Shown here piece by piece: positions 1 through 40,233 of a DNA stretch of 40,233 bases. Source of the stretch: a virus (lineage: Duplodnaviria > Heunggongvirae > Uroviricota > Caudoviricetes); IMG/VR virus record IMGVR_UViG_2802429237_000003, positions 1 through 40,233 of that record. One strand, given 5' to 3'. The position numbers were made by a program, and so were the translations under genes. Positions within the stretch are counted from its first letter, which is position 1, and each line of letters opens with the position of its first letter. The notes beneath the pieces are model-generated. The model was given only the letters and a program-made list of their open reading frames with translations, was not told where the DNA came from and searched no databases.

Positions 1-1020
1 CTACTTACTGACCACAAGCGGCAAATCCAGTGTTGGGGTGATTTTGGTTTTACGATCGTAAATCAACACCTGATTTTCTGTTTTGTGTCCACTGAAAATT
101 TGTTTGTCGCGACTGCTGCCTTCGTAATCTGAAATCCCTTTGGCTTTTATGTCATGGAAGTTGCACCCAAACGGAACGCCGGCTTTTTGCTCGGCTGCAC
201 GTTTGGCCTGATTCCACCAGTTGTTCAGCGTTTTAGCTATGACCTTCCCGCCTTTGGTTGTGTTGATCACATACTCGCATGTGCCGGAAGATACATTTCG
301 GGCTAACTGGATCGCCGTACGTAATCGCGGAGACCATTCCTTGATTTGTTTGGTGCCGGTTTTGTTTTGCTCAATGTAAATCCCTTTATCCATAATATCC
401 TGCCATTTTAGCTCAAGCACATCACCGAGCCTTGCCGCACAAAGATAGGATATCTCCATTGCAATGCGTAACTGTGGAATTGCTTCCGCATATATTGCAG
501 CATACTGTTCATCGGTGATGTAAACAGTACGGGCTTTAAGTGTGAATTTTCTGACTCCTTTGCATGGATTATTTTTCACATACCCACGCTCATATCCCCA
601 TCCGTATACACGGCTCAGACTTGCCAGTTCATGGTTTGCCTGGGTCTTGCTCTCAAGTCCTCGCTTATCCATGAAAATTCTTACCTGTTCAATTTTTACA
701 TTATCAGCAAGCACTTTTCCGAATACTGCCAACAATGCCCTTTGATGTTGCCGATAATCTTTTTGGGTTCGAGGGGCCAGTTCTGTAAATGCAGGGGAGT
801 CCATAAACATGTGCCATAATTTAGCTACTGTCATTATGTTGTGGAGTTTTGCTTTTTCCAGCTCATAATTTTGCCAGACTTTAGCTACGCTGGTTTCCCG
901 CACTCTTCCGAGCCCTATAGTTCTTGTGCTTCCTTCGGGTTTCCATACGTAACTGTAACCATTCGATCTAACACGCGGTGGTAGTGCATTATCTTTTTTG
1001 TTTTTTCTTGGTCTTCCCAT
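1..1020 (-). CDS. int: phage integrase, tyrosine recombinase family (339 aa)
   Basis: Full ORF with TAG stop at window positions 1-3 (minus strand); size and C-terminal His/Tyr-containing region typical of lambdoid tyrosine integrases; sits at the prophage end next to an excisionase-like gene. Confidence 0.88.
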   Translation of the reverse strand: MGRPRKNKKDNALPPRVRSNGYSYVWKPEGSTRTIGLGRVRETSVAKVWQNYELEKAKLHNIMTVAKLWHMFMDSPAFTELAPRTQKDYRQHQRALLAVFGKVLADNVKIEQVRIFMDKRGLESKTQANHELASLSRVYGWGYERGYVKNNPCKGVRKFTLKARTVYITDEQYAAIYAEAIPQLRIAMEISYLCAARLGDVLELKWQDIMDKGIYIEQNKTGTKQIKEWSPRLRTAIQLARNVSSGTCEYVINTTKGGKVIAKTLNNWWNQAKRAAEQKAGVPFGCNFHDIKAKGISDYEGSSRDKQIFSGHKTENQVLIYDRKTKITPTLDLPLVVSK

Positions 1021-1240
1021 TGTTCAGCGCCTCAAAATCGGGTTCAGCGGAAACCAGTTCAGGTGCTTTTGGCATCGTAGTCAGTCCGTGTGGAATATCC
1101 CTGCGAAGAACTATTGGTTCGTTTTTAGGACCGATTACAAATGGGATACCGTGCAGCCTTAACTGGTGTTGCTGTTTTGTGTATCGCTCGTATTTCGTGA
1201 TCTCTTGAATCTCTGCTGGCGATAGAGTTAATTCGTACAT
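989..1240 (-). CDS. xis: putative excisionase / recombination directionality factor (83 aa)
   Basis: Small basic ORF immediately upstream of int with its 3' end overlapping the int start, the typical xis-int arrangement; no family match recognised by eye. Confidence 0.5.
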   Translation of the reverse strand: MYELTLSPAEIQEITKYERYTKQQHQLRLHGIPFVIGPKNEPIVLRRDIPHGLTTMPKAPELVSAEPDFEALNNGKTKKKQKR

Positions 1241-1306
1241 GTGGTCACGTGCCTTACAGCATGACCGCCGCCAATATAATTCGGAGACGGCGATCAGGGG
1301 TGAACA

Positions 1307-3763
1307 TTAAAAATCAACCGGATTCGGGATCAGTTTTTGCCAGATTGCTGAAACGTATTTTGCCTGGTGACGGGCGTCATCAAGTGCATTATGGCGCTCA
1401 CCTTCGAATGGAATATCCATTCTGGCATCAAAGTCTATGGCTTTTCCTAACTCAACGATTGTGCGTACATCTCGATCGTTGTAGTAACGCCACGGGCAGG
1501 GGATCCCCTGCCGTTCGTATGAACGGCGCAAAATCGTGTTGTCGAAGTTGGCTCCATTTCCCCAGACCTGAACAAAAAATTCACCGGAGTTTTCGTCGAT
1601 AAATTCCCGCAATTGTAACAGTGCATCATCTAACGGGATTTCATCGGTCATAATGGCAGATTGCGCTTCGCGTGATTGCTTAAGCCACCATTTAATGGTG
1701 TCCCGATCAATGACTCCGCCAGCAGTTTCCAGATCGATAGTCTTACTAAATTCCGGTCCCATATCTCCGGTTTGCGGATCGAAAAAAATTGCACCTATTG
1801 AGATGATCGGGGCATCAGGATTTTTTCCCATGGTTTCAAGGTCGATCATTAGATGGTCACACGTCCTGCTGGTGGATGTGATTTCGTGATGACCGTTCAC
1901 CTTAATTGAGTGATCTGCCGCCTCGCCAGTTTCATTATCGCTGGCGTGGTCCTGAGCGCTGCCAGCATTCTCCTTGTGTGGATGTTCAGCGCCTTCCATT
2001 TCCTCCGGATCATTTTCCTGAACTTCAACCTGATTCTCTTCATCGAATGTTTCCTGGTATGTTGCGTCGCCCATCACCGCGCCACAATCAGGGCAGTTGC
2101 CGTCACCGCTCTGACCGCAGGCGGTGCAGACTTTTTCCACTTCCTGTTGCGCCACTGGTTCAGGCTGTTTCGTTTCTGGCTCGTTTTGTAACGCATTTGG
2201 GCTGTTTTGTTCCGCTTTCTGGTCGTTCTGTTCCGATTCTTGCTGGTTCTGGTTTACAGAATCGCGGGTTTCAATTCCCTTCACCCATTTCGGATCATTC
2301 GGGTCGCTAATCCCTGCAACAAATTCTCCGCGAGAGGCAGCAAGCAGTTCAGCGGCGTCAGGCTGGTTGATATTGGCTGCCTGCATAATTTTGTTTACTT
2401 CGTCAGCGGTAACTTTTACCTGATTAACCGGATCTATCTGTGCCTGAGTATCCAGCGATTGCGTGTCCTGGCGATGTTCAGTTGTATCCGGCTCCATTGC
2501 TTCAGTCGTTGCCTGTTCATCTGCCATTGCGTCAGACGGTTGTGATTTTTCCTCATTATTTTTTTCTTCTTCTGTTTCGCGTTCAGCAGCCAGTTCGCGG
2601 TTAACTTCTTCCAGGATATCTTTTTCCGGTGTATGTCGTGCAGCAGTGAGAGTTTCCTCGGTAGGGTTCTCGTGATCAGTCTCCGTTAAGTGGGCGTTGA
2701 TATACTCCTGAAGGCGTCCCGGGTAGAGATAAAGTTCAGGGTGAGCACTTCGGATAAGTGCAAAAATAGCGGCACGGGAATAATCCAGAACACCCGGGGT
2801 TGCGCGAAGTGCTGCGGACCATTCTTTGAACGGACTTTCTTTCTTCCGGACGATTTCTTTTGCGCGACGATAAACGCTGCCCGGGATTTCATAAATATTA
2901 AAATCCATCGGAAGTGTGGCCGCTGCAATCTCCACATCCAGCGTATCGAAGGTGTGTACTAAATTCGGATTGCGATCGGTTTTGTTCCCTCCACCGGCAT
3001 TAGCACCGGAAGCCGTGCGGGTGATGCGTGAAACACGATTTCCTTTCATCCACTCTTTTGTCAGCAGACCGCGATCGGTGTAGTCAGCGCCCAGGTATGC
3101 TTCGAAAAAAGCAGTCATCAGTCCCAGGTCTGAATTACCAGGATTAGGGAAAACTTTGTCCGTGTCACGAACCAGTTTGTGGAGATCGCGAATTTCAAGC
3201 GGTTCGAGTTGCGCTGCTTTATTTGAGATGGCCAGCGCGGTAACGGCGGGAAGTTTTTCATCCTGTGCGTTATGTAATGCGCGCAGTTCGCCCCGCGAAA
3301 CGTGTGTGATCGGTTTTTCGCTGCCGTGCTGCGCCAGCCATCGAACAGGCAGAATCTGACCTGAAACCGGCAGGAGCATGTTCTCCTCAATCTCAGTCAT
3401 GTCTTCGCCGTTGACGTTGGTATTGTCAGTGCTGGCTGGTTTGTCCTGAACAGAGGGCGAGGGCGCGATAAGTACCATTGTGATACCATCTTCCCCGCCT
3501 TTTTCGTATCGGTTGCAGAATTCGGTATCAAACACGCCTTCCGGAGGAAGGTCATTCACAACGGGTAAATGGACGCGAACAGGTTTTTTAAAATCCTCTT
3601 CGTCAAATCCGGCATCGTCCATTGCGACAACACCGCGTGATATTGCAACCGATAATTTTTTTGCTGTGCGCCAGTAAAAACCGCCTTTAATCCCAAGACG
3701 TTTTCTGACTTTGTCATTTTTGGCTTCGTAATATAGTGCAATTTCTTCTTTATCAGCGCTCAT
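1307..3763 (-). CDS. large putative exonuclease (818 aa): N-terminal domain of unknown function, acidic linker with CxxC..CxxC zinc ribbon, C-terminal DnaQ-like DEDDh 3'-5' exonuclease domain
   Basis: C-terminal region has DLETMG ... WGNGANFDNTIL ... HNALDDA motifs matching the Exo I/II/III motifs of DEDDh exonucleases; SD GAGG 8 nt upstream of ATG at 3763. Confidence 0.75.
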   Translation of the reverse strand: MSADKEEIALYYEAKNDKVRKRLGIKGGFYWRTAKKLSVAISRGVVAMDDAGFDEEDFKKPVRVHLPVVNDLPPEGVFDTEFCNRYEKGGEDGITMVLIAPSPSVQDKPASTDNTNVNGEDMTEIEENMLLPVSGQILPVRWLAQHGSEKPITHVSRGELRALHNAQDEKLPAVTALAISNKAAQLEPLEIRDLHKLVRDTDKVFPNPGNSDLGLMTAFFEAYLGADYTDRGLLTKEWMKGNRVSRITRTASGANAGGGNKTDRNPNLVHTFDTLDVEIAAATLPMDFNIYEIPGSVYRRAKEIVRKKESPFKEWSAALRATPGVLDYSRAAIFALIRSAHPELYLYPGRLQEYINAHLTETDHENPTEETLTAARHTPEKDILEEVNRELAAERETEEEKNNEEKSQPSDAMADEQATTEAMEPDTTEHRQDTQSLDTQAQIDPVNQVKVTADEVNKIMQAANINQPDAAELLAASRGEFVAGISDPNDPKWVKGIETRDSVNQNQQESEQNDQKAEQNSPNALQNEPETKQPEPVAQQEVEKVCTACGQSGDGNCPDCGAVMGDATYQETFDEENQVEVQENDPEEMEGAEHPHKENAGSAQDHASDNETGEAADHSIKVNGHHEITSTSRTCDHLMIDLETMGKNPDAPIISIGAIFFDPQTGDMGPEFSKTIDLETAGGVIDRDTIKWWLKQSREAQSAIMTDEIPLDDALLQLREFIDENSGEFFVQVWGNGANFDNTILRRSYERQGIPCPWRYYNDRDVRTIVELGKAIDFDARMDIPFEGERHNALDDARHQAKYVSAIWQKLIPNPVDF

Positions 3764-3853
3764 TGATAAACCTCATAACCATTTTTAGGGTGAACAAGTC
3801 CCTGCCATTGCTGGCATATAAAAATGAAACCGGATATTTATTACGGTGCTGGT

Positions 3854-4045
3854 TTAAAGCCCTGCCGGGACTTCGTTATTATCCATGCGAATAACTTTAT
3901 CGACCGGATAACAGTTACCTGGAATTTTCTGTTCCGCTGCGGCAGCCATGCATTCTTTCATTGAACCATATATACCAGTAACCACATCAACCGGTTCGCC
4001 TGTATTAAGAAAAACAGTCAGGGTGAGAGCAACAGCAGTATTCAT
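3854..4045 (-). CDS. ydfD: YdfD-like small membrane protein (63 aa)
   Basis: Internal ATG of the track ORF 3854..4099 gives 63 aa starting MNTAVALTLTVFL (hydrophobic N-terminus); the ATG overlaps the dicB stop (ATGA); position and size match ydfD of the E. coli Qin dicB operon as I recall it. Confidence 0.55.
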   Translation of the reverse strand: MNTAVALTLTVFLNTGEPVDVVTGIYGSMKECMAAAAEQKIPGNCYPVDKVIRMDNNEVPAGL

Positions 4046-4230
4046 TGCCAGTCTCCTTTTGGCATCAGACGTAAACGAGCCAGCATTGAAACAATGCATA
4101 TTTGATTTAATAGCTCCCGTTCGTGTTTTCTCTTATTAATCGCATCTTCAGTAAATACAGGGTTACTGATTCTGACACCAATTTCAAAACAACCTTCAGA
4201 CGTATTGACGTTTGGTAATAACGTTTCCAT
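4042..4230 (-). CDS. dicB: cell division inhibitor DicB homologue (62 aa)
   Basis: Internal ATG of ORF 4042..4326 gives 62 aa METLLPNVNTSEGCFEIGV...CIVSMLARLRLMPKGDWQ, near-identical in my recollection to E. coli DicB; SD GAGGA 8 nt upstream; preceded on the same strand by a DicF-like terminator hairpin. Confidence 0.78.
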   Translation of the reverse strand: METLLPNVNTSEGCFEIGVRISNPVFTEDAINKRKHERELLNQICIVSMLARLRLMPKGDWQ

Positions 4231-4423
4231 TATCGCGTCCTCAACAATGAATTTTGTGATACGGTGCCTGGTGCCTCCAGGTGACGTTAACCAGTTAACA
4301 ATTAACGCCGGATACAGAGAACCCACCCATAAGAACCAATACGGAAGTCAACTGGCCTTTTTAACTGTTCCGCGTGCGCTGAGCCGCATTCACCGCATCA
4401 CAAAATTCACTTTAAAAAGGGCG

Positions 4424-4476
4424 GGTATCACAAGGGAACAAAGAACGGATACCCGCCAAAAGGTAATCAACATGGG
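4424..4476 (-). ncRNA. dicF: DicF-like small RNA (approximate ends)
   Basis: Minus strand reads ...TTTTGGCGGGTATCCGTTCTTTGTTCCCTTGTGATACCCGCCCTTTTT followed by AAAGTGAATTTTGTGATG..GGTGAATGCGGCT.AGCGCACGCGG, matching the 3' terminator and downstream leader of E. coli dicF-dicB as I recall them; 10-bp stem GGCGGGTATC/GATACCCGCC plus T-run; immediately upstream of dicB. Confidence 0.5.
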
Positions 4477-4820
4477 TTGTTGCAGCGGGGGTGTCACTCA
4501 GGCGTATGGTCAACCTGACAACCCGGTGTTATCTCGAGGAAAGGATAGCCTCGCCATACTTACCGCCGCGCCATTTCGCGGAGTGCTACAACCGGAAGCG
4601 CACGGTCGAATTAAATTTAACGACACCGTACAGTGAGACGAACTTCGCCGTGCGCTTTCGTGTTGTGTGCCTGCTTTTAACCACGTCAGGCGAGGTGGTT
4701 CCTGTTATTCCCCAACAACAAGAAATTTGTATAATCCGGATATCCCCAACAACGAGAAGAGTATGTAACGTGATAGTTGAGTTCTCAGCAGCAATGTAGG
4801 CAATCAAAGAAACTGCGGTA

Positions 4821-5225
4821 ATGGCAAAGGGTATTCTGAATGCCAAAACTCAAACTGAGATAAATTCCGCTGTCAGCGATATGCTTTCAAAACTTACGTC
4901 TGTTCAGTTTGAATGCGTATCGCTCATTGAGATGGTGCGCTCTTATCAGGAAGAAGCCGCATCTCTCAAAGCAAAAATTGCAGAGATAGAAGACTTTCAG
5001 CAACAGGCGGAAGGTTACAAACTTAACAAGCTTGATTCTGGAACTCTTGTGTATTCCAAGAAGCAATTTATAGGCGATACTGAGATAACAGTGCATCTTT
5101 GCCCACAATGTTTTGGAAAAAAGGTAATATCTGTACTGCAGCCAATGGAAATAATGCGCCTTGATGCTCATTTTCGTACTTTTTGCCCCGCCTGTAATAA
5201 TAAGTTCTGGATGAACTCAAGATAA
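4821..5225 (+). CDS. hypothetical protein with N-terminal coiled-coil-like region and C-terminal CPQC...CPAC zinc ribbon (134 aa); convergent insert in the leftward early operon
   Basis: Clean 134-aa ORF on the strand opposite to all neighbours; visibly AT-rich; protein-like composition while the antisense ORF 4887..5171 is low-complexity; weak SD. Confidence 0.45.
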   Translation: MAKGILNAKTQTEINSAVSDMLSKLTSVQFECVSLIEMVRSYQEEAASLKAKIAEIEDFQQQAEGYKLNKLDSGTLVYSKKQFIGDTEITVHLCPQCFGKKVISVLQPMEIMRLDAHFRTFCPACNNKFWMNSR

Positions 5226-5360
5226 TTAACTGTTTAAATAAGTTGGGACTATCCAGATTTTTAAAGAACGTGCCGGATGCTCACCCGTGTCCGGCGCACG
5301 CACTCCACCTGCCTCGTGGAGAACTCCTTAATTATCAACCTTAGTCTCGTTGGTTAACTA

Positions 5361-5579
5361 TTAACGCGGGTATGAAATCATTCTGGCAATGCTTAATGCC
5401 GCTGCTTTTTCCAGATTGGTGATATCCTGCTCCAGAGCGGACAGATTTTCAGCTTGCTTAGCCCTGGCTTCATTGGCCCATTTCAGGTCCTGCGCTGCCT
5501 TAATTTTCTGGCGCATCCACTCATAAAGTTCATCATCGGTATAGTCTGGCGCGATGATGACGGGTTCTCGTTTCTGCAT
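5361..5579 (-). CDS. ydfC: YdfC-like small protein (72 aa)
   Basis: 72-aa ORF with SD GAGG upstream; follows the ydfB-like ORF on the same strand; order and sizes (51/42/72 aa) match ydfA-ydfB-ydfC of Qin. Confidence 0.55.
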   Translation of the reverse strand: MQKREPVIIAPDYTDDELYEWMRQKIKAAQDLKWANEARAKQAENLSALEQDITNLEKAAALSIARMISYPR

Positions 5580-5608
5580 ACTGATTCCTCGCGGTGCTGT
5601 TTCGCTTA

Positions 5609-5737
5609 TCAGCCGTTAGATTTTGCCGAACTGGAAAGCGCCTGTTTAAACTCACTGAAGCTGAGAGCTTCTTCGCCTTCGGCAAGGCCTTCGAAGTATT
5701 CTTCGTAAGCCTTTTCCATGATTGCGTCGAAATCCAT
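5609..5737 (-). CDS. ydfB: YdfB-like small acidic protein (42 aa; below ORF-track cutoff)
   Basis: Hand-translated minus-strand ORF MDFDAIMEKAYEEYFEGLAEGEEALSFSEFKQALSSSAKSNG; its ATG lies 2 nt after the upstream stop (tight coupling); the two overlapping track ORFs 5533..5742(-) and 5594..5791(+) look non-protein-like. Confidence 0.5.
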   Translation of the reverse strand: MDFDAIMEKAYEEYFEGLAEGEEALSFSEFKQALSSSAKSNG

Positions 5738-5738
5738 A

Positions 5739-5894
5739 TCACTCACCTGAGTTTCTTTTCAGCCAGCGACGCGCGCCAGCTTCGGTTTTAAACGTTTTGC
5801 TTTTGGTATACGTCATCGCGGTGAACGTGCCGTCCTGGTTTGGAAACACGCCGTACACCAGAGATTCGTTGTTACCAAGATCGATAGTATCCAT
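5739..5894 (-). CDS. ydfA: YdfA-like small protein (51 aa)
   Basis: Internal ATG of ORF 5739..5972 with SD GAGGT gives 51 aa MDTIDLGNNESLVYGVFPNQDGTFTAMTYTKSKTFKTEAGARRWLKRNSGE, matching the size and, as I recall, the sequence of E. coli YdfA. Confidence 0.6.
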   Translation of the reverse strand: MDTIDLGNNESLVYGVFPNQDGTFTAMTYTKSKTFKTEAGARRWLKRNSGE

Positions 5895-6100
5895 GCTGAC
5901 CTCATTTCCCCTTAACGCCGGGGTAGCGGAACAAAAACCTGCTGCATAGTTAAAGTTGAACCCTGCCGTCATGTTCTTACGCCTCGGGCTGGCTACTTAA
6001 CCCCTGACCACTGCCTGGTAACTCGAAGTATTGCCCTGCATTTTGTGGGGTGGGGTGAGGGAATGAATTAAGTTTAGAAAAATGAACTTTTCAGGTCAAT

Positions 6101-6116
6101 GTTTTTTTATCAAAAC
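6101..6116 (-). promoter_or_regulatory. candidate operator (O_L-like) 16-mer GTTTTGATAAAAAAAC, read on minus strand
   Basis: Third copy of the GTTTTGAT-N4-AAAC motif found twice in the cI-cro intergenic region; lies between the repressor gene and the ydfA-like operon, next to a TTGACC -35-like hexamer. Confidence 0.35.
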
Positions 6117-6183
6117 ATTTTGAGCAGGCAGCTGTTAAGCCATCACCACGATGGCATACAGTTAATCAAATAGATGAGGTTGG

Positions 6184-6822
6184 TTAAATATCTTGTTGAA
6201 TTTTAAAGCATACACCCAATATGCAAGATAGATCATCCAGCATAATTGAAGGGTAGCGAGGATTCGTGGGGACTAAAAGAATATCCGGCCCTTCTATCTC
6301 CAGTTTACGAATGACAGGTGTTGTGGTCCCTTTGGGTAAGGCAAGGACAATATTTCCTGGTTGTGCGGTTCGATCGGGATCAACAAAAACTGTTGATCCA
6401 TTTGGGATGGAAACTCCCCCACCAGATGTTGACATACTGTCACTCTCTAGAACAACTGCAAAGGTATTGGCCGGGATTTCTCCGACAAGCTGCACACAAG
6501 AGGTTATTGAGGAATTTTTCATATAATCACTCCAGCTTGCTGCCTGCTGAAGTGATAGTAGCGGAACCGTTTTTATCGGCGGTAAAGATAGATCAAGCGA
6601 ATCACCTGTATTTAACTCTCCTCCATTAAGAAGCCAATTTTCGTTTACTTTCAATATCTTTGCCAGTGAACTTATGTAACGCGAGGACGGCGCTCCTCCA
6701 CCGTTCATCCATTGACTTACGGAGCCTTTTGATGCGCCAGTGGCATTGACAAGGTCTTTGCCTTTCAGGTTTAGCGCATGCATACGTTGGGTTATGCGTT
6801 CAGATATTGTTTGCTTGCTCAT
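6184..6822 (-). CDS. CI-like prophage repressor: N-terminal HTH, C-terminal S24 LexA-like self-cleaving peptidase domain (212 aa)
   Basis: N-terminal HTH signature (GKDLVNATGASKGSVSQWMNG) and C-terminal S24-like region; divergent from the Cro-like gene with a ~90-bp operator-containing intergenic region. Confidence 0.85.
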   Translation of the reverse strand: MSKQTISERITQRMHALNLKGKDLVNATGASKGSVSQWMNGGGAPSSRYISSLAKILKVNENWLLNGGELNTGDSLDLSLPPIKTVPLLSLQQAASWSDYMKNSSITSCVQLVGEIPANTFAVVLESDSMSTSGGGVSIPNGSTVFVDPDRTAQPGNIVLALPKGTTTPVIRKLEIEGPDILLVPTNPRYPSIMLDDLSCILGVCFKIQQDI

Positions 6823-6823
6823 G

Positions 6824-6839
6824 TTTTGATTTTAAAACA
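6824..6839 (+). promoter_or_regulatory. candidate operator O_R site GTTTTGATTTTAAAAC
   Basis: Imperfect 16-mer with inverted GTTTT/AAAAC ends, directly abutting the repressor start codon; repeated 45 bp downstream. Confidence 0.4.
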
Positions 6840-6855
6840 CAGATGGTTTTGTTTC

Positions 6856-6884
6856 TTGACTTTCTTTGGTTTTGATTATTAAAC
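6856..6884 (+). promoter_or_regulatory. candidate P_R promoter (-35 TTGACT at 6856-6861) overlapping second operator copy GTTTTGATTATTAAAC (6869-6884)
   Basis: TTGACT followed 15-17 bp later by an A/T-rich -10-like hexamer (TATTAA), ~30 bp upstream of the cro-like start; operator repeat overlaps the -10 region. Confidence 0.4.
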
Positions 6885-6913
6885 TTTTGGCGTTCAGTTT
6901 TATGGAGCGACTC

Positions 6914-7156
6914 ATGAAAAAATCAGAAGTATTAGGCTATTTTGGCGGAGTTGTTAAAACAGCCGCAGCTCTAGGAACGTCAAAAACCACAGTCAGCATG
7001 TGGGGGGAAGAGGTTCCGTGGAAATGGGCGTTGCTAATTCAGGCAGTCACTGCCGGGGCGCTCAAATATGAGTTACACATACCGACGGTTGTCATTCCCG
7101 GTTCTGATCATAATCCGCCTTCTAACCAAAGGGGGATTCATGAAAATCAAGCATGA
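6914..7156 (+). CDS. Cro-like / YdaS-like HTH regulator (80 aa)
   Basis: Start chosen at ATG 6914 with SD GGAG upstream; HTH-like segment GGVVKTAAALGTSKTTVSMWG; divergent from the repressor. Confidence 0.6.
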   Translation: MKKSEVLGYFGGVVKTAAALGTSKTTVSMWGEEVPWKWALLIQAVTAGALKYELHIPTVVIPGSDHNPPSNQRGIHENQA

Positions 7157-7565
7157 ACACATCCGCATGGCGATGGATGCCTGGGCGCATCCGGACGGCG
7201 AAAAAGTACCGGCTGCGAAAATTACCAAAGCGTATTTCGAACTGGGAATGACGTTCCCGGAACTGTATGACGACAGCCATCCGGAAGCCCTGGCTCGTAA
7301 TACTCAGAAAATTTTCCGCTGGGTAGAGAAAGACACCCCTGATGCGGTTAAAAAAATTCAGGCGCTGTTACCTGCTATCGAAAAAGCTATGCCACCTCTG
7401 CTGGTGGCCCGAATGCGCAGCCACAGTTCAGCCTATTTTCGGGAGCTGGTGGAGACGCGGGAACGATTGGTGAGAGACGCTGATGATTTTGTCGCAGTGG
7501 CGATCGCTGGTTTCAACCAGATGAATCGTGGTGGTCCGGCGGGAAATGCTGTGGTGATGCACTAA
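7140..7565 (+). CDS. ydaT: YdaT-like protein (CII-like regulator family; 141 aa)
   Basis: Internal ATG of ORF 7068..7565 with SD GGGGG upstream; size and MKIKHEHIRMAMDAWAHPDGEKVP N-terminus match my recollection of Rac YdaT; follows the cro-like gene as in Rac ydaS-ydaT. Confidence 0.55.
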   Translation: MKIKHEHIRMAMDAWAHPDGEKVPAAKITKAYFELGMTFPELYDDSHPEALARNTQKIFRWVEKDTPDAVKKIQALLPAIEKAMPPLLVARMRSHSSAYFRELVETRERLVRDADDFVAVAIAGFNQMNRGGPAGNAVVMH

Positions 7566-7588
7566 AAGCACTGTGTTCGGAGTTTTTT

Positions 7589-8536
7589 ATGAGCAGCAAG
7601 CTTCATGGTCTTGTCTGGGAAGGGTGTGCTTTCACTGGCATGATCTTATCCAGGGTGGCAGTAATGGCTCGCCTTGCAGATTATAGCAATGACGAAGGTG
7701 TGTCATGGCCTGCAGTGGAGACCATTCGTCGTCAGATTGGGGCAAAGAGTGAATCAACGGTTAAAGCTGCGATAGCGGAACTGGAAAAGAACGGCTGGCT
7801 GACGAAGGAGGAACGTAAAGTCGGTGGACGTAATGAAAGCAATATCTACCGTCTTAATGTGGAAAAACTCGAAGCAGCAGCAGCGGCGGCGCGTGAGGCA
7901 TATAAACCGAAAAGAAAAATTAACCCGGTAAAAAATGACCCGTCAAATATTGCCCCCTCAACGGTTGACCCGTCAAATTTTGATGGATCAACCGTTGATA
8001 AAAAACAGCCGGTTAGGGGGGCGATGGTTGGCCCCGATCCGTCAGTATTAAAACCTGATCCGTCAGATAAAAGATCTTCTCGTCCGGAAGCTCCGCAACC
8101 GGACCTGCAGGCGGCTGAACAGGATTTTTTAACCCGACACCCTGACGCGGTTGTGTTCAGTGCGAAAAAACGCCAGTGGGGCAACCAGGAGGATTTAGCG
8201 TGTGCGCAGTGGATCTGGGGACGAATCGTGAGTCTTTACGAACAGGCTGCCAGCGATGATGGTGAGATCACGCGACCGAAAGAACCAAACTGGACTGCAT
8301 GGGCCAATGATGTGCGCACAATGCGGATGCTGGATGGCAGAACTCACAGACAAATTTGCGAAATGTTTGGTCGGGTACAGCGGGATCCCTTCTGGGTAAA
8401 AAACGTCATGAGCCCGTCAAAGCTTCGCGAAAAATGGGATGAGCTGGTTATTCGTCTGGGGCGTTCGCCTGTACAGCGTTGCGTGAATCATATTTCCGAG
8501 CCGGACACCGAAATTCCGCCGGGCTTCAGGGGGTAA
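7589..8536 (+). CDS. replication initiation protein, O-like, with N-terminal winged-helix HTH (315 aa)
   Basis: N-terminal ~90 aa resemble the HTH_36 replisome-organiser domain; contains internal iteron-like DNA repeats as in lambda O; position after cro/cII-like genes. Confidence 0.6.
   Translation: MSSKLHGLVWEGCAFTGMILSRVAVMARLADYSNDEGVSWPAVETIRRQIGAKSESTVKAAIAELEKNGWLTKEERKVGGRNESNIYRLNVEKLEAAAAAAREAYKPKRKINPVKNDPSNIAPSTVDPSNFDGSTVDKKQPVRGAMVGPDPSVLKPDPSDKRSSRPEAPQPDLQAAEQDFLTRHPDAVVFSAKKRQWGNQEDLACAQWIWGRIVSLYEQAASDDGEITRPKEPNWTAWANDVRTMRMLDGRTHRQICEMFGRVQRDPFWVKNVMSPSKLREKWDELVIRLGRSPVQRCVNHISEPDTEIPPGFRG
7937..8066 (+). repeat. iteron-like direct repeats (candidate replication origin) inside the O-like gene
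   Basis: Four copies of GA(C/T)CCGTCA(A/G) at 7937, 7967, 8036, 8057, with a palindromic TCAACGGTTGA between; encodes the repeated DPS peptide motif. Confidence 0.5.
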
Positions 8537-8576
8537 GTGTTAATTTCTGGTCATGAGGTAATTTTCAGGAGGGCTT

Positions 8577-8999
8577 GTGGCAAAAGTTTTTACACAAGAA
8601 GAGCGGGAAAAAATTAAAGGGCAGGTTGTTGAACTCGTACGCCAGAGTGGGCGCGAGACGTTACAACAACTGGAAACTAAAACTGGGGCAACAAGATATC
8701 TGATGAGCGTTCTGGCCAGAGAGCTGGTTGCCAGTGGCGATGTATACAACTCTGGTTACGGGTTATTCCCGTCTGAACAGGCGCGTAAGGACTGGCAAAA
8801 TGCCCGTAAAAAGCTCTCAAGGGCAAAGCCGAAGAAACCATCTGCGGTTGATCCGGACCTTATCTGGTCATTACCAGACGGAGAAATACGTCGTTACGAC
8901 AGGCGTTTGAACATAATCTGTCGCGAGTGCCGGAAGAGTGAGGTTATGCAGCGAGTGCTGGCGTTTTATCAGGGGAAATTTCAGGAGGTGATGCTGTGA
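8577..8999 (+). CDS. hypothetical protein (140 aa), replication-region
   Basis: ORF with GTG start and SD AGGAGG 6 nt upstream; in an operon-like run with overlapping downstream genes. Confidence 0.5.
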   Translation: MAKVFTQEEREKIKGQVVELVRQSGRETLQQLETKTGATRYLMSVLARELVASGDVYNSGYGLFPSEQARKDWQNARKKLSRAKPKKPSAVDPDLIWSLPDGEIRRYDRRLNIICRECRKSEVMQRVLAFYQGKFQEVML

Positions 9000-9250
9000 G
9001 CGAATCAAAATGTCAGGTTAATGGCAATCAGATAGAACCATGTGCGGCACTGGCAAAGTCCCTTGAGCATGATGCTGAATACACGACGCGAAAAGGTCTG
9101 CTGATATACAAAATCTGGAATGAGAGTTTAACTCGCGGTCCTGATTTGGTGATGTTGCGTTCCGGTGAATTTTCTAAATTACCAGTGCGGGTTTCATTTT
9201 GTCCGTTCTGTGGTGAAAGTCTGAAAACGTGGGAGAACAGAAATGAATGA
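8996..9250 (+). CDS. hypothetical protein with C-terminal CPFCG motif (84 aa)
   Basis: GTG start overlapping the upstream stop; translationally coupled chain. Confidence 0.4.
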   Translation: MSESKCQVNGNQIEPCAALAKSLEHDAEYTTRKGLLIYKIWNESLTRGPDLVMLRSGEFSKLPVRVSFCPFCGESLKTWENRNE

Positions 9251-9548
9251 AATTAGAGAAATACCAGTAGTACGTGATGAATATGGCTGCTGGACGCATC
9301 CTGAATATGAAAAATTCTGTGATGGTAGAGAACTTATTTCAACGGAAGAGTTTAACGCCTGGATGGAGGAAAATAATCTTCAATGGACCATCAGAACTAT
9401 GGATGAAGATGATTTTAATCTGGACGCGGATGGTCCCGATATTGCCTCCTGGAAACCGGAGCGCCCGGAAGGTGAAGGCTGGTTCATTGGTTCCATTCAT
9501 GACACTGAAGATGGTCCTGTTTGTGTATGGCTGAGAAATAAGGCTTAA
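9243..9548 (+). CDS. hypothetical acidic protein (101 aa)
   Basis: ATG overlaps the upstream stop (ATGAATGA); protein-like composition. Confidence 0.5.
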   Translation: MNEIREIPVVRDEYGCWTHPEYEKFCDGRELISTEEFNAWMEENNLQWTIRTMDEDDFNLDADGPDIASWKPERPEGEGWFIGSIHDTEDGPVCVWLRNKA

Positions 9549-9681
9549 GCATAAAGGCGATAAACCACCTGACAACAAAACACTGAAAATTTAAATCAGA
9601 AGTGAATTTTATTAAATCCTTAACCGGAGGGATTTCTGCACCCTCAGAACATCAGGAGGCCGCCCGAAAGGGCGGTAATGA

Positions 9682-9900
9682 ATGGTCACATTATTCAGAA
9701 AAAAGTATCCGCGAAAGAGTAGAACAACAGAATTCCTGTTTCTCATTCTGTTTATCGTGTTGATGATACCGATATCCCCGTTAATCCTGGTTTGGATAAT
9801 CGGAAAAATAATTGAGCCAGTTATTGAATTGTATAACGACGTGGTATGGGCGTCGTTCAACACACTGCACAATAAAATTAATCCGTATAAGGAAAACTGA
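9682..9900 (+). CDS. small basic-N-terminus single-pass membrane protein (72 aa)
   Basis: Hydrophobic stretch FLFLILFIVLMIPISPLILVWIIG after KKYPRKSR; AT-rich; preceded by two hairpins and an AGGAGG; stop is 2 nt before the next start. Confidence 0.4.
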   Translation: MVTLFRKKYPRKSRTTEFLFLILFIVLMIPISPLILVWIIGKIIEPVIELYNDVVWASFNTLHNKINPYKEN

Positions 9901-9901
9901 A

Positions 9902-10165
9902 ATGGCAACTTTGACAAAAAAAGAACAGGCATGGTTGAACGAATTACAGGACGTTCTTGATCGCTGTCCATCACCGAAAAAAATTGGTTTTTACACCATT
10001 GGCGATAAAAACATTTACCTGTATGACCTACGCCGCATGGATGAAATCATGGAGGCTCTTGATAATCGTTCGTCAATGGATTGGTGTGTTGCTGTTTATG
10101 ATATGAATGCCGGATTTGATGAAAAGATTCTGTTCCCCTCGTCAGTTGAAAGCACTGCGGGTTAA
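9902..10165 (+). CDS. hypothetical protein (87 aa)
   Basis: Internal ATG of ORF 9812..10165 with AAGGA SD; coupled to the upstream small gene. Confidence 0.5.
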   Translation: MATLTKKEQAWLNELQDVLDRCPSPKKIGFYTIGDKNIYLYDLRRMDEIMEALDNRSSMDWCVAVYDMNAGFDEKILFPSSVESTAG

Positions 10166-10175
10166 GGAGTAATAC

Positions 10176-10625
10176 ATGACCACTATTACCAAAGAACGCG
10201 CGGAGATTAAATCATTCATCACTGGTTTCCTGAGCGACCCGGCGCACGATAACCAATCCTCAGACAGCCTGCTTGCCAATGTGTTTCGTATCGCACAGGC
10301 ATCGCTGGAAGCAGAGCCGATAGCGTGGCGATATCGCTATGTGAAAAAAGGCATTACGGACTCACAGGGGGAGCCGTGGGTTGGTGACTGGAAATATGTA
10401 CCGACAAAAGAGGATTGCAACGACAGACCGAACTATGAAATTCAGGCGTTATTCACTGCCCCGCCTGTGCCACTGACACCAGAAGGATTGATTAAAGCAG
10501 TGCGCTTCTATGAACAGGTTAAGCGTGAGAATCCGCCAGCCGAAACCGGAGCATGGAAAGACGCTATAGACTGGGTGCTCAAAGAGGCTTGCCAAGCTGT
10601 AAACATTGGCATTAAAGGAGAGTGA
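10176..10625 (+). CDS. hypothetical phage protein (149 aa), paralogous N-terminus to next gene
   Basis: SD AGGAG; N-terminus MTTITKE...ASLEAEPIAW resembles MTTFTDKE...TSLEAEPVSQ of the downstream gene. Confidence 0.55.
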   Translation: MTTITKERAEIKSFITGFLSDPAHDNQSSDSLLANVFRIAQASLEAEPIAWRYRYVKKGITDSQGEPWVGDWKYVPTKEDCNDRPNYEIQALFTAPPVPLTPEGLIKAVRFYEQVKRENPPAETGAWKDAIDWVLKEACQAVNIGIKGE

Positions 10626-10626
10626 T

Positions 10627-11181
10627 ATGACCACTTTCACCGACAAAGAACTGATTAAAGAAATCAAAGAGCGCATAGGCAGCCTGGATGTGCGGGACAA
10701 TATTGAGCGCCGGGCATATGAAATTGTACTGACATCGCTGGAAGCCGAACCTGTAAGCCAGACTTACAACTTGCCAGAATTAATCGAAGGCATGGAAGTT
10801 TCCATTGATGTAAGCACTTGTGATGCTGATTTAGGTAATCGCTATTTCGGCACCGTCACCGAGGCGTTAGAACTTGATACAGCCAAGAATGGTTACATCC
10901 TCCTGGTTCAGGACGCAGAGCCAAACTTCGATGTAAATGGCAACTCTCCGGTAACTCCGGATGGTTGGATAAGCTGTAGTGAGCGAATGCCTGAAAAGGG
11001 CCAGAACGTGCTTATTTCGGTGAATTTTGATAGCTCTCTGGTTGAACCGCTAATATGCTCCGCACGCTATACAGGAAGCACCTTTCGGCGCGGAGATGCA
11101 ACGATTAAACCGGGTAATGGTATTGAGCAGGCAACTCACTGGATGCCGTTACCGGAACCACCGCAGGAGGTGAACAGATGA
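10627..11181 (+). CDS. DUF551-like phage protein (184 aa)
   Basis: C-terminal GWISCSERMPEKGQNVLI ... HWMPLPEPP resembles the DUF551 signature common in lambdoid nin regions; SD AGGAGAG. Confidence 0.55.
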   Translation: MTTFTDKELIKEIKERIGSLDVRDNIERRAYEIVLTSLEAEPVSQTYNLPELIEGMEVSIDVSTCDADLGNRYFGTVTEALELDTAKNGYILLVQDAEPNFDVNGNSPVTPDGWISCSERMPEKGQNVLISVNFDSSLVEPLICSARYTGSTFRRGDATIKPGNGIEQATHWMPLPEPPQEVNR

Positions 11182-11573
11182 AAAATGAAACCGACAATGT
11201 TATCACCCTGGTGCAACCAAAATCAGAGGAAGAAGGGCTTCTCAACGTTGTGATAACCGACAGAAAAAGCGGCGAGCAAAAATGCTGTCAGCATATTCGT
11301 ACAACAATTTCAGAAGTGAATCGTACGATTACCTGCAAACGGTGTGGATTAGCTTTAGATCCGTTCGAGTTTATTCTCGACCGTGCGAGAAACGGTAAAA
11401 ACATCGTGTCTGAGATTAAATCACTCTATGCAAAGCGGGATGCTCTTCGTGAAGCTGTGGCAAAACTTGAACGTGAAGAGAAAAACGCCAAAGCCCGGTT
11501 GCGAGCAGCCAGGACAGCAATACTGTATGCGGAAAATGACCTTAAAAATATTGAGCAGGAGGTGAGTCGATGA
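11178..11573 (+). CDS. hypothetical protein with CxxC..CxxC zinc ribbon and C-terminal coiled coil (131 aa)
   Basis: ATG overlaps upstream stop; CCQH...CKRCG motif. Confidence 0.5.
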   Translation: MKNETDNVITLVQPKSEEEGLLNVVITDRKSGEQKCCQHIRTTISEVNRTITCKRCGLALDPFEFILDRARNGKNIVSEIKSLYAKRDALREAVAKLEREEKNAKARLRAARTAILYAENDLKNIEQEVSR

Positions 11574-11737
11574 CCTGGCCTGAAGCATTCACAACGGTAG
11601 GGATTGCAATGGCGGGGTGGTGGTTACCTGAATATGTGGAATAGTTGAACAATCTAATCAGGGGGGATGTGGATTTGTGGTCTGAGTGATTTGTTTTGTT
11701 AACCATGATAGCAAAGAAAGCCTGATTTTTTGCTTGG

Positions 11738-11766
11738 TTGACTAATGCTACCTGCAAGGTAAACTT
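11738..11766 (+). promoter_or_regulatory. candidate sigma70 promoter of the AT-rich two-gene cassette (TTGACT, 16-bp spacer, TAAACT)
   Basis: -35/-10-like hexamers ~45 bp upstream of the cassette start codon, inside a 230-bp noncoding gap. Confidence 0.35.
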
Positions 11767-11810
11767 AACTTAGCCTATCAAAGTGGGCGAACACTCACGT
11801 GGGGAATTGT

Positions 11811-12014
11811 ATGCCTAAAAATTATGCATTTAAAAAGGTATTAGAGCCTGTTTATGAGCAAATTGTATCGGCGGAGACTCTGTTATCTTTTGGTGGCGAA
11901 CGGATGGAAAATATCGAACGTATTGAGTTTCGGGCGCCAAAGATTGGCGATGATAACTTTGGCAAGTTTAAAATTCGTTACAAAACGCCAATGTTATGTG
12001 AGGTAGGGCGATGA
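11811..12014 (+). CDS. cassette gene 1: small soluble protein of unknown function (67 aa)
   Basis: ATG with GGGGA SD 7 nt upstream; stop overlaps the start of gene 2 (ATGA); AT-rich relative to flanking phage genes. Confidence 0.5.
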   Translation: MPKNYAFKKVLEPVYEQIVSAETLLSFGGERMENIERIEFRAPKIGDDNFGKFKIRYKTPMLCEVGR

Positions 12015-12472
12015 CAGGAGCGGATGCGTCTCAAAATAGACGTAGCGACGAAGCAAAAGAGAGAAAGCCGAATCCTATAGTCGCTATAGAAAGATTCGTA
12101 GAAGTCCAGACAAAAGAAATTGAGCTTAAAAAGAAGGAACTTGATTTTAAGACTCAAGAACTTGAAATAAGAAAGCAAGAGATTGATAGTAACAAGGAAA
12201 TAGCACTTAAGTCCATAGAGGCGCAGAAAGAGGATCGGGCAACACAGGCCACTATTTTTAGTAGAGTTGAAGTTAAAAAGGTCTATTTTAAATATATTGT
12301 AACAATTTGTGTTACATTGGTTGTGATGGTGTCGATGTTCACAGGAAATGCCCAGTACGCAATTGAGCTTGCGAAGATTGGTGGTGGGGTTCTTGCAGGA
12401 TATCTTGCTGGTATGTATAAGGGAAAATCAGATCAGCTGGAAAAGAATTCATCACAAAAGGCTGAAGATTGA
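12011..12472 (+). CDS. cassette gene 2: charged coiled-coil protein with C-terminal transmembrane segments (153 aa)
   Basis: N-terminal K/E-rich repeat-like region (KEIELKKKELDFKTQELEIRKQEID), C-terminal hydrophobic stretches IVTICVTLVVMVSMF and GGGVLAGYLAGMY; followed by an intrinsic terminator. Confidence 0.55.
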   Translation: MTGADASQNRRSDEAKERKPNPIVAIERFVEVQTKEIELKKKELDFKTQELEIRKQEIDSNKEIALKSIEAQKEDRATQATIFSRVEVKKVYFKYIVTICVTLVVMVSMFTGNAQYAIELAKIGGGVLAGYLAGMYKGKSDQLEKNSSQKAED

Positions 12473-12510
12473 AATTGGTACCTCCGGTTTGTTTTTGTGC
12501 ATTTTTTACG

Positions 12511-12536
12511 TGCCCGCCTTGGCGGGTTTTGTTTTT
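12511..12536 (+). terminator. rho-independent terminator after the two-gene cassette
   Basis: GCCCGCC..GGCGGG stem followed by TTTTGTTTTT. Confidence 0.6.
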
Positions 12537-12609
12537 CCCCTGTATTCTGGTTTACAATTCGCACGTCAGCCTGAACACCTGACACCTGCTGCGCCAGCAG
12601 AGAAAACCG

Positions 12610-12882
12610 ATGGCGCACAATACCAAACATCACAATTCTGATACCGACCTTGCCAGCAGGCACGGGCGGCGTTCTCATACATTCAAATATGACTGGTACC
12701 AGCATGACCCCTGCACTGAAGAACAGGCCGAATGGCTGATTCATAACTACCGCAGACGTGGGTATGAGTTTAAGAAAGCCCTCAGCCTCGATTATCGTCA
12801 CTGGATAATCTACGTCAGGCTCCCTTACTCCGAACGCCCACCGCGTCCGTCCCGCACATTCCAGCAACGCATCTGGAGGTAA
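12610..12882 (+). CDS. hypothetical basic protein (90 aa)
   Basis: ORF with protein-like composition directly upstream of the DUF968 gene; weak SD; start uncertain. Confidence 0.4.
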   Translation: MAHNTKHHNSDTDLASRHGRRSHTFKYDWYQHDPCTEEQAEWLIHNYRRRGYEFKKALSLDYRHWIIYVRLPYSERPPRPSRTFQQRIWR

Positions 12883-12883
12883 C

Positions 12884-13933
12884 GTGCGGGTATTGCTTCG
12901 ACCTGTTCCGGTACCGGAACTCGGGCTGGTGGTCTTTAAGCCTGGTCGTGAATCCATGCAGGTATTTCATAACCCTCGAGTACTGGTGGAGCCGGAACCG
13001 AAAAGCATGTGCAGTCTGCCGTCCGGAGTTGTTCCTGCCGTTCGTCAGCCGCTGGCGGAAGATAAATCATTGCTGCCATTTTTCAGCGACGAACGGGTGA
13101 TTCGTGCTGCCGGCGGCGCTGGTGCACTGTCTGACTGGCTCCTGCGTCATGTTAAATCCTGCCAGTGGCCTCATGGTGACTACCATCACAGTGAAACCGT
13201 CATACATCGTTACGGTACCGGCGCGATGGTGTTGTGCTGGCACTGCGACAACCAGCTGCGTGACCAGACCTCAGAATCACTTGAGCAACTTGCTCAACAA
13301 AACCTGACAGCATGGATGATTGACGTCATCCGTCACGCAATAAGCGGTGCGCAGGAGCGTGAATTATCGCTGGCTGAATTATCCTGGTGGGCTGTCTGCA
13401 ATCAGGTGGCGGACGCACTACCGGAGGTAGTATTACGTCGTTCTCTGGGGTTACGTGCGGAAAAAATTCACTCGGTGTACCGCGAAAGCGACATCATACC
13501 GGGAGAGCAGACAGCCACCAGCATACTGAAGCAGCGCACAAAAAATATTGCGCTACCACCTCACGCCCACCAGCAACAGAACCCACCACAGGAAAAGACG
13601 GTGGTAAGCATTGCCGTTGATCCGGAGTCTCCGGAATCTTTCATGAAGCGCCCTAAACGTCGCCGCTGGGTAAATGAGAAATACACGCGCTGGGTAAAGA
13701 CACAGCCGTGTGCGTGTTGTGGTAAGCCAGCCGACGATCCCCATCACCTGATTGGTCATGGTCAGGGCGGAATGGGGACAAAATCCCACGATATTTTCAC
13801 GCTACCGCTGTGCCGGGAGCATCACAACGAACTTCATGCGGATCCGCTGGCGTTCGAAGAAAAGCATGGTTCCCAGGTTGATTTAATTTTTCGTTTTCTT
13901 GATCACGCCTTTGCAACCGGCGTGCTCGGGTAA
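12884..13933 (+). CDS. DUF968 family protein (YdfU-like) with C-terminal HNH-like Cys/His cluster (349 aa)
   Basis: Size and CACCGKPADDPHHLIGHGQGG...LPLCREHHNELH C-terminal motif typical of lambdoid DUF968 proteins; precedes rusA. Confidence 0.65.
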   Translation: MRVLLRPVPVPELGLVVFKPGRESMQVFHNPRVLVEPEPKSMCSLPSGVVPAVRQPLAEDKSLLPFFSDERVIRAAGGAGALSDWLLRHVKSCQWPHGDYHHSETVIHRYGTGAMVLCWHCDNQLRDQTSESLEQLAQQNLTAWMIDVIRHAISGAQERELSLAELSWWAVCNQVADALPEVVLRRSLGLRAEKIHSVYRESDIIPGEQTATSILKQRTKNIALPPHAHQQQNPPQEKTVVSIAVDPESPESFMKRPKRRRWVNEKYTRWVKTQPCACCGKPADDPHHLIGHGQGGMGTKSHDIFTLPLCREHHNELHADPLAFEEKHGSQVDLIFRFLDHAFATGVLG

Positions 13934-13945
13934 AAGAGGTTACTG

Positions 13946-14305
13946 ATGCATATAGAGTTTGTTTTGCCTTACCCGCCGACGGTGAATACTTACTGGCGAC
14001 GTCGTGGCAGCACATATTTTATATCAAAAGCCGGTGAGCGTTATCGCCGTGATGTGGCACTTATTGTTCGCCAGCAGCAACTGAAATTAAACCTGTCCGG
14101 AAGGCTGGCGATAAAGATTATTGCAGAGCCACCGGATAAGCGCCGTCGTGATCTGGACAATATCCTGAAAGCACCGCTGGATGCGCTGACGCATGCGGGA
14201 CTGCTTATCGACGACGAGCAGTTTGATGAAATTAATATTGTGCGCGGTCAGCTTGTTCCTGGTGGGCGGTTGGGGGTAAAAATCACAGAACTGGAGTGCG
14301 CATGA
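13946..14305 (+). CDS. rusA: crossover junction endodeoxyribonuclease RusA (Holliday junction resolvase; 119 aa)
   Basis: Length and motifs (PPTVNTYWRR, DKRRRDLDNILKAPLDAL, GGRL..ITE) match the RusA family. Confidence 0.85.
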   Translation: MHIEFVLPYPPTVNTYWRRRGSTYFISKAGERYRRDVALIVRQQQLKLNLSGRLAIKIIAEPPDKRRRDLDNILKAPLDALTHAGLLIDDEQFDEINIVRGQLVPGGRLGVKITELECA

Positions 14306-14991
14306 ATAACCAGTATTTACAGTTTGTTCGTGAGCAACTCATGATTGCCACCGCCGATTTGAGTGGAGCAACAAAAGGGCAGCTTGAGGCCTGGCAGGAT
14401 AATGCCATGTTTGATACGGGGCGTTACAGGCGTAAAAAAATCCGGTACCGAGATGAGGTGACCGGAAAAATGATAACGCTGGATAATCCACCAATCCCGG
14501 GTAAACAATCGCTGGCAAAGGGGACGTCAATTCCTCTGGTAAGTCAGGTTGAGTTTTCGACATCATCATGGCGACGGGCGGTTCTGTCTCTTGAAGAACA
14601 TCATAAAGCCTGGTTGTTGTGGTGTTACGGCGGAAATATTTGCTGGGAGTATCAGATCGCGATAACACAGTGGGCGTGGAATGAATTTAACGCGCAATCT
14701 GGTACCAGAAAAATTGCGGAGAAAACACGGGAGCGCCTGAAAAAATTAATCTGGCTGGCGGCGCAGGATGTCAGGGGATGGGTAGCCGGGCATGAGAACT
14801 ACCAGCGACAGGAACTTGCCAGGCTGTGTGGAATTAAACCTGACAACTGGAGCCATAATTATGCGAACTACTGGCGTGAGATGTGCGACATTTTTAAGAA
14901 TCTTGATACAGAATCCTTGATTTGCACAGTGAAAATGAGAACACAACAAAAAGCGACCTTTTCGCGACGAGATGTTGCAAAAATCAATTAA
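14302..14991 (+). CDS. putative late-gene antitermination protein Q (229 aa)
   Basis: ATG overlaps rusA stop (ATGA); position between rusA and a promoter plus intrinsic terminator ~65 bp downstream is the canonical Q context; family not confirmed by motif. Confidence 0.55.
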   Translation: MNNQYLQFVREQLMIATADLSGATKGQLEAWQDNAMFDTGRYRRKKIRYRDEVTGKMITLDNPPIPGKQSLAKGTSIPLVSQVEFSTSSWRRAVLSLEEHHKAWLLWCYGGNICWEYQIAITQWAWNEFNAQSGTRKIAEKTRERLKKLIWLAAQDVRGWVAGHENYQRQELARLCGIKPDNWSHNYANYWREMCDIFKNLDTESLICTVKMRTQQKATFSRRDVAKIN

Positions 14992-15003
14992 ATCGCGTAC
15001 ATT
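14975..15003 (+). promoter_or_regulatory. candidate late promoter P_R' (TTGCAA, 17 bp, TACATT)
   Basis: Hexamers with 17-bp spacing overlapping the 3' end of the Q-like gene, ~55 bp upstream of the terminator hairpin. Confidence 0.35.
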
Positions 15004-15054
15004 TCGTGTAAATTTGATATTTTGCCGATTTTGTACGCGATGGCAAAGTAAGCA

Positions 15055-15080
15055 AGGCCCGCCGCTGAGCGGGTTTTTTT
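15055..15080 (+). terminator. rho-independent terminator (t_R'-like) downstream of the Q-like gene
   Basis: CCCGC(CGCTGA)GCGGG stem-loop followed by seven T. Confidence 0.65.
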
Positions 15081-15204
15081 ATGCCTGAAAAATGGTACAG
15101 AACATTAAACACGCTGGTGGTTGCGAATACTGGTCTTTCAGCTTGCTGGTTTTTTCGACAAGAGTTATTGGTATGTCACGTTAACCGGAATAAGGGAAAA
15201 AGAC

Positions 15205-15402
15205 ATGCTAAAACAGCAGGATATGACCGAAACCGCCAGAGTGGTGTTTAATGAATTAAGCGTCACCGAACCGGCGACCGTCGGGGAAATTGCGCAGAAT
15301 ACTTACCTTTCACGCGAACGCTGCCAGTTAATACTGACTCAGCTTGTCATGGCGGGTCTGGCAGATTATCAGTTCGGTTGTTACAGACGCCTTCCTCAGT
15401 GA
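15205..15402 (+). CDS. small putative DNA-binding protein (65 aa)
   Basis: Internal ATG of ORF 15121..15402 with AAGGGA SD; a possible HTH is suggested by composition only (ATVGEIAQNTYLSRERCQLIL). Confidence 0.4.
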   Translation: MLKQQDMTETARVVFNELSVTEPATVGEIAQNTYLSRERCQLILTQLVMAGLADYQFGCYRRLPQ

Positions 15403-15552
15403 AGGCTTTTTAATTTGTGGTAATGGGCGGCTGGTGGGTGTTAGCGGCACCTGCCAGCCATCTGCTCATGCGTTGGGGTCACAAGCAAACCTCAGGCCCA
15501 TCTGCTTTGCGCAAAAGCGGTATGAGCCTATCAGAGAAGTGCTTATTGATCT

Positions 15553-16599
15553 ATGGCTAATACTGTAAAAATATCCAGTTGTGAGTTAATCAACGCTGAT
15601 TGCCTGGAATTTATCCAGACCTTACCGGAAAACTCTGTCGATCTGATAGTCACAGACCCGCCATACTTTAAAGTGAAGCCCGAAGGCTGGGATAACCAGT
15701 GGAAGGGCGACGATGATTATCTGAAATGGCTGGACCAGTGTCTGGCGCAGTTCTGGCGGGTACTGAAGCCCGCCGGAAGTCTTTACCTGTTCTGTGGTCA
15801 TCGCCTGGCATCTGACACCGAAATCATGATGCGTGAGCGCTTTAATGTGCTGAACCACATTATCTGGGCGAAGCCGTCCGGGCGCTGGAACGGGTGCAAC
15901 AAGGAAAGCCTGCGGGCGTATTTTCCGGCAACAGAACGCATTCTGTTTGCAGAACATTATCAGGGGCCGTACCAGCCCAAAAATGACGGCTATGCGGCAA
16001 AGGGGCGCGAGCTAAAACAGCACGTCATGGCCCCGCTGATTTCTTACTTTCGTGATGCGCGTGAATCACTGGGAATAACGTCAAAACAGATAGCGGAAGC
16101 CACCGGAAAGAAAAACATGGCTTCGCACTGGTTTGGTACCAGTCAGTGGCAGTTGCCGAACGAAGGCGATTATCTGAAATTACAGGCGTTGTTTGCGCGT
16201 GTTGCAGCAGAAAAACATCAACGCGGGGAACTGGAAAAACCACACCACCAGCTGGTCAGCACATACAGTGAACTGAACCGGCAATATGCCAGCCTGCTGG
16301 AAGAGTACAAATCTTTACGGCGTTATTTTTCCGTATCGGCTGCCGTTCCGTATACGGATGTCTGGACGCACAAGCCCGTGCAGTATTATCCGGGCAAACA
16401 TCCCTGTGAAAAACCAGCCGATATGTTGCGCCAGATAATTACCGCCAGCAGTCGTCCGGGAGATTTGGTGGCTGATTTTTTTATGGGGTCAGGTTCCACA
16501 ATAAAGGCAGCATTGTCGCTCAGGCGTCGGGCTATTGGTGTGGAGCTGGAAGAAGAGAGATTTAATCAGACTGTGAAAGAAATAAAAAACTGCTGTTAA
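15553..16599 (+). CDS. DNA methyltransferase, beta-class amino-MTase (likely N6-adenine; 348 aa)
   Basis: DPPY motif IV near the N-terminus (VTDPPYF) and F-x-G-x-G motif I near the C-terminus (FFMGSGST): circularly permuted beta-class order; no adjacent restriction endonuclease gene. Confidence 0.85.
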   Translation: MANTVKISSCELINADCLEFIQTLPENSVDLIVTDPPYFKVKPEGWDNQWKGDDDYLKWLDQCLAQFWRVLKPAGSLYLFCGHRLASDTEIMMRERFNVLNHIIWAKPSGRWNGCNKESLRAYFPATERILFAEHYQGPYQPKNDGYAAKGRELKQHVMAPLISYFRDARESLGITSKQIAEATGKKNMASHWFGTSQWQLPNEGDYLKLQALFARVAAEKHQRGELEKPHHQLVSTYSELNRQYASLLEEYKSLRRYFSVSAAVPYTDVWTHKPVQYYPGKHPCEKPADMLRQIITASSRPGDLVADFFMGSGSTIKAALSLRRRAIGVELEEERFNQTVKEIKNCC

Positions 16600-16878
16600 T
16601 TTTTATGTTGGTGTTTTCTTTATTCTATAAAAACACAAAACATATACTTATATTTGCAGTAATTGACGTTATTTTTTGTTGAAAAAATATCTTGGCTTAT
16701 TAATATCCATTCCCGGTTCCGAGGGAGGATAGGGAAATAATGCATACGTGGTCGTTTCTTTTCCTGAGGAACCACTGACTAAGCTTTTTATCGTTGTGGC
16801 ACTGGCGCATTGTTTTTGGCGCGGAAACAGGAGCGCATGCTCATTCCGGGCTGTTATGGCCTCAGTGCTTATTTTTGG

Positions 16879-16954
16879 GCATCAGAATGACGCATTGTCG
16901 AAAAGAAGTAGCAGGATTTAGCGTCGAGAGGCTGATGATGCGTCATTCTGATGC
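16879..16954. repeat. perfect 17-bp inverted repeat GCATCAGAATGACGCAT / ATGCGTCATTCTGATGC with 42-nt spacer
   Basis: Arms at 16879-16895 and 16938-16954 are exact reverse complements; noncoding region. Confidence 0.8.
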
Positions 16955-17047
16955 TGTTGCAGATATAATTTGAGGTGTATCCCAGTGCGGGAGTGACCGG
17001 GAATATTTTACGCCGAAGGTCACAACATATTGCTTATTGAGGCAGGT

Positions 17048-17139
17048 GATATGTTTCGGGAGGCACCCGACACCTCAAACCTTATAATGATAGCGTGTTC
17101 TTTATAGCCATTAACCGCCGTGTCAGGCGGTTTTTTTTG
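17048..17139 (+). repeat. repeated noncoding module, copy 1 (conserved core TTTCGGGAGGCACCCGACACCTCA, then intrinsic terminator)
   Basis: 24-nt core at 17055-17078 identical to core at 17828-17851; CCGCC(GTGTCA)GGCGG + T8 at 17116-17139. Confidence 0.7.
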
Positions 17140-17293
17140 CGTTGTGTGCTGTGATATAAAAATATCATATTTAATAATTACCAGAGAAACAAATTTGTTT
17201 GTATGTTGTCGCATATGTGTTGATTGTGCGTAAAAAATTCACAAAAAATAAGAACAAAAAGATAAATTTACATAACTTAACTTGATGTGTTAT

Positions 17294-17321
17294 TGCTCCT
17301 GCACCATTTAACCGTATTATC
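17294..17321 (+). promoter_or_regulatory. candidate promoter for the tRNA pair (TTGCTC, 16 bp, TATTAT) with AT-rich upstream element
   Basis: Hexamers ~60 bp upstream of tRNA-Thr; preceded by ~150 bp of very AT-rich sequence. Confidence 0.35.
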
Positions 17322-17380
17322 GAAAGTGGTTCTGAGGGGGCACTTGTTCACCGATGATATTGATTCCCTGAAGAACCAAT

Positions 17381-17456
<76 letters not shown>

Positions 17457-17459
17457 TAT

Positions 17460-17534
<75 letters not shown>

Positions 17535-17820
17535 ACAGTAGACGAAATCTGGTTGTATTAGGCACTGACACATTGATATGTGGGGCGTTTTTCCTGATTC
17601 CTTACCGCGTCCTGTTCTGTAATATGTGATACAGGTTACAGTCCAGTGCCATTTTTTTACAATAATGGCATGGTGCATTGTCGGTGGAGATTTTGTATTT
17701 CCTGGCAGGGGCTGATGATGCACCATCCCGGTGTTGTAAATAACATCACAGAGGTGTTCCTCAGCGCGAGGGTGGTTTAAAGAGTCGGTTTAGCGGGAAA
17801 CCACAGTATCTGCTAACGGG

Positions 17821-17918
17821 TCAGGTATTTCGGGAGGCACCCGACACCTCAGTTTTACAACAATAAAAACAGCTTATATTTTGCATTGACCAACCGCCAC
17901 ACCAGGCGGTTTTTTTTT
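17821..17918 (+). repeat. repeated noncoding module, copy 2 (same 24-nt core, then intrinsic terminator)
   Basis: Core at 17828-17851; CCGCC(ACACCA)GGCGG + T9 at 17894-17918; two further terminator-like hairpins follow at ~17941-17962 and ~18041-18068. Confidence 0.7.
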
Positions 17919-18086
17919 ATTCACAATCCTGTTTCTTATGGCTCGCTACGGCGAGCTTTTTCATACCTGCGTCACGACTGGCGCTCATCAAATAACACCA
18001 GATAAAAGGCATTTGTGGGTGCCTTTGATGTGGTGTTGTTTTTTATGGGCCGCTGGTGGCCCTTTTTTATTTACAGGAGAAAAAGT

Positions 18087-18479
18087 ATGTCTGAACCCTT
18101 ATCCGGTTCCGGCACGGCTGCGGCGCTCGGCGGGGCGACGGTATTCGGGCTGTTTACCGGAACGGATTTCGGGATTGTGTTTGGTGCGTTCGCCGGGGCG
18201 TTATTTGTGGCAACGATGCCGCAGCAGCTTTCAGCCTGGCGTGTGGCGGCGCATTTTCTGGTGTCGTTCATTGTTGGCGTGCTGGGAGCGCGTGTGCTGT
18301 CAGCCTGGATAGCGGCAAAAACAGGTTATGACGGTACATCGGCAGATGCGCTGTGCGCGGTGCTTGTCGCGGTAGTGTCGGTGAAGATTCTGTCGTTCAT
18401 CCACCAGCAGGATATCGCATCACTGGTGTCCGGTCTGTTCTCCCGCCTGCGGGGCGGAGGAGGTGGCAATGTTAAGTAA
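18087..18479 (+). CDS. putative holin / lysis membrane protein (131 aa)
   Basis: Internal ATG of ORF 18015..18479 with AGGAG SD; multiple hydrophobic Gly/Ala-rich helices; first gene of the lysis cassette. Confidence 0.55.
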   Translation: MSEPLSGSGTAAALGGATVFGLFTGTDFGIVFGAFAGALFVATMPQQLSAWRVAAHFLVSFIVGVLGARVLSAWIAAKTGYDGTSADALCAVLVAVVSVKILSFIHQQDIASLVSGLFSRLRGGGGGNVK

Positions 18480-18747
18480 CCTTCCCGGCTTGCTGAATGT
18501 GGCGTTATGCACGGTTATTGTGCTGACGCTCTTTTTTTATCGTCGCCGTGATTCCAGACATAAACCGCTGATGTCATGGCTGGCCTGGCTGCTGATGCTG
18601 CTTTATGCCTTTGCACCTCTCAGCTATCTGTGCGGTCGCCCGTTAGCGGCGAACTGGCTGGCGGTGGGGCTTAATCTGCTGTTCTGCGTGTTGGTGATTC
18701 GCGCACGCGGGAACGTTTCAAAAATCTTTGTATTACGAAGGCGCTGA
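18469..18747 (+). CDS. putative holin/antiholin-type membrane protein (92 aa)
   Basis: ATG with GGAGGAGG SD; three predicted TM helices and a basic C-terminus (VLRRR); overlaps the upstream stop. Confidence 0.55.
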   Translation: MLSNLPGLLNVALCTVIVLTLFFYRRRDSRHKPLMSWLAWLLMLLYAFAPLSYLCGRPLAANWLAVGLNLLFCVLVIRARGNVSKIFVLRRR

Positions 18748-18748
18748 T

Positions 18749-19294
18749 ATGAAGTCGAAAGATGAAATTTTTGACGAAGTTCTGGGAAAAGAGGGCGGTT
18801 ACGTCAATCACCCGGATGATAAAGGCGGACCGACAAAATGGGGTATTACGGAAAAAGTCGCCCGCGCTCACGGATATCAGGGCGATATGCGTGACCTGAC
18901 ACGCGAACAGGCGCTGGAAATCCTTGAGGCGGATTACTGGTTCGGACCACGCTTTGATCAGGTGGCCGCATTATCCTCTGATATTGCTGCAGAGTTGTGT
19001 GATACCGGTGTGAATATGGGGCCGTCCGTAGCATCGAAAATGCTCCAACGCTGGCTGAACGTTTTCAACCTGCAAGGCAAATTGTTCCCGGATATGGACG
19101 CAGACGGGCGTATCGGCCCCCGCACGATTAATGCACTACGGACTTATCTGCAAAAACGCGGCAAAGACGGCGAACTGGTGATGCTGAAGGCGCTGAATTG
19201 CACGCAGGGCGACCGCTATCTGGAGCTGGCAGAAAAACGCGAGGCCAACGAGTCGTTTGTCTACGGCTGGATGAAAGAGCGCGTAGCAGTTTAA
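18749..19294 (+). CDS. endolysin, glycoside hydrolase family 108-like with C-terminal peptidoglycan-binding domain (181 aa)
   Basis: N-terminal EGGYVNHPDDKGGPTKWGIT resembles the GH108 signature; C-terminal region resembles a PG-binding domain; follows the holins. Confidence 0.8.
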   Translation: MKSKDEIFDEVLGKEGGYVNHPDDKGGPTKWGITEKVARAHGYQGDMRDLTREQALEILEADYWFGPRFDQVAALSSDIAAELCDTGVNMGPSVASKMLQRWLNVFNLQGKLFPDMDADGRIGPRTINALRTYLQKRGKDGELVMLKALNCTQGDRYLELAEKREANESFVYGWMKERVAV

Positions 19295-19394
19295 AAACTG
19301 ACGCTGAAGTGCTGAACACCCTCAACTCACGCAGGCTCTTTTCTGGGGTTACGATGAGTGAAAGTAAGGGGTACAGCATCAAGCATCAGATAGC

Positions 19395-19430
19395 AAAAAC
19401 CCCGGCTGCTGGAACAGTCCGGGGTTTTTA
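19395..19430 (+). terminator. rho-independent terminator after the endolysin gene
   Basis: AAAACCCCGG...CCGGGGTTTTT hairpin with T-run. Confidence 0.6.
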
Positions 19431-19520
19431 GTTTTCACGTCAAAGAGGAAATTGTGAGTAGTGAGTACGGAGAAAATCCTCGTGGGAAAGTATAAAAGAT
19501 TCTTTTTGAGGTTGTCCATT

Positions 19521-19634
19521 ATGAAAGGTATTGAAGTGGAAACTCCCGCGAGCCTTGATTTGACAAGGGCTGCGGCCTTTGCAATTCGCCTTGTGGCGGT
19601 CGCTGTTCTGATTTGGGCTGTGCGTTGGTGGTGA
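19521..19634 (+). CDS. small hydrophobic peptide (37 aa; below ORF-track cutoff)
   Basis: Hand-translated MKGIEVETPASLDLTRAAAFAIRLVAVAVLIWAVRWW; stop is 1 nt before the start of the lipoprotein gene. Confidence 0.3.
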   Translation: MKGIEVETPASLDLTRAAAFAIRLVAVAVLIWAVRWW

Positions 19635-19635
19635 T

Positions 19636-19818
19636 ATGAGCCGAAAACACTGGACACACAGAATGCCGCGAGCGGCGGCAAAATGGGCACTGGTAGCGAT
19701 ACTGGTGCCTTTTTTATTGGTGGGGTGCGTCAGCCTGGATAAGGCGCGCCAGCTTTTCGATACAGCTTCTCAGGTCTGCGAAATTGTTGATAGTGTCCGG
19801 CAGTGTATGCAGAACTGA
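19636..19818 (+). CDS. small lipoprotein (60 aa precursor; lipobox LLVGC; ~29-aa Cys-containing mature part)
   Basis: Signal peptide with lipobox L-L-V-G-C; mature part not proline-rich, so not a typical Rz1 o-spanin. Confidence 0.5.
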   Translation: MSRKHWTHRMPRAAAKWALVAILVPFLLVGCVSLDKARQLFDTASQVCEIVDSVRQCMQN

Positions 19819-19860
19819 CCGACGGTGAGAGCAGAATATTTTTTAGAGGAGCGAAATTCT

Positions 19861-20211
19861 ATGCCATCACAAATCCCTCGTGCATGCCGTAAGCGAGGCT
19901 GTGCAGGCACAACGACGGACAGTTCTGGCTACTGCGATAAGCATCGCGGCGAAGGTTGGACACAACATCAACGCGGACTGAGCCGCCACCAGCGTGGCTA
20001 TGGCTCGAAATGGGATGCCATACGTGCGCGCATACTGAAGCGTGATAATCATCTGTGTCAGAACTGCCTGCGCAATGGGATAGCCGTTGAAGCCAGAACT
20101 GTGGACCACATCATTCCGAAAGCTCATGGCGGTACGGATGCAGACGGTAATCTGCAGAGCCTGTGCTGGCCCTGCCACAAGGCGAAAACAGCGCGTGAAC
20201 GCATCAACTGA
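19861..20211 (+). CDS. HNH endonuclease, terminase-associated (116 aa)
   Basis: SD GAGGAG before ATG 19861; HNH motifs (DHIIPKAHGG...N...CWPCH); immediately upstream of the terminase genes. Confidence 0.8.
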   Translation: MPSQIPRACRKRGCAGTTTDSSGYCDKHRGEGWTQHQRGLSRHQRGYGSKWDAIRARILKRDNHLCQNCLRNGIAVEARTVDHIIPKAHGGTDADGNLQSLCWPCHKAKTARERIN

Positions 20212-20359
20212 TAATCGTTCTCATCTGTAAGGGAGGGGCGGGTCAAATCTCAGCAACCCTGGCTGCTCAGTACCGCCGCCTGACCCTTCCTCACATCGCC
20301 GCAGGTTCGAAAACTTTTTTTTGGGAATGTGATTAAACGATTGATAGGTAAAACCGATT

Positions 20360-20842
20360 ATGTCAGGACCCCCGAAAACCCCGCCACGCCTGCATTTGAT
20401 ACGAGGCAACCCCTCAAAACGCCCCGTTAAAGACTCAAAAAAAACCGCTAAAAAGGACGAAAAAGGTCTCCCTAAAATTCCGCAACATTTAGGGGCGCAG
20501 GGGAAGTACTGGTTCAGGCGAATGGCGGAAGAGCTGAATGCGGAAGGGATCATTTCTCAGCTTGATGCGCGTGCACTCGAGTTACTGGTGGAAGCCTACA
20601 CCGAATACCGGCATCACTGCGAAACACTTGATGCTGAGGGTTATACCTACCGCACGGAAACGCAGAACGGTGATGTGCTGATTAAGGCACACCCGGCTGC
20701 TGCGATGAAAGCGGATGCCTGGAAGCGGATCCGGGCGATGCTTGCAGAGTTTGGTATGTCACCGGCAAGCCGGGCGAAAGTAAATACCGCCGGACCGGAT
20801 GATGTTGATCCGCTGGCGGAACTTTTAAAAGCGAGAGACTGA
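20360..20842 (+). CDS. terminase small subunit (P27-type; 160 aa)
   Basis: Size, basic N-terminus and position directly upstream of, and overlapping, the terminase large subunit. Confidence 0.7.
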   Translation: MSGPPKTPPRLHLIRGNPSKRPVKDSKKTAKKDEKGLPKIPQHLGAQGKYWFRRMAEELNAEGIISQLDARALELLVEAYTEYRHHCETLDAEGYTYRTETQNGDVLIKAHPAAAMKADAWKRIRAMLAEFGMSPASRAKVNTAGPDDVDPLAELLKARD

Positions 20843-22599
20843 TGGCAAAAGTGGCTGACGGGATCCGCTACGCCGAACGTGTTGTTGCAGGAGAAATTGT
20901 CGCTGGCGAATTTGTCCGTCTGGCCTGCCAGCGTTTTCTTGATGATCTGAAGTACGGCGAAGAGCGGGGGATTTATTTCAGTGAACCCCGTGCGCAGCAC
21001 ATCCTGAATTTCTACAAATTTGTGCCCCATGTAAAAGGGGCGCTGGCTGGCCAGCCCATTGAATTGATGGACTGGCATGTATTTATCCTCATTAATATTT
21101 TTGGTTTTGTTATTCCGCTGGTGAATGAAGAGACCGGGGAAGTTGTCATGCGCAGCGATGGCAGCGGACGCCCGGTGATGGTGCGCCGGTTCCGGACGGC
21201 GTACAACGAAGTTGCCCGTAAAAACGCAAAATCAACCCTGTCATCGGGTATTGGTCTGTATATGACGGGGGCAGATGGTGAAGGCGGGGCTGAGGTGTAT
21301 TCAGCCGCAACCACGCGTGATCAGGCCAGAATCGTGTTTGAAGACGCCAAAAATATGGTCAGAAAAGCCCGGTCGACACTCGGGCGGTTGTTTGATTTCA
21401 ACAAGCTGGCGATTTACCAGGAGCAGAGCGCATCAAAATTTGAACCGCTTTCCTCGGATGCAAACAACCTGGACGGTCTGAACATCCACTGCGCCATTAT
21501 TGATGAGCTGCATGCGCATAAAACCCGTGACGTGTGGGACGTTCTGGAAACGGCAACCGGTGCCCGTCTGCAGTCCCTTTTATTTGGTATCACCACGGCA
21601 GGGTTTAACAAGGAAGGGATTTGTTACGAGCAACGCGATTACGCCATCAAGGTATTGCGTGGCTATAACAGCGACGTGGAGGGCGCGGTAAAAGACGACT
21701 CCTACTTTGCGATTATTTACACCCTCGATGAGGGAGATGATCCGTTTGATGAAACGGTCTGGCAGAAAGCGAATCCCGGACTGGGCATCTGTAAACGCTG
21801 GGATGATCTGCGTCGTCTGGCGAAAAAAGCGAAAGAACAGGTCTCTGCGCGGGTGAATTTTTTTACCAAACACATGAATGTGTGGGTAACAGCAGAGTCT
21901 GCCTGGATGGACATGATTAAGTGGGAGAAGTGCGAATACATTGCCCCACGACATGAGCTGAAAACGTATCCCATGTGGGTCGGCGTTGACCTTGCTCATA
22001 AGATTGATATCTGTGCGGCGGCAAAACTCTGGCGAACGGATAACGGGCATGTTCATGCCGATTTTAAATTCTGGCTTCCGGAAGGACGGCTGGAACGATG
22101 CTCGCGGCAGCAGGCAGAACTTTACCGGAAGTGGGCGGAGATGGATAAGCTCATCCTGACGGATGGTGATGTTATCGATCATGCTCAGATAAAAAGTGAC
22201 TTACTGGAATGGATTGGCGGTGAAAACCTCAGGGAACTGGGATTTGACCCGTGGAGTGCAATGCAGTTCAGTCTGACTCTGGCTGAAGAAGGGATACCGC
22301 TGGTGGAAGTTCCGCAGACGGTCCGCAATCTGTCAGAGGCCATGAAGGAAACGGAATCACTGGTCTATGCCGGGCGTTTCCATCACAGCAATCACCCGGT
22401 CATGAACTGGATGATGTCTAACGTTACGGTAAAACCGGACAAAAACGACAATATCTTCCCGAACAAATCCACGCCTGAAGCCAAAATCGACGGCCCTGTT
22501 GCGATGTTTACAGCAATGAGCCGGATGCTGGTCAATGGCGGTGAACCGGAGCCGGATCTGTCTGAACACCTGATTAGTGTTGGTATCCGCTCGCTTTAA
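20842..22599 (+). CDS. terminase large subunit (585 aa)
   Basis: Walker A-like VARKNAKST, conserved ATPase and nuclease regions of the Terminase_1 family; start overlaps the small-subunit stop. Confidence 0.9.
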
Positions 22600-22792
22600 C
22601 CGAGGGCATTATGTTTCTGATAATTCTCACGCCACTGGTGGGCGTGCTGGGGGCGCTTTTGCTGTCGTATGGCACATGGATGATTTATCCCCCGGCAGGT
22701 TTTGTTGTTGCCGGGGCACTATGTCTGTGCTGGTCGTGGCTGGTTGCGCGTTATCTCGATCGCGGTCACCGGGTCGCCTCCGGAGGTGAGTA

Positions 22793-24034
22793 ATGTTTTT
22801 CCAGGGGCTTTTTCAACGCAAAAATAACACCCCCGTCACAACGCCCGGGATGCTTGCGGAAGAACTTGGATTGTCATACGACACCTATACCGGAAAGCGG
22901 ATCAGCAGCCAGCGGGCCATGCGGCTGACGGCGGTCTATTCCTGCGTCAGGGTGCTGGCGGAGTCTGTTGGTATGCTGCCCTGCAGCCTCTACAAAATCA
23001 CCGGTACCCTTAAAACACGGGCGGTGGATGAACGACTGCATAAGCTGGTTTCGGCAAAACCTAATGGCTACATGACGCCGCAGGAATTCTGGGAGCTGGT
23101 CATTGTCTGCCTGTGTCTGCGGGGTAATTTTTACGCCTACAAGGTAAAGGCACTGGGGGAAGTGGTGGAGCTTCTTCCGATAGATCCGGGCTGTGTGGAA
23201 CCGAAGCTGAACAGCCAGTGGCAGCCGGTTTATCAGGTGACGTTTCCGGATGGTTCCGTGGATGTGCTGACCCAGAATGAAATCTGGCATGTGCGCACTC
23301 TGACGCTGGATGGACTTGTCGGGCTGAATCCCATTGCGTATGCGCGTGAGGCCATTTCACTGGCAGCGGCAACTGAGGAGCACGGCGCCAGGTTGTTTGG
23401 TAACGGCGCTGTGACATCCGGTGTGTTGCGTACGGATCAACAACTTTCTGATCAGGCTTATGCGCGTATCAAAAAGGACTTTGAGGAACGGCATGTCGGG
23501 CTGGGAAATTCTCATCGTCCGATGATTCTGGAAATGGGGCTGGACTGGAAAACGGTGGCACTGAATGCCGAGGACAGCCAGTTCTTGGAAACCCGCAAGT
23601 TTCAGCTGGAAGAAATCTGTCGCCTGTTCCGCGTACCGCTGCATATGGTGCAGAACACCGATCGCGCCACCTTCAACAATATTGAAGAGCTGGGGCTTGG
23701 TTTCATTAACTATTCCCTTGTGCCGTATCTGACCCGTATTGAACAGCGGATCAATACAGGGCTGGTCAGGGAGAGCAAACAGGGGAGGTTTTACGCCAAA
23801 TTTAATGCCGGAGCATTGTTGCGTGGCGACATGAAATCCCGCTTTGAAGCGTATGCCACGGGGATCAACTGGGGGATTTATTCCCCTAATGACTGCCGTG
23901 ATCTGGAGGATATGAATCCCCGACCGGGCGGTGATGTGTATCTGACACCGATGAACATGACCACCAGTCCCTCTGCTGGCGATGACAACGGTAAGAAAAA
24001 GGAGAGTGGAGATGCAGACAAAACAGCGTCTTGA
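22793..24034 (+). CDS. portal protein, HK97 family (413 aa)
   Basis: Size, position after terminase, and HK97-type portal conserved regions; SD GGAGGTGAG. Confidence 0.85.
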   Translation: MFFQGLFQRKNNTPVTTPGMLAEELGLSYDTYTGKRISSQRAMRLTAVYSCVRVLAESVGMLPCSLYKITGTLKTRAVDERLHKLVSAKPNGYMTPQEFWELVIVCLCLRGNFYAYKVKALGEVVELLPIDPGCVEPKLNSQWQPVYQVTFPDGSVDVLTQNEIWHVRTLTLDGLVGLNPIAYAREAISLAAATEEHGARLFGNGAVTSGVLRTDQQLSDQAYARIKKDFEERHVGLGNSHRPMILEMGLDWKTVALNAEDSQFLETRKFQLEEICRLFRVPLHMVQNTDRATFNNIEELGLGFINYSLVPYLTRIEQRINTGLVRESKQGRFYAKFNAGALLRGDMKSRFEAYATGINWGIYSPNDCRDLEDMNPRPGGDVYLTPMNMTTSPSAGDDNGKKKESGDADKTAS

Positions 24035-24662
24035 TATACCGCTGAACCTGAAATCCGTCAGTGATTCCGGGGAATTTGAAGGTTACGGTTCTGTTTTTGG
24101 TGTTAAGGACAGCCACGATGATGTGGTGGTCCCCGGTGCCTTTACCACAACACTCCAGAAATGGAGCGAAAAAAAGGCGCTGCCTGCGTTGCTCTGGCAG
24201 CACCGCATGGATGAGCCCATCGGTGTGTACACCGAAATGAAAGAAGATGATGTCGGGCTTTATGTCAGGGGGCGATTACTCGTTGATGATGATCCCCTGG
24301 CAAAACGTGCACATGCCCATATGAAGGCCGGTTCTTTAACCGGCCTTTCTATTGGCTACATCCTGAAAGACTGGGAGTACGACCGTGAAAAAGGGGTATT
24401 CCTGCTGAAAGAGATCGACCTGTGGGAGGTCAGTCTGGTGACGTTTCCTTCCAATGATGAGGCACGCATCAGCGATGTGAAAAATGCGCTGGCGCGTGGG
24501 GAGATCCCTGATCAGAAAATCATTGAGCGGGTCCTGCGCGATGTTGGACTCTCGCGAACCCAGGCCAAAGCATTCATGGCCGGGGGATATGGCGCTTTAT
24601 CCCTGCGTGATGCTGAGGATGTGGATGCCGCACTGAATGCACTGAAAAATCTTAAATTTTAA
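24012..24662 (+). CDS. prohead protease, HK97 family (216 aa)
   Basis: Internal ATG of ORF 23982..24662 with SD GGAGAGTGGAG; between portal and major capsid genes. Confidence 0.75.
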   Translation: MQTKQRLDIPLNLKSVSDSGEFEGYGSVFGVKDSHDDVVVPGAFTTTLQKWSEKKALPALLWQHRMDEPIGVYTEMKEDDVGLYVRGRLLVDDDPLAKRAHAHMKAGSLTGLSIGYILKDWEYDREKGVFLLKEIDLWEVSLVTFPSNDEARISDVKNALARGEIPDQKIIERVLRDVGLSRTQAKAFMAGGYGALSLRDAEDVDAALNALKNLKF

Positions 24663-24676
24663 CCAGGAGAAAAATA

Positions 24677-25900
24677 ATGGCTGACATTAAAGATGTGGAG
24701 CAGGTCGCGCAGGAGCTGCAGCAGAAGTTTGACGATTTTAAGGCAAAAAACGACAAGCGCATTGACGCGATCGAACAGGAAAAAAGCAAGCTGGCCGAAC
24801 AGGTGGAAAGCCTGAACGGGCAAATCAGCGAGCTGGAGAACCTGAAAAGCGACCTGGAAAAAGAGCTGGCAGACATCAAGCGTCCGGCAGGCGGCACGCA
24901 AAATAAAGTTGCCGGTGAACACAAAGAAGCGTTTATCGGATTTATGCGCAAGGGGCGTGAAGACGGTCTGCGTGAACTTGAACGTAAGGCGCTTCAGGTA
25001 GGTAATGATGAAGATGGTGGTTATGCCATTCCGGAAGAACTGGATCGTACCATCCTGACGCTGCTGAAAGATGAGGTGGTGATGCGCCAGGAAGCCACTG
25101 TGATCACCCTCGGTGGCTCGGATTATAAAAAACTGGTGAATCTGGGCGGCACTAAGTCCGGATGGGTGGGGGAAACGGATACGCGTCCGGAAACCGCCAC
25201 CTCAAAACTGGGGCTGATTGAACCTTTTATGGGGGAAATCTACGGCAACCCGCAGGCTACCCAGAAAATGCTCGATGATGCTTTTTTCAATGTGGAAGAC
25301 TGGATCAACAGTGAACTGGCGCTGGAATTTGCCGAACAGGAAGAAATTGCCTTTACCAGTGGCGACGGCAGCAAAAAACCAAAAGGTTTCCTTGCTTATG
25401 AGTCCACCGATGAAGATGACAAGACCCGTGCGTTTGGCAAACTTCAGCACATCGCTTCCGGTGCGGCTTCTGGCGTGACCGCTGATGCGATCATTAAACT
25501 GATTTACACCCTGCGTAAGGCGCACCGCAGCGGCGCGAAGTTCATGATGAATAACAGCAGCCTGTTTGCCATTCGCCTGCTGAAGGATAACGACGGAAAT
25601 TATCTGTGGCGTCCGGGTATTGAGCTGGGTCAGCCTTCTTCACTGGCGGGGTATGGCATCGTTGAGAATGAGCAGATGCCGGATATTGCTGCCGATGCAA
25701 AAGCTATTGCGTTTGGTAACTTCAAACGCGGCTATACCATCGTTGATCGTATCGGCACCCGCATCCTGCGCGATCCTTACACCAACAAACCGTTTGTGGG
25801 CTTTTATACCACCAAGCGAACCGGCGGTATGCTGGTGGATTCTCAGGCGATTAAGCTGATGAAAATTGGGGCCGCAACCCGCCAGAAAGCCGCTGCGTAA
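24677..25900 (+). CDS. major capsid protein, HK97 fold, with N-terminal coiled-coil delta/scaffold domain (407 aa)
   Basis: N-terminal ~100 aa coiled coil followed by an HK97-type capsid domain; position after the protease. Confidence 0.85.
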   Translation: MADIKDVEQVAQELQQKFDDFKAKNDKRIDAIEQEKSKLAEQVESLNGQISELENLKSDLEKELADIKRPAGGTQNKVAGEHKEAFIGFMRKGREDGLRELERKALQVGNDEDGGYAIPEELDRTILTLLKDEVVMRQEATVITLGGSDYKKLVNLGGTKSGWVGETDTRPETATSKLGLIEPFMGEIYGNPQATQKMLDDAFFNVEDWINSELALEFAEQEEIAFTSGDGSKKPKGFLAYESTDEDDKTRAFGKLQHIASGAASGVTADAIIKLIYTLRKAHRSGAKFMMNNSSLFAIRLLKDNDGNYLWRPGIELGQPSSLAGYGIVENEQMPDIAADAKAIAFGNFKRGYTIVDRIGTRILRDPYTNKPFVGFYTTKRTGGMLVDSQAIKLMKIGAATRQKAAA

Positions 25901-25944
25901 TGCGGTTTTTTATGCCCGCACAGTGTTGCGGGCAGGAGTTTCTG

Positions 25945-26262
25945 ATGGCAGCAATAGTGGAAAAACTCAGGGCGCAGTGCCGTATTGATACAGATGATGC
26001 AACTGATGATGAGTTACTGATGCTGTATTTCCGGGCTGCCTGCCGCAAGGCAGAAAATTTTATCAACCGTAAGCTTTATGAGGAGACGGTGCCGGAAGGT
26101 GATCCTGACGGGGTGCTTATAGCTGATGATGTTTTGCTGGCGCTCATGTTGCTGGTCGGGCACTGGTACGAAAACCGGGAAAATTCCTCAGATGTCAGCA
26201 AGGCACCAGTCCCGTTTGGTTTTTCTTCTCTGCTGGAGCCTTATCGTTTTATTCCTTTGTAG
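25945..26262 (+). CDS. head-tail connector protein, gp6-like (105 aa)
   Basis: Internal ATG with AGGAG SD after a hairpin (25909-25928); position after major capsid. Confidence 0.55.
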   Translation: MAAIVEKLRAQCRIDTDDATDDELLMLYFRAACRKAENFINRKLYEETVPEGDPDGVLIADDVLLALMLLVGHWYENRENSSDVSKAPVPFGFSSLLEPYRFIPL

Positions 26263-26270
26263 GAGGAACC

Positions 26271-26609
26271 ATGCAGGCGGGCAGATTACGTGATCGCGTA
26301 ACTATTCTGAATGTCACCACCGTCCGTTCTCCGTCAGGGCATCCGGTGGAGACAATGACGGAGGGGGCAACCGTATGGGCAGAAGTTAAGGGGATCAGCG
26401 GGAGGGAGAGAATATCAGGAGGTGCAGAAACCGCTCAGGCTACGGTCAGAGTCTGGATGCGATTTCGGCGCGATGTGACAGCGACTTCACGTCTGAAAGT
26501 GCTGACCGGTGCATTTAAAGGGGTCACTCTTGGTATAGAAGGGCCACCAATACCGGATGCACGCGCCACCCGGCTTGAAATACTCTGCAGCCTGAAGGGG
26601 TATGTGTGA
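26271..26609 (+). CDS. head closure / head-tail joining protein (112 aa)
   Basis: Size and position; SD GGAGGAACC. Confidence 0.55.
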   Translation: MQAGRLRDRVTILNVTTVRSPSGHPVETMTEGATVWAEVKGISGRERISGGAETAQATVRVWMRFRRDVTATSRLKVLTGAFKGVTLGIEGPPIPDARATRLEILCSLKGYV

Positions 26610-27055
26610 TGGATTTCAGTCTTGATTTTTCCGGCCTGGCGGATATTGCACGGGATCTGGATACGCTCAGCAGGGCAGAAAACAATAAGGTTCTGTGCGA
26701 TGCCACCCGTGCCGGTGCTGAAGTTATGCGGGATGCAGTTGTTGAACGTGCGCCGGAGCGAACCGGGAAACTGAAGAAAAATGTGGTTGTTCTCACTCAG
26801 CGTTCAAAGCGTCGGGGGGAAATTATCTCGGGTGTCCACATTCGCGGACGGAACCTGCGAACCGGAAACAGTGATAACAGCATGAAAGCCAGCGATCCCC
26901 GAAATGCGTTTTACTGGCGCTTTGTGGAGCTGGGAACGATAAACATGCCCGCGCATCCGTTCATTCGCCCGGCTTTCGATACGACAGAGGAACTGGCAGC
27001 ACAGATTGCCATACAGCGAATGAATCAGGCTATTGATGAGGTCTTAAGTAAATGA
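26609..27055 (+). CDS. HK97 gp10-like tail-attachment protein (148 aa)
   Basis: Size and position in the head-tail joining block; overlaps upstream stop. Confidence 0.55.
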   Translation: MDFSLDFSGLADIARDLDTLSRAENNKVLCDATRAGAEVMRDAVVERAPERTGKLKKNVVVLTQRSKRRGEIISGVHIRGRNLRTGNSDNSMKASDPRNAFYWRFVELGTINMPAHPFIRPAFDTTEELAAQIAIQRMNQAIDEVLSK

Positions 27056-27396
27056 GGGAGGCCACACTGTATTCCCTGCTGTCTCAACTGGCCGGAGGAC
27101 AGGTTTATCCTTATGTGGTCCCGCTGACGGAGGGAAAGCCTGCGGTATCTCCGCCGTGGCTGGTGTTTTCTGTGGTGTCTGACACGGCGTCTGATGTGCT
27201 TGATGGTCAGGCTGAATCCAGAATTGTCGTGCAGATCGATGTCTGGGCGACAGTACCTGATGACGCAGATGATATTCGTGAGCAGGCGCTTGATGCAGTA
27301 AGGAAACTGGCACCCTCCGTTATTTCTAAAACGCAGGGGTATGATCCTGACTCCCGTTTGAGCAGAGCCACGCTTGAATTTCAGGTAATAGCCTGA
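27052..27396 (+). CDS. tail terminator / tail completion protein, gpU-like (114 aa)
   Basis: Position immediately upstream of the major tail gene; ATGA overlap. Confidence 0.5.
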   Translation: MREATLYSLLSQLAGGQVYPYVVPLTEGKPAVSPPWLVFSVVSDTASDVLDGQAESRIVVQIDVWATVPDDADDIREQALDAVRKLAPSVISKTQGYDPDSRLSRATLEFQVIA

Positions 27397-27455
27397 GGTC
27401 GTTAATGATTTTACCCACCCGCCGCTGGCGGGTTTTTTATTTTCAGGAGACGAGT

Positions 27456-28160
27456 ATGTCCTCTAATTTTGAACGTTCGCAACTGACGAAAATTATGATT
27501 TCGTCTGCACCGGTAACAGCAGAAACCCTGGATTCTGCCAGCTATCTTGGCCTGAGCTGTACAATCAAAGAGGTGCAGTTTACCGCAGGACAAAAGCAGG
27601 ATATTGATGTCACCACGCTGTGTTCTGTTGAGCAGGAAAATATTAACGGTCTTGGTGCCGCGTCAGAGATTTCCATGTCAGGCAACTTTTACCTCAATGC
27701 TGCCCAGAACGCGTTGCGCAGTGCCTATGACAATGACACCACGTATGGCTTTAAAGTTATTTTTCCGTCAGGAAACGGATTTACCTTTATGGCAGAGGTG
27801 CGTCAGCATACCTGGTCTGCAGGAACCAATGGTGTTGTGGCTGCAACGTTTTCCCTGCGCCTGAAAGGTAAACCTGTGCTGGCGACAGAGCCGCTGAAAG
27901 TGAAGGTCGATTTAAACAGCACGCTGCAGGTTTCTGCCGGAGCGAAACTCGAAATGGTGGTTGAGGCTGCCGGTGGTGTGCCGCCTTATTCTTATGTCTG
28001 GAAGAAAGGTAGTTCTCCTGTTTCCGGACAGACGGCGGCAACGTTCAGTAAGGCATCGGCAGTATCCGGTGATGCGGGCGCATATACCTGCGAGATTTCT
28101 GATTCAGCAAGCCCGGTTAACAAAGTGACCTCCACTTCCTGCACTGTAACCGTCAGTTAA
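27456..28160 (+). CDS. major tail protein with C-terminal Ig-like domain (234 aa)
   Basis: ATG with AGGAGACGAG SD after a terminator-like hairpin (27414-27440); position before the G/GT chaperones; C-terminal ~80 aa Ig-like. Confidence 0.7.
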   Translation: MSSNFERSQLTKIMISSAPVTAETLDSASYLGLSCTIKEVQFTAGQKQDIDVTTLCSVEQENINGLGAASEISMSGNFYLNAAQNALRSAYDNDTTYGFKVIFPSGNGFTFMAEVRQHTWSAGTNGVVAATFSLRLKGKPVLATEPLKVKVDLNSTLQVSAGAKLEMVVEAAGGVPPYSYVWKKGSSPVSGQTAATFSKASAVSGDAGAYTCEISDSASPVNKVTSTSCTVTVS

Positions 28161-28174
28161 TGAGGATGGGTGTG

Positions 28175-28546
28175 ATGACTAAAAATATCCGTAATCTGGC
28201 ACTGGCAACGATGTCGGGGTTTCGCCATAAAACTGTTGATGTGCCTGAATGGGAAGGAGCAACGGTTGTATTACGGGAACCTTCTGCAGAAGCCTGGTTG
28301 CGCTGGCAGGAGATCGTTAAAGCAAAAGATGATGAGACACCGTTATCCGTTGCGGAGCGCGCCCGCCGAAATCTGGAGGCAGATGTTGAACTGTTCATTG
28401 ATGTTCTGTGTGATACCGGACTGCAACCTGTATTTTCAGAGGATGATCGTGAACAGGTGATTGCCGTGTATGGCCCGGTGCATGCGCGGCTTCTTCGGCA
28501 GTCTCTGGAACTGATCAGTGATGCCGGCGAGGTTAAAAAAAAGTAG
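28175..28546 (+). CDS. tail assembly chaperone, lambda gpG analogue (123 aa)
   Basis: Position between major tail and tape-measure genes; ends GEVKKK-stop on a slippery A-run. Confidence 0.7.
   Translation: MTKNIRNLALATMSGFRHKTVDVPEWEGATVVLREPSAEAWLRWQEIVKAKDDETPLSVAERARRNLEADVELFIDVLCDTGLQPVFSEDDREQVIAVYGPVHARLLRQSLELISDAGEVKKK
28536..28543 (+). other. -1 programmed ribosomal frameshift slippery site (GTT AAA AAA AAG TAG)
   Basis: Eight A followed by G at the last codons of the G-like gene; the downstream ORF is in the -1 frame. Confidence 0.55.
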
Positions 28547-28848
28547 CGCTTCCGGGGATGCGTTTTCTGATGATGCTGGCACTCAGGATGGGGCGCACAT
28601 TGTCAGAGTTACGCCGGGAAATGTCCGCATCAGAAATCATGATGTGGGCAGAATTTGACAGGTTCAGCCCGCTGGGGGACGAACGGGCTGATATCCGGGC
28701 TGCCCAGATTGTTTCAGCTGTTTACGGTGCGCAGGGGGTCAAAGTGCCACTGAATGATGCGCTTCTTCAGTGGGATCAGGAGCAGACAGAAGGCACCTCA
28801 GATCCATTTGCTGAGATTGAGAAGGCATTATTTGTTGCAGCTCGATGA
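28543..28848 (+). CDS. T-frame extension expressed as G-T fusion chaperone by -1 frameshift
   Basis: ORF 28558..28848 has no plausible SD and lies in the -1 frame relative to G, open back to the slippery site. Confidence 0.55.
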   Translation, partial: VALPGMRFLMMLALRMGRTLSELRREMSASEIMMWAEFDRFSPLGDERADIRAAQIVSAVYGAQGVKVPLNDALLQWDQEQTEGTSDPFAEIEKALFVAAR

Positions 28849-28857
28849 TCTTTTCAT

Positions 28858-28886
28858 TTGACTGGATTATTATTCCCATTTTATTG
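28858..28886 (+). promoter_or_regulatory. candidate promoter of the tail-cluster moron (TTGACT, 16 bp, TTTATT)
   Basis: Hexamers ~20 bp upstream of SD TAAGGAAA and the ATG at 28903. Confidence 0.3.
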
Positions 28887-28902
28887 AGAAAGTAAGGAAA
28901 CA

Positions 28903-29247
28903 TTGATGGAATTTTTACTTATTTCAATAGTTTTGGGACTAATTCCAGCTATTATTGCGAAAAGCAAAGGTCGCTCATTTTTAGGATGGTGGGTATATGG
29001 TGCGATGATCTTTATTGTTGCTCTGGTTCATTCGCTAGTAATCCAAAGAGATGAGAAGGCACATGAACAACAAATGGTAAGCAATGGCATGAAGAAATGC
29101 CCTTACTGTGCGGAGTTGATCAAAGAAGAGGCTATTAAATGTAAGCATTGCGGTAGTGATTTAATTTGCAATGCAGATAGTTCCGTTTCACAAAAAACGG
29201 ATGATGAATATCTTCAGGAAGCAAGGCGTAAGGCCGGACTTCTTTAA
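28903..29247 (+). CDS. moron-encoded membrane protein: two TM helices resembling a superinfection-immunity domain, fused to a C-terminal CPYC...CKHCG zinc ribbon (114 aa)
   Basis: TM region [21 protein letters not shown] resembles Imm_superinfect-type small membrane proteins; AT-rich; own SD and terminator; inserted between GT and tape-measure genes. Confidence 0.6.
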
Positions 29248-29254
29248 AGAATAC

Positions 29255-29280
29255 AAAAACCGCTTCGGCGGTTTTTTTTC
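29255..29280 (+). terminator. rho-independent terminator after the moron
   Basis: ACCGC(TTCG)GCGGT followed by T8. Confidence 0.65.
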
Positions 29281-29289
29281 GTCCGGAGA

Positions 29290-32200
29290 ATGAGTGTGGC
29301 GACATTACGTGAACTGATTATTAAAATCTCGGCAAACTCCCGGTCATTCCAGTCAGAGATCTCCCGGGCTTCGCGTATGGGGCAGGATTACTACCGCACC
29401 ATGCAGAACGGAAGCCGACAGTCCGCTGTTGCATCCCATGAAATGCGGCGTGCACTGGCAGAAGTGACGGATCAGATAAATACAGCCAAATCTTCGGCAC
29501 TGAACATGGCGGGGGCATTTGCCGGGGCTTTTGCTACCGGTCATCTTATTTCTCTCGCCGATGAGTGGAATTCAGTCAATGCCCGTCTGAAGCAGGCCTC
29601 ACAGTCCAGTGATGATTTTCAGGTATCACAACGTGAATTAATGGCAATCAGCCAGAGAACGGGGACGGCTTTTTCTGATAACGCCAGCCTTTTTGCCCGC
29701 TCTGCAGCTTCCATGCGGGAGTATGGCTACAGTTCTGAGGAGGTACTGAAAGTCACCGAGGCGATCTCCACGGGCCTGAAATTATCCGGTGCCAGTACAG
29801 CAGAAGCCAGTTCGGTGATCACGCAGTTCAGTCAGGCACTGGCGCAGGGAGTGCTGCGCGGTGAAGAATTTAACTCTGTGAATGAGAACGGCGATCGTGT
29901 TATTCGTGCGCTGGCTGCGGGAATGGGCGTTGCCCGTAAGGATCTGAAGGCCATGGCAGATGACGGAAAGCTGACCGCCGATAAGGTTGTTCCTGCACTG
30001 ATTAGTCAGCTTGGGGCGTTACGTGATGAATATGCAGCAATGCCTGATACGGTTTCATCCTCTGCAACCAAAGTTGAAAACGCCTTTATGGCCTGGGTTG
30101 GTGGTGCGAACGAGGCAAGCGGAGTGACGAAGACACTCACCGGAGTGTTGAATGGTGTTGCAGGCAATATTGATACCGTGGCGGCTGCAGCTGGTGCACT
30201 GGTTGCCGTCGGGGTAGCCCGATATTTTGGCAATATGGCGTCGTCTGCTGGATCTGCAACTGCCGGATTAATTACTGCAGCCAGAAACGAAGTAGCTCTT
30301 GCGGAAGCGCAGCTCCGGGGGACGCAGATAGCAACCGCCAGGGCGCGTGCGGCGGTTTATCGTGCGCAACAGGCGGTCGCGGCTACCCGTGGTACTGAAA
30401 GACAGGCAGCCGCAGAAGCGAAATTGGCTGCTGCCCAGGCGTCACTTACCCGTAATATTGCGGCCAGAACAGCGGCACAGACAACGCTGAATACTGTCAC
30501 GTCAGTGGGGAGTCGTCTGTTAAGTGGGGCACTGGGACTGGTTGGGGGTGTGCCGGGACTTGTCATGCTGGGGGCCGCAGCCTGGTACACAATGTATCAG
30601 AATCAGGAGCAGGCCAGAGAATCTGCACGCCAGTATGCCGCAACAATCGACGAAATTCGCCAGAAAACGTCGGCAATGTCGCTTCCTGAAGCGTCAGATA
30701 ATGAGGAAAAGACGCGACAGGCACTGAAGGAGCAGAACAGGTTAATTGACGAGCAGAAAAGTAAGATTAAATCCTTACAGGAAAAAATTGCTGGCTATCA
30801 GTATGTGCTGGCAAACCCGGGCTGGACAACCGATAACGGTTTTATGATTAACCACATGACGTCGGTAAAAACTGTCACAGAAGGGCTTGCCGAAGCAACA
30901 AATCAACTGGCAGTTGAACAGTCTCGCCTCACTCAAATGCAGGGCAAAGCGCAATCCATTCAGGATGTGCTTGCCGGGCTGGAGGAGCGACGGGTGGCGT
31001 TGATCCGTCAACAGGCAGCGGAACAAAACAAAGCGTATCAGTCCCTGTTGATCATGAATGGGCAGCATACCGAGTTTAATCGCCTTCTCGGGCTTGGTAA
31101 TGAATTACTTCAGCAGCGACAGGGGCTGGTGAATGTACCGTTACGGCTACCACAGGCAACTCTGGATGATAAACAGCAGACCGCACTGAATAACAGCAAG
31201 CGCGAACTGGCTCTGTCCCGCCTTAAGGGGGAAGCGCGTGAGCGTGCCCGACTGGGCTATGCTGCGGATGATCTCGGCTTTGTGGGAGAGGCGTATCAGA
31301 CAGCCAGACAGAATTATATCAATAACTCACTGGATGCCTGGCGAAATAACCAGGCAAATAAACCCAAAGCGCATAAAAAGACCGAAGCGGAAAAAACAGA
31401 AGATATTTATAAACGGCTGATTAAACAGCAGAAAGAACAGATAGCACTGGCAGGGCAGAATACTGAACTGGCTAAGATGAAATATCAGGTCAGTCAGGGC
31501 GAATTATCAACCCTGTCAGAAGCGCAGAAAAAAACGCTTTTGCAGAATGCAGCACTCATCGACCAGAAAAAGATTCGTGAGCAGCTTGCTGCGTATGAGA
31601 GCAGTCTGGCGGACAGTAATGCCAGTGCCCGGGCATCTGACGAAGCGCAGTTGCTGGGATATGGTGAAGGCTCACGGATGCGTGAACGACTCCAGGAAAT
31701 GTGGAGTATCCGGCAGGCGTTTGAGCAGAAAAATAACGAGCTGCTGAGACAGTATCAGGCCGGAGAAATTGAAGAAGCCCTGTGGAAACAGGAGAAAGAA
31801 CTGAATAAAAAATATCTGGAAGAGCGTCTCAGCGATCAGCAGGATTATTATGTAAAGGCCGATGCTTTACGCAGTAACTGGAATGCCGGACTCCAGGAGG
31901 GACTGACCAACTGGGCAGACAGTGCCACCGATTATGCTTCACAGGCGGCAGATGCTGTCGTTTCCACGATGGACGGGCTGGTATCAAATATTTTCGATGC
32001 ACTGGCCGGGAATGTTGTGGAGTGGAGGAACTGGGGGAGTTCAGTTCTCCGGGAAGTTTCAAAAATTCTGATGAATGCGGCCATTGTTAACGGACTGAAG
32101 TCACTCTCCGGTGCCGGAGGGTGGCTTGGTACGGTCGGCGGATGGATTTCGGGGGCGGTGGCAAACGCAAAAGGTGGTGTTTACACATCGGCAAATCTGA

Positions 32201-32523
32201 GTGCTTACAGTAACACTATTGTGGATACACCGACGTATTTTGCTTTTGCGAAAGGTGCCGGGCTGATGGGCGAGGCCGGGCCTGAAGCTATCATGCCACT
32301 GACACGGGCAGCGGACGGCTCTCTTGGGGTCAGAGCCATTGGCAATGTGAATGGTGGCGGTGGATTTGTTTATTCTCCCGTGTATCACATCAGCATTCAG
32401 AATCAAGGGAGCAATGGCGAGATAGATACGCGCTCAGCCAGGGGACTGGTGGATCTGATCGACAGCAGGGTTGTGTCAATTATGCAGTCATCGCGTCGGG
32501 ATGGAGGATTATACAGTGCCTGA
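29290..32523 (+). CDS. tail tape measure protein, lambda gpH-like (1077 aa)
   Basis: Size, Ala/Gln-rich coiled-coil composition, position between chaperones and M/L/K/I. Confidence 0.9.
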   Translation: MSVATLRELIIKISANSRSFQSEISRASRMGQDYYRTMQNGSRQSAVASHEMRRALAEVTDQINTAKSSALNMAGAFAGAFATGHLISLADEWNSVNARLKQASQSSDDFQVSQRELMAISQRTGTAFSDNASLFARSAASMREYGYSSEEVLKVTEAISTGLKLSGASTAEASSVITQFSQALAQGVLRGEEFNSVNENGDRVIRALAAGMGVARKDLKAMADDGKLTADKVVPALISQLGALRDEYAAMPDTVSSSATKVENAFMAWVGGANEASGVTKTLTGVLNGVAGNIDTVAAAAGALVAVGVARYFGNMASSAGSATAGLITAARNEVALAEAQLRGTQIATARARAAVYRAQQAVAATRGTERQAAAEAKLAAAQASLTRNIAARTAAQTTLNTVTSVGSRLLSGALGLVGGVPGLVMLGAAAWYTMYQNQEQARESARQYAATIDEIRQKTSAMSLPEASDNEEKTRQALKEQNRLIDEQKSKIKSLQEKIAGYQYVLANPGWTTDNGFMINHMTSVKTVTEGLAEATNQLAVEQSRLTQMQGKAQSIQDVLAGLEERRVALIRQQAAEQNKAYQSLLIMNGQHTEFNRLLGLGNELLQQRQGLVNVPLRLPQATLDDKQQTALNNSKRELALSRLKGEARERARLGYAADDLGFVGEAYQTARQNYINNSLDAWRNNQANKPKAHKKTEAEKTEDIYKRLIKQQKEQIALAGQNTELAKMKYQVSQGELSTLSEAQKKTLLQNAALIDQKKIREQLAAYESSLADSNASARASDEAQLLGYGEGSRMRERLQEMWSIRQAFEQKNNELLRQYQAGEIEEALWKQEKELNKKYLEERLSDQQDYYVKADALRSNWNAGLQEGLTNWADSATDYASQAADAVVSTMDGLVSNIFDALAGNVVEWRNWGSSVLREVSKILMNAAIVNGLKSLSGAGGWLGTVGGWISGAVANAKGGVYTSANLSAYSNTIVDTPTYFAFAKGAGLMGEAGPEAIMPLTRAADGSLGVRAIGNVNGGGGFVYSPVYHISIQNQGSNGEIDTRSARGLVDLIDSRVVSIMQSSRRDGGLYSA

Positions 32524-32857
32524 GCCTGAAGTTTTTAACTGGATCCCCCGTGAGGGGATGGAGACGACACGAAAGCCATCAGTTATTACGGTAAAGTTTG
32601 GTGACGGATATGAACAGCGACGGGCTGGTGGTCTGAATGCGGATCTGAAAACGTTTAAACCGGTATTTCGTGTCACAGATGAATATTCCCGTGCCGCGCT
32701 GGACAGTTTTTTATCCCGTCATGCCGGGATTCGTGCTTTTTTGTGGCGTCCGCCAAAACACAACAGGACTGTCCGGGTTGTCTGCAGGGAGTGGAGCATT
32801 TCGGATAATGCCATGTATACCGATTTTAACTGTACCTTTGAAGAGGTCACTCACTGA
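32500..32857 (+). CDS. minor tail protein M (lambda gpM-like; ~119 aa, start uncertain)
   Basis: VKFGDGYEQR...FLWRPP resembles lambda gpM; overlaps the tape-measure 3' end. Confidence 0.75.
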
Positions 32858-33555
32858 TGCAGGATATACAGCAGGAAACACTCAATGAGTGCACTAAAAC
32901 GGAGCAATCCGCGCTGGTCGTGCTCTGGGAAATTGATCTGACAGAAGTCGGCGGAGATCGTTATTTTTTCTGTAATGAGCAGAACGAAAAAGGTGAACCA
33001 GTCACCTGGCAGAGGCGGCAGTATCAGGCCTATCCCATTCAGGGAAGTGGATTTGAGATGAACGGCAAAGGAGCCAGTGCAAGGCCAACGCTGAAAGTCT
33101 CTAATCTGCACGGCATGGTCACAGGGATGGCGGAAGATCTGCAGAGTCTGGTCGGCGGAACGGTGGTCCGGCGTAAGGTTTACGCCCGTTTTCTGGATGC
33201 GGTGAACTTCGTCAACGGAAACAGTGACGCCGATCCGGAGCAGGAGGTGATCAGCCGCTGGCGCATCGAGCAGTGCAGCGAACTGAGCGCGGTGAGTGCC
33301 TCCTTTGTGTTGTCCACACCGACGGAAACGGATGGTGCTGTTTTTCCGGGGCGCATCATGCTGGCCAACACCTGTACCTGGACTTATCGCGGTGATGAGT
33401 GCGGTTATAGCGGTCCGGCTGTCGCGGATGAATATGACCAGCCGACAACCGATATCACGAAGGATAAATGCAGCAAATGCCTGAGCGGTTGTAAGTTTCG
33501 CAATAACGTCGGCAACTTTGGCGGCTTCCTTTCCATTAACAAACTTTCGCAGTAA
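32857..33555 (+). CDS. minor tail protein L (lambda gpL-like; 232 aa)
   Basis: Size, order and C-terminal Cys cluster (CSKCLSGCKF) as in lambda gpL. Confidence 0.85.
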   Translation: MQDIQQETLNECTKTEQSALVVLWEIDLTEVGGDRYFFCNEQNEKGEPVTWQRRQYQAYPIQGSGFEMNGKGASARPTLKVSNLHGMVTGMAEDLQSLVGGTVVRRKVYARFLDAVNFVNGNSDADPEQEVISRWRIEQCSELSAVSASFVLSTPTETDGAVFPGRIMLANTCTWTYRGDECGYSGPAVADEYDQPTTDITKDKCSKCLSGCKFRNNVGNFGGFLSINKLSQ

Positions 33556-33560
33556 ATCCC

Positions 33561-34304
33561 ATGACAGAGACAGAATCAGCGATTCTGGCGCACGCCCGAC
33601 GATGTGCGCCAGCGGAGTCGTGCGGCTTCGTGGTGAGAACGCCGGAGGGGGAAAGATATTTTCCCTGCGTGAATATCTCCGGTGAGCCGGAGGATTATTT
33701 CCGGATGTCGCCGGAGGACTGGCTGCAGGCAGAAATGCAGGGTGAGATTGTGGCGCTGGTCCACAGTCACCCCGGTGGTCTGCCCTGGCTGAGTGAGGCC
33801 GACCGGCGGCTGCAGGTGCAGAGTGATTTGCCGTGGTGGCTGGTCTGCCGGGGGGCGATTCATAAGTTCCGCTGTGTGCCGCATCTCACCGGGCGGCGTT
33901 TTGAGCACGGGGTGACGGACTGTTACACGCTGTTCCGGGATGCTTACCATCTGGCGGGGATTGAGATGCCGGATTTTCATCGCGGGGATGACTGGTGGCG
34001 TAACGGTCAGAATCTCTATCTTGACAATATGGAGGCGACGGGTTTTTACCGTGTCGCACTGACAGAGGCGCAGCCGGGCGATGTGCTGCTGTGCTGCTTT
34101 GGATCATCGGTGCCGAATCATGCCGCCATTTACTGTGGCGGCGGCGAGCTGCTGCACCATATTCCTGAACAACTGAGCAAACGAGAGAGGTATACCGACA
34201 AATGGCAGCGACGCACACACTCCCTCTGGCGTCACCAGGCATGGCACGCATCTGCCTTTACGGGGATTTACAACGATTTGGCCGCCGCATCGATCTGCGT
34301 GTGA
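33561..34304 (+). CDS. tail assembly protein K (lambda gpK-like; 247 aa)
   Basis: HSHP motif of the MPN/JAB domain and Cys-containing NlpC/P60-like region; order M-L-K-I. Confidence 0.85.
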   Translation: MTETESAILAHARRCAPAESCGFVVRTPEGERYFPCVNISGEPEDYFRMSPEDWLQAEMQGEIVALVHSHPGGLPWLSEADRRLQVQSDLPWWLVCRGAIHKFRCVPHLTGRRFEHGVTDCYTLFRDAYHLAGIEMPDFHRGDDWWRNGQNLYLDNMEATGFYRVALTEAQPGDVLLCCFGSSVPNHAAIYCGGGELLHHIPEQLSKRERYTDKWQRRTHSLWRHQAWHASAFTGIYNDLAAASICV

Positions 34305-34849
34305 AAACGGGGGCCGAAGCCATCCGGGCGCTGGCCATGCAGATCCCGGCGTTTCGTCAGAAGCTGAGCGACGGCTGGTATCAGGTACGCATTGCCGGGC
34401 GGGATACAGGCGAAAACGAATTATCTGCCCGTCTTAATGAGCCGCTGGCAAATGGTGCAGTGATCCACATCGTGCCGCGTCTTGCGGGAGCAAAAAGTGG
34501 CGGTGTGTTTCAGGCAGTGCTGGGGGCTGCGCTGATTGCGGTGGCATGGTGGAACCCTGTGGGCTGGCTGGGTGCCGCGGCTGTATCGGGTATGTATGCG
34601 GCAGGAGCCAGTATGATTCTGGGCGGTGTGGCACAGATGCTGGCACCGAAAGCCAGAACTCCCCGTACACAGACAACGGATAACGGCAAACAGAACACCT
34701 ATTTTTCTTCACTGGATAATATGGTTGCCCAGGGTAATGCTCTGCCTGTTCTGTACGGGGAAATGCGCGTGGGGTCGCGGGTGGTTTCTCAGGAGATCAG
34801 CACGGCAGATGAAGGTGATGGTGGTCAGGTTGTGGTGATTGGTCGCTGA
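34202..34849 (+). CDS. tail assembly protein I (lambda gpI-like; start uncertain, may be 34241)
   Basis: C-terminal APKARTPRTQTTDNGKQNTYFSSLDNMVAQGN...GEMRVGSRVVSQEISTADEGDGGQVVVIGR closely resembles lambda gpI as I recall it; overlaps K. Confidence 0.8.
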   Translation: MAATHTLPLASPGMARICLYGDLQRFGRRIDLRVKTGAEAIRALAMQIPAFRQKLSDGWYQVRIAGRDTGENELSARLNEPLANGAVIHIVPRLAGAKSGGVFQAVLGAALIAVAWWNPVGWLGAAAVSGMYAAGASMILGGVAQMLAPKARTPRTQTTDNGKQNTYFSSLDNMVAQGNALPVLYGEMRVGSRVVSQEISTADEGDGGQVVVIGR

Positions 34850-34908
34850 TGAAAAACGTTTTATGTGAAACCGCCTGCGGGCGGTTTTGTCGTTATGGAG
34901 CGTGAGAA

Positions 34909-37900
34909 ATGGGTAAAGGCAGCAGTAAGGGGCATACCCCGCGCGAAGCGAAGGACAACCTGAAGTCCACGCAGTTGCTGAGTGTGATTGATGCCATCAG
35001 TGAAGGACCGATTGAAGGTCCGGTGGATGGATTAAAAAGCGTGCTGCTGAACAGTACACCGGTGCTGGACAGTGAGGGGAATACCAACATCTCCGGCGTC
35101 ACGGTGGTGTTCCGGGCAGGTGAGCAGGAGCAGACACCGCCGGAGGGATTTGAATCCTCCGGCTCCGAGACGGTGCTGGGTACGGAAGTGAAATATGACA
35201 CGCCGATCACCCGCACCATCACGTCGGCAAACATCGACCGTCTGCGCTTTACCTTCGGTGTGCAGGCACTGGTGGAAACCACCTCAAAGGGGGACCGGAA
35301 TCCGTCGGAAGTCCGCCTGCTGGTTCAGATACAGCGTAATGGTGGCTGGGTGACGGAAAAAGACATCACCATTAAGGGCAAAACCACCTCGCAGTATCTG
35401 GCCTCGGTGGTGGTGGATAACCTGCCGCCGCGCCCGTTTAATATCCGGATGCGCAGGATGACGCCGGACAGCACCACAGACCAGCTGCAGAACAAAACGC
35501 TCTGGTCGTCATACACCGAAATCATCGATGTGAAACAGTGCTACCCGAACACGGCACTGGTCGGCGTACAGGTGGATTCGGAGCAGTTCGGCAGCCAGCA
35601 GGTGAGCCGTAATTATCATCTTCGCGGGCGTATTCTGCAGGTGCCGTCGAACTATAACCCGCAGACGCGGCAATACAGCGGTATCTGGGACGGAACGCTT
35701 AAACCGGCATACAGCAACAACATGGCCTGGTGTCTGTGGGATATGCTGACCCATCCGCGCTACGGCATGGGGAAACGTCTTGGTGCGGCGGATGTGGATA
35801 AATGGGCGCTGTATGTCATCGGCCAGTACTGCGACCAGTCAGTGCCGGATGGCTTTGGCGGCACGGAGCCGCGCATCACCTGTAATGCGTACCTGACCAC
35901 ACAGCGCAAGGCGTGGGATGTGCTCAGTGATTTCTGCTCGGCGATGCGCTGTATGCCGGTATGGAACGGGCAGACGCTGACGTTCGTGCAGGACCGACCA
36001 TCAGATAAGGTGTGGACCTATAACCGCAGTAATGTGGTGATGCCGGATGATGGCGCGCCGTTCCGCTACAGCTTCAGCGCCCTGAAGGACCGCCATAATG
36101 CCGTTGAGGTGAACTGGATTGACCCGAACAACGGCTGGGAGACGGCGACAGAGCTTGTTGAAGATACGCAGGCCATTGCCCGTTACGGTCGTAACGTCAC
36201 GAAGATGGATGCCTTTGGCTGTACCAGCCGGGGGCAGGCGCACCGCGCCGGGCTGTGGCTGATTAAAACGGAACTGCTGGAAACGCAGACCGTGGACTTC
36301 AGCGTGGGTGCAGAAGGGCTTCGCCATGTACCGGGCGATGTCATTGAAATCTGTGATGATGACTATGCCGGTATCAGCACCGGTGGGCGCGTGCTGGCGG
36401 TGAACAGCCAGACCCGGACGCTGACGCTCGACCGTGAAATCACGCTGCCATCTTCCGGTACCACGCTGATAAGCCTGGTTGACGGGCAGGGGAGTCCGGT
36501 CAGCGTGGAGGTTCAGTCCGTCACCGACGGCGTGAAGGTAAAAGTGAGCCGTGTTCCTGACGGCGTTGCTGAATACAGCGTGTGGGGGCTGAAGCTGCCG
36601 ACGTTGCGCCAGCGCCTGTTCCGCTGCGTGAGTATCCGTGAGAACGACGACGGCACGTATGCCATTACCGCCGTGCAGCATGTACCCGAAAAAGAAGCCA
36701 TCGTGGATAACGGGGCGCACTTTGACGGCGACTTGAGCGGCACGGTGAATGGCGTCACGCCGCCCGCGGTGCAGCACCTGACTGTCGAAGTCACCGCAGA
36801 CAGCGGGGAATATCAGGTGCTGGCGCGCTGGGACACGCCGAAGGTGGTGAAGGGGGTGAGCTTCCTGCTTCGCCTGACCGTGGCAGCGGACGATGGCAGT
36901 GAGCGGCTGGTCAGTACGGCAAGGACGACGGAAACCACATACCGCTTCACGCAACTGGCGCTGGGGAACTACAGGCTGACTGTCCGGGCGGTAAATGCGT
37001 GGGGACAGCAGGGCGATCCGGCATCGGTATCGTTCCGGATTGCCGCACCGGCAGCGCCGTCTCGGATTGAGCTGACACCGGGCTATTTTCAGATAACCGC
37101 CACGCCGCATCTTGCGGTTTATGATCCGACGGTACAATTTGAGTTCTGGTTCTCGGAAACGCGGATTACCGATATCAGGCAGGTTGAAACCACAGCCCGC
37201 TACCTTGGCACGGGGCTGTACTGGATAGCCGCCAGTATCAATATCAAACCGGGCCATGATTATTACTTTTATATCCGCAGTGTGAACACCGTTGGCAAAT
37301 CGGCATTCGTGGAGTCCGTCGGTCGGGCGAGCGATGATGCGGAAGGTTACCTGGATTTTTTCAAAGGCAAGATAACCGAATCCCATCTCGGTAAAGAGCT
37401 GCTGGAAAAAGTCGATCTGACGGAGGATAACGCCAGCAGACTGGATGAGTTTTCGAAAGAGTGGAAGGATGCCAACGATAAATGGAATGCCATGTGGGCT
37501 GTCAAAATTGAGCAGACCAAAGACGGCAAACATTATGTCGCGGGTATTGGCCTCAGTATGGAGGACACGGAGGAAGGCAAACTGAGCCAGTTTCTGGTTG
37601 CCGCTAACCGTATCGCGTTTATTGACCCGGCAAACGGGAATGAAACGCCGATGTTTGTGGCGCAGGGCAACCAGATATTCATGAACGACGTGTTCCTGAA
37701 ACGCCTGACGGCACCCACCATTACCAGCGGTGGCAGTCCTCCGGTATTTTCCCTGACATCAGACGGAAAGCTGACCGCTAAAAATGCGGATATCAGTGGC
37801 AGTGTGAATGCGAACTCAGGGACGCTCAACAACGTCACGATTAATGAGAACTGTCGGGTTCTGGGAAAACTGTCCGCGAACCAGATTGAAGGCGATCTCG

Positions 37901-38304
37901 TTAAAACAGTGGGCAAAGCTTTCCCCCGGGACTCCCGTGCACCGGAGCGGTGGCCATCAGGAACCATTACCGTCAGGGTTTATGACGATCAGCCGTTTGA
38001 CCGGCAGATTGTTATTCCGGCGGTGGCATTCAGTGGCGCTAAACATGAGAAAGAGCATACTGATATTTACTCCTCATGCCGTCTGATCGTACGGAAAAAC
38101 GGCGCTGAAATTTATAACCGTACCGCGCTGGATAATACGCTGATTTACAGTGGTGTTATTGATATGCCGGCTGGTCACGGTCACATGACGCTGGAGTTTT
38201 CGGTGTCAGCGTGGCTGGTAAATAACTGGTATCCCACAGCAAGTATCAGCGATTTGCTGGTTGTGGTGATGAAGAAAGCCACTGCAGGCATCATGATTAG
38301 CTGA
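34909..38304 (+). CDS. host specificity protein J / central tail fibre (1131 aa)
   Basis: N-terminus [52 protein letters not shown] and size match lambda J as I recall it; SD GGAGCGTGAG. Confidence 0.9.
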
Positions 38305-38326
38305 ATTTTATAACCCAGATACGGGC

Positions 38327-38350
38327 GCCAGAAATGGCGCCTTTTTTATT
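38327..38350 (+). terminator. terminator-like hairpin after J
   Basis: GGGCGCC(AGAAAT)GGCGCC followed by TTTTTT. Confidence 0.55.
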
Positions 38351-38371
38351 GCAGAAAAGCGAGAGGTAATT

Positions 38372-38971
38372 ATGCGTAAATTATGTGCTGTTATTTTGTC
38401 CGCAGTAGTCTGGCAGGTCGCCGCTGCTACGCCAGCGAGTGCAGCAGAACATCAGTCCACGCTGAGCGCGGGGTATCTCCATGCCTCAACGAACGCTCCC
38501 GGCAGCGATAATCTGAACGGGATTAACGTGAAATACCGTTATGAGTTTACGGACATGCTGGGTGTTGTGACGTCATTCAGTTATGCCAATGCCAAAGATG
38601 AGCAAAAAACGCATTACAGCGATACCCGCTGGCATGAGGATTCCGTGCGTAACCGCGGGTTCAGTGTGATGGCGGGGCCGTCTGTTCGCGTGAATGAATG
38701 GTTCAGCGCGTATGCGATGGCGGGTATGGCTTACAGCCGTGTGTCGACTTTCTCCGGGGATTATCTGCAGGTGACCGACAATACGGGGAAAAAGCATGAT
38801 GTGCTGACCGGAAGTGATGACGGTCGCCACAGCAACACGTCTCTGGCGTGGGGGGCTGGCGTGCAGTTTAACCCGACCGAATCCGTGGCCATTGATATTG
38901 CTTATGAAGGCTCCGGCAGTGGTGACTGGCGCACTGACGGTTTCATCGTGGGTGTCGGTTATAAATTCTGA
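38372..38971 (+). CDS. lom: Lom outer-membrane protein (Ail/Lom/PagC family; 199 aa)
   Basis: Signal peptide; C-terminus DIAYEGSGSGDWRTDGFIVGVGYKF and internal GINVKYRYE..VMAGP..AYAMAG match lambda Lom as I recall it. Confidence 0.9.
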   Translation: MRKLCAVILSAVVWQVAAATPASAAEHQSTLSAGYLHASTNAPGSDNLNGINVKYRYEFTDMLGVVTSFSYANAKDEQKTHYSDTRWHEDSVRNRGFSVMAGPSVRVNEWFSAYAMAGMAYSRVSTFSGDYLQVTDNTGKKHDVLTGSDDGRHSNTSLAWGAGVQFNPTESVAIDIAYEGSGSGDWRTDGFIVGVGYKF

Positions 38972-39033
38972 TTAGCCAGGGAATATCGCGTTATGACAGC
39001 CCGCAGTTTTGCGGGCCTTTTGGTGGAGGACAT

Positions 39034-40233
39034 ATGTCTGTTCTGATTTCCGGTGTGCTGAAGGATGGCACAGGAAAACCTGTTCAGGGGTGTACGATCG
39101 TTCTGAAGGCAAAAAGAACGACCGATACCGTGATAGTGAATACCCTTGCCTCAGAAAATCCGGATGAAGCCGGGCGTTACAGCATGAATGTTGAGCCGGG
39201 GCGGTATGCCGTTTCGCTTTTTATTGAGGGGTATCCACCGTCATATGCCGGTGACATTACTGTGTATGCGGATTCGCCGCCGGGCACGCTGAATTATTTC
39301 CTGGGAACGGTAAGTGAAGATGATTTGCGGCCAGATGTGCTTAAGCGTTTTGAAGAAATAGCGTCTGAAATTAATCGTCTGGCGGAAGAAGTAAGAAAAA
39401 AACAGCAACAGGTCAGTGCTGATACTGAAAAAGTAAGCAATGCAGCCAGTAAAGTACAGCAGGCTGAGAGAAGCGCTTCAGAGCATGCGGAGTCCGCCAG
39501 AAACAGTGCCATATCTTCTGCGACCAGTGAAAGGGATGCGGCATTGCATGCGAAGAATGCACAAAAATCTGCGCAAGACGCGGAAAGGAATGCGCAGCAA
39601 ACCGGGCAACATCTGCAGGCTGCTAAAACTGCAAGCGAAGAGGCAAAGGAATATGCACGACAGGCCGGGGCATCAAAAGATACAGCCGGGGAGCATGCAG
39701 AGAAAGCAAAAAAATATGCAGAAGAAATCAAGTCTCAGGGCGAAAAAGCCAATATATCGGCCGATAAAAAAAACATACTGGTGCGACTGGGCGATGGTCT
39801 GTTTGTGAATGGCGCCCACCCACTGATCCCCAAGATGGGGGTGCACAATTATACAACCACACTGAATAATTTCCGGAGTCTGCCAGACGGAACCCGCGTA
39901 TATTCACTTTCTGTTGGCGTCAGCAATCCGTTGAATACGGGCGTAATTGGCGGATATGGTATAGCGATTGCTCCCATAATTACCCCTGGTTATCTTTATC
40001 TTGATGAGCAAAAGAAATGCATACCGGCGCAGTATCTGATGGACTCGGTTACAGCCACAGCCAGTGAAATAAAAATAGCGCTGAAGGTTGTGCTGACAGG
40101 AAAACCACAGTATGCAGTAGATGTGTCGGATCTGGAAACACGGGAGGAGGGGGATAGCAGCGGCAATATTGGTTGCAAACTTTCCATCCGCATACTGGTC
40201 GGAACAACATTACGACAAAACGGAATAAGCTGA
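39034..40233 (+). CDS. side tail fibre protein: lambda Stf-like N-terminal domain, Ala/Lys/Glu-rich coiled coil, divergent C-terminal domain (399 aa)
   Basis: N-terminus MSVLISGVLKDGTGKPVQGCTIVLKAKRT...NPDEAGRYSM..VYADSPPGTLN resembles lambda Stf as I recall it; stop codon is the last three bases of the window. Confidence 0.75.
   Translation: MSVLISGVLKDGTGKPVQGCTIVLKAKRTTDTVIVNTLASENPDEAGRYSMNVEPGRYAVSLFIEGYPPSYAGDITVYADSPPGTLNYFLGTVSEDDLRPDVLKRFEEIASEINRLAEEVRKKQQQVSADTEKVSNAASKVQQAERSASEHAESARNSAISSATSERDAALHAKNAQKSAQDAERNAQQTGQHLQAAKTASEEAKEYARQAGASKDTAGEHAEKAKKYAEEIKSQGEKANISADKKNILVRLGDGLFVNGAHPLIPKMGVHNYTTTLNNFRSLPDGTRVYSLSVGVSNPLNTGVIGGYGIAIAPIITPGYLYLDEQKKCIPAQYLMDSVTATASEIKIALKVVLTGKPQYAVDVSDLETREEGDSSGNIGCKLSIRILVGTTLRQNGIS

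Follow-up and report, generated by a model that had tools for sequence, protein, structure and literature searches.

A predicted non-DicF hairpin at the dicF position of a dicB-type prophage operon

DicF is among the oldest known bacterial small RNAs. Work on it has assumed one conserved sequence: the principal survey of where it occurs used copies with more than 99% identity (PMC5069750), and no other allele is recognised by the Rfam model. Here, a 40,233-nt stretch of viral DNA (the window, to which all positions refer) raises the question of which RNA is encoded at the dicF position of its dicB-type operon, where the first-pass annotation had seen a diverged DicF.

The ORF map combined with family matches places YdfA, YdfB, YdfC, DicB and YdfD on the minus strand at 3854-5972. 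The ydfA homologue (5739..5894, 51 aa, DUF1391) matches PF07151 with an E-value of 9.5e-29 and is 96% identical to K-12 YdfA; the ydfB homologue (5609..5737, 42 aa) shows 98% identity to K-12 YdfB and matches phrog_2061 (E 1.3e-26), and the ydfC homologue (5361..5579, 72 aa) shows 97% identity to K-12 YdfC and matches phrog_1744 (E 3e-39). The cell-division inhibitor gene dicB (4042..4230, 62 aa) encodes a protein 90% identical to K-12 DicB, which scores above the curated cut-offs of both PF05358 (E 1e-37; 128 bits, cut-off 27) and the NCBIfam model NF049927 (129.4 bits, cut-off 100). The ydfD homologue (3854..4045, 63 aa, DUF1482; PF07358, E 2.9e-19) shares 67% identity with K-12 YdfD, which is annotated as a lysis protein. 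The five genes lie on one strand, with an untranslated region between ydfC and dicB, and their lengths equal those of K-12. The first-pass annotation had claimed a complete ydfA-ydfB-ydfC...dicB-ydfD operon, and the order, the sizes (51/42/72/62/63 aa) and the comparison of the five small proteins with K-12 all bear this out. The 77-aa ORF with a start at 5972 (-) simply extends the ydfA frame. The next gene after dicB-ydfD encodes a RecE-like exonuclease. Similar operon sequence is present in 4766 of 5426 complete E. coli genomes, and the operon itself is an ordinary, common E. coli prophage operon. Taken together with the explanation of the RNA element favoured below, it is probably the dicB-type, early-left operon of an E. 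coli lambdoid prophage.

The earlier operon map, while right about the five genes, had overlooked a 134-aa ORF inserted between ydfC and the RNA on the opposite strand (4821..5225, +). Its product matches phrog_1244, a family of unknown function (E 5.8e-44), and possesses a coiled-coil region and a C-terminal CxxC...CxxC motif. The ORF is absent from K-12 Qin, and in FORC_082 a hypothetical gene is annotated at this position. Comparison with SLATT_5 gave weak, sub-threshold matches only (Pfam, PADLOC and NCBIfam). SieB, the positional counterpart in Rac, was rejected as its identity because the two showed no similarity on comparison.

Directly upstream of the operon lies a lambda-CI-like repressor gene (6184..6822, -), in agreement with the earlier placement of the operon downstream of a CI-type repressor. 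The 212-aa protein combines an N-terminal HTH (HTH_3, E 1.7e-4) with a C-terminal S24 peptidase domain (Peptidase_S24, E 2.1e-13; both Pfam). It aligns to lambda CI (3bdn, E 1.4e-9), whereby a Ser (ESDSM) and a Lys (IRKL) are positioned opposite the catalytic Ser/Lys dyad of lambda CI. The scissile Ala111-Gly112 of lambda is opposite Ala-Ala (VQAG/MFSP versus LQQAA/SWSD), and no Ala-Gly occurs anywhere in the 212-aa protein, so that the repressor lacks an Ala-Gly (or Cys-Gly) scissile bond. Judged from the two domains and the aligned dyad, SOS cleavage of the repressor is plausible, while the missing Ala-Gly counts against it. A promoter scan revealed a putative PL-like promoter, TTGACC-17-TAAACT (6099..6071, -), which is overlapped by palindromic, operator-like sequences at 6099-6118 and 6072-6091 (-). 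The sequence ATGTTTTTTTATCAAAACAT at 6099-6118 matches sequences at 6821-6839 and 6869-6887 beside the repressor start. From the shared operator-like palindromes and the PL-like promoter, we infer that the operon is controlled by the CI-like repressor. Homology to other dicB operons breaks off near 6058, a short way downstream of the promoter.

Between ydfC and dicB, alignment with the K-12 flanks together with folding delimits a variable core at 4414..4478 (-), hereafter the B1 allele. It consists of single-stranded AACCCAUGUUGAUUACCUUUU, a GC-rich, perfect 10-bp hairpin formed by the arms GGCGGGUAUC (4448-4457) and GAUACCCGCC (4420-4429), a pyrimidine-rich 18-nt loop CGUUCUUUGUUCCCUUGU (4430-4447), and then C and U5 (U5 at 4414-4418). 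The hairpin folds with -18.6 kcal/mol (z = -4.5; 0 of 200 shuffles as stable) and is predicted to be a strong intrinsic terminator, placed directly before a conserved long stem, as at the dicF locus. Both flanks align with the dicF flanks of K-12 and FORC_082, indicating the same locus as dicF, and the downstream flank is common to Rac KilS and the Stx phage POCJ13. Upstream of the slot, a conserved untranslated leader (4479..4660, -) aligns with K-12 Qin and is 85% identical to canonical haplotypes over 163 nt. The core shares 60% identity with canonical DicF cores and 94% with other B1 cores; as the flanks overall reach 80-85%, the contrast between a conserved scaffold and a swapped core is only moderate. 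A B-type core comes together with a downstream flank of B type. Candidate recombination junctions of the slot are GCAAC| and TTTGGCGG.

The DicF model (RF00039, gathering threshold 48 bits) found no match at E<=10, either on 2.4 kb (3800-6200) or on 106 nt (4395-4500), while the K-12 and FORC_082 positive controls scored 76.7 and 72.5 bits, respectively. Searching the whole window at Rfam gathering thresholds returned two tRNAs only and no DicF. The Infernal comparison on which the first-pass annotation had staked its DicF assignment thus came out negative. Of the "diverged DicF" that it described, the position, the terminator base GGCGG...CCGCC and U5 stand, whereas detectable membership of the DicF family does not. 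It had rightly pointed to the retained terminator and (G)TATC segment, as the 5' half of the hairpin, GGCGG(G)TATC(C/A)GTT, resembles DicF. The divergence, however, is not confined to the central region as it had stated: according to the alignment and the allele list, the window allele lacks the DicF 5' seed UUUCUGGUGACG and has AACCCAUGUUGAUUACCUUUU in its place.

These partial likenesses would suit a diverged yet functional DicF orthologue that inhibits division via ftsZ, and perhaps acts on other DicF targets, with altered pairing. Besides the same genomic position, the terminator base and the DicF-like hairpin half, its loop is pyrimidine-rich, as an anti-RBS would be, and ftsZ offers a short GUUCC/GGAAC match at +10..+20. 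The pairing modules of DicF have been mapped experimentally, the 5' end pairing with xylR and the 3' region with the ftsZ RBS (PMC5069750). In the window allele, CGUUCUUUGUUCCCUUGU takes the place of the ftsZ-pairing loop (GUUUUACUCCG...), so that the residues pairing with the ftsZ RBS are missing along with the 5' seed. In silico, the best ftsZ duplex of the window allele reached -8.7 kcal/mol at +10..+20, in the coding region, compared with -22.7 kcal/mol for DicF at the published RBS site (-28..-7). In an accessibility-corrected test of low power, 27 of 40 shuffled targets at least matched the window allele, and DicF beat 33 of 40; since this test is weak even for true DicF, we relied on the raw duplex comparison and the missing residues. 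Full-length RNAduplex yielded meaningless whole-molecule duplexes. The 5' end of DicF presumably also pairs with pykA. As both mapped pairing modules are gone, no DicF-like repression of ftsZ or xylR would be expected, and with the DicF model failing even at E<=10, a functional DicF orthologue is very unlikely. The altered target set suggested earlier gains support in so far as the RNA differs from DicF in sequence. It seems more apt to regard the element as a further allele of a polymorphic DicF/KilS slot.

Escherichia/Shigella prophages and phages carry at least six hairpin classes at this slot, KilS among them, none of which reaches the DicF-model threshold. Each class folds as a stable hairpin with GGCGG/CCGCC at its base and a U tract after it, and the upper stems differ yet remain complementary. 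The leader downstream of the slot precedes either dicB or kilR. The named uncharacterised alleles are B1 (the window), B2, A2, short C and the POCJ13 type. B1 and the related B2 are found in 189 of 5426 complete E. coli genomes (~3.5%), and B-type alleles in 70 IMG/VR contigs. One strain with a B1 allele is E. coli O121 RM8352 (NZ_CP028110, 1076330-1076396). Between contigs, the B1 loops vary by substitutions and U-run indels, and the stems are invariant; the loop changes fit relaxed constraint as well as retargeting. Among the 40 E. coli records listed, none has an RNA feature annotated at the slot. No published description of the B1/B2 classes was found, and a search of papers for the literal hairpin sequence gave a single match, an unrelated primer.

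A non-DicF allele of the slot is nevertheless already known as an RNA. KilS (b4833) lies in the kilR 5' UTR of K-12 Rac, and its annotated 3' end is the last U of the slot's U tract. Northern blotting verified it, and Hfq RIL-seq yielded it together with chimeric partners (PMC8175672). The KilS body sequence (98 nt from GUGGGAGUGCGCC, containing GGCGGCAUCAG...CUGAUGUCCGCC) is not matched by the window, in which the upstream body differs. By analogy, KilS may serve as a precedent for the expression of a non-DicF slot allele that ends exactly at the U tract.

Alternatively, the hairpin could be a decayed DicF that has given up its toxic activity in trans and survives as an intrinsic terminator or attenuator only, limiting dicB in cis and giving no functional small RNA. 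Such decay would be consistent with the deleted 5' seed and the replaced loop, with loops that differ by indels and substitutions above invariant stems, and with the loop-complementary sites in the 40-kb window, where the locus itself is the only one. Moreover, truncated alleles without the 5' arm in two contigs (L158 and L171) indicate that the element can decay. Against this, KilS is a stable RNA with Hfq RIL-seq partners from the same slot, and the U5 tail and upstream U-run context of B1 are the same as in DicF. In addition, the 21-nt 5' module of the B-type alleles is identical in 69 of 70 contigs, although its first 12 nt were fixed by the search pattern and only the next 9 were free to vary. 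On balance, decay to a bare terminator seems possible but doubtful.

Conservation of the leader and slot might also reflect coding for a small protein on the opposite strand, since a 54-aa ORF (MGCCSGG...) starts at 4472 (+) within 4205-4636 (+), preceded by a Shine-Dalgarno-like AAAGG, and phage pPE4 carries an annotation for an overlapping "hypothetical protein" in antisense. However, 25 of 70 B-allele contigs retain only 9 aa of this frame, whose length elsewhere varies between 5 and 200 aa with changes of frame, and K-12 has neither an ATG nor an open frame there. The upstream leader at 4479-4660 contains no conserved ORF on either strand. An antisense ORF was therefore ruled out as the cause of leader conservation, the frame not being conserved, and we regard this reading as extremely improbable.

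Downstream of the slot, MFE folds of the window and K-12 define a structured dicB 5' leader (4231..4413, -). Its 21-bp closing stem, with arms at 4391-4413 and 4246-4266, starts right after the terminator and ends beside the dicB Shine-Dalgarno sequence, and all 21 pairs were retained by RNAalifold on 16 diverse haplotypes. The spacer from the terminator to dicB is a partial structural match to STnc100, which is related to the prophage small RNA PasD: RF02076, which has a threshold of 47 bits, scored 33.8 bits (E 4.7e-5) at 4253-4407(-), covering positions 21-154 of the 206 in the model, with 34.4 bits for K-12 Qin and 28 bits for Rac. The described STnc100/PasD loci are situated in late regions (Q, lysis, stx) and not in an early-left operon, and the Pas/STnc100 papers mention neither dicF nor dicB. 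Pas small RNAs (PasA-D) or STnc100 were rejected as the identity of the element, given their late-region loci and a sub-threshold STnc100 match that lies downstream of the hairpin.

Combined, we consider it likely that B1 is a terminator or attenuator which also yields a DicF/KilS-like RNA, with different targets or none, and that dicB is expressed by read-through. Transcription would start at the PL-like promoter, whose operator-like palindromes are common to the adjacent CI-like repressor. After derepression, most transcripts would end at the B1 terminator, thereby limiting expression of the toxic dicB-ydfD. Termination would leave the 3' end of ydfABC as a fragment that could release a small hairpin RNA, as for DicF. 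Read-through transcripts would fold into the conserved 21-bp stem, which begins directly 3' of the terminator, and would then express DicB. In Qin, RNase III cuts such a duplex. Any trans activity of the B1 RNA would involve other targets, reached via the loop or the conserved 21-nt 5' tail. With no DicF-like repression of ftsZ or xylR to be expected, cell-division inhibition from this operon would rest on DicB.

We tentatively extend this proposal, as a prospect that deserves attention more than confidence, to one hypervariable small RNA cassette. DicF (Qin), KilS (Rac), B1, B2, A2, short C and the POCJ13 type would then be its versions, set in a conserved structured leader upstream of dicB or kilR and shuffled by recombination of 5' and terminator-hairpin modules. 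Related prophages would thereby carry Hfq-dependent small RNAs with different seeds, hence different host regulons, and B1 would be a new trans-acting small RNA with targets other than ftsZ, xylR and pykA.

What is new here is that, by sequence comparison and predicted fold, the dicF position holds an unannotated non-DicF hairpin, and that the same slot gives the known KilS in another prophage. Annotation pipelines miss the non-DicF RNAs of the slot, and DicF-type control of ftsZ, xylR, pykA or pchA does not follow from the carriage of a dicB operon. With its seeds and loops exchanged naturally within a constant scaffold, the slot lends itself to studying how prophage small RNAs acquire host targets.

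In comparison with the Qin dicBF operon of K-12 (ydfABC-dicF-dicB-ydfD), the window shares the gene order, the gene sizes and proteins that are 67-98% identical, as well as a long untranslated region between ydfC and dicB in which a terminator hairpin precedes the conserved long stem in front of dicB. It differs in its CI/S24-type repressor, in place of DicA/DicC, in the 134-aa opposite-strand gene after ydfC and in the allele of the RNA core; Qin is a cryptic remnant, whereas the window is an apparently complete 40-kb prophage. With DicF itself (RF00039), B1 has in common the position, the terminator base, the U5 tail and the flanking sequence on both sides, while the stem of DicF is interrupted and that of the window allele is a perfect 10-bp helix. 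In contrast to B1, which has no score on the DicF model, KilS reaches 39.1 bits, and its hairpin, which has another loop, belongs to the GGCGGCAUCAG/CUGAUGUCCGCC class, compared with GGCGGGUAUC/GAUACCCGCC in the window; its upstream leader also differs, and the gene downstream is kilR rather than dicB. Nevertheless, KilS occupies the same slot, with a GGCGG-based hairpin that ends at the U tract and is followed by the identical AAAGTGAATTTTGTGATGCGGTGAATGCGG leader. Both elements lie upstream of an FtsZ inhibitor in syntenic early-left operons that share the order of DUF1391 gene, opposite-strand gene, small RNA, inhibitor and exonuclease.

The DNA in the window belongs to a lambdoid prophage of E. 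coli, and its first 20 kb share 99.2% identity with the prophage adjoining yccA in E. coli AH19B041. The latter carries a different version of the 3800-6200 segment, for which the top complete-genome match, FORC_082, reaches only 91.7%. In the late region, two neighbouring tRNA genes (17381-17453 and 17460-17531 (+)) correspond to genes that the nearly identical prophage of AH19B041 lists as tRNA-Thr and tRNA-Gly.

The operon genes were assigned from the ORF map combined with family searches. All lie on the (-) strand: ydfA (5739-5894; DUF1391, E 9.5e-29), ydfB (5609-5737), ydfC (5361-5579), dicB (4042-4230; PF05358, 128 bits; NF049927, 129.4 bits with a cut-off of 100) and a ydfD homologue (3854-4045; DUF1482). 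The products of 51, 42, 72, 62 and 63 aa are 96, 98, 97, 90 and 67% identical to their respective K-12 Qin counterparts, and together with the ORF map and the family matches this confirms the complete dicB operon recognized in the first-pass annotation. Such an operon is already known, ordinary and very common: of 5426 complete genomes of E. coli, 4766 contain similar sequence. In an 818-aa protein encoded downstream of ydfD (1307-3763 (-)), a RecE-like Exonuc_VIII region at the N-terminus is joined to an Rv2179c-like 3'-5' exoribonuclease domain at the C-terminus (E 3.2e-68); by position, the gene may be the counterpart of the Qin ydfE pseudogene. In contrast to K-12 Qin, a 134-aa gene on the opposite strand (4821-5225 (+); phrog_1244, unknown function, E 5.8e-44) is inserted after ydfC, ahead of the RNA slot. 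Its product is coiled-coil in the N-terminal half and resembles a zinc ribbon (CPQC...CPAC) at the C-terminus. The gene occupies the same place as sieB in Rac, although the protein has no similarity to SieB, and may be a lysogen-expressed moron.

Directly upstream of the operon lies a 212-aa repressor (6184-6822 (-)) with HTH and peptidase S24 domains. It aligns to lambda CI (3bdn) with an E value of 1.4e-9 and keeps the catalytic Ser and Lys. However, the scissile Ala111-Gly112 of lambda CI is found opposite Ala-Ala, and Ala-Gly is absent from the entire repressor sequence. The SOS cleavage proposed in the first-pass annotation is therefore a plausible prediction. A promoter scan revealed a sigma-70-like candidate, TTGACC-17-TAAACT (6099..6071 (-)). 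The sequence overlapping it, ATGTTTTTTTATCAAAACAT at 6099-6118, recurs by the repressor start at 6821-6839 and 6869-6887, and this promoter and repeat anatomy suggests that the repressor may control the operon. Similarity to other dicB operons stops at ~6058, just downstream of the promoter, as expected if a different immunity region had been joined to a conserved early-left operon.

In K-12, 340 nt separate ydfC from dicF, and a further 175 nt lie between dicF and dicB. Alignment of the window, K-12 and FORC_082 showed that both dicF flanks are common to all three, while the core in this slot differs. The window core (4414-4478 (-)), AACCCAUGUUGAUUACCUUUU-GGCGGGUAUC-CGUUCUUUGUUCCCUUGU-GAUACCCGCC-C-UUUUU, forms a hairpin whose 10-bp stem carries an 18-nt loop (-18.6 kcal/mol, z = -4.5; stability matched by 0 of 200 shuffles), with a U5 tract behind it. 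This is a predicted intrinsic terminator resembling the DicF 3' end. The Rfam DicF model gave no match in the whole window at gathering thresholds, nor at E<=10 on 2.4 kb or on 106 nt around the slot, while K-12 DicF and the FORC_082 copy scored 76.7 and 72.5 bits with the same tool. Genetic experiments showed that DicF binds the ftsZ ribosome-binding site through its 3' region and xylR through its 5' end (Balasubramanian et al., PMC5069750). The canonical precursor forms a small hairpin from UGUUAUCA-AUUUUC-UGGUGACG; the annotated DicF 5' end lies inside its loop, and the seed derives from the 3' arm. In the window allele, this arm, UGGUGACG, is deleted and the ftsZ-pairing loop GUUUUACUCCG... 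is replaced, so that both mapped pairing modules are missing. Of the "diverged DicF" proposed previously, the terminator hairpin at the dicF position stands, but the DicF identity is not supported. A local duplex search recovered the published DicF site on ftsZ (-28..-7, -22.7 kcal/mol), whereas the window allele reached only -8.7 kcal/mol at +10..+20, no better than chance in a shuffled-target control of low power even for DicF. It is unlikely that the slot RNA is a DicF still functional on ftsZ.

Gapped-pattern scans anchored on the flanks were applied to IMG/VR, species-representative genomes and sequenced phages, and together yielded at least six classes: canonical DicF; A2, with the DicF 5' module and a GGCGGCAUCUG...CUGAUGUCCGCC hairpin, in E. 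albertii among others; the short allele C, GGCGGAAACGGAUAUCCGCC; B1, the class of the window, with GGCGGGUAUC/GAUACCCGCC stems; B2, with the B1 5' module and a GGCGGCAUCAG...CUGAUGUCCGCC hairpin; and the allele of Stx phage POCJ13. In every class, a stable predicted hairpin rises from a GGCGG/CCGCC base, and a U tract comes directly after it. The upper stems are unlike between classes with complementarity kept, and 5' and hairpin modules occur in differing combinations. None of the non-canonical alleles reached the DicF gathering score. With the 65-nt window core as query, 189 of the 5426 complete E. coli genomes proved to carry B-type cores. The best match is 95.5% identical, its loop being longer by 2 nt, and among the 40 E. 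coli records listed none has an annotated RNA feature there. The exact loop of the window was seen nowhere else. The main alternative is that the element is merely a terminator, the remnant of a decayed DicF-like RNA. In its favour, loops vary among B1 contigs, and truncated alleles occur now and then; we regard this explanation as possible but less likely than the mechanism proposed below. Two IMG/VR contigs (L158, L171) carry a truncated allele, AACCCATGTTGATTACCTTTTCATTGCTGGCTGATGTCCGTCC, without the hairpin 5' arm, so the terminator cannot form and the element can be lost. In phage vB_Apl-pPE4 (PP818812; L196 ~2500-2700), a B1-type core is tandemly duplicated, together with the adjoining 18 nt of downstream flank, before the kilR-like gene; this phage is labelled as an Actinobacillus phage, while the region is E. 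coli-lambdoid (DicA, YdaT, Kil, exonuclease VIII).

Identity of the window to canonical haplotypes is 85% upstream (163 nt), 60% in the core and 80% downstream (168 nt); compared with other B1 haplotypes, core and downstream flank are 94 and 96% identical. By these values the core diverges most, yet it is accompanied by a B-type downstream flank. They point to diverged leader lineages with extra core shuffling rather than a clean cassette swap.

The segment 4391-4413, which begins where the terminator ends, is predicted to pair with 4246-4266. The resulting 21-bp stem closes off a structured spacer and adjoins the dicB Shine-Dalgarno sequence. When 16 diverse haplotypes of the dicB and kil types were folded together with RNAalifold, all 21 pairs were kept, mostly invariant, with compensatory changes in four inner pairs. 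The stem abutting the Shine-Dalgarno sequence looks like a candidate RNase III substrate, and a duplex at this position would fit the 72-nt DicF form reported to depend on RNase III (PMC5069750; PMC9438474). The spacer between terminator and dicB or kilR scores below threshold against STnc100 (RF02076) in the window (4231-4413 (-), 33.8 bits), Qin (L002 3933-4142, 34.4 bits) and Rac (L198 6223-6409, 28 bits). A 54-aa ORF (MGCCSGGVTQ...; 4472-4636 (+)) runs antisense to the conserved leader upstream of the slot, with an SD-like AAAGG made by the B-type 5' module. It was rejected as the cause of leader conservation because its frame is not conserved across 70 B-allele contigs, 25 of which have a stop after nine codons.

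Phages POCJ13 and pPE4 have the slot and its downstream leader in front of a gene for a 73-aa 'Kil protein', which is 90% identical to K-12 KilR, an FtsZ inhibitor. In K-12 Rac, the ncRNA kilS (b4833; L198 6406-6503 (-)) has its 3' end precisely at the U tract of a GGCGGCAUCAG...CUGAUGUCCGCC hairpin of the slot type and is followed by the identical AAAGTGAATTTTGTGATGCGGTGAATGCGG leader; on the DicF model, KilS scores 39.1 bits, below threshold. KilS was predicted from Hfq RIL-seq, with yncL as partner, verified by Northern blot and may have its own promoter (PMC8175672). It is the strongest evidence at hand that an allele of this slot other than DicF can be a real sRNA. Given the reported KilS promoter, an internal promoter in the window leader, yielding a ~195-nt RNA, is possible at 4611-4624 (-), where the promoter scan called none. 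The leader motif there, GTCGTTAAATTTAA, matches Rac TGTCTGTTAAATTTAAATG, which lies shortly before the KilS 5' end as annotated.

Combined, a complete dicB operon with a non-DicF terminator that has lost the DicF modules is probably regulated as follows. After derepression, the majority of transcripts would end at the slot hairpin, which would restrict dicB-ydfD expression, and the terminated fragment could release a small hairpin RNA in the manner of DicF and KilS. Transcripts that read through would form the long stem and serve for DicB expression. Within this picture, we only tentatively propose that the slot RNA acts in trans on new targets.

The locus is known; its slot RNA in the window is an unannotated variant and new. 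The useful result of this analysis is that different prophages fill the dicF position differently, as a polymorphic DicF/KilS slot, so that having a dicB operon does not imply DicF-type regulation. The KilS paper (PMC8175672) does not mention DicF, and a literature search of limited reach found no paper treating both as alleles of one locus. The Rac early-left operon (racR, ydaG, ydaF (DUF1391), opposite-strand sieB, kilS, kilR, ydaE, racC and recE) is syntenic with the window. In K-12, KilS and DicF (Qin, L002 3883-3935) occupy the same slot within homologous leaders that lie before kilR and dicB, respectively, and share a GGCGG-based terminator at the 3' end with identical sequence downstream.

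Follow-up and report, generated by a model that had tools for sequence, protein, structure and literature searches.

The closest described counterparts of the locus reported here are the sieB module of phages P22 and lambda and the antiphage protein Rip1. In P22, the antisense RNA sas blocks the translation of SieB and spares the phage its own exclusion system, according to an earlier article (PMC12197685). It works via the Esc/SieB translational switch. The sequence of P22 sas is printed in Table 2 of a 2026 RNA-seq paper, which describes the RNA as seen only in infected cells (PMC13397905).

Rip1 is described as harmless when alone (Patel et al., 2026, Nature 651:1060, as cited in a review, PMC13434031). 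The review states that phage escapers map to portal or small terminase, that 12 Rip1 monomers ring an 11-mer small-terminase ring, and that the N-terminal amphipathic helix forms a pore, with premature cell lysis. For Pseudomonas, it locates the Rip1 gene in a P. aeruginosa prophage, with the small-terminase gene on one side and the large-terminase gene on the other (PMC13434031).

The insert and its neighbourhood

In the window (the whole stretch of 40,233 nucleotides that was analysed), an opposite-strand insert interrupts the leftward early operon of a lambdoid prophage. Its borders are sharp and its length is 591 bp (4679-5269, + strand), as delimited by alignment to phage Tritos and to a gene-bearing E. 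coli prophage. This cassette consists of a promoter/leader, a cargo gene and a 3' border; Tritos and the majority of E. coli with both flanks lack it and have ~29 nt of unrelated filler in its place. The original prediction had placed here a 134-aa open reading frame (4821-5225, + strand) opposite to every neighbour, and it was right in this: the reading frame is present and all neighbouring genes lie on the minus strand. With names taken from homologous annotated E. coli loci, these are an exonuclease, a DUF1482 gene, dicB (4042-4230), ydfC (5361-5579), ydfB, a DUF1391 gene (ydfA) and a cI-like repressor (6184-6822). A conserved core gene of the dicB region was what the prediction had named as one finding that would speak against it. 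Of 5426 complete E. coli genomes, 78 carry the insert and 4597 the flanking region, so the gene is accessory and not part of a dicB-region core.

Two further statements held in part. The insert had been called visibly AT-rich, and its GC content is 41% against 47-52% in the immediate flanks; the difference is modest, however, and equal AT-richness is seen elsewhere in the region. The insert had also been located between ydfC and dicF. The ydfC side was correct, but the other neighbour is not a canonical DicF: an Rfam search of window positions 3500-7200 gave no DicF match at E<=1. The DicF slot is occupied by a divergent, sRNA-like element with a hairpin and a T-run (~4420-4476, - strand). It has the flanks, the GGCGG...CCGCC terminator frame and the T-run of DicF, but the body and the seed (CCCAUGUUGAUUACCUUUUGGCGGGUAUCC...) are replaced. 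Its hairpin folds with z = -4.1, and it occurs in 204 of the 5426 E. coli genomes, where it carries no annotation. In the untranslated stretch between this slot and dicB there is a weak, sub-threshold Rfam match to STnc100 (4253-4407, - strand; 33.8 bits against a gathering score of 47, E 7e-5). Another opposite-strand addition to the same early-left operon was seen in E. coli KFu019 (locus L003), where a small plus-strand gene annotated as "ECs_2282 family putative zinc-binding protein" (6993-7193) takes the place of ydfB and ydfA.

The cargo gene

The encoded protein had been described as matching no recognisable family. This did not hold, as it matches both phrog_1244, a PHROGs family with no assigned function, and the Rip1 family. 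Pfam, NCBIfam and PADLOC searches of the protein returned only sub-threshold noise (SLATT_5, Zn-ribbons). A search with the sequence alone (phmmer) reached the Rip1 chain of PDB 9oox with E 6.8e-7, and the family profile did so with E 1.4e-17, aligning profile positions 6-151 with Rip1 residues 16-160 of 164; BLASTP against the deposited protein, HK446 gp37, gave 2e-10. The AlphaFold2 model built from the family alignment (pLDDT 92) has a long helix at residues 2-63 followed by a beta-rich domain with four cysteines. A Foldseek search of the PDB with this model placed 9oox (HK446 Rip1 with the T6 small terminase) at the top, with E 1.7e-6 and TM 0.68, and nothing else below E = 0.7. The predicted model thus has the long N-terminal helix and compact C-terminal beta domain of Rip1, and the gene forms a single-gene prophage accessory locus. 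The CPQC and CPAC motifs noticed earlier are both present; C94, C97, C122 and C125 are invariant in 28 sequences of the family and align with the C..C / C..C of HK446 Rip1. A DksA/TraR-like factor, with coiled coil and C4 finger, was also considered and rejected, since there was no family match and the fold searches gave Rip1 only. Sequence and predicted structure make the protein a homologue, over its full length, of Rip1, a defence protein characterised by experiment. With tblastn, the search also reached the P. aeruginosa Mu-like phages JBD30, DMS3 and D3112 orf25, a locus consistent with the Pseudomonas Rip1 position given in the review (PMC13434031). These results extend the Rip1 defence family to a common Qin/Rac-type position in E. 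coli prophages.

We found 57 homologues in Escherichia, Citrobacter, Enterobacter, Klebsiella, Kluyvera, Salmonella, Edwardsiella, Izhakiella and Symbiopectobacterium. Nearly all of them start 17 residues earlier than the 134-aa reading frame, with a conserved MIAELSAAMxAIKETAxLAK, and these 17 N-terminal residues are conserved in 27 homologues. The annotated start of the E. coli alleles is a GTG that corresponds to window position 4770, which gives an ancestral Rip1-family frame of 151 codons (4770-5225, + strand, ending in TAA at 5223-5225). In the window, codon 10 of this frame is a TAG (4797-4799), and other alleles have TCG or GCT there. Three assemblies share the TAG allele, and one of these matches the window at 100% identity over 6.4 kb; a sequencing error is thereby ruled out. 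The 134-aa gene of the original prediction thus exists as a reading frame (4821-5225, + strand), but it is the remnant of a 151-aa gene and would at best yield an N-terminally truncated product by restart. No clear Shine-Dalgarno sequence precedes its ATG at 4821, and Met18 is not a conserved residue of the family. At most a protein without the 17 N-terminal residues could be made, and its function is doubtful because of this; the intact N-terminal amphipathic helix, the pore-forming part of Rip1, is absent in the window copy. Judged from its sequence, the window gene is probably an inactivated member of the Rip1 family.

The alleles are mosaic. Compared with window 4770-5225, the ETEC4073 allele (locus L005, 3091-3546) and its like are almost exact matches in the promoter and the C-terminal half, and ~70% identical in the helix-coding half. 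Alleles of the RM11911 type (locus L006, 3090-3602; homologues P0006 and P0007) keep the helix and have a different C-terminal domain. This pattern points to recombination between the pore-forming and sensor parts. Mosaics of helix and C-terminal sensor domain, together with gene loss in several lineages, fit a gene engaged in an arms race.

The borders of the cassette and their other cargoes

In comparisons across genera, the proteins are only ~50% identical, whereas ~100 nt before the start codon and ~23 nt after the stop codon are conserved at the nucleotide level. The 5' element (4668-4769, + strand) is homologous to the sieB promoter/leader of P22, lambda, HK620 and HK446. A blastn search of phage records with its 112-nt consensus hit the P22 feature "sieB: promoter" (29690-29720; sieB RNA start at 29727), the region just upstream of sieB in lambda, and the regions upstream of hkaP in HK620 and of rip1 in HK446. 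The original prediction had described two direct repeats around a TATAAT. Both repeats were found on the plus strand, 34 nt apart, repeat 1 at 4710-4724 (CCCCAACAACAAGAA) and repeat 2 at 4744-4758 (CCCCAACAACGAGAA), with the TATAAT at 4730-4735; the two matches in the window compare with 0.02 expected, and none of 100 shuffles reached two. In the alignment, the window TATAAT falls on the -10 end of the annotated P22 promoter, repeat 1 lies over the -35, and the P22 start falls on the base before repeat 2. From homology with the mapped P22 sieB RNA start, we infer that plus-strand transcription starts near 4743, the base before the second CCCC, so that repeat 2 would form the 5' end of the mRNA. 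The proposal that the gene has its own promoter is thus supported by the P22 alignment. A simple promoter/terminator scan of the region found nothing above shuffles, and it did not call this sieB-type promoter because the -35 is poor.

Elements of the P22 type contain CCCCTACAG twice and those of the window type CCCCAACAA twice, which indicates that the two repeats evolve in concert. An Rfam search with the 5' element gave no known RNA family, the weak STnc100 match being elsewhere. Other readings of the repeats were discarded. A sponge for or target of GcvB, as in the AgvB-type anti-sRNA, was suggested by the CA-rich repeats; AgvB, at the PR' moron site, is unrelated. On inspection there was also no convincing match to alternative sigma-factor or response-regulator boxes.

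The published P22 sas is the reverse complement of the 5' element, from the sieB start codon to the GCCTG..CAGGC hairpin. By sequence homology, the minus strand of the window element is the counterpart of this antisense RNA. A stem-loop A, UUCUUG...CAGGAA with UGUUGGGGAAUA in its loop (4699-4724, - strand), is predicted in the antisense RNA of both the window and P22, and repeat 1 lies in its loop and 3' arm. Among 31 diverse elements, five of its pairs change on both sides, a level matched by 1 of 500 shuffles. U.G is the most frequent pair at one position; read on the plus strand it would be a C.A mismatch, so the pairing is possible on the minus strand only. The antisense fold energy is no better than that of shuffles (z -0.15) and two of the three antisense helices are invariant and hence uninformative, which makes the structural evidence moderate. 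Since sas contains the complement of both repeats, pairing of both its G-rich motifs with the CCCC-rich mRNA 5' end is conceivable and would explain why the repeats evolve in concert. The shared borders link an antisense-RNA mechanism of self-immunity from 1993 (sas) to a defence protein of 2026.

On the 3' side, the cassette has features that are absent from P22, lambda, HK620 and HK446. An 18-nt inverted repeat brackets the cargo (AATCTGGATATCCCCAAC ... GTTGnGGATATCCAGATT in related cassettes), with compensatory changes at 7 positions. In the window its left arm is AATCCGGATATCCCCAAC (4733-4750) and its right arm GTTGGGACTATCCAGATT (5242-5259), which is imperfect relative to the left one; the two arms have three mismatches. 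Among the non-Watson-Crick positions of the repeat, C.A occurs 76 times and G.T 18 times, and C.A corresponds to a G.U wobble on minus-strand RNA. The inferred mRNA begins within the left arm, and the complete stem is therefore possible only on the early, minus-strand transcript.

Directly outside the right arm, NGCTCTTTAACAA was found on the minus strand in 73 of 89 distinct cassettes, a count that is inflated because one of the collecting patterns included part of the motif. We take this to be boxA, whose consensus in rrn operons and lambdoid nut sites is GCTCTTTAACAA; the match is exact over 12-13 nt. In the window the motif is degenerate (GTTCTTTAAAAA, 5258-5269, on the early-transcript strand), with a match to GCTCTTTAACAA at 10 of 12 positions and 2 mismatches. 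The 3' border is absent from P22, lambda, HK620 and HK446, where N lies just upstream. On this basis, we propose that boxA may let Nus factors shield the early transcript from Rho during its passage through the untranslated antisense cargo.

In prophages without N, PL (TTGACA, operators GGTACATTATGTACC) lies ~100-150 nt from the 3' border (~5560-5660 in locus L014; ~4100-4230 in PhiR29_2, L258). With PL so near, the early transcript would run for >1 kb untranslated before the first early gene. This stretch comprises a leader, a hairpin, boxA, the antisense cargo and the sas region, and the leader before boxA is a conserved segment of ~70 nt (...GGCAGGACGCCCACGAAGTAGCCGCC...). On the plus strand, window positions 5206-5262 form an imperfect hairpin with arms at 5206-5229 and 5234-5257 that are 71% complementary, followed by TTTTT. 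It could act as the plus-strand terminator of the E. coli version, which lacks the GC-rich terminator (AGCGTCC...GGGCGCTTTTTT) found after boxA in other genera.

Scans of IMG/VR with either border yielded >120 loci each. A Rip1-like gene was present in 76 of the 111 distinct cassettes with both borders, and the others carried unrelated open reading frames; the downstream neighbour was on the other strand in 85 of 89 distinct cassettes. A stricter pattern applied to genome contigs gave 11 loci, informative for taxonomic range only (Enterobacter, Citrobacter, Kluyvera, Kosakonia, Edwardsiella, Izhakiella and others). In Enterobacterales prophages, at least six further uncharacterised cargo families lie between the same two borders: a protein of 150-170 aa that has two predicted transmembrane helices and follows a proline-rich mini-ORF (phrog_6315), a protein of 148-151 aa (phrog_5286), a secreted protein of 171 aa with a weak LprI match (phrog_7681), a protein of 93 aa (phrog_8894), and proteins of 98 and 104 aa. 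None of these non-Rip1 cargoes had a match above the Pfam gathering threshold or a PADLOC match. The two-gene phrog_6315 cargo was seen behind the sieB-type 5' element in loci L046, L048 and L053 and in ~20 other IMG/VR loci. Its mini-ORF encodes ~27-35 aa (...HMPxxKRPPAPPK...), and some loci have a second such mini-ORF after phrog_6315.

We tentatively suggest, with somewhat less than even confidence, that the sieB promoter and sas together form a portable expression platform that silences itself and carries interchangeable antiphage cargo, namely SieB, Rip1-like proteins and at least five uncharacterised families (phrog_6315, phrog_5286, phrog_7681, phrog_8894 and the 98-aa protein). In prophages without N it would carry its own antisense boxA against Rho, and an 18-bp long-range stem round the cargo, perhaps an RNase III site that frees the sas-like RNA. 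Our literature search found no description of an interchangeable-cargo platform, an antisense boxA or a long-range stem of this kind. The combination of 5' element and boxA offers a simple DNA signature for harvesting candidate defence genes with no assigned function, and the boxA idea gives a testable account of how antisense morons avoid Rho-dependent polarity on the operon they interrupt. The cargo-swapping platform is a more interesting lead than the window gene itself.

Alternative readings, proposed mechanism and comparison with known systems

The original prediction had offered an exclusion or defence moron as one explanation of this arrangement, and the Rip1 homology, the sieB promoter homology and the accessory distribution all support it. 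We consider it likely that the feature is a sieB-type moron cassette with a Rip1-family antiphage gene as its cargo. For the window copy, a serious competitor, to which we give a little less than an even chance, is that it is the decaying pseudogene of a cryptic prophage and makes no functional protein, so that only its non-coding borders may matter. The recurrent TAG speaks for this, and so does the O103:H2 12009 allele, which has an independent 1-bp deletion (a frameshift) and is annotated with 114 aa; together they indicate that Rip1-like copies are decaying. The boxA and inverted repeat of the window are degenerate as well, and neighbouring integrases in related loci are frameshifted or have internal stops. 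On the other hand, the other 134 codons are undamaged and do not differ from those in alleles that lack the stop, a restart 21 nt past the stop is possible, and the promoter/leader is fully conserved in the window copy. The prediction had also offered an antisense-controlled regulator of the dicB module. The cassette might then act on the downstream division inhibitors by convergent transcription or through the Zn-ribbon protein itself, as its place between ydfC and the DicF-slot element, antisense to a transcript that must reach dicB, would allow. This seems very improbable to us. The Rip1-like cassette lies between ydfC and the DicF slot in E. coli; in prophages of Citrobacter, Edwardsiella and Enterobacter, and in PhiR29_2, the same gene with its borders is directly left of cI and PL, and in Salmonella it is between ydaT and the replication genes, in prophages without dicB/dicF. 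Moreover, most dicB-carrying prophages lack the gene, and its predicted fold is that of Rip1 and not of a DNA- or RNA-binding regulator. By analogy with P22, antisense control would run the other way, with the early transcript silencing the moron.

The 18-nt inverted repeats (YYYYAAC ... GTTRRRR) could instead be recombination sites of an integron- or MITE-like mobile cassette and not RNA elements. They do bracket the cargo with compensatory changes, the cassette occupies different positions in different prophages, and the ends of the arms resemble what we take to be integron core sites. We nevertheless regard site-specific mobility as highly unlikely and rejected the attC-like reading, as no recombinase travels with the cassette, the order of the core sites is opposite to that of an integron cassette, and the right arm is missing from lambda, P22, HK620 and HK446, which do have the 5' element. 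The excess of C.A over G.T fits pairing in minus-strand RNA, and ordinary homologous recombination at the conserved borders is enough to account for cargo swapping.

If the feature is a sieB-type moron with Rip1-like cargo, it may work as follows. In a lysogen, the cassette promoter would express the Rip1-like protein against the repressed early-left operon. As published for Rip1, this protein would remain inactive until the small terminase or portal of a superinfecting phage has assembled into ring-shaped oligomers; a ring of the Rip1-like protein would then form around these oligomers, its N-terminal amphipathic helices would open a membrane pore, and the cell would die before the phage matures. 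When the resident prophage itself enters the lytic cycle, the leftward early transcript would cross the cassette in antisense and give a sas-like RNA. By pairing with the 5' end and the ribosome-binding region of the cargo mRNA, this RNA would turn translation off and confer self-immunity. At the point where the antisense transcript enters, the consensus boxA of related cassettes would probably recruit Nus factors against Rho termination of the untranslated early transcript.

The comparison with known systems shows both likenesses and differences. The 3' border of most related cassettes carries, on the early-transcript strand, an exact boxA like that of rrn operons and nut sites, but this boxA travels with the cassette and not with PL, and no N gene or boxB is evident there. 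The HK620 gene hkaP ("putative superinfection exclusion protein") is a Rip1-family homologue (30% identity, E 7e-13); it occupies the sieB slot, is preceded by the same 5' hairpin element and is convergent with N. Unlike the window gene, hkaP is intact, has direct repeats of the P22 type, and lacks the right inverted-repeat arm and boxA.

HK446 Rip1 (gp37, PDB 9oox) shares with the window protein homology of sequence and fold over the full length, including the long N-terminal helix and the CxxC...CxxC C-terminal domain. Both are encoded by single-gene accessory loci of prophages, and HK446 rip1 lies behind the same 5' element. Identity is only 22-25%, however, codon 10 of the window copy is a nonsense codon, and the window subfamily (phrog_1244) starts ~10 residues later. 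The window gene is found between ydfC and the DicF-slot element, and HK446 rip1 between ral and N.

The sieB/esc/sas module of P22 and lambda (Ranade and Poteete, 1993, as cited in PMC12197685; P22, NC_002371) has a homologous promoter/leader with the same GCCTG..CCAC..CAGGC..GTGG hairpin stretch and two concerted direct repeats around the -10, and it likewise runs rightward inside a leftward early operon. The window cassette differs in its cargo, which is Rip1-like with no SieB Pfam match, in its repeats, which are CCCCAACAA and not CCCCTACAG, and in that no Esc-type internal product is evident in its gene. Relative to P22, lambda, HK620 and HK446, cassettes of the window type add a 3' border composed of an inverted-repeat arm and an antisense boxA.

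Follow-up and report, generated by a model that had tools for sequence, protein, structure and literature searches.

A conserved structured leader RNA precedes a predicted M.EcoGII-type methyltransferase gene downstream of Q in Enterobacterales prophages

The adenine methyltransferase (MTase) M.EcoGII is a common reagent for chromatin and RNA footprinting, and to our knowledge its natural role and control have barely been described. The com-mom genes of phage Mu, the subject of Hattman's reviews, provide a late, toxic and low-specificity adenine modification that is silent in the lysogen and confers broad anti-restriction. Mom and M.EcoGII have been paired in the literature (PMC12707154). M.EcoGII and M.EcoGI are described as non-specific adenine MTases encoded by prophages of E. 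coli O104:H4 C227-11 (Murray et al. 2018, PMC5778455), and both enzymes are reported to be unexpressed in lysogens and harmful once expressed (PMC5778455; PMC12707154). In vitro, M.EcoGII methylates up to 99% of dA, blocking many restriction enzymes, and its substrates include ssDNA, DNA:RNA hybrids and RNA, which is also bound (PMC5778455). The RNA activity of the wild-type enzyme is given as ~100-fold below its DNA activity (Table S3).

The window analyzed here is a 40,233-nucleotide stretch of viral DNA (IMG/VR record IMGVR_UViG_2802429237_000003), in which positions 15057 to 16599 most likely represent the first cargo module of a lambdoid prophage late operon, comprising a gene for a winged-helix protein, a leader, and an MTase gene (Table 1). 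Annotation was available from a 99.97%-identical prophage equivalent to window positions 5763 to 21869 and from a 94%-identical locus equivalent to positions 21000 to 40233; in the former, RefSeq names the gene upstream of the module "bacteriophage antitermination protein Q." The intrinsic terminator that follows Q marks the start of the module common to Stx phages, with homology to phiP27, 1720a-02, and Stx2 phages beginning at query position 159, i.e., window position 15058, and a hairpin with a T-run is kept at the tR' position in 35 loci. Holins and terminase lie 3' of the module, placing lysis and head genes downstream. The window contains only two tRNAs, with STnc100-like elements on either side, and no stx or LT-II genes downstream. 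The first-pass annotation had put the gene pair in the late operon, just behind the late promoter. The operon assignment is borne out by Q ending at 14991, the terminator at 15057 to 15080, and the holins and terminase on the 3' side, whereas the promoter itself was not located, a sigma-70 scan giving no good match at 14992 to 15056. The MTase had also been called an orphan, in agreement with the RefSeq annotation of these two loci, which lists no restriction endonuclease; the 40-kb window thus has no restriction gene. Direct comparison further showed that the satellite insertion of the E. coli AH19B041 prophage is absent from the window.

Table 1. Features of the Q-proximal module and its surroundings, in window coordinates.
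Feature	Position	Strand	Remarks
Antitermination protein Q gene	14302..14991	+	PF06323, E=8.9e-85; sets the late-operon context
tR'-like intrinsic terminator	15057..15080	+	GC-rich hairpin, then seven T; fold -14.2 kcal/mol
Conserved block CTTGCTGG-N9-ACAAGAGTTATTGGTATGTCAC	15142..15179	+	5' of the small gene
65-aa stand-alone winged-helix protein (predicted), phrog_331	15205..15402	+	ATG 15205 to TGA 15402
P0 hairpin over the small-gene stop codon, then T-run	15389..15411	+	Terminator-like; found by terminator scan
Conserved structured MTase mRNA leader	15413..15567	+	Extent of the match to covariance model R1
P1 long hairpin	15423..15469	+	6-bp base, internal loop, ~13-bp upper stem
P2 5' strand GGGUCACAAGCA	15476..15487	+	Pairs with 15540-15552
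P3/P4 stacked inner helices within P2	15495..15528	+	Both-sided changes in 5/11 pairs
P2 3' strand UGCUUAUUGAUCU	15540..15552	+	Last base directly adjoins the MTase AUG
Beta-class N6-adenine MTase (predicted), M.EcoGII family, 348 aa	15553..16599	+	ATG 15553 to TAA 16599
Catalytic motif IV DPPY, residues 35-38	15655..15666	+	Aligned with M.EcoGII and PDB beta-class MTases
SAM-binding motif I FMGSG, residues 310-314	16480..16494	+	Aligned with PDB beta-class MTases

The limits given in the first-pass annotation (15205 to 16599) are exact and enclose two open reading frames (15205 to 15402, 65 aa; 15553 to 16599, 348 aa). The 3098 MTase homologues (E<=1e-10) and 334 small-protein homologues, found in a fixed arrangement across genera, indicate that both are genuine genes rather than random ORFs. 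Among 5426 complete E. coli genomes, 1965 (36%) carry the module, and its leader is found across Enterobacterales prophages and in roughly one E. coli genome out of three. Many Stx2a, Stx2c, Stx2d, and LT-IIb phages carry the module just 5' of their toxin genes. It follows Q genes of four Pfam families, since representative upstream genes in other genera encode Q proteins of PF06323, PF06530, PF03589, or DUF1133. Between the tR'-like terminator and the small gene, 26 to 63 nt upstream of the ATG of the latter, lies a block that is at least 90% conserved across 35 distinct loci, which range from Escherichia as far as Photorhabdus and Xenorhabdus. The promoter scan did not flag it; it matches the sigma-70 hexamers at only 6 of 12 positions and has the wrong spacing for sigma-54, and both promoter types were rejected. 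A third terminator considered at 15125 to 15165 was discarded as well, its stability not exceeding that of shuffled sequence (z=+0.5).

The MTase matches Pfam PF01555 (N6_N4_Mtase) over residues 29 to 341 with 151 bits against a cut-off of 26.7, and its motif order IV-TRD-I (TRD, target recognition domain), with DPPY N-terminal, the TRD central, and FxGxG C-terminal, is that of the beta class, the class named in the first-pass annotation. Full-length identity to M.EcoGII is 86%, and that within the TRD (residues 160 to 237) is 84.6%; the enzyme is 88% identical to Anc291 and 73% identical to SUPREM. These figures may be ~1% off because the reference sequences were machine-read from PDF. Anc291 and SUPREM are reported to be active, non-site-specific m6A methyltransferases by experiment. 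The window enzyme is thus bracketed by experimentally non-specific enzymes, to which its TRD is 85 to 87% identical. Loss of catalysis through motif disruption had been raised as a check; the motifs are intact, and the sole deviation among 199 family-conserved columns (>=95% in 114 homologues) is Y278, also present in M.EcoGII. The M.EcoGII TRD is described, from an AF2 model, as a helical bundle with a helix-turn-helix (PMC11551740). Our AF2 model of the window MTase is all-helical over residues 147 to 255, but its mean pLDDT of only 62 is too low to build on. No M.EcoGII-like solved chain was found in the PDB by sequence. Phage 1720a-02, which Murray et al. name as the bearer of a very similar MTase (PMC5778455), encodes a 93%-identical enzyme in the same module. 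Taken together, we predict from sequence that the window MTase is an M.EcoGII-family enzyme that methylates adenine at N6 in essentially any context. The enzyme itself is an ordinary member of a known and very common family at its usual place.

Regulatory orphan MTases such as Dam and CcrM exist, and the public annotation of the gene reads "site-specific DNA-methyltransferase." Both points would suit a site-specific enzyme whose methylation marks genes of the host or the phage epigenetically in the lysogen; epigenetic control had been offered as an option alongside anti-restriction. We consider it very improbable given the TRD identity to enzymes proven non-specific and the listing of homologues at 92 to 94% similarity as "nonspecific," with no motif in lysogen methylomes (PMC6602927). 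The reported lysogen silence and harmfulness of M.EcoGI and M.EcoGII, together with the location of the gene behind two terminator hairpins and its missing Shine-Dalgarno (SD), also make epigenetic control in the lysogen unlikely. The proposal that the absence of a new methylated motif upon induction would refute MTase function is the wrong test for such an enzyme, since non-specific methylation yields no discrete motif; the proper measure is total m6A per adenine.

How does a phage hold back, until the time comes, a methylase that acts genome-wide and damages the cell? The new part of the module is the leader RNA upstream of the MTase gene, which provides a testable handle on this question. 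The first-pass annotation had missed this conserved, folded RNA between the small gene and the MTase gene, which lie 150 nt apart. The leader is untranslated and ~155 to 165 nt long, with an MFE of -72 kcal/mol (z=-3.0), and covariance model R1 matches it with 138 bits (E=1.6e-31), the single match in the window. A total of 68 leaders fit this one model, with one match per locus and always on the MTase sense strand. Pairing is maintained in 93.2% of cells compared to 32 to 42% with slid partners, and 21 of 40 pairs change on both sides. Cells with both-sided changes number 135 against 25 +/- 4 in shuffles, and the covariation score is 0.211 against 0.118 for shuffled and 0.04 to 0.05 for slid partners. 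The many G-U pairs make the structure strand-specific. The 68-sequence alignment favors the model's own structure because it was fitted to the model; from it, RNAalifold recovered P1 and P3 de novo but not P2 and P4, and P2 is the least secure helix of the leader.

P1 folds with -31.1 kcal/mol (z=-4.2) and shows both-sided changes at 9 of 13 upper-stem pairs and 3 of 6 base pairs. Its stem is hypervariable yet always complementary in the raw sequences, e.g., GGCTGGTGGGTG/CACCCGGCCAGCC, GATCGGAGAGCG/CACTCTTCCGATC, and GGCGTACATGATG/CATCGTGCACGCC, while loop and junction nucleotides are nearly invariant. Upstream of it, P0 folds with -8.9 kcal/mol (z=-2.7), and of 43 non-redundant leaders, nearly all have a hairpin of very different sequence at the same position, also at loci without the small gene. 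P2 covers the 13 nt directly 5' of the MTase AUG by pairing with a segment 65 nt upstream; 90 to 93% of its cells are paired, with both-sided changes at 4 pairs. In Gilliamella variants, the strand equivalent to its 3' side, AUGACC, takes in the likely start codon. The MTase has no usable SD, its SD-antiSD duplex reaching only -2.9 kcal/mol, likewise the median over 62 leaders, compared to -6.5 to -10.8 kcal/mol for RusA, DUF968, and portal. The arrangement is widely kept: among 121 viral-contig sites with a 20-mer of P1, 114 have the MTase at +129 to +131. Relatives in Photorhabdus and Xenorhabdus retain P0 and P1 and lack P2 to P4, and a Pasteurellaceae-like clade has an ordinary SD and no leader, indicating that P2 gating is not essential to the enzyme family.

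A coding role of the spacer was rejected: ORFs occur in several frames, but 1-nt indels separate close relatives and stops interrupt most sequences. A trpL-like leader peptide from the P1 AUG, MGGWWVL with tandem Trp codons, is a weak option, the reading frame being 7 to >45 codons long, variable in sequence, and devoid of an SD. Rfam 15 returned nothing at E<=10 for the 191-nt leader beyond two chance-level matches, and no match overlapped the leader in a 3.5-kb scan or in seven divergent loci; weak Trp/Leu-leader and isrK matches are located on the tR' terminator. We found no report of the leader, or of a function of the small protein, in the open-access literature.

Rather than a passive brake, the leader might be a true switch, in which P2 is opened or closed by a factor acting in trans, toggling MTase translation. 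Candidate factors would be the winged-helix protein acting on RNA in the manner of Com, the MTase itself by autoregulation, SAM/SAH, or a ribosome at the AUG or GUG of the P1 base, a codon retained in 66 of 67 leaders. The near-invariant loops and junctions beside a freely varying P1 stem resemble aptamers and protein-binding sites, some winged-helix domains bind RNA, and M.EcoGII is reported to bind and methylate it. A possible alternative helix between the P1 3' base and the P2 5' strand (columns 57 to 62 with 76 to 81 of alignment A4) has one covarying pair, which is U-A in 47 leaders and C-G in another 13. However, 70.7% of its cells are paired, its center being unpaired in most sequences, and shuffles give as many covarying pairs; moreover, the leader is unaltered at loci without the winged-helix gene, the P1 mini-ORF has neither a constant length nor an SD, and Rfam riboswitch families give no match. 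On balance, a switch seems rather unlikely. We are equally doubtful, though we propose it tentatively, that the leader represents an undescribed class of cis-regulatory RNA in which a signal opens P2 and licenses an otherwise lethal MTase at the right lytic moment. Should the leader prove to be a switch, a new class of regulatory RNA would have come to light in an organism studied as thoroughly as almost any other.

The 65-aa protein matches phrog_331 with E=1.4e-37, and its gene has an SD, AAGGGA, 8 nt upstream of the ATG, with an SD-antiSD duplex of -5.3 kcal/mol. PGAP names it "TrmB family transcriptional regulator," a label that rests on weak resemblance, since PF01978 scores 18 bits (E=0.0026), below the cut-off of 25.6; TrmB membership was therefore rejected. 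Its AF2 model (pLDDT 86) has the topology H-H-H-beta-beta, and Foldseek returned generic winged-helix matches, namely, IclR, MarR, ArsR, and O-methyltransferase domains, with SelB among them. No HTH_3-type Pfam match, expected of an Xre-type HTH, was found, and only two cysteines, C40 and C59, are conserved. On the predicted structure, the protein amounts to a minimal winged helix. A role as m6A reader, as played by the winged helix at the DpnI C terminus, was also considered and is not supported, with no DpnI in the Foldseek top 50.

Of 46 genome loci and 121 viral-contig sites, 35 and 108, respectively, have the small gene 5' of the MTase, with the spacing fixed at 140 to 160 nt. In ~10 to 20% of loci, different cargo takes its place (an SDH-type protease, a membrane protein, or a 592-aa protein), with P0, leader, and MTase remaining, and in four contigs it is itself retained although the MTase has given way to other genes. 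The winged-helix protein is thus a frequent but dispensable companion of the MTase. The adjacency, constant spacing, and predicted DNA-binding fold would suit a regulator of MTase transcription comparable to the C proteins of restriction-modification systems, as the first-pass annotation had suggested. That suggestion does not hold up well and we regard it as quite unlikely: the predicted fold is a winged helix and not the Xre-type HTH of C proteins, no restriction gene requires delayed expression, read-through by Q-modified polymerase accounts for MTase transcription, and the leader and MTase persist without the small protein.

The same exchangeability also fits a different account, in which the 65-aa protein is an autonomous "moron" with its own weak promoter, P0 as its terminator, and other DNA targets, expressed independently of the MTase, possibly in the lysogen, and without any tie to it. 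The small gene can be swapped for unrelated cargo and can outlast the MTase, it has a good SD of its own, the strongly conserved block lies shortly 5' of its ATG, and P0 is terminator-like. Nevertheless, the small-protein family is narrow, forming 61 clusters at 50% identity, and always occupies the Q-proximal position in the loci examined, suggesting that the protein is somehow linked with the module or with this place in the late operon. The conserved block is a poor match to the sigma-70 hexamers, and P0 stays when other cargo takes the place of the gene. We give this account some credence without favoring it.

Our preferred reading, at a probability of roughly 0.7, is that the module encodes a hypermethylase that depends on Q, is throttled in translation, and confers broad anti-restriction by modifying phage DNA ahead of packaging. 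The module would be silent in the lysogen, with late transcripts ending at the tR'-like terminator and P0 acting as a second barrier; such silence is suggested by the two terminator hairpins ahead of the MTase gene and by its lack of an SD. As the gene layout suggests, Q would upon induction render RNA polymerase terminator-resistant, and the module would be transcribed. Since the MTase has no usable SD and P2 pairs directly 5' of its AUG, the observed structure would be expected to throttle or gate its translation, and such throttling suits an enzyme harmful to the cell. Judging from the published enzymology of M.EcoGII, the MTase would then hypermethylate replicating phage DNA before packaging, and the progeny would reach the next host shielded from most adenine-methylation-sensitive restriction, at the cost of sensitivity to m6A-dependent nucleases. 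No report of in vivo hypermethylation of such phages was found in the open-access literature. Lytic self-methylation as an anti-restriction function had already been put forward from the sequence alone, and it is the best reading of our data.

A non-specific enzyme cannot distinguish phage from host DNA, and it might instead serve takeover or interference, mainly targeting the host chromosome, competitor DNA, or RNA during lytic growth. The reported activity of M.EcoGII on ssDNA, DNA:RNA hybrids, and RNA and the harm caused by its constitutive expression are compatible with this. However, the reported weakness of the wild-type enzyme on RNA, as well as late timing just before packaging, which fits progeny protection, make such a main role improbable.

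As first written, the finding was more ordinary, a well-known enzyme family at its usual site. With the module defined, this family gains a fixed address in lambdoid prophages, many Shiga-toxin and LT-II phages among them, where it is the first cargo behind Q; this bears on how Stx phages might pass restriction barriers between strains.

Among solved structures, the best PDB sequence matches to the window MTase are M.BceJIV-like 8URK/9C3U, M.RsrI, CcrM, and M.MboIIA. The catalytic and SAM-binding halves align with these beta-class enzymes (E=1e-23 to 1e-15), whereas the central ~165 residues (~115 to 280), including the TRD, have no counterpart in any solved chain, and these enzymes are site-specific. 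M.EcoGII shares the beta-class layout of DPPY, TRD (putatively helical), and FxGxG at nearly the same length (349 aa compared to 348 here) and is likewise prophage-borne and an orphan; its silence in lysogens is reported. The window enzyme differs from it by 47 substitutions, 12 of them within the 78-residue TRD. The accessible portions of the M.EcoGII publications make no mention of a Q-proximal position, a winged-helix neighbor, or a structured leader.

The same module of terminator, small gene, leader, and MTase is present in phiP27 (Stx2e; L23-L24), in 1720a-02, and in Stx2a, Stx2c, Stx2d, and LT-IIb phages, where it is 86 to 92% identical to the window at the nucleotide level and lies between Q and the tRNA/toxin slot. 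These phages carry stx or LT-II downstream, whereas the window has only its two tRNAs. The Q alleles differ too: PF06323 in the window and a different type ("Q-like" or "antitermination protein Q") in phiP27 and 1720a-02. Records of these phages label the gene pair only as "hypothetical" or "TrmB family" plus "DNA methylase."

With the C proteins of Type II restriction-modification systems, the module shares a small predicted DNA-binding protein encoded just 5' of the modification gene; it differs in the winged helix in place of an Xre-type HTH and in having no restriction gene or identified C-box. The parallel to com-mom of Mu is one of logic, including late anti-restriction adenine modification, and not of homology or ancestry. 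In both systems, a gene for a small protein (~62 to 65 aa) precedes the modification gene, and the start region of the latter would lie within an mRNA helix, here the predicted P2 (15540 to 15552 with 15476 to 15487). The components themselves are different: Com is an RNA-binding zinc finger with four cysteines, whereas the small protein here is a predicted winged helix with two conserved cysteines, and Mom, unlike the window MTase, is not a SAM methyltransferase. Transcription would depend on Q here and is governed by Dam, OxyR, and C in Mu com-mom.

The methyltransferase gene and its small upstream ORF occupy the head of the late operon, and the first-pass description of an orphan beta-class enzyme in this setting is borne out: the coordinates of both genes are exact, the protein combines a PF01555 match with the beta-class motif order (DPPY at residues 35 to 38, FMGSG at residues 310 to 314), Q lies 5′, lysis and head genes lie 3′, and no restriction gene is annotated. 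By Pfam, the 5′ neighbors are DUF968, RusA and a PF06323 antiterminator Q ending at 14991; tRNA-Thr, tRNA-Gly, two holins, endolysin, terminase, and head and tail genes follow 3′. Restriction endonuclease genes are annotated neither in a 99.97%-identical prophage spanning window positions 5763 to 21869 nor in a 94%-identical locus spanning 21000 to 40233. A sigma-70 promoter scan of 14992 to 15056 did not locate the late promoter.

Features of the methyltransferase module (window coordinates)
Feature	Position	Strand	Evidence or remark
Terminator, GC-rich hairpin plus seven-T run	15057-15080	+	fold
Conserved 38-nt block	15142-15179	+	at least 90% conserved in 35 loci
65-aa small ORF	15205 (ATG)-15402 (TGA)	+	AAGGGA upstream
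P0 hairpin over small-gene stop codon, then T-run	15389-15411	+	terminator scan, fold
P1 long hairpin	15423-15469	+	-31 kcal/mol, z=-4.2
P2 long-range helix, GGGUCACAAGCA with UGCUUAUUGAUCU	15476-15487 with 15540-15552	+	
P3 and P4 inner helices	15495-15528	+	
348-aa methyltransferase ORF	15553 (ATG)-16599 (TAA)	+	PF01555 (N6_N4_Mtase), 151 bits

Homology to Stx phages begins with the terminator hairpin, whose first base is at window position 15058, and extends nearly to the 3′ end of the methyltransferase gene, suggesting that terminator, small gene, spacer and methyltransferase move as one unit. For 44 loci from different species, Pfam scans of representative upstream genes gave Q proteins of the PF06323, PF06530, PF03589 or DUF1133 type; elsewhere, inserted cargo separates Q from the module. 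The module sits between Q and the stx genes in phages phiP27 and 1720a-02, with tRNAs in between in phiP27; in phage SerU-LTIIb the tRNAs come after the module. Occupation of the first cargo slot behind Q and its terminator is a trait of the family. This position fits the published behavior of M.EcoGI and M.EcoGII, which are silent in lysogens and harm the cell under constitutive expression (PMC5778455, PMC12707154).

Two further features lie in this upstream region. The short pR′-to-terminator stretch (14977 to 15079, plus strand) gives a weak isrK-like match, as does L218, a compared locus, at 1215 to 1276; with E=0.97 and 0.036, respectively, neither reaches the gathering score. Salmonella prophages encode IsrK as a small RNA associated with Q. 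By analogy with what is described for Stx phages, a late-leader RNA, short and terminated, may be made here. The 38-nt block is kept from Escherichia to Photorhabdus, Xenorhabdus and Rosenbergiella, even though identity of the small protein drops to 37 to 40% over this range. As a promoter it matches sigma-70 poorly, its spacing does not suit sigma-54, and its hairpin is weak; candidate roles are activator-dependent promoter, operator and RNA site.

The enzyme shares 86% identity across 347 residues with M.EcoGII, and 84.6% in the target recognition domain (residues 160 to 237), the reference being a machine reading of Supplementary Table S1 of PMC11551740 that could contain a few misread letters. 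Identity is 88% with the reconstructed ancestor Anc291 and 73% with SUPREM, two variants whose methylation of DNA and RNA shows no site preference (PMC11551740). At the DNA level, identity is about 86% with the "DNA methyl transferase" gene of phage 1720a-02, whose product is 93% identical to M.EcoGII, and 92% with that of Stx2e phage phiP27 (L24). A disrupted motif had been named as a sign of a dead enzyme; the motifs are intact, and the sole departure in 199 columns at least 95% conserved among 114 homologues, Y278, is also Y in M.EcoGII. These identities and conserved columns indicate that the protein is almost certainly an intact member of the M.EcoGII family, a family already biochemically well characterized, and its predicted activity is nonspecific N6-adenine methylation. 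In a methylome study of STEC, homologues with 92 to 94% amino acid similarity were classified as "nonspecific" on the basis of REBASE and left no motif in lysogen methylomes (PMC6602927). The orphan late-operon methyltransferase stands, and the motif-based test proposed for it does not, since a nonspecific enzyme of this family would offer no discrete motif to look for.

The 150-nt spacer ahead of the methyltransferase is more conserved than the adjoining coding DNA and is retained where the small gene is missing. A conserved ORF in it is excluded by single-base indels between close relatives and stops in all frames. P0, the 5′-most helix, diverges widely in sequence across loci with the hairpin almost always present, and the final base of the P2 3′ strand directly precedes the methyltransferase AUG. 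Of 121 viral-contig sites, 114 have the methyltransferase at +129 to +131 after the 20-mer ATGGGCGGCTGGTGGGTGTT, a constancy which argues that the leader belongs to the methyltransferase gene. An AUG at the P1 5′ base (15423 to 15425; GUG in five leaders) is retained in 66 of 67 leaders; in the window it opens a 47-codon frame whose UAA (15556 to 15558) overlaps the methyltransferase start region, and in most relatives it is just 7 codons long (MGGWWVL).

A first alignment of 42 close leaders, with 5 pairs changed on both sides, is too conserved to be decisive. With a more distant methyltransferase as query, leaders emerged whose P1 stems are wholly different yet complementary. A covariance model built from the first sequence set and searched in 79 sources matched once per locus in 68 of them, each time on the methyltransferase strand; the single window match is at 15413 to 15567. 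In the 68-leader alignment, which was fitted to the model and favors its structure, 93.2% of cells are paired (32 to 42% with partners slid), two-sided changes affect 21 of 40 pairs and number 135 cells versus 25 ± 4 in shuffles, and the covariation score is 0.211 versus 0.118 shuffled and 0.04 to 0.05 slid. P1 covariation is visible in the raw sequences, and RNAalifold alone recovers P1 and P3, with P2 and P4 not recovered. G-U pairs are frequent, which makes the fold sense-strand-specific; folding energies are -72 kcal/mol for sense and -59 for antisense. Relatives in Photorhabdus and Xenorhabdus have P0 and P1 only, a Pasteurellaceae-like clade has an ordinary Shine-Dalgarno (SD) sequence and no leader, and the likely start codon in Gilliamella falls inside the strand equivalent to P2. 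The leader very probably contains a functional RNA structure. It has no match in Rfam 15, and this conserved structured leader is the part of the module for which no description, including its relation to the start codon, was found in the open-access literature or Rfam 15.

By anti-SD duplex energy, the methyltransferase start has no usable SD sequence: its value is -2.9 kcal/mol, as is the median of 62 leaders, against -5.3 at the small gene and between -6.5 and -10.8 at RusA, DUF968 and portal. P2 is predicted to cover the bases just 5′ of this SD-less start. The chances that P2 gates translation are about even, and a leader acting as a switch is unlikely.

The 65-aa protein is assigned to phrog_331, a family of unknown function, and its TrmB Pfam match is below threshold (18 versus 25.6 bits). 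It has 334 close homologues, yet these form just 61 clusters at 50% identity among 1.8 billion representatives, indicative of a narrow family. AlphaFold2 predicts a winged helix of three helices and two strands (best pLDDT 86; five models, 55 to 86), for which Foldseek returns generic winged-helix domains only (IclR, MarR, ArsR, SelB and N-terminal domains of O-methyltransferases). Of 46 full-length genome loci, 35 have the gene ahead of the methyltransferase, as do 108 of 121 viral-contig sites; it ends 140 to 160 nt before the methyltransferase ATG (109 to 200 in a few). In about 10 to 20% of loci it is replaced by unrelated cargo with everything downstream retained: an SDH-type ClpP-like serine protease (PF01972), a 220- to 231-aa membrane protein without Pfam hit, or a 592-aa protein, which look like defense or moron genes at a hot spot. 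In genome loci L010, L011, L046, L020, L026 and L033 the swapped slot lies between the Q terminator and P0. Four viral contigs (L070, L108, L134 and L153) keep the small gene and P0 with the methyltransferase replaced; there, an AT-rich segment with a 237-aa ORF replaces the methyltransferase and 3′ leader, the junction falling within P1. Because it is absent or replaced in some loci that keep leader and methyltransferase, and kept in four contigs without the methyltransferase, the protein is a usual yet dispensable neighbor. Read as a restriction-modification C protein, the controller suggested earlier fails on its predicted winged-helix rather than Xre-type fold and on the missing partner restriction gene; a role as controller of the methyltransferase is improbable, and a moron unrelated to the methyltransferase is a tentative possibility.

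Downstream, two STnc100-like elements of about 200 nt (16943 to 17140 and 17723 to 17922, both plus strand) score 36.0 and 29.9 bits against RF02076, short of its gathering score of 47. They have blocks such as GGCTGATGATGC and TTTCGGGAGGCACCCGACACCTCA in common, and each ends in a terminator-like hairpin (17113 to 17132; 17892 to 17911). They bracket tRNA-Thr(UGU) and tRNA-Gly(UCC), the slot of stx/LT-II genes in related phages. In the near-identical E. coli AH19B041 prophage (NZ_CP196316.1, L001), a 15.25-kb satellite-like element (26971 to 42220) splits the large terminase gene at a point equivalent to window 21856 to 21869; the window terL ORF (20842 to 22599) is intact. The element carries integrase, regulators, BRO-N, an Icd-like gene, DUF927 primase, SSB and PerC, together with its own capsid, protease, portal, connector, HNH, TerS and TerL. 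Within window 1 to 21869, only 4678 to 5762 has no counterpart in this prophage, suggesting that a module of the early-left region was swapped locally; the rest is 97 to 99.97% identical.

We propose a Q-dependent, leader-throttled anti-restriction hypermethylase, with a probability of roughly 0.7 overall. In the lysogen the module would be silent, behind Q and two terminator hairpins, and transcribed solely by Q-modified polymerase; such late expression is highly probable. The leader would hold methyltransferase translation low or delay it, and the enzyme would act ahead of packaging, modifying the majority of adenines in replicating phage DNA. Methylated progeny would be shielded from adenine-methylation-sensitive restriction in the next host, yet exposed to m6A-dependent nucleases, and anti-restriction is somewhat favored as the selected function.

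The M.EcoGII-family module is very common: of 5,426 complete E. coli genomes, 1,965 have a match to leader plus methyltransferase gene, some in as many as 6 copies, and protein relatives of 57 to 90% identity occur across Enterobacterales and in Gilliamella. Sequenced phages, phiP27 and 1720a-02 among them, already contain both gene and module under poor annotation.

Among known systems, the module resembles Mu com-mom in its small upstream gene, buried start and toxic broad-spectrum adenine modification made late, the activity here being predicted from homology, and a recent review pairs M.EcoGII and Mom on such grounds (PMC12707154). It is evolutionarily unrelated to both Mu proteins. Nor does the module count among C-protein-controlled systems. 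From phage Dam-like orphan methyltransferases the window enzyme differs in class and, by prediction, in having no recognition site. Every sequence criterion tested places it in the M.EcoGII family.

Follow-up and report, generated by a model that had tools for sequence, protein, structure and literature searches.

Prophages of Escherichia coli and other Enterobacterales carry, directly downstream of their endolysin gene and in the place where closely related lysis cassettes encode spanins, a gene for a 60-residue prolipoprotein. Its signal peptide has the ancestry of an o-spanin signal peptide, no i-spanin gene accompanies it, and spanins and this lipoprotein exclude each other. From sequence comparison we infer, with about even confidence, a lysis function, action without a partner and a mechanism: the protein may well be an o-spanin-derived late lipopeptide that performs or promotes the outer-membrane step of lysis. 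On the current view a spanin needs one subunit in the inner and one in the outer membrane, or a single chain with an anchor in each, and about 13–15% of the phages of Gram-negative hosts have no recognised means of opening the outer membrane. Lambda Rz1 is inactive alone; a partnerless o-spanin derivative is therefore without precedent.

Layout of the lysis cassette

The window, that is, the whole 40,233-nucleotide stretch of E. coli prophage DNA analysed here, contains all of the lysis-region features described in an initial annotation made from the sequence alone, at the coordinates given there: two holins, a GH108 endolysin, a terminator, a 37-residue peptide and the 60-residue lipoprotein (Table 1). 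The two holin genes (PF16931 and PF05449) overlap by 11 nt. In related cassettes, an M15 L-Ala-D-Glu endopeptidase takes the place of the GH108 endolysin while the neighbours are unchanged. The tail module of the window is of the lambda-J siphovirus type, whereas phiP27 has a contractile tail and a baseplate. Deletion of a 130-residue homologue of the first holin-like protein in porcine STEC abolished antibiotic-induced release of Stx2e, and the published primers of that study closely match this region of the window (PMC12571312).

Table 1. Features of the lysis region, with positions in the window
Feature	Position	Strand	Evidence
Holin-like membrane protein, 130 aa, ~4 TMDs; opens the lysis cassette	18087..18479	+	PF16931 Phage_holin_8, E 1.7e-23; phrog_198 holin
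Second holin, 92 aa, 3 TMDs, basic C-terminus	18469..18747	+	PF05449 Phage_holin_3_7, E 2.9e-21; phrog_217 holin
Endolysin, 181 aa, GH108 muramidase domain and PG_binding_3 domain	18749..19294	+	PF05838, E 1.7e-26; PF09374, E 1.2e-25
Bidirectional terminator-like hairpin (AAAAACCCCGG...CCGGGGTTTTT), A and T runs on flanks	19397..19431	.	Sequence and scan
Sigma-70-like promoter TGGACA-18-TATACT, conserved	19489..19518	-	Promoter scan, 10/12 matches
37-aa membrane peptide	19521..19634	+	phrog_4493, E 7e-16
60-aa prolipoprotein, spanin slot	19636..19818	+	phrog_7528, E 5e-38; lipobox LVGC, Cys31
Terminator-like RNA hairpin and U-tract (GGGCACTGGTAGCGATACTGGTGCCT TTTTTATTGG), within signal-peptide codons 17-29	19685..19721	+	Best terminator-like site of the region

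The lipoprotein gene occupies the spanin slot

We compared 86 lipoprotein loci and searched each for spanins and further lipoproteins near the cassette. The lipoprotein gene lies directly 3′ of the endolysin gene in all of them (86/86). Over all contexts seen, this position is kept with M15 or GH108 endolysins, three holin types and differing tail modules. In the commonest version (51/86 loci), it starts 17 nt past the stop codon of an M15 endolysin gene, with no terminator in between; the gap leaves no room for a promoter, so the gene would be transcribed late, together with the endolysin. A terminator in place of spanins, as described in the initial annotation, is thus not supported as a defining trait of the arrangement. 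In distant relatives the gene overlaps a GH108/PG_binding_3 endolysin gene or follows it by 11 nt, and the holins there are different; in Lelliottia and metagenomic relatives, Phage_holin_3_1-type holins replace the PF16931/PF05449 pair. Eight loci have the order endolysin, peptide, lipoprotein, bor (minus strand), which mirrors lambda R, Rz/Rz1, bor.

No other lipoprotein and no spanin was found in the vicinity of the cassette at any of the 86 loci. Loci with the same holin pair, retrieved via a Yersinia-phage holin, carry canonical i/o-spanin pairs of three families in 80 of 80 cases and the lipoprotein in none (0/80). Cassettes with this holin pair contain the lipoprotein or a canonical spanin pair, never both. 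Related LT-II prophages share these holins and this endolysin and have toxin genes in the slot, and their annotations include neither a spanin nor the lipoprotein; the slot can therefore carry cargo unrelated to lysis. In phiP27-type cassettes (holin, holin, endolysin, slot), the lipoprotein gene would be one of several alternative occupants, encoding a late-expressed outer-membrane lipoprotein.

The junction between endolysin and terminase is a known insertion site for morons, where toxin genes, Ant/KilA-N genes and the 37-residue peptide are found, and small cysteine-containing outer-membrane lipoproteins such as T5 Llp mask receptors. Both facts favour a role outside lysis, be it Cor/Llp-like receptor masking, whether for superinfection exclusion, as the initial annotation suggested, or for progeny protection, or a Bor-like modification of the surface. 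We nevertheless judge such a role quite unlikely. The gene tracks endolysins and not tail or receptor-binding modules, being shared by the siphovirus-type window and the myovirus-type phiP27, and the linkage to or co-variation with a receptor-binding module that marks Cor and T5 Llp was not found. At most loci it sits too close to the endolysin stop codon for a promoter of its own, it never co-occurs with spanins as an independent moron should, and no Pfam or PADLOC family was matched.

The phiP27 spanin entry and the missing i-spanin

The lipoprotein is already known under another description. SpaninDB lists phiP27 as having a ‘separated two-component spanin’, the o-spanin of which (NC_003356 20706-20861, 51 aa; Kongari et al. 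2018, PMC6139136) belongs to the same gene family as the window lipoprotein and is 90% identical to it. The true start lies nine codons upstream of the phiP27 annotation, because in the additional stretch the amino acids are conserved and synonymous nucleotide changes occur. The i-spanin listed for phiP27 (20348-20542, TTG start) does not withstand comparison: it runs antisense to a conserved 90-residue gene (phrog_36812), and its open reading frame is found in only 2 of the 86 loci, with an in-frame stop codon in the second (L067). Being an antisense artefact, it leaves phiP27 without a two-component spanin; what remains is an orphan o-spanin-like gene. The SpaninDB i-spanin entry for phiP27 and several annotations are corrected by this analysis.

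Across both strands of the window, the only credible lipobox ORF is that of the 60-residue lipoprotein, and five i-spanin and five o-spanin queries matched nothing in the window except the lipoprotein's own signal peptide. An i-spanin is absent from the window and from the complete phiP27 genome, and no type II inner-membrane coiled-coil ORF lies within 4 kb in the 86 loci. The initial annotation had seen no recognisable spanins in the cassette, which holds for the entire window; it had also named canonical spanins elsewhere in the prophage as what would overturn its reading, and these we looked for and did not find.

Measured against known two-component spanins, the lipoprotein is in the right place, within or beside the lysis cassette at all loci examined, and would provide the outer-membrane subunit. 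A cognate inner-membrane protein, adjacent, overlapping or embedding, is lacking. The combined periplasmic length also falls short: the 29 residues after the acylated cysteine are the sole periplasmic part, whereas spanin pairs total 62–300 residues, the shortest being the phiP27 pair, whose 62 include the spurious i-spanin (Kongari et al. 2018, PMC6139136). The same survey finds periplasmic cysteines in about 96% of spanins; in the lipoprotein, C48 and C57 are invariant across both of its subfamilies and could form inter- or intramolecular bonds. A unimolecular spanin of the T1 gp11 type would combine an N-terminal lipoprotein signal with a C-terminal transmembrane domain, and the lipoprotein lacks the latter.

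It is unlikely, in our assessment, that the lipoprotein serves as o-spanin in a genuine two-component system whose inner-membrane subunit is of another kind, whether a host protein that spans the envelope, one of the ‘holins’ or a phage protein of odd topology. The o-spanin-type signal peptide and the two invariant periplasmic cysteines would fit such a system, and i-spanins of other topologies would have escaped the criteria of Kongari et al. (PMC6139136). However, no phage membrane protein is common to all contexts of the gene, given the exchange of PF16931/PF05449 for Phage_holin_3_1-type holins; complete spanins, too, are found alongside this holin pair; the 37-residue peptide is dispensable; the reading frame published as the i-spanin runs antisense to a conserved gene and is interrupted in L067; and a 30-residue subunit would leave nearly the whole periplasm to its partner.

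The 37-residue peptide is an independent mobile module

The peptide has an acidic N-terminal tail and a C-terminal TMD ending in RWW. A GAGG Shine-Dalgarno sequence precedes its ATG; a 57-residue version with a GTG start, prompted by the 56-position phrog_4493 profile, was rejected because relatives have a 5-nt indel that disrupts its frame. Peptide and lipoprotein genes are adjacent and meet in a TGATATG stop-start junction, and the initial annotation had considered them as a possible functional pair. In its strongest form, this proposal makes the inner-membrane peptide and the outer-membrane lipoprotein a minimal two-component spanin, and a C-terminal TMD is a topology deemed possible for i-spanins (Kongari et al. 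2018, PMC6139136). We find it scarcely credible. The peptide is missing at 54 of the 86 lipoprotein loci (63%) and in all distant relatives examined, and O157-type prophages carry an 86%-identical peptide between the R lysozyme and an ordinary, complete Rz/Rz1, with the same TGATATGA junction; because of this absence and this company, the peptide is not paired with the lipoprotein. Moreover, ~16 + 29 periplasmic residues are too few to span the periplasm. What stands of the proposal of a non-canonical spanin equivalent is the lipoprotein by itself, for which slot, exclusivity and o-spanin-type signal peptide make it the best candidate.

The peptide instead belongs to an independent mobile module made up of a terminator, a possible antisense promoter and the peptide gene, and is neither the lipoprotein's partner nor a spanin subunit. 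The bidirectional hairpin forms the left end of this module, and O157-type and variant loci conserve it along with the peptide gene; the module inserts between endolysin and spanin-slot genes in many lambdoid prophages. In the 2.8-kb region scanned, no other promoter-like site than the putative minus-strand promoter lies on that strand; it is also, in the homologous stretches of two further loci (L094 and L072), the only promoter-like site found at all; promoter-like site and bidirectional terminator are kept in three diverged versions. The promoter points at the terminator and could yield an antisense RNA of ~85–90 nt. A gene for a small hydrophobic peptide with a terminator before it and a conserved antisense promoter facing it resembles type I toxin–antitoxin systems and P22 sar. 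Unlike in type I systems, the predicted antisense RNA misses the Shine-Dalgarno sequence of the peptide, and there is no match to a known family; the match to P22 sar scored 23 bits, below the gathering score of 43, and no Rfam family was reached.

Family, conservation and origin of the lipoprotein

The signal peptide comprises 30 residues, with a conserved n-region (HWTHRxPR) and the lipobox LVGC, in which G30-C31 is invariant; position +2 is V (A/T/S/G/E in relatives), with no Asp at this position. The mature part (CVSLDKARQLFDTASQVCEIVDSVRQCMQN) was initially described as a cysteine-containing stretch of ~29 residues; the cysteines stand, and the length becomes 30 when the acylated Cys is included. 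It is Pro-free and helical-amphipathic, without a hydrophobic segment, and the net charge of the lipoprotein is roughly neutral (−1 to +2). AlphaFold2, run on the family alignment, predicted a single long helix at low confidence (pLDDT 66). Counting from the acylated Cys puts the a/d heptad positions in the register of Lpp, an agreement expected by chance in ~1 of 7 cases; a profile match to Lpp is absent, and mimicry of Lpp was discarded as an explanation. A TonB-box-like motif after Cys48 was likewise ruled out, its position not being conserved.

Homologues form 160 clusters in Enterobacterales, from Escherichia, Salmonella, Citrobacter, Cronobacter, Yersinia and Lelliottia. The gene is present in 306 of 5,426 complete E. 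coli genomes, in up to seven copies per genome, and nowhere among these is it functionally annotated. The family divides into two subfamilies that average ~50% identity in a profile alignment; most members have a mature part of 29–32 residues, and one has a longer part of 42. Judged by dN/dS values of 0.04–0.27, with few substitutions behind the estimates, purifying selection acts on the mature peptide. The two small ORFs are genuine genes and did not arise by chance, because each has homologue clusters (160 for the lipoprotein, 38 for the peptide), dN/dS is low and the changes in the peptide are conservative (V/I/L); PGAP annotates both in an identical prophage of E. coli AH19B041.

Lipoprotein and peptide matched no family in Pfam, NCBIfam or PADLOC (Pfam-A none at E ≤ 1), and a PDB profile search with the small proteins returned chance-level matches only. 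An exhaustive profile search of 1.84 billion representatives with the lipoprotein found just 23 proteins, all of them members of the same small family or fragments, and so connects it with no functionally characterised family. Scans of viral contigs with two distant homologues as queries gave zero matches. In sequence the lipoprotein resembles neither colicin lysis proteins nor Rz1, the mature domains of LysC, Cor or Llp.

Its origin is visible in the signal peptide. The n-region motif RxHWxHRxPRxxxKW is common to the lipoprotein and to LysC-type o-spanins (PF23793, phrog_456), and the two long, basic signal peptides (RSHWSHREPRxISKW in the LysC type, RKHWTHRMPRAAAKW in the lipoprotein) are homologous (BLASTP E 7e-8; hhalign probability 96–97%, E 2e-10). 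In the reverse direction, a LysC-type protein matches phrog_7528 (E 1.3e-4), and the lipoprotein has the signal peptide characteristic of the LysC type (RSHWxHRxPRxxSKW ... LxGC). At the family level the two are separate: the lipoprotein does not match PF23793 (no Pfam family at E ≤ 1) and belongs to phrog_7528, of unknown function, not to phrog_456. In hhalign the mature part falls on the C-terminal domain of LysC (SLDLNV..L.QCN.DK), with the Pro-rich linker absent; this alignment is plausible by eye but not significant (E 0.3–0.75).

LysC-type o-spanins (P2 LysB/LysC-like) are, like the lipoprotein, outer-membrane lipoproteins encoded in the same slot of cassettes with the same holin pair. 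Their mature parts of ~65–77 residues have a Pro-rich linker and one conserved Cys, and their genes overlap that of a 130-residue Rz-like i-spanin; the window lipoprotein, by contrast, has a mature part of 30 Pro-free residues with two Cys and lacks an i-spanin. On the preferred reading, the signal peptide descends from that of LysC-type o-spanins, the i-spanin gene has been lost and the mature part is down to 30 residues.

Such a history could also have produced a functionless remnant, left behind when the i-spanin was deleted, in phages that have no spanin and burst by shear or at low divalent cation concentrations. Laboratory cultures that are shaken can do without spanins such as lambda Rz/Rz1, an o-spanin character is demonstrable for the signal peptide alone, and the LT-II prophages have neither spanin nor lipoprotein annotations. 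We hold this to be improbable all the same, since the dN/dS of the mature part is well below 1, the Cys pair is invariant and the length conserved across two subfamilies of ~50% identity, and the gene is kept beside differing endolysins and holins in six genera, in as many as seven copies per genome.

A terminator-like hairpin within the gene

The hairpin inside the lipoprotein gene has a local folding energy of −21.4 kcal/mol (z −2.15) and shows almost zero synonymous variation among 49 unique sequences. It is kept in Lelliottia and in a relative with the ~50%-identical protein family profile, where its flanks have diverged. No covariation was found in it, only single changes compatible with pairing, and neither this hairpin nor the antisense region reached the threshold of an Rfam family. 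The hairpin could limit expression of the gene.

Comparison with other lysis proteins

With lambda Rz/Rz1 the lipoprotein shares the slot after the endolysin, the outer-membrane anchor with periplasmic Cys and, at some loci, bor on the opposite strand. It differs in having no Rz, in not being embedded in another gene, in its lack of sequence similarity and in its lack of Pro, of which Rz1 has 10 in 40 mature residues.

Colicin lysis proteins, or bacteriocin release proteins (BRP), are of the same size class and also have an unusually conserved signal peptide. The 30 mature residues agree with their length of ~28, and by sequence the lipoprotein is not a member. Colicin lysis proteins and BRP are not known to contain additional Cys. 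They are plasmid-encoded, outside holin–endolysin cassettes, whereas the lipoprotein sits in one. These tiny outer-membrane lipoproteins (47-residue precursor, 28-residue mature form) are encoded last in an SOS-induced operon, immediately preceded by a terminator, and permeabilise the envelope through activation of phospholipase A (PMC2896534). According to references cited in PMC2896534, the colicin E2 lysis protein's signal peptide and the stable one of BRP are lethal in their own right.

The phiKT gp28 disruptin is a single small protein that replaces spanins in a spanin-less coliphage by disrupting the outer membrane (bioRxiv 10.1101/515445). It is a soluble, cationic, antimicrobial-type peptide; the lipoprotein is lipid-anchored and roughly neutral.

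Once holin and endolysin have removed the wall, the lipoprotein would destabilise the outer membrane, either directly or by activating phospholipase A as the 28-residue colicin lysis lipoproteins do. Against this reading stands the fact that 30 residues cannot bridge the periplasm. More tentatively, and at less than even confidence, the family might add to spanins and the disruptin a third class of phage protein for lysis of the outer membrane: a 30-residue lipid-anchored peptide, formerly an o-spanin and now without partner and linker, that breaches the outer membrane alone, via phospholipase A or by acting on the two membranes after loss of the wall.

Implications for lysis and toxin release

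Where close relatives of these cassettes have ordinary spanins, the family described here keeps only an o-spanin-like lipoprotein of 30 residues. If it does not work alone, toxin prophages (Stx2e and Stx2k, with LT-II relatives) would lyse their hosts without an outer-membrane step, which bears on toxin exit; how toxins leave the cell is a question explicitly left open in earlier work (PMC12571312). If it does work alone, it would define a minimal outer-membrane disruptor, of interest as a small lytic tool, and a natural single-subunit escape from the two-component spanin paradigm that would be common in E. coli, Stx2e, Stx2k and ETEC-associated prophages included.

The lysis cassette ends in a small lipoprotein gene

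A nearly complete lambdoid prophage makes up the 40-kb window, with an integrase, a RecE-like exonuclease, an S24 repressor, Q, HK97-type head genes, a lambda-J-type tail tip and Lom; across the region examined, a prophage of E. coli AH19B041 is identical to it. Two tRNA genes and three tandem terminator-like hairpins precede the lysis genes, which are followed by genes for an HNH endonuclease and a P27-family terminase. All cassette features described in the initial annotation were confirmed at their coordinates, and PGAP calls both small ORFs. The absence of recognizable spanins was likewise upheld: when all six frames of the window were scanned for lipoboxes, no further credible lipoprotein emerged, and the sole tblastn match to ten spanin subunits of five systems was the signal peptide of the lipoprotein itself.

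Features of the lysis cassette and its 3' region (window coordinates)
Feature	Coordinates	Strand	Assignment
Holin PF16931	18087-18479	+	Family match
Holin PF05449	18469-18747	+	Family match
GH108/PG_binding_3 endolysin	18749-19294	+	Domain matches
Hairpin with A and T runs on its flanks	19397-19431		
Promoter-like site TGGACA-18-TATACT	within 19393-19518	-	Between terminator and peptide gene, facing the bidirectional terminator
37-aa peptide	19521-19634	+	phrog_4493, function-unknown PHROG family
60-aa prolipoprotein, lipobox LVGC	19636-19818	+	phrog_7528, function-unknown PHROG family
Terminator-like hairpin with U-tract	19685-19721	+	Inside lipoprotein signal-peptide codons 17-29

The PF16931 holin has experimental support: once a 130-aa homolog was deleted, porcine STEC no longer released Stx2e on fluoroquinolone induction (PMC12571312); the authors left open how Stx2e crosses the outer membrane. 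The three tandem hairpins lie just 5' of the first holin (17723-18062), in a stretch with a sub-threshold match to the STnc100 sRNA family (30 bits versus a gathering score of 47). This stretch may be the leader of a late promoter, carrying terminators of the tR' type, which would fit Q-dependent cassette expression. Elsewhere, the tail chaperone genes are separated from the tape-measure gene by an inserted gene (28933-29247, plus strand) for a 104-aa protein of phrog_8436 (function unknown), which has a single TMD and a CPYC...CKHC zinc-ribbon motif.

The lipoprotein gene occupies the spanin slot

Homologous holins and a GH108 gene of 83% identity occur in Yersinia phage vB_YpM_41, and its cassette ends in overlapping genes for an i-spanin and an o-spanin (phrog_1026 and phrog_1275). 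With the holin of this phage as query, 80 more loci that have the same pair of holins were recovered, and in every one of them a canonical spanin pair lies 3' of the endolysin. Both Yersinia-type subunits were found in 73 and only the i-spanin in one truncated contig; L112 and L128 were confirmed to carry a LysB/LysC-type pair, and L119, L148 and L156 a third, embedded type. The lipoprotein is absent from all 80. Conversely, none of 86 lipoprotein loci (80 viral contigs, three genomes and three annotated records) contains a spanin; bor is the sole additional lipoprotein in the vicinity, and it lies just downstream on the opposite strand, where lambda also has it. Several spanin-bearing and lipoprotein-bearing loci have both flanks in common (holins 5'; HNH, TerS and an L33 homolog 3'). 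Judged by gene order, a single slot thus has several alternative occupants that exclude one another, and the lipoprotein is one of them.

In two LT-II enterotoxin prophages, Rac-SA53 (L090, 3815-4955) and SerU-LTIIb (L091, 5219-6368), toxin genes lie in this slot, directly 3' of the same holin–holin–GH108 cassette, with no spanin or lipoprotein among the genes annotated there.

An o-spanin-like N terminus precedes a distinct mature part

The n-region of the lipoprotein is unusually long and conserved (MxRKHWTHRxPRxAAKW), its residues being retained despite synonymous codon changes. LysC-type o-spanins of the same kind of cassette start MQxSRSHWSHREPRxISKW. By sequence comparison the similarity is significant (E 7e-8 by BLASTP; 96-97% probability and E 2e-10 by hhalign), and the LysC-type protein matches phrog_7528. 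The mature parts show no significant similarity: LysC-type o-spanins contain a linker rich in Pro and only one conserved Cys, whereas the 30 mature residues of the lipoprotein are Pro-free and amphipathic, with an invariant Cys pair 9-10 residues apart. They carry an a/d heptad stripe, and the hydrophobic moment of the peptide exceeds that of ~96% of shuffles. An exhaustive profile search returned only 23 representative proteins, all from the lipoprotein's small family or fragments of it. In five comparisons, dN/dS for the mature part was 0.04-0.27; that the lipoprotein is a functionless remnant seems improbable.

The hydrophobic a/d positions of the mature peptide (19726-19815; residues 7, 10, 14, 17, 21, 24 and 28 from the acylated Cys) are the same as those of Braun's lipoprotein (E. 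coli lpp, L183 422-658) in its N-terminal half. The agreement may be fortuitous, with odds of about 1 in 7, or may hint at co-assembly with Lpp trimers. P0008, an E. coli homolog, carries a 10-residue tandem duplication in the mature peptide (QLFDTASQVC twice), which adds a third free Cys.

The peptide and the lipoprotein are separate genes

The initial annotation had suggested that the two small genes could form a minimal spanin-like pair. The peptide or a ~45%-identical variant accompanies the lipoprotein in just 32 of the 86 loci. In 51, the genes for two holins and an M15 endopeptidase lead straight to that for the lipoprotein, without the peptide gene and with only 17 nt between endolysin stop and lipoprotein ATG. 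The peptide gene is also absent in Lelliottia and two metagenomic relatives with diverged proteins, where the lipoprotein gene adjoins or overlaps that of a GH108/PG_binding_3 endolysin and the holin, wherever recovered, is different. O157/Stx-type cassettes carry an 86%-identical peptide copy between R lysozyme and a normal Rz with embedded Rz1. A pair is thus very improbable. DNA homology between the window and the O157-type locus spans terminator, peptide gene and TGATATGA junction, ending three codons into the following gene. These limits and the distribution therefore mark the terminator–peptide unit, on sequence grounds, as a mobile unit inserted where endolysin and spanin genes meet, a place that Ant/KilA-N genes also enter.

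A longer, 57-aa reading of the peptide was excluded by a 5-nt indel; a GAGG Shine-Dalgarno stands before the ATG. The peptide family is very widespread (2,585 index blocks), always annotated hypothetical, and includes gene 3501-3614 of the O157/Stx-type E. coli prophages L093-L098. In a variant cassette (L072, 3662-3996), three small membrane genes lie between the endolysin and the end of the lipoprotein: a longer, 45%-identical peptide version, a 44-aa N-terminal-TMD protein (phrog_4906) and the lipoprotein.

Predicted RNA elements flank and overlap the small genes

Synonymous sites in the hairpin within the signal-peptide codons are almost invariant (49 unique sequences). Lelliottia keeps it, with 8 of 11 neighboring identical-residue codons differing synonymously, as does a distant subfamily member, though flanking codons diverge. 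The few changes preserve pairing, without covariation. One homolog has a different h-region, and the element is therefore not required for the protein; possible roles are Q-dependent terminator, mRNA 3'-end protection or recombination linker.

Three diverged versions retain the minus-strand promoter-like site 5' of the peptide gene, and this conservation suggests an antisense RNA, with a predicted length of ~85-90 nt. No Rfam family scored above threshold. Together with the peptide gene, the stretch resembles type I toxin-antitoxin and sar loci in layout; it also contains a short upstream ORF that has a Shine-Dalgarno sequence to itself.

The phiP27 spanin is an orphan lipoprotein

In their survey, Kongari et al. 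(2018) already credited phiP27 with a 'separated' two-component spanin and found none shorter. Their o-spanin is the same gene as the lipoprotein, with the start placed 9 codons short. The i-spanin in SpaninDB (NC_003356 20348-20542, TTG start) runs antisense to a 90-aa minus-strand gene (phrog_36812) that keeps 46% identity in a second locus, where the plus-strand ORF gains a stop; we reject it as an antisense artefact. No i-spanin was found in the complete phiP27 genome, and by its sequence the system is correctly described as an orphan o-spanin-like lipoprotein.

In RefSeq, the real gene is overlain by an out-of-frame call, CDS P27p32 (L32; NC_003356 20630-20785 versus 20679-20861), and phage pPE4 and several PGAP genomes leave the gene without annotation (compare L001, 2777-3290). 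The gene occurs in 306 of 5,426 complete E. coli genomes, in up to seven copies per genome, its annotation always 'hypothetical' or missing.

A possible role at the outer membrane

The 17-nt spacing or outright overlap suggests that the lipoprotein would be a late gene co-transcribed with the endolysin, Q carrying RNA polymerase through the terminators. The alternative first raised, Cor/Llp-like exclusion, is weakened because the gene travels with endolysins across lambda-J and contractile tails, usually lacks its own promoter and never co-occurs with spanins; a non-lysis surface role is distinctly unlikely. As predicted from the +2 residue, the lipoprotein would be Lol-sorted to the outer membrane. 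Its 30 residues could not reach the inner membrane before wall removal, and it would therefore have to act at the outer membrane itself, only after wall loss, or via a host partner. The closest functional analogs are the colicin lysis proteins, 28-residue mature outer-membrane lipoproteins that activate phospholipase A; another analog is the single-protein disruptin of phiKT. The lipoprotein has no sequence similarity to either. That it works with an unrecognized partner is unlikely. We infer, with roughly even confidence, that it may serve lysis as a partnerless outer-membrane factor.

Follow-up and report, generated by a model that had tools for sequence, protein, structure and literature searches.

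A moron between the tail chaperone and tape-measure genes encodes a predicted inner-membrane protein with a zinc ribbon and a possible role in phage exclusion

[quoted passage not shown] The single gene of this moron segment is under purifying selection, and its family has been placed repeatedly by phages beside tape-measure genes and at other add-on sites. By analogy with the occupant of the same slot in phage HK97, our preferred but tentative reading of the moron protein is an exclusion factor expressed in the lysogen. All coordinates refer to the + strand of the window, which is the whole 40,233-nt stretch of DNA that was analysed.

Insertion into the tail operon

The flanking context was established from Pfam matches. 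The gene of the tail assembly chaperone G (28160..28546) matches Phage_TAC_1 with E = 2.8e-58, and at its 3' end the slippery heptamer A AAA AAG was read from the sequence at 28537-28543. At this heptamer ribosomes could slip by -1 and continue in the T frame of the G-T chaperone fusion (28558..28848; Phage_tail_T, E = 1e-20), as in the HK97 annotation. The tape-measure protein H is encoded at 29296..32523. Its likely start is GTG 29296 (MATLRELII...), not ATG 29290, which is supported by the RefSeq start in strain SC516 and by HK97 H, which begins MATLRELII. The homologue of H in the Cronobacter locus belongs to the Phage_HK97_TLTM and Tape_meas_lam_C families.

The sequence-only reading of this region had described an AT-rich insert that interrupts the tail operon and had proposed a comparison with relatives in which the slot is empty. 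This comparison was performed. Ten phages with 97% identical flanks were found to lack 401 bp at the slot; the phage matches to the 1901-nt query fell into two pieces, which covered 77% of it and spanned 1500 nt. A base-by-base alignment with phage Evi showed that homology stops after 28811 and that the insert-specific segment (28812..29257) has 446 nt in place of 45 nt, a net gain of 401 nt. The last 12 codons of the T frame (28812-28848) are unlike those of the empty-slot relatives and move together with the insert. Both Evi and phi467, which are without the moron gene, are isolated phages. In a census of E. coli genomes, the tail module was found in 903 of 5426, and the slot was empty-sized in nearly all sampled rows of these 903 (~98%). 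The insert was carried by only 45 genomes, in each case between T and H; the copies in E. coli SC516 and Ecol_545 are identical to the one studied here. In strain 2014C-3075 the moron gene is frameshifted, and the annotated flanking genes are apparently intact.

The base composition of the insert is also distinct. The GC content is 0.34-0.42 over 28800-29300 and 0.52-0.55 in the flanks, and the bin 28801-29200 (GC 0.37) is the lowest among the 100 bins of the window. Both the AT-richness and the interruption of the operon, as originally described, were thus borne out. In the sense of Juhala and Hendrix, a moron is extra DNA of odd base composition with its own promoter and its own terminator, expressed from the repressed prophage. 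The segment studied here is extra DNA relative to near-identical relatives, and its base composition is unlike that of its surroundings. An Rfam search over the whole window gave two tRNAs only and nothing inside the insert.

These data bear directly on the possibility that the gene serves the phage itself in a late function, through read-through of the late operon, as a tail-assembly accessory, in lysis timing, or by guarding progeny from re-injection. The gene lies within the late operon in the same orientation and must therefore be transcribed late, its promoter is weak, and a small protein with two transmembrane (TM) helices is superficially holin-like. Against such a function stand the isolated phages with 97% identical tail genes that are without the moron gene, the empty slot in ~98% of the sampled, closely related tail modules of E. 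coli prophages, the decayed copy between apparently intact neighbours, and the occurrence of the family outside phages as well as in four or more slots. In addition, the window has its own lysis genes, e.g., that of a GH108 endolysin (18728-19294). We consider a late function very improbable.

The moron gene, its product and its expression signals

The moron gene occupies 28906..29247, with the start codon ATG 28906 and the stop codon at 29245-29247, and encodes a protein of 113 aa. An open reading frame had correctly been recognised here, but the 114 aa originally given for its product need the in-frame TTG 28903, and RefSeq uses the 113-aa version (ATG 28906) for the counterpart, WP_000394908.1, a 'zinc ribbon domain-containing protein'. 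The strong Shine-Dalgarno sequence that had been noted is present as AGGA (28895..28898), read from the sequence 7 nt 5' of the ATG, and in an alignment the variants of the gene keep AAGGAG or AAGGAA as the ribosome-binding site. The dN/dS ratio between the moron gene and its 84%-identical variant was 0.08 at dS 0.86.

Two TM helices and a CxxC..CxxC zinc ribbon had been predicted for the product, and both predictions agree with our results. Hydropathy analysis revealed hydrophobic stretches at about aa 2-18 and 25-47, and the AlphaFold2 model (pLDDT 75.7) contains helices at 2-21 and 25-45. The protein is thus laid out as a predicted TM hairpin, a linker helix (50-59), a C4 zinc ribbon (62-86), and a variable tail with a helix at 99-109. 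The ribbon scored 34.7 bits with Pfam Zn_ribbon_3 (PF13248), above the gathering threshold of 27. The same model was matched by 31 of the 31 aligned relatives, across which the cysteines C65, C68, C79 and C82 (CxxC...CxxC) are invariant; in total, 21 residues are invariant over these relatives.

Searches for a characterised counterpart gave generic ribbon matches. With the PDB sequences, weak matches of the ribbon to ribosomal protein L32 only were obtained (E ~0.2), and Foldseek with the model against PDB gave generic RanBP2/NZF-type zinc fingers as the best result (E = 0.13). The Foldseek matches in BFVD were uncharacterised 'zinc-ribbon containing' phage proteins only, and an NCBIfam search gave nothing meaningful. 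In PADLOC-DB 2.0 no meaningful model was matched; two matches at the level of a zinc finger had E = 0.0012 and 0.0067.

The cytoplasmic ribbon of the sequence-only reading was an assumption. The KSKGRS loop between the helices is predicted to be cytoplasmic by the positive-inside rule, and the ribbon would therefore be periplasmic. If the ribbon domain is periplasmic, its cysteines may pair as disulfides instead of binding zinc. Clues to the topology were also sought in duplicated or fused relatives (P0121 and P0124, and P0078/P0120 with a third helix), and these clues were mutually contradictory.

The pattern of conservation could also be read in terms of abortive infection or a membrane-effector defence by this single protein, with the ribbon or the tail sensing a phage product and the conserved hairpin oligomerising into a depolarising pore. 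The TM hairpin is strongly constrained, with the invariant polar or aromatic residues K21, W28, W29, Y31 and H42, and the conserved core is followed by a variable C-terminal tail. Members of the family lie beside ParE or YafO toxins and integrases, and the hairpin duplicates of P0124 and P0121, separated by an odd number of helices, would fit antiparallel bundles. However, the ribbon is the most conserved part of the protein and not a variable one, which makes it a poor candidate for a sensor. A toxic effect and a trigger would have to be assumed, no PADLOC model is matched, and the family is common in non-mobile contexts. We regard abortive infection as rather improbable.

The expression signals of the insert differ from those originally described. 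The promoter-like hexamers attributed to it are weak: a sigma-70 consensus scan found no promoter upstream of the moron ORF. The likely -35 element of the sequence-only reading, TTGACT (28858..28863), matches TTGACA at 5 of 6 positions, and no acceptable -10 lies 15-19 nt downstream of it; in relatives this position reads TTTACT or ATAACT. A weaker candidate sigma-70 promoter is seen at 28845..28873, with -35 ATGATC (28845-28850) overlapping the T stop codon, a spacer of 17 nt, and -10 TATTAT (28868-28873). This pair has 8 of 12 matches in a separate scan and is absent from the stricter sigma-70 scan. Its position is conserved in relatives. In 8 of 10 contexts, or about 5 of 7 when only independent contexts are counted, a -10 has its 3' end 28-33 nt upstream of the ATG; shuffled controls gave 3-12% per locus, and the distance window was picked post hoc.

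A terminator-like hairpin, AAAAACCGC-UUCG-GCGGUUUUU with a U-run (U8), is located at 29255..29280. It folds with -12.8 kcal/mol (z = -1.9), its sequence being CCGC-UUCG-GCGG plus U8. The hairpin is identical base for base in phage Evi, which is without the insert, and analogous hairpins occur 3' of the cargo gene in HK97 and other loci. Judged from this alignment, the hairpin is probably a resident feature of the T/H junction that was not brought by the insert. The intrinsic terminator ascribed to the insert would then not be its own, being common to empty-slot relatives.

Distribution of the family and its relation to Imm

The moron protein matched phrog_8436 (function unknown) with E = 2e-50, its aa 1-111 aligning with positions 1-108 of the 110 of the profile. 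Family genes in the loci were detected by HMM search. The phrog_8436 family is found at T|H in Cronobacter, Enterobacter and Salmonella FSL SP-016, and the T|H placement was observed in 80 of the 80 closest IMG/VR loci. Such a gene also lies between the chaperone and tape-measure genes of the Pseudomonas phages YMC11/02/R656 and vB_PaeS-D14C. Other slots of the family are K|I, L|K, and a site after the tailspike gene beside an acyltransferase or YafO toxin. Both the fusion and its position, unfamiliar to the sequence-only reading, have precedents: the slot is the prototype moron slot, that of HK97 gene 15, which gave rise to the term 'moron'; the protein falls into phrog_8436 and already has a RefSeq annotation; and proteins combining an Imm hairpin with a zinc ribbon are widespread in databases as 'superinfection immunity protein'. 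A literature search with the accession numbers, the PHROG id, and zinc ribbon combined with moron or exclusion found no papers.

The family extends well beyond phages. In GTDB genomes, 570 relatives share 50-57% identity over aa 1-86 of the moron protein, and they belong to Acidobacteriota, Planctomycetota, Chloroflexota, Bacillota, Nitrospirota and other phyla. Most genes next to them have housekeeping functions. In 7 loci of Nitrospirota or Thermodesulfovibrionia the gene is located <=31 nt downstream of an SPFH/Band_7 gene, and apart from the SPFH gene in this one lineage no conserved operon partner was found outside phages. In other proteins the hairpin module is a stand-alone unit, is present in duplicate, or is joined to HTH_3 and pentapeptide domains. 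Hairpins of the window type form ~2000 clusters at 50% identity, with members in many phyla and no Pfam model.

Each of these four observations (the spread over many phyla at such identity, the housekeeping neighbours, the SPFH/Band_7 loci and the varied hairpin arrangements) argues for a factor of lysogenic conversion. The phage copy would then still do what this small membrane protein, found across bacteria, does in cells, and would alter host envelope physiology (membrane organisation, protease control, stress or metal handling), not phage entry. We regard this as unlikely, though less so than abortive infection. The conserved partner is seen in one lineage only, and lysogenic conversion does not explain why unrelated phages from two host groups repeatedly have the gene beside that of the tape-measure protein. 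Moreover, HK97 gp15 also comes from a cellular family (YebO), yet it acts in exclusion. If the role is cellular instead, the protein would represent a very widespread family of small membrane proteins whose hairpin has no Pfam model.

The TM helices had been likened to superinfection-immunity proteins, and this claim was sustained in part. Membership in Imm_superinfect (PF14373) was rejected at the level of Pfam, as the model gave no match to the moron protein at E <= 1 and, for the 31 aligned relatives, is not among their 25 most frequent Pfam matches. The same model scored 58 bits with T4 Imm and 67 bits with the YMC11/02/R656 relative. The latter protein, gp065, is related to the moron protein by tblastn (E = 3e-8), matches phrog_8436 (E = 1.7e-18), and combines an Imm_superinfect hairpin (E = 1.6e-18) with the same ribbon. 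It shares with the moron protein the order of hairpin, linker, CPYCAE.I... ribbon and variable tail, the ribbon subtype, and the chaperone | tape-measure slot. It differs in belonging to another hairpin family, and its name 'superinfection immunity protein' was given by homology only. For proteins of that name with Imm_superinfect and Zn_ribbon_3, no experimental test was found in the literature.

Profile comparisons were used to relate the two hairpin types. The full-length profiles of window-type and Imm-plus-ribbon proteins align with 99.5% probability and with the hairpins in register. With the hairpin only, the comparison with the Imm_superinfect profile gave 25% probability (P = 7.8e-4), and 260 versus 117 sequences gave 51% (P = 1.5e-4; reversed controls P = 0.16-0.23). 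With T4 Imm alone the hairpin gave 5%, which is at noise level. None of the 385 collected proteins matched both hairpin models at E <= 1e-5. The invariant residues P14, A18, K21, W28, G32 and A39 align with P, A, R, W, G and A of the Imm type, and in this register K21 and W28 correspond to R33 and W50 of T4 Imm. T4 Imm binds the T4 tape-measure protein, and its R33A and W50A mutants are inactive (bioRxiv 10.64898/2026.03.06.709160). Taken as a whole, homology of the moron hairpin to the Imm hairpin is suggestive only. Much of the Imm link comes from the shared zinc ribbon, which is a common module.

T4 Imm and the moron protein resemble each other in further respects. Both are small and are predicted here to form a helical hairpin in the inner membrane, with an LP..(I/V)A motif, a basic loop and a GW motif. 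In the profile alignment, residues that are invariant in one hairpin family line up with those invariant in the other. T4 Imm binds a tape-measure protein, and the moron gene adjoins a tape-measure gene. On the other hand, the loop of the moron protein is 10 residues shorter, and T4 Imm is without a zinc ribbon and is the product of an early gene of a lytic phage, not of a prophage moron. A broader proposal is that the window protein and the Imm-plus-ribbon proteins form one ancient superfamily, a two-helix hairpin on a CPYCAE...CKHCG ribbon, which phages of Enterobacterales and Pseudomonas would have recruited repeatedly beside tape-measure genes as a general inhibitor of pore formation by tape-measure proteins. 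We find it doubtful, to about the same degree as lysogenic conversion. If true, the window-type hairpin would be a common but overlooked factor that determines the entry of phage DNA, or a conserved process at the inner membrane of which tape-measure proteins make use.

Entry exclusion as the candidate function

Our best guess, a tentative one drawn by analogy, is that the moron, which occupies the HK97 gene-15 slot, encodes an inner-membrane protein of the Imm/gp15 kind and that this protein stops DNA entry mediated by the tape-measure protein. The cassette of ~400 bp is AT-rich DNA with a weak candidate promoter, a ribosome-binding site and one gene, placed upstream of the resident hairpin. 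The moron protein would be made in the lysogen and inserted in the inner membrane. When an incoming tape-measure protein opens a conduit through this membrane, the moron protein may interfere with it in the manner of T4 Imm and HK97 gp15, and the superinfecting DNA would be kept out of the lysogen. Contact with the tape-measure protein would be made by the conserved hairpin, and the zinc ribbon with the variable tail may provide oligomerisation or specificity.

Several observations weigh against exclusion. No functional datum for any member of the phrog_8436 family was found in the literature. The weak promoter was missed by the standard scan, which leaves expression in the lysogen a conjecture. 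The protein shows no direct resemblance to T4 Imm and none to gp15, and PADLOC gave no match. A core that is 50-57% identical across phyla in non-phage contexts suits a conserved cellular target better than a protein engaged in an arms race. It may also be that insertions are just tolerated between chaperone and tape-measure genes.

The closest analogue by position is HK97 gp15. This exclusion protein of the inner membrane is expressed from the prophage, and its effect varies with the tail of the incoming phage (PMC3594210). The slot is identical, after the G/GT chaperone and before the tape-measure gene, with a terminator-like hairpin on the 3' side. Both products are small predicted inner-membrane proteins encoded by an AT-rich add-on that close relatives do not have, and both originate in cellular families. 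However, gp15 is a 62-aa protein with one hydrophobic helix, belongs to Pfam YebO (PF13974), and has no zinc ribbon; in the Pfam search the moron protein did not match YebO. Exclusion was shown experimentally for gp15, and the role of the moron protein is assigned by analogy. Homology between the two was ruled out, as there is no sequence similarity (BLASTP E = 0.30).

Other known systems are more distant. With P22 SieA and other prophage inner-membrane exclusion proteins, DNA entry is blocked and the receptor is not masked (PMC3594210; PMC10883804). SieA is encoded at another genomic location, and its likeness to the moron protein would be functional only. Tab of the Pseudomonas phage JBD26 is a late-operon moron that acts on the tape-measure protein of invaders; it has 83 residues, is similar to no protein or domain of known function, is encoded between terminase genes, and blocks tail assembly, not entry (PMC10884400). 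The moron protein would, by analogy, share with Tab a place in the late operon and the tape-measure protein as its target, and differ in locus and in the step blocked. As homologues, both Tab and Tai (PMC11364771) were rejected; they are unrelated proteins from different loci and offer functional analogies only.

If the exclusion reading is true, the chaperone/tape-measure junction would be a dedicated parking place for inner-membrane anti-tape-measure factors in siphophage tail operons, and genes that block entry could be sought by this simple genomic rule. The moron protein would also provide a second tractable system, besides T4 Imm, for the passage of tape-measure proteins through the inner membrane. 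In practice, such genes would shape which therapeutic or temperate phages infect E. coli lysogens. Known or candidate cargos of the junction are gp15, the phrog_8436 family, the Imm-plus-ribbon proteins and lipoproteins; in the loci analysed here, the further cargos of the slot are likewise envelope proteins, namely lipoproteins in L105 and L110.

The insertion between the tail chaperone and tape-measure genes

A complete lambdoid prophage makes up the window. It has an integrase gene on the minus strand (1-1020), an S24-type repressor gene (6184-6822), a GH108 endolysin gene (18728-19294), HK97-type head genes and lambda-type tail genes. A Lom homologue, which is a full-length Ail/Lom outer-membrane protein, is encoded after J (38372-38971) and is of the accessory type. 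Two further accessory-type genes code for an N6/N4 DNA methylase (15553-16599) and, on the minus strand (1307-3763), for an 818-aa exonuclease VIII protein with an Rv2179c-like 3'-5' exoribonuclease domain. The tRNA genes for Thr (UGU) and Gly (UCC) are located at 17381-17534, upstream of the lysis region.

The chaperone gene G (28160-28546; Phage_TAC_1, E = 2.8e-58) is next after the major tail gene, and the T frame (Phage_tail_T) occupies 28558-28848. A slippery heptamer, A AAA AAG, was read at 28537-28543 and, by analogy with the HK97 annotation, would permit the usual -1 shift into T. Directly 3' of the T stop codon there is an AT-rich spacer of 57 nt, followed by a ribosome-binding site, the moron ORF (28906-29247; 113 codons), a hairpin and the tape-measure gene H. 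The mechanical ORF start of H is ATG 29290. RefSeq and the HK97 comparison both favour GTG 29296, 8 nt past GGAG, as the likely start, which gives MATLRELII as in HK97.

The sequence-only reading described an AT-rich insert between the chaperone and tape-measure genes, and this description was confirmed. The GC content over the ORF is 0.34-0.42 versus 0.52-0.55 in both flanks, and the bin 28801-29200 is the GC minimum among the 100 bins of the window. Two pieces of 28100-30000 aligned at 97% identity with ten phages of Escherichia (Evi, phi467, PhiR49_2 and several vB_Eco phages), where they span 1500 nt versus 1901 nt in the window. In the alignment with Evi, homology ends past 28811, 12 codons short of the end of T, and restarts at 29258; 446 nt in the window stand in place of 45 nt in Evi. 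The segment between T and H is an insertion.

A chimeric query, in which the 3' end of T was joined to the 5' end of H, was used to search 5426 complete E. coli genomes. The tail module was present in 903 of them, and in nearly all sampled rows of this census the span was about 1000 bp, which corresponds to an empty slot. The insert was found in 45 genomes, every time between T and H. Three forms occur: one is at least 99% identical (15 genomes; a further genome has 98.9%), a second is 88.8% identical (at least two genomes) and the third is 83.9% identical (most of the remaining ~27 genomes, where the host prophage is more divergent). A frameshift and the loss of the first CxxC mark the 88.8% copy in E. 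coli 2014C-3075 (locus L004, 6040-6390) as a pseudogene; RefSeq gives no annotation there, and the flanking genes are annotated and apparently intact. Comparison of the window copy with the 83.9% copy gave a dN/dS of 0.08 at a dS of 0.86, which indicates that the intact gene is kept by selection. The moron gene is not needed for phage growth, and a phage-intrinsic late function for its product is highly improbable.

The sequence-only reading did not recognise such a fusion at this position as described. The slot is exactly the one occupied by HK97 gene 15, the element first to be called a moron (PMC3594210). Over its whole length the window protein matches phrog_8436 (E = 2e-50; function unknown), and its RefSeq name is already 'zinc ribbon domain-containing protein'. 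The gene is a genuine moron at a textbook moron site, and its cargo is an uncharacterised membrane zinc-ribbon protein that was catalogued before. Three unrelated cargos, all envelope proteins, were found at T/H: gp15/YebO in HK97, the window family, and a 113-aa lipoprotein of phrog_2320 (function unknown). The lipoprotein, MRKSVVTLACLFFISAC..., is encoded at 808-1149 of locus L105 from E. coli UR21/11-869 (NZ_OU342919.1) and had no Pfam match. In Pseudomonas phage vB_PaeS-D14C, the slot between the chaperone and tape-measure genes contains ORFs for a lipoprotein and for a window-type hairpin with zinc ribbon (3512-3928 and 3965-4276 of locus L110). Both are unannotated in the phage record, which gives a 58-aa antisense 'hypothetical protein' at 3873-4049. 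E. coli MEI3A-1023 carries an insertion of ISEc23, of the IS66 family, just past the T/H junction (2996-5647 of locus L106), and a truncated 'hypothetical protein' stub is annotated at the expected tape-measure start.

Hairpins and expression signals

The hairpin 3' of the moron ORF (29255-29280; CCGC-UUCG-GCGG followed by U8, -12.8 kcal/mol) had been taken for the insert's own intrinsic terminator. The same terminator-like hairpin is present, base for base, in Evi (2258-2279 of locus L001), 8 nt past the T stop codon, where the slot is empty. It is therefore a resident feature of the T/H junction and was not carried in by the insert. Analogous hairpins lie 3' of the cargo in HK97 and in other cargo-bearing loci. 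The hairpin is kept in empty-slot relatives, and its possible roles in the late operon include an attenuator, a stabiliser of the mRNA 3' end and a recombination landing pad for morons. A second terminator-like hairpin (27417-27433; ACCCGCC-GCT-GGCGGGT and a T-run) was found between the tail-completion and major tail genes, and the HK97 record has a putative terminator annotated 3' of the major tail gene. The tail operon is thus less tightly coupled than had been claimed.

A consensus scan upstream of the moron ORF revealed no sigma-70 promoter. As for the promoter-like hexamers proposed earlier, TTGACT at 28858-28863 is a good -35 element, but it has no usable -10 and is not kept in variants. 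A weak candidate pair with counterparts in relatives consists of ATGATC (28845-28850), which overlaps the T stop codon, and TATTAT (28868-28873), with a 17-nt spacing. Of 10 family contexts, 8 have a -10 that ends 28-33 nt 5' of the ATG, as do about 5 of 7 independent contexts; the distance window was set post hoc. With shuffled sequences, such a -10 appeared in 3-12% of trials per locus. This recurrent position is only suggestive of a promoter signal. The predicted Shine-Dalgarno sequence was found as AGGA, 7 nt 5' of the ATG. Taken together, the sequence-only reading was largely right, and wrong on the terminator, the promoter details and novelty.

The membrane zinc-ribbon protein and its relation to T4 Imm

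Hydropathy and AlphaFold2 (mean pLDDT 75.7) gave two hydrophobic helices (aa 2-21 and 25-45) with the loop KSKGRS between them, a short helix (50-59), a zinc ribbon (62-86), a disordered stretch and a terminal helix (99-109). The ribbon scored above the Pfam gathering threshold for Zn_ribbon_3, and the proposed architecture of two transmembrane helices and a ribbon was upheld. Relatives numbered more than 1600. When 31 of these were aligned, the core (aa 1-86) proved strongly conserved and the remainder variable: some tails are short, and others carry a second ribbon, a third hydrophobic helix or an extra domain of ~80 aa. Residues invariant in this alignment are G11, P14, A15, A18, K21, G22, F25, W28, W29, Y31, G32, F36, A39, H42, C65, C68, E70, A76, C79, C82 and D85. 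A search with the hairpin only returned 1993 cluster representatives among 1.84 billion proteins, in which the module stands by itself (60-70 aa), is duplicated or is joined to HTH_3 or pentapeptide repeats. No Pfam model was found for this hairpin, and neither a PDB sequence search nor Foldseek against PDB and BFVD gave a solved structure or an informative fold match for the family.

The basic loop argues for a cytoplasmic position of KSKGRS, which would place the ribbon in the periplasm. C4 ribbons are normally cytoplasmic. In relatives with a third helix, there are basic residues on the ribbon side. Two hairpin modules per protein were noted in P0124 (149 aa), P0121 (497 aa; module downstream of an N-terminal HTH_3 domain) and P0202 (303 aa). 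In P0124 and P0121 the copies are apparently an odd number of hydrophobic helices apart, so the two hairpins would point opposite ways, which hints at antiparallel packing.

A resemblance to superinfection-immunity proteins had also been proposed. As stated, it failed: the window protein had no Imm_superinfect match at E <= 1, and this family was outside the top 25 Pfam families by match frequency among the 31 aligned relatives. A relative nevertheless supports it in part. The gp065 of Pseudomonas phage YMC11/02/R656, found by tblastn (E = 3e-8), joins the same ribbon to a true Imm_superinfect hairpin (66.8 bits) and matches phrog_8436 at E = 1.7e-18; its gene lies between Phage_TAC_4 and DUF1799 on one side and the tape-measure gene on the other. 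The architecture of PF14373 with PF13248 is common and is named 'superinfection immunity protein' by NCBI. Profile comparison of the two families at full length gave a probability of 99.5% (E = 1.4e-22), a score which comes mostly from the ribbon; the hairpins are nevertheless in register. The hairpins only gave 25% (P = 7.8e-4) with small alignments and 51% (P = 1.5e-4) with 260 versus 117 sequences, compared with at most 0.4% (P = 0.16-0.23) for reversed-sequence controls; the window-type hairpin against T4 Imm alone gave 5% (E = 0.0073). In the full-length register, P14, A18, K21, G27-W28, G32 and A39 are aligned with the Imm-type P, A, R, GW, G and A. In the alignment registers that include T4 Imm, its R33 and W50 are the counterparts of K21 and W28, which are both invariant or almost invariant. 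None of the 385 collected proteins matched both hairpin models at E <= 1e-5, and the two were therefore treated as sister architectures. Homology of the two hairpins is likely, and the profiles are suggestive of it.

Genomic contexts and proposed function

In Enterobacterales, the family behaves as prophage cargo at several add-on sites. It occupies T/H in Salmonella phage FSL SP-016, in E. coli, Cronobacter and Enterobacter, and in the genome of an uncultured member of the Enterobacteriaceae. It is at K/I in Atlantibacter, directly 3' of the K-like gene in Xenorhabdus, and at L/K in Edwardsiella. Other copies lie 3' of the tailspike gene in Enterobacter, adjoining an acyltransferase or YafO toxin gene, and, in Yersinia and Klebsiella phage KP12, close to early genes of the Rha type. 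Another family-lipoprotein pairing was seen in Yersinia massiliensis (4986-5907 of locus L028), where a 183-aa member is encoded in a prophage region outside the tail, with a lipoprotein gene (MKKLILSLAVLVLAGCG...) 7 nt downstream. In each of the 80 closest IMG/VR loci (61-100% identity), the gene lies past the chaperone genes and directly upstream of the tape-measure gene.

According to a 2026 preprint (bioRxiv 10.64898/2026.03.06.709160), T4 Imm blocks genome translocation by binding the tape-measure protein of T4, and its R33A and W50A mutants lose activity. This mechanism, the slot and the repeated tape-measure adjacency in distant phages make an entry block the best-supported model, which we hold tentatively and in which we infer every functional step. 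The moron protein would be made in the lysogen, would sit in the inner membrane and would keep a superinfecting phage's tape-measure protein from opening that membrane. The recurrent adjacency and the probable kinship with Imm render this a specific hypothesis, open to direct test. An abortive-infection pore formed by the protein is improbable.

Beyond phages, 570 relatives were found in GTDB genomes of many phyla, with 50-57% identity across the core. Such very high cross-phylum conservation suits a role in host physiology, retained from the cellular family, better than an entry block; this main rival is still unlikely. The non-phage neighbours are heterogeneous and include a few integrases and ParE toxins. 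On this distribution, the phage gene looks like a captured cellular membrane protein, in parallel with HK97 gp15, a captured YebO. Only one neighbour recurs: an SPFH/Band_7 gene that directly precedes the family gene in seven Nitrospirota/Thermodesulfovibrionia loci from MAGs (L062, L064, L065, L070, L076, L086 and L051). In these loci the two genes are on the same strand, with a gap of at most 31 nt and overlapping ORFs in one case, and they probably form an operon.
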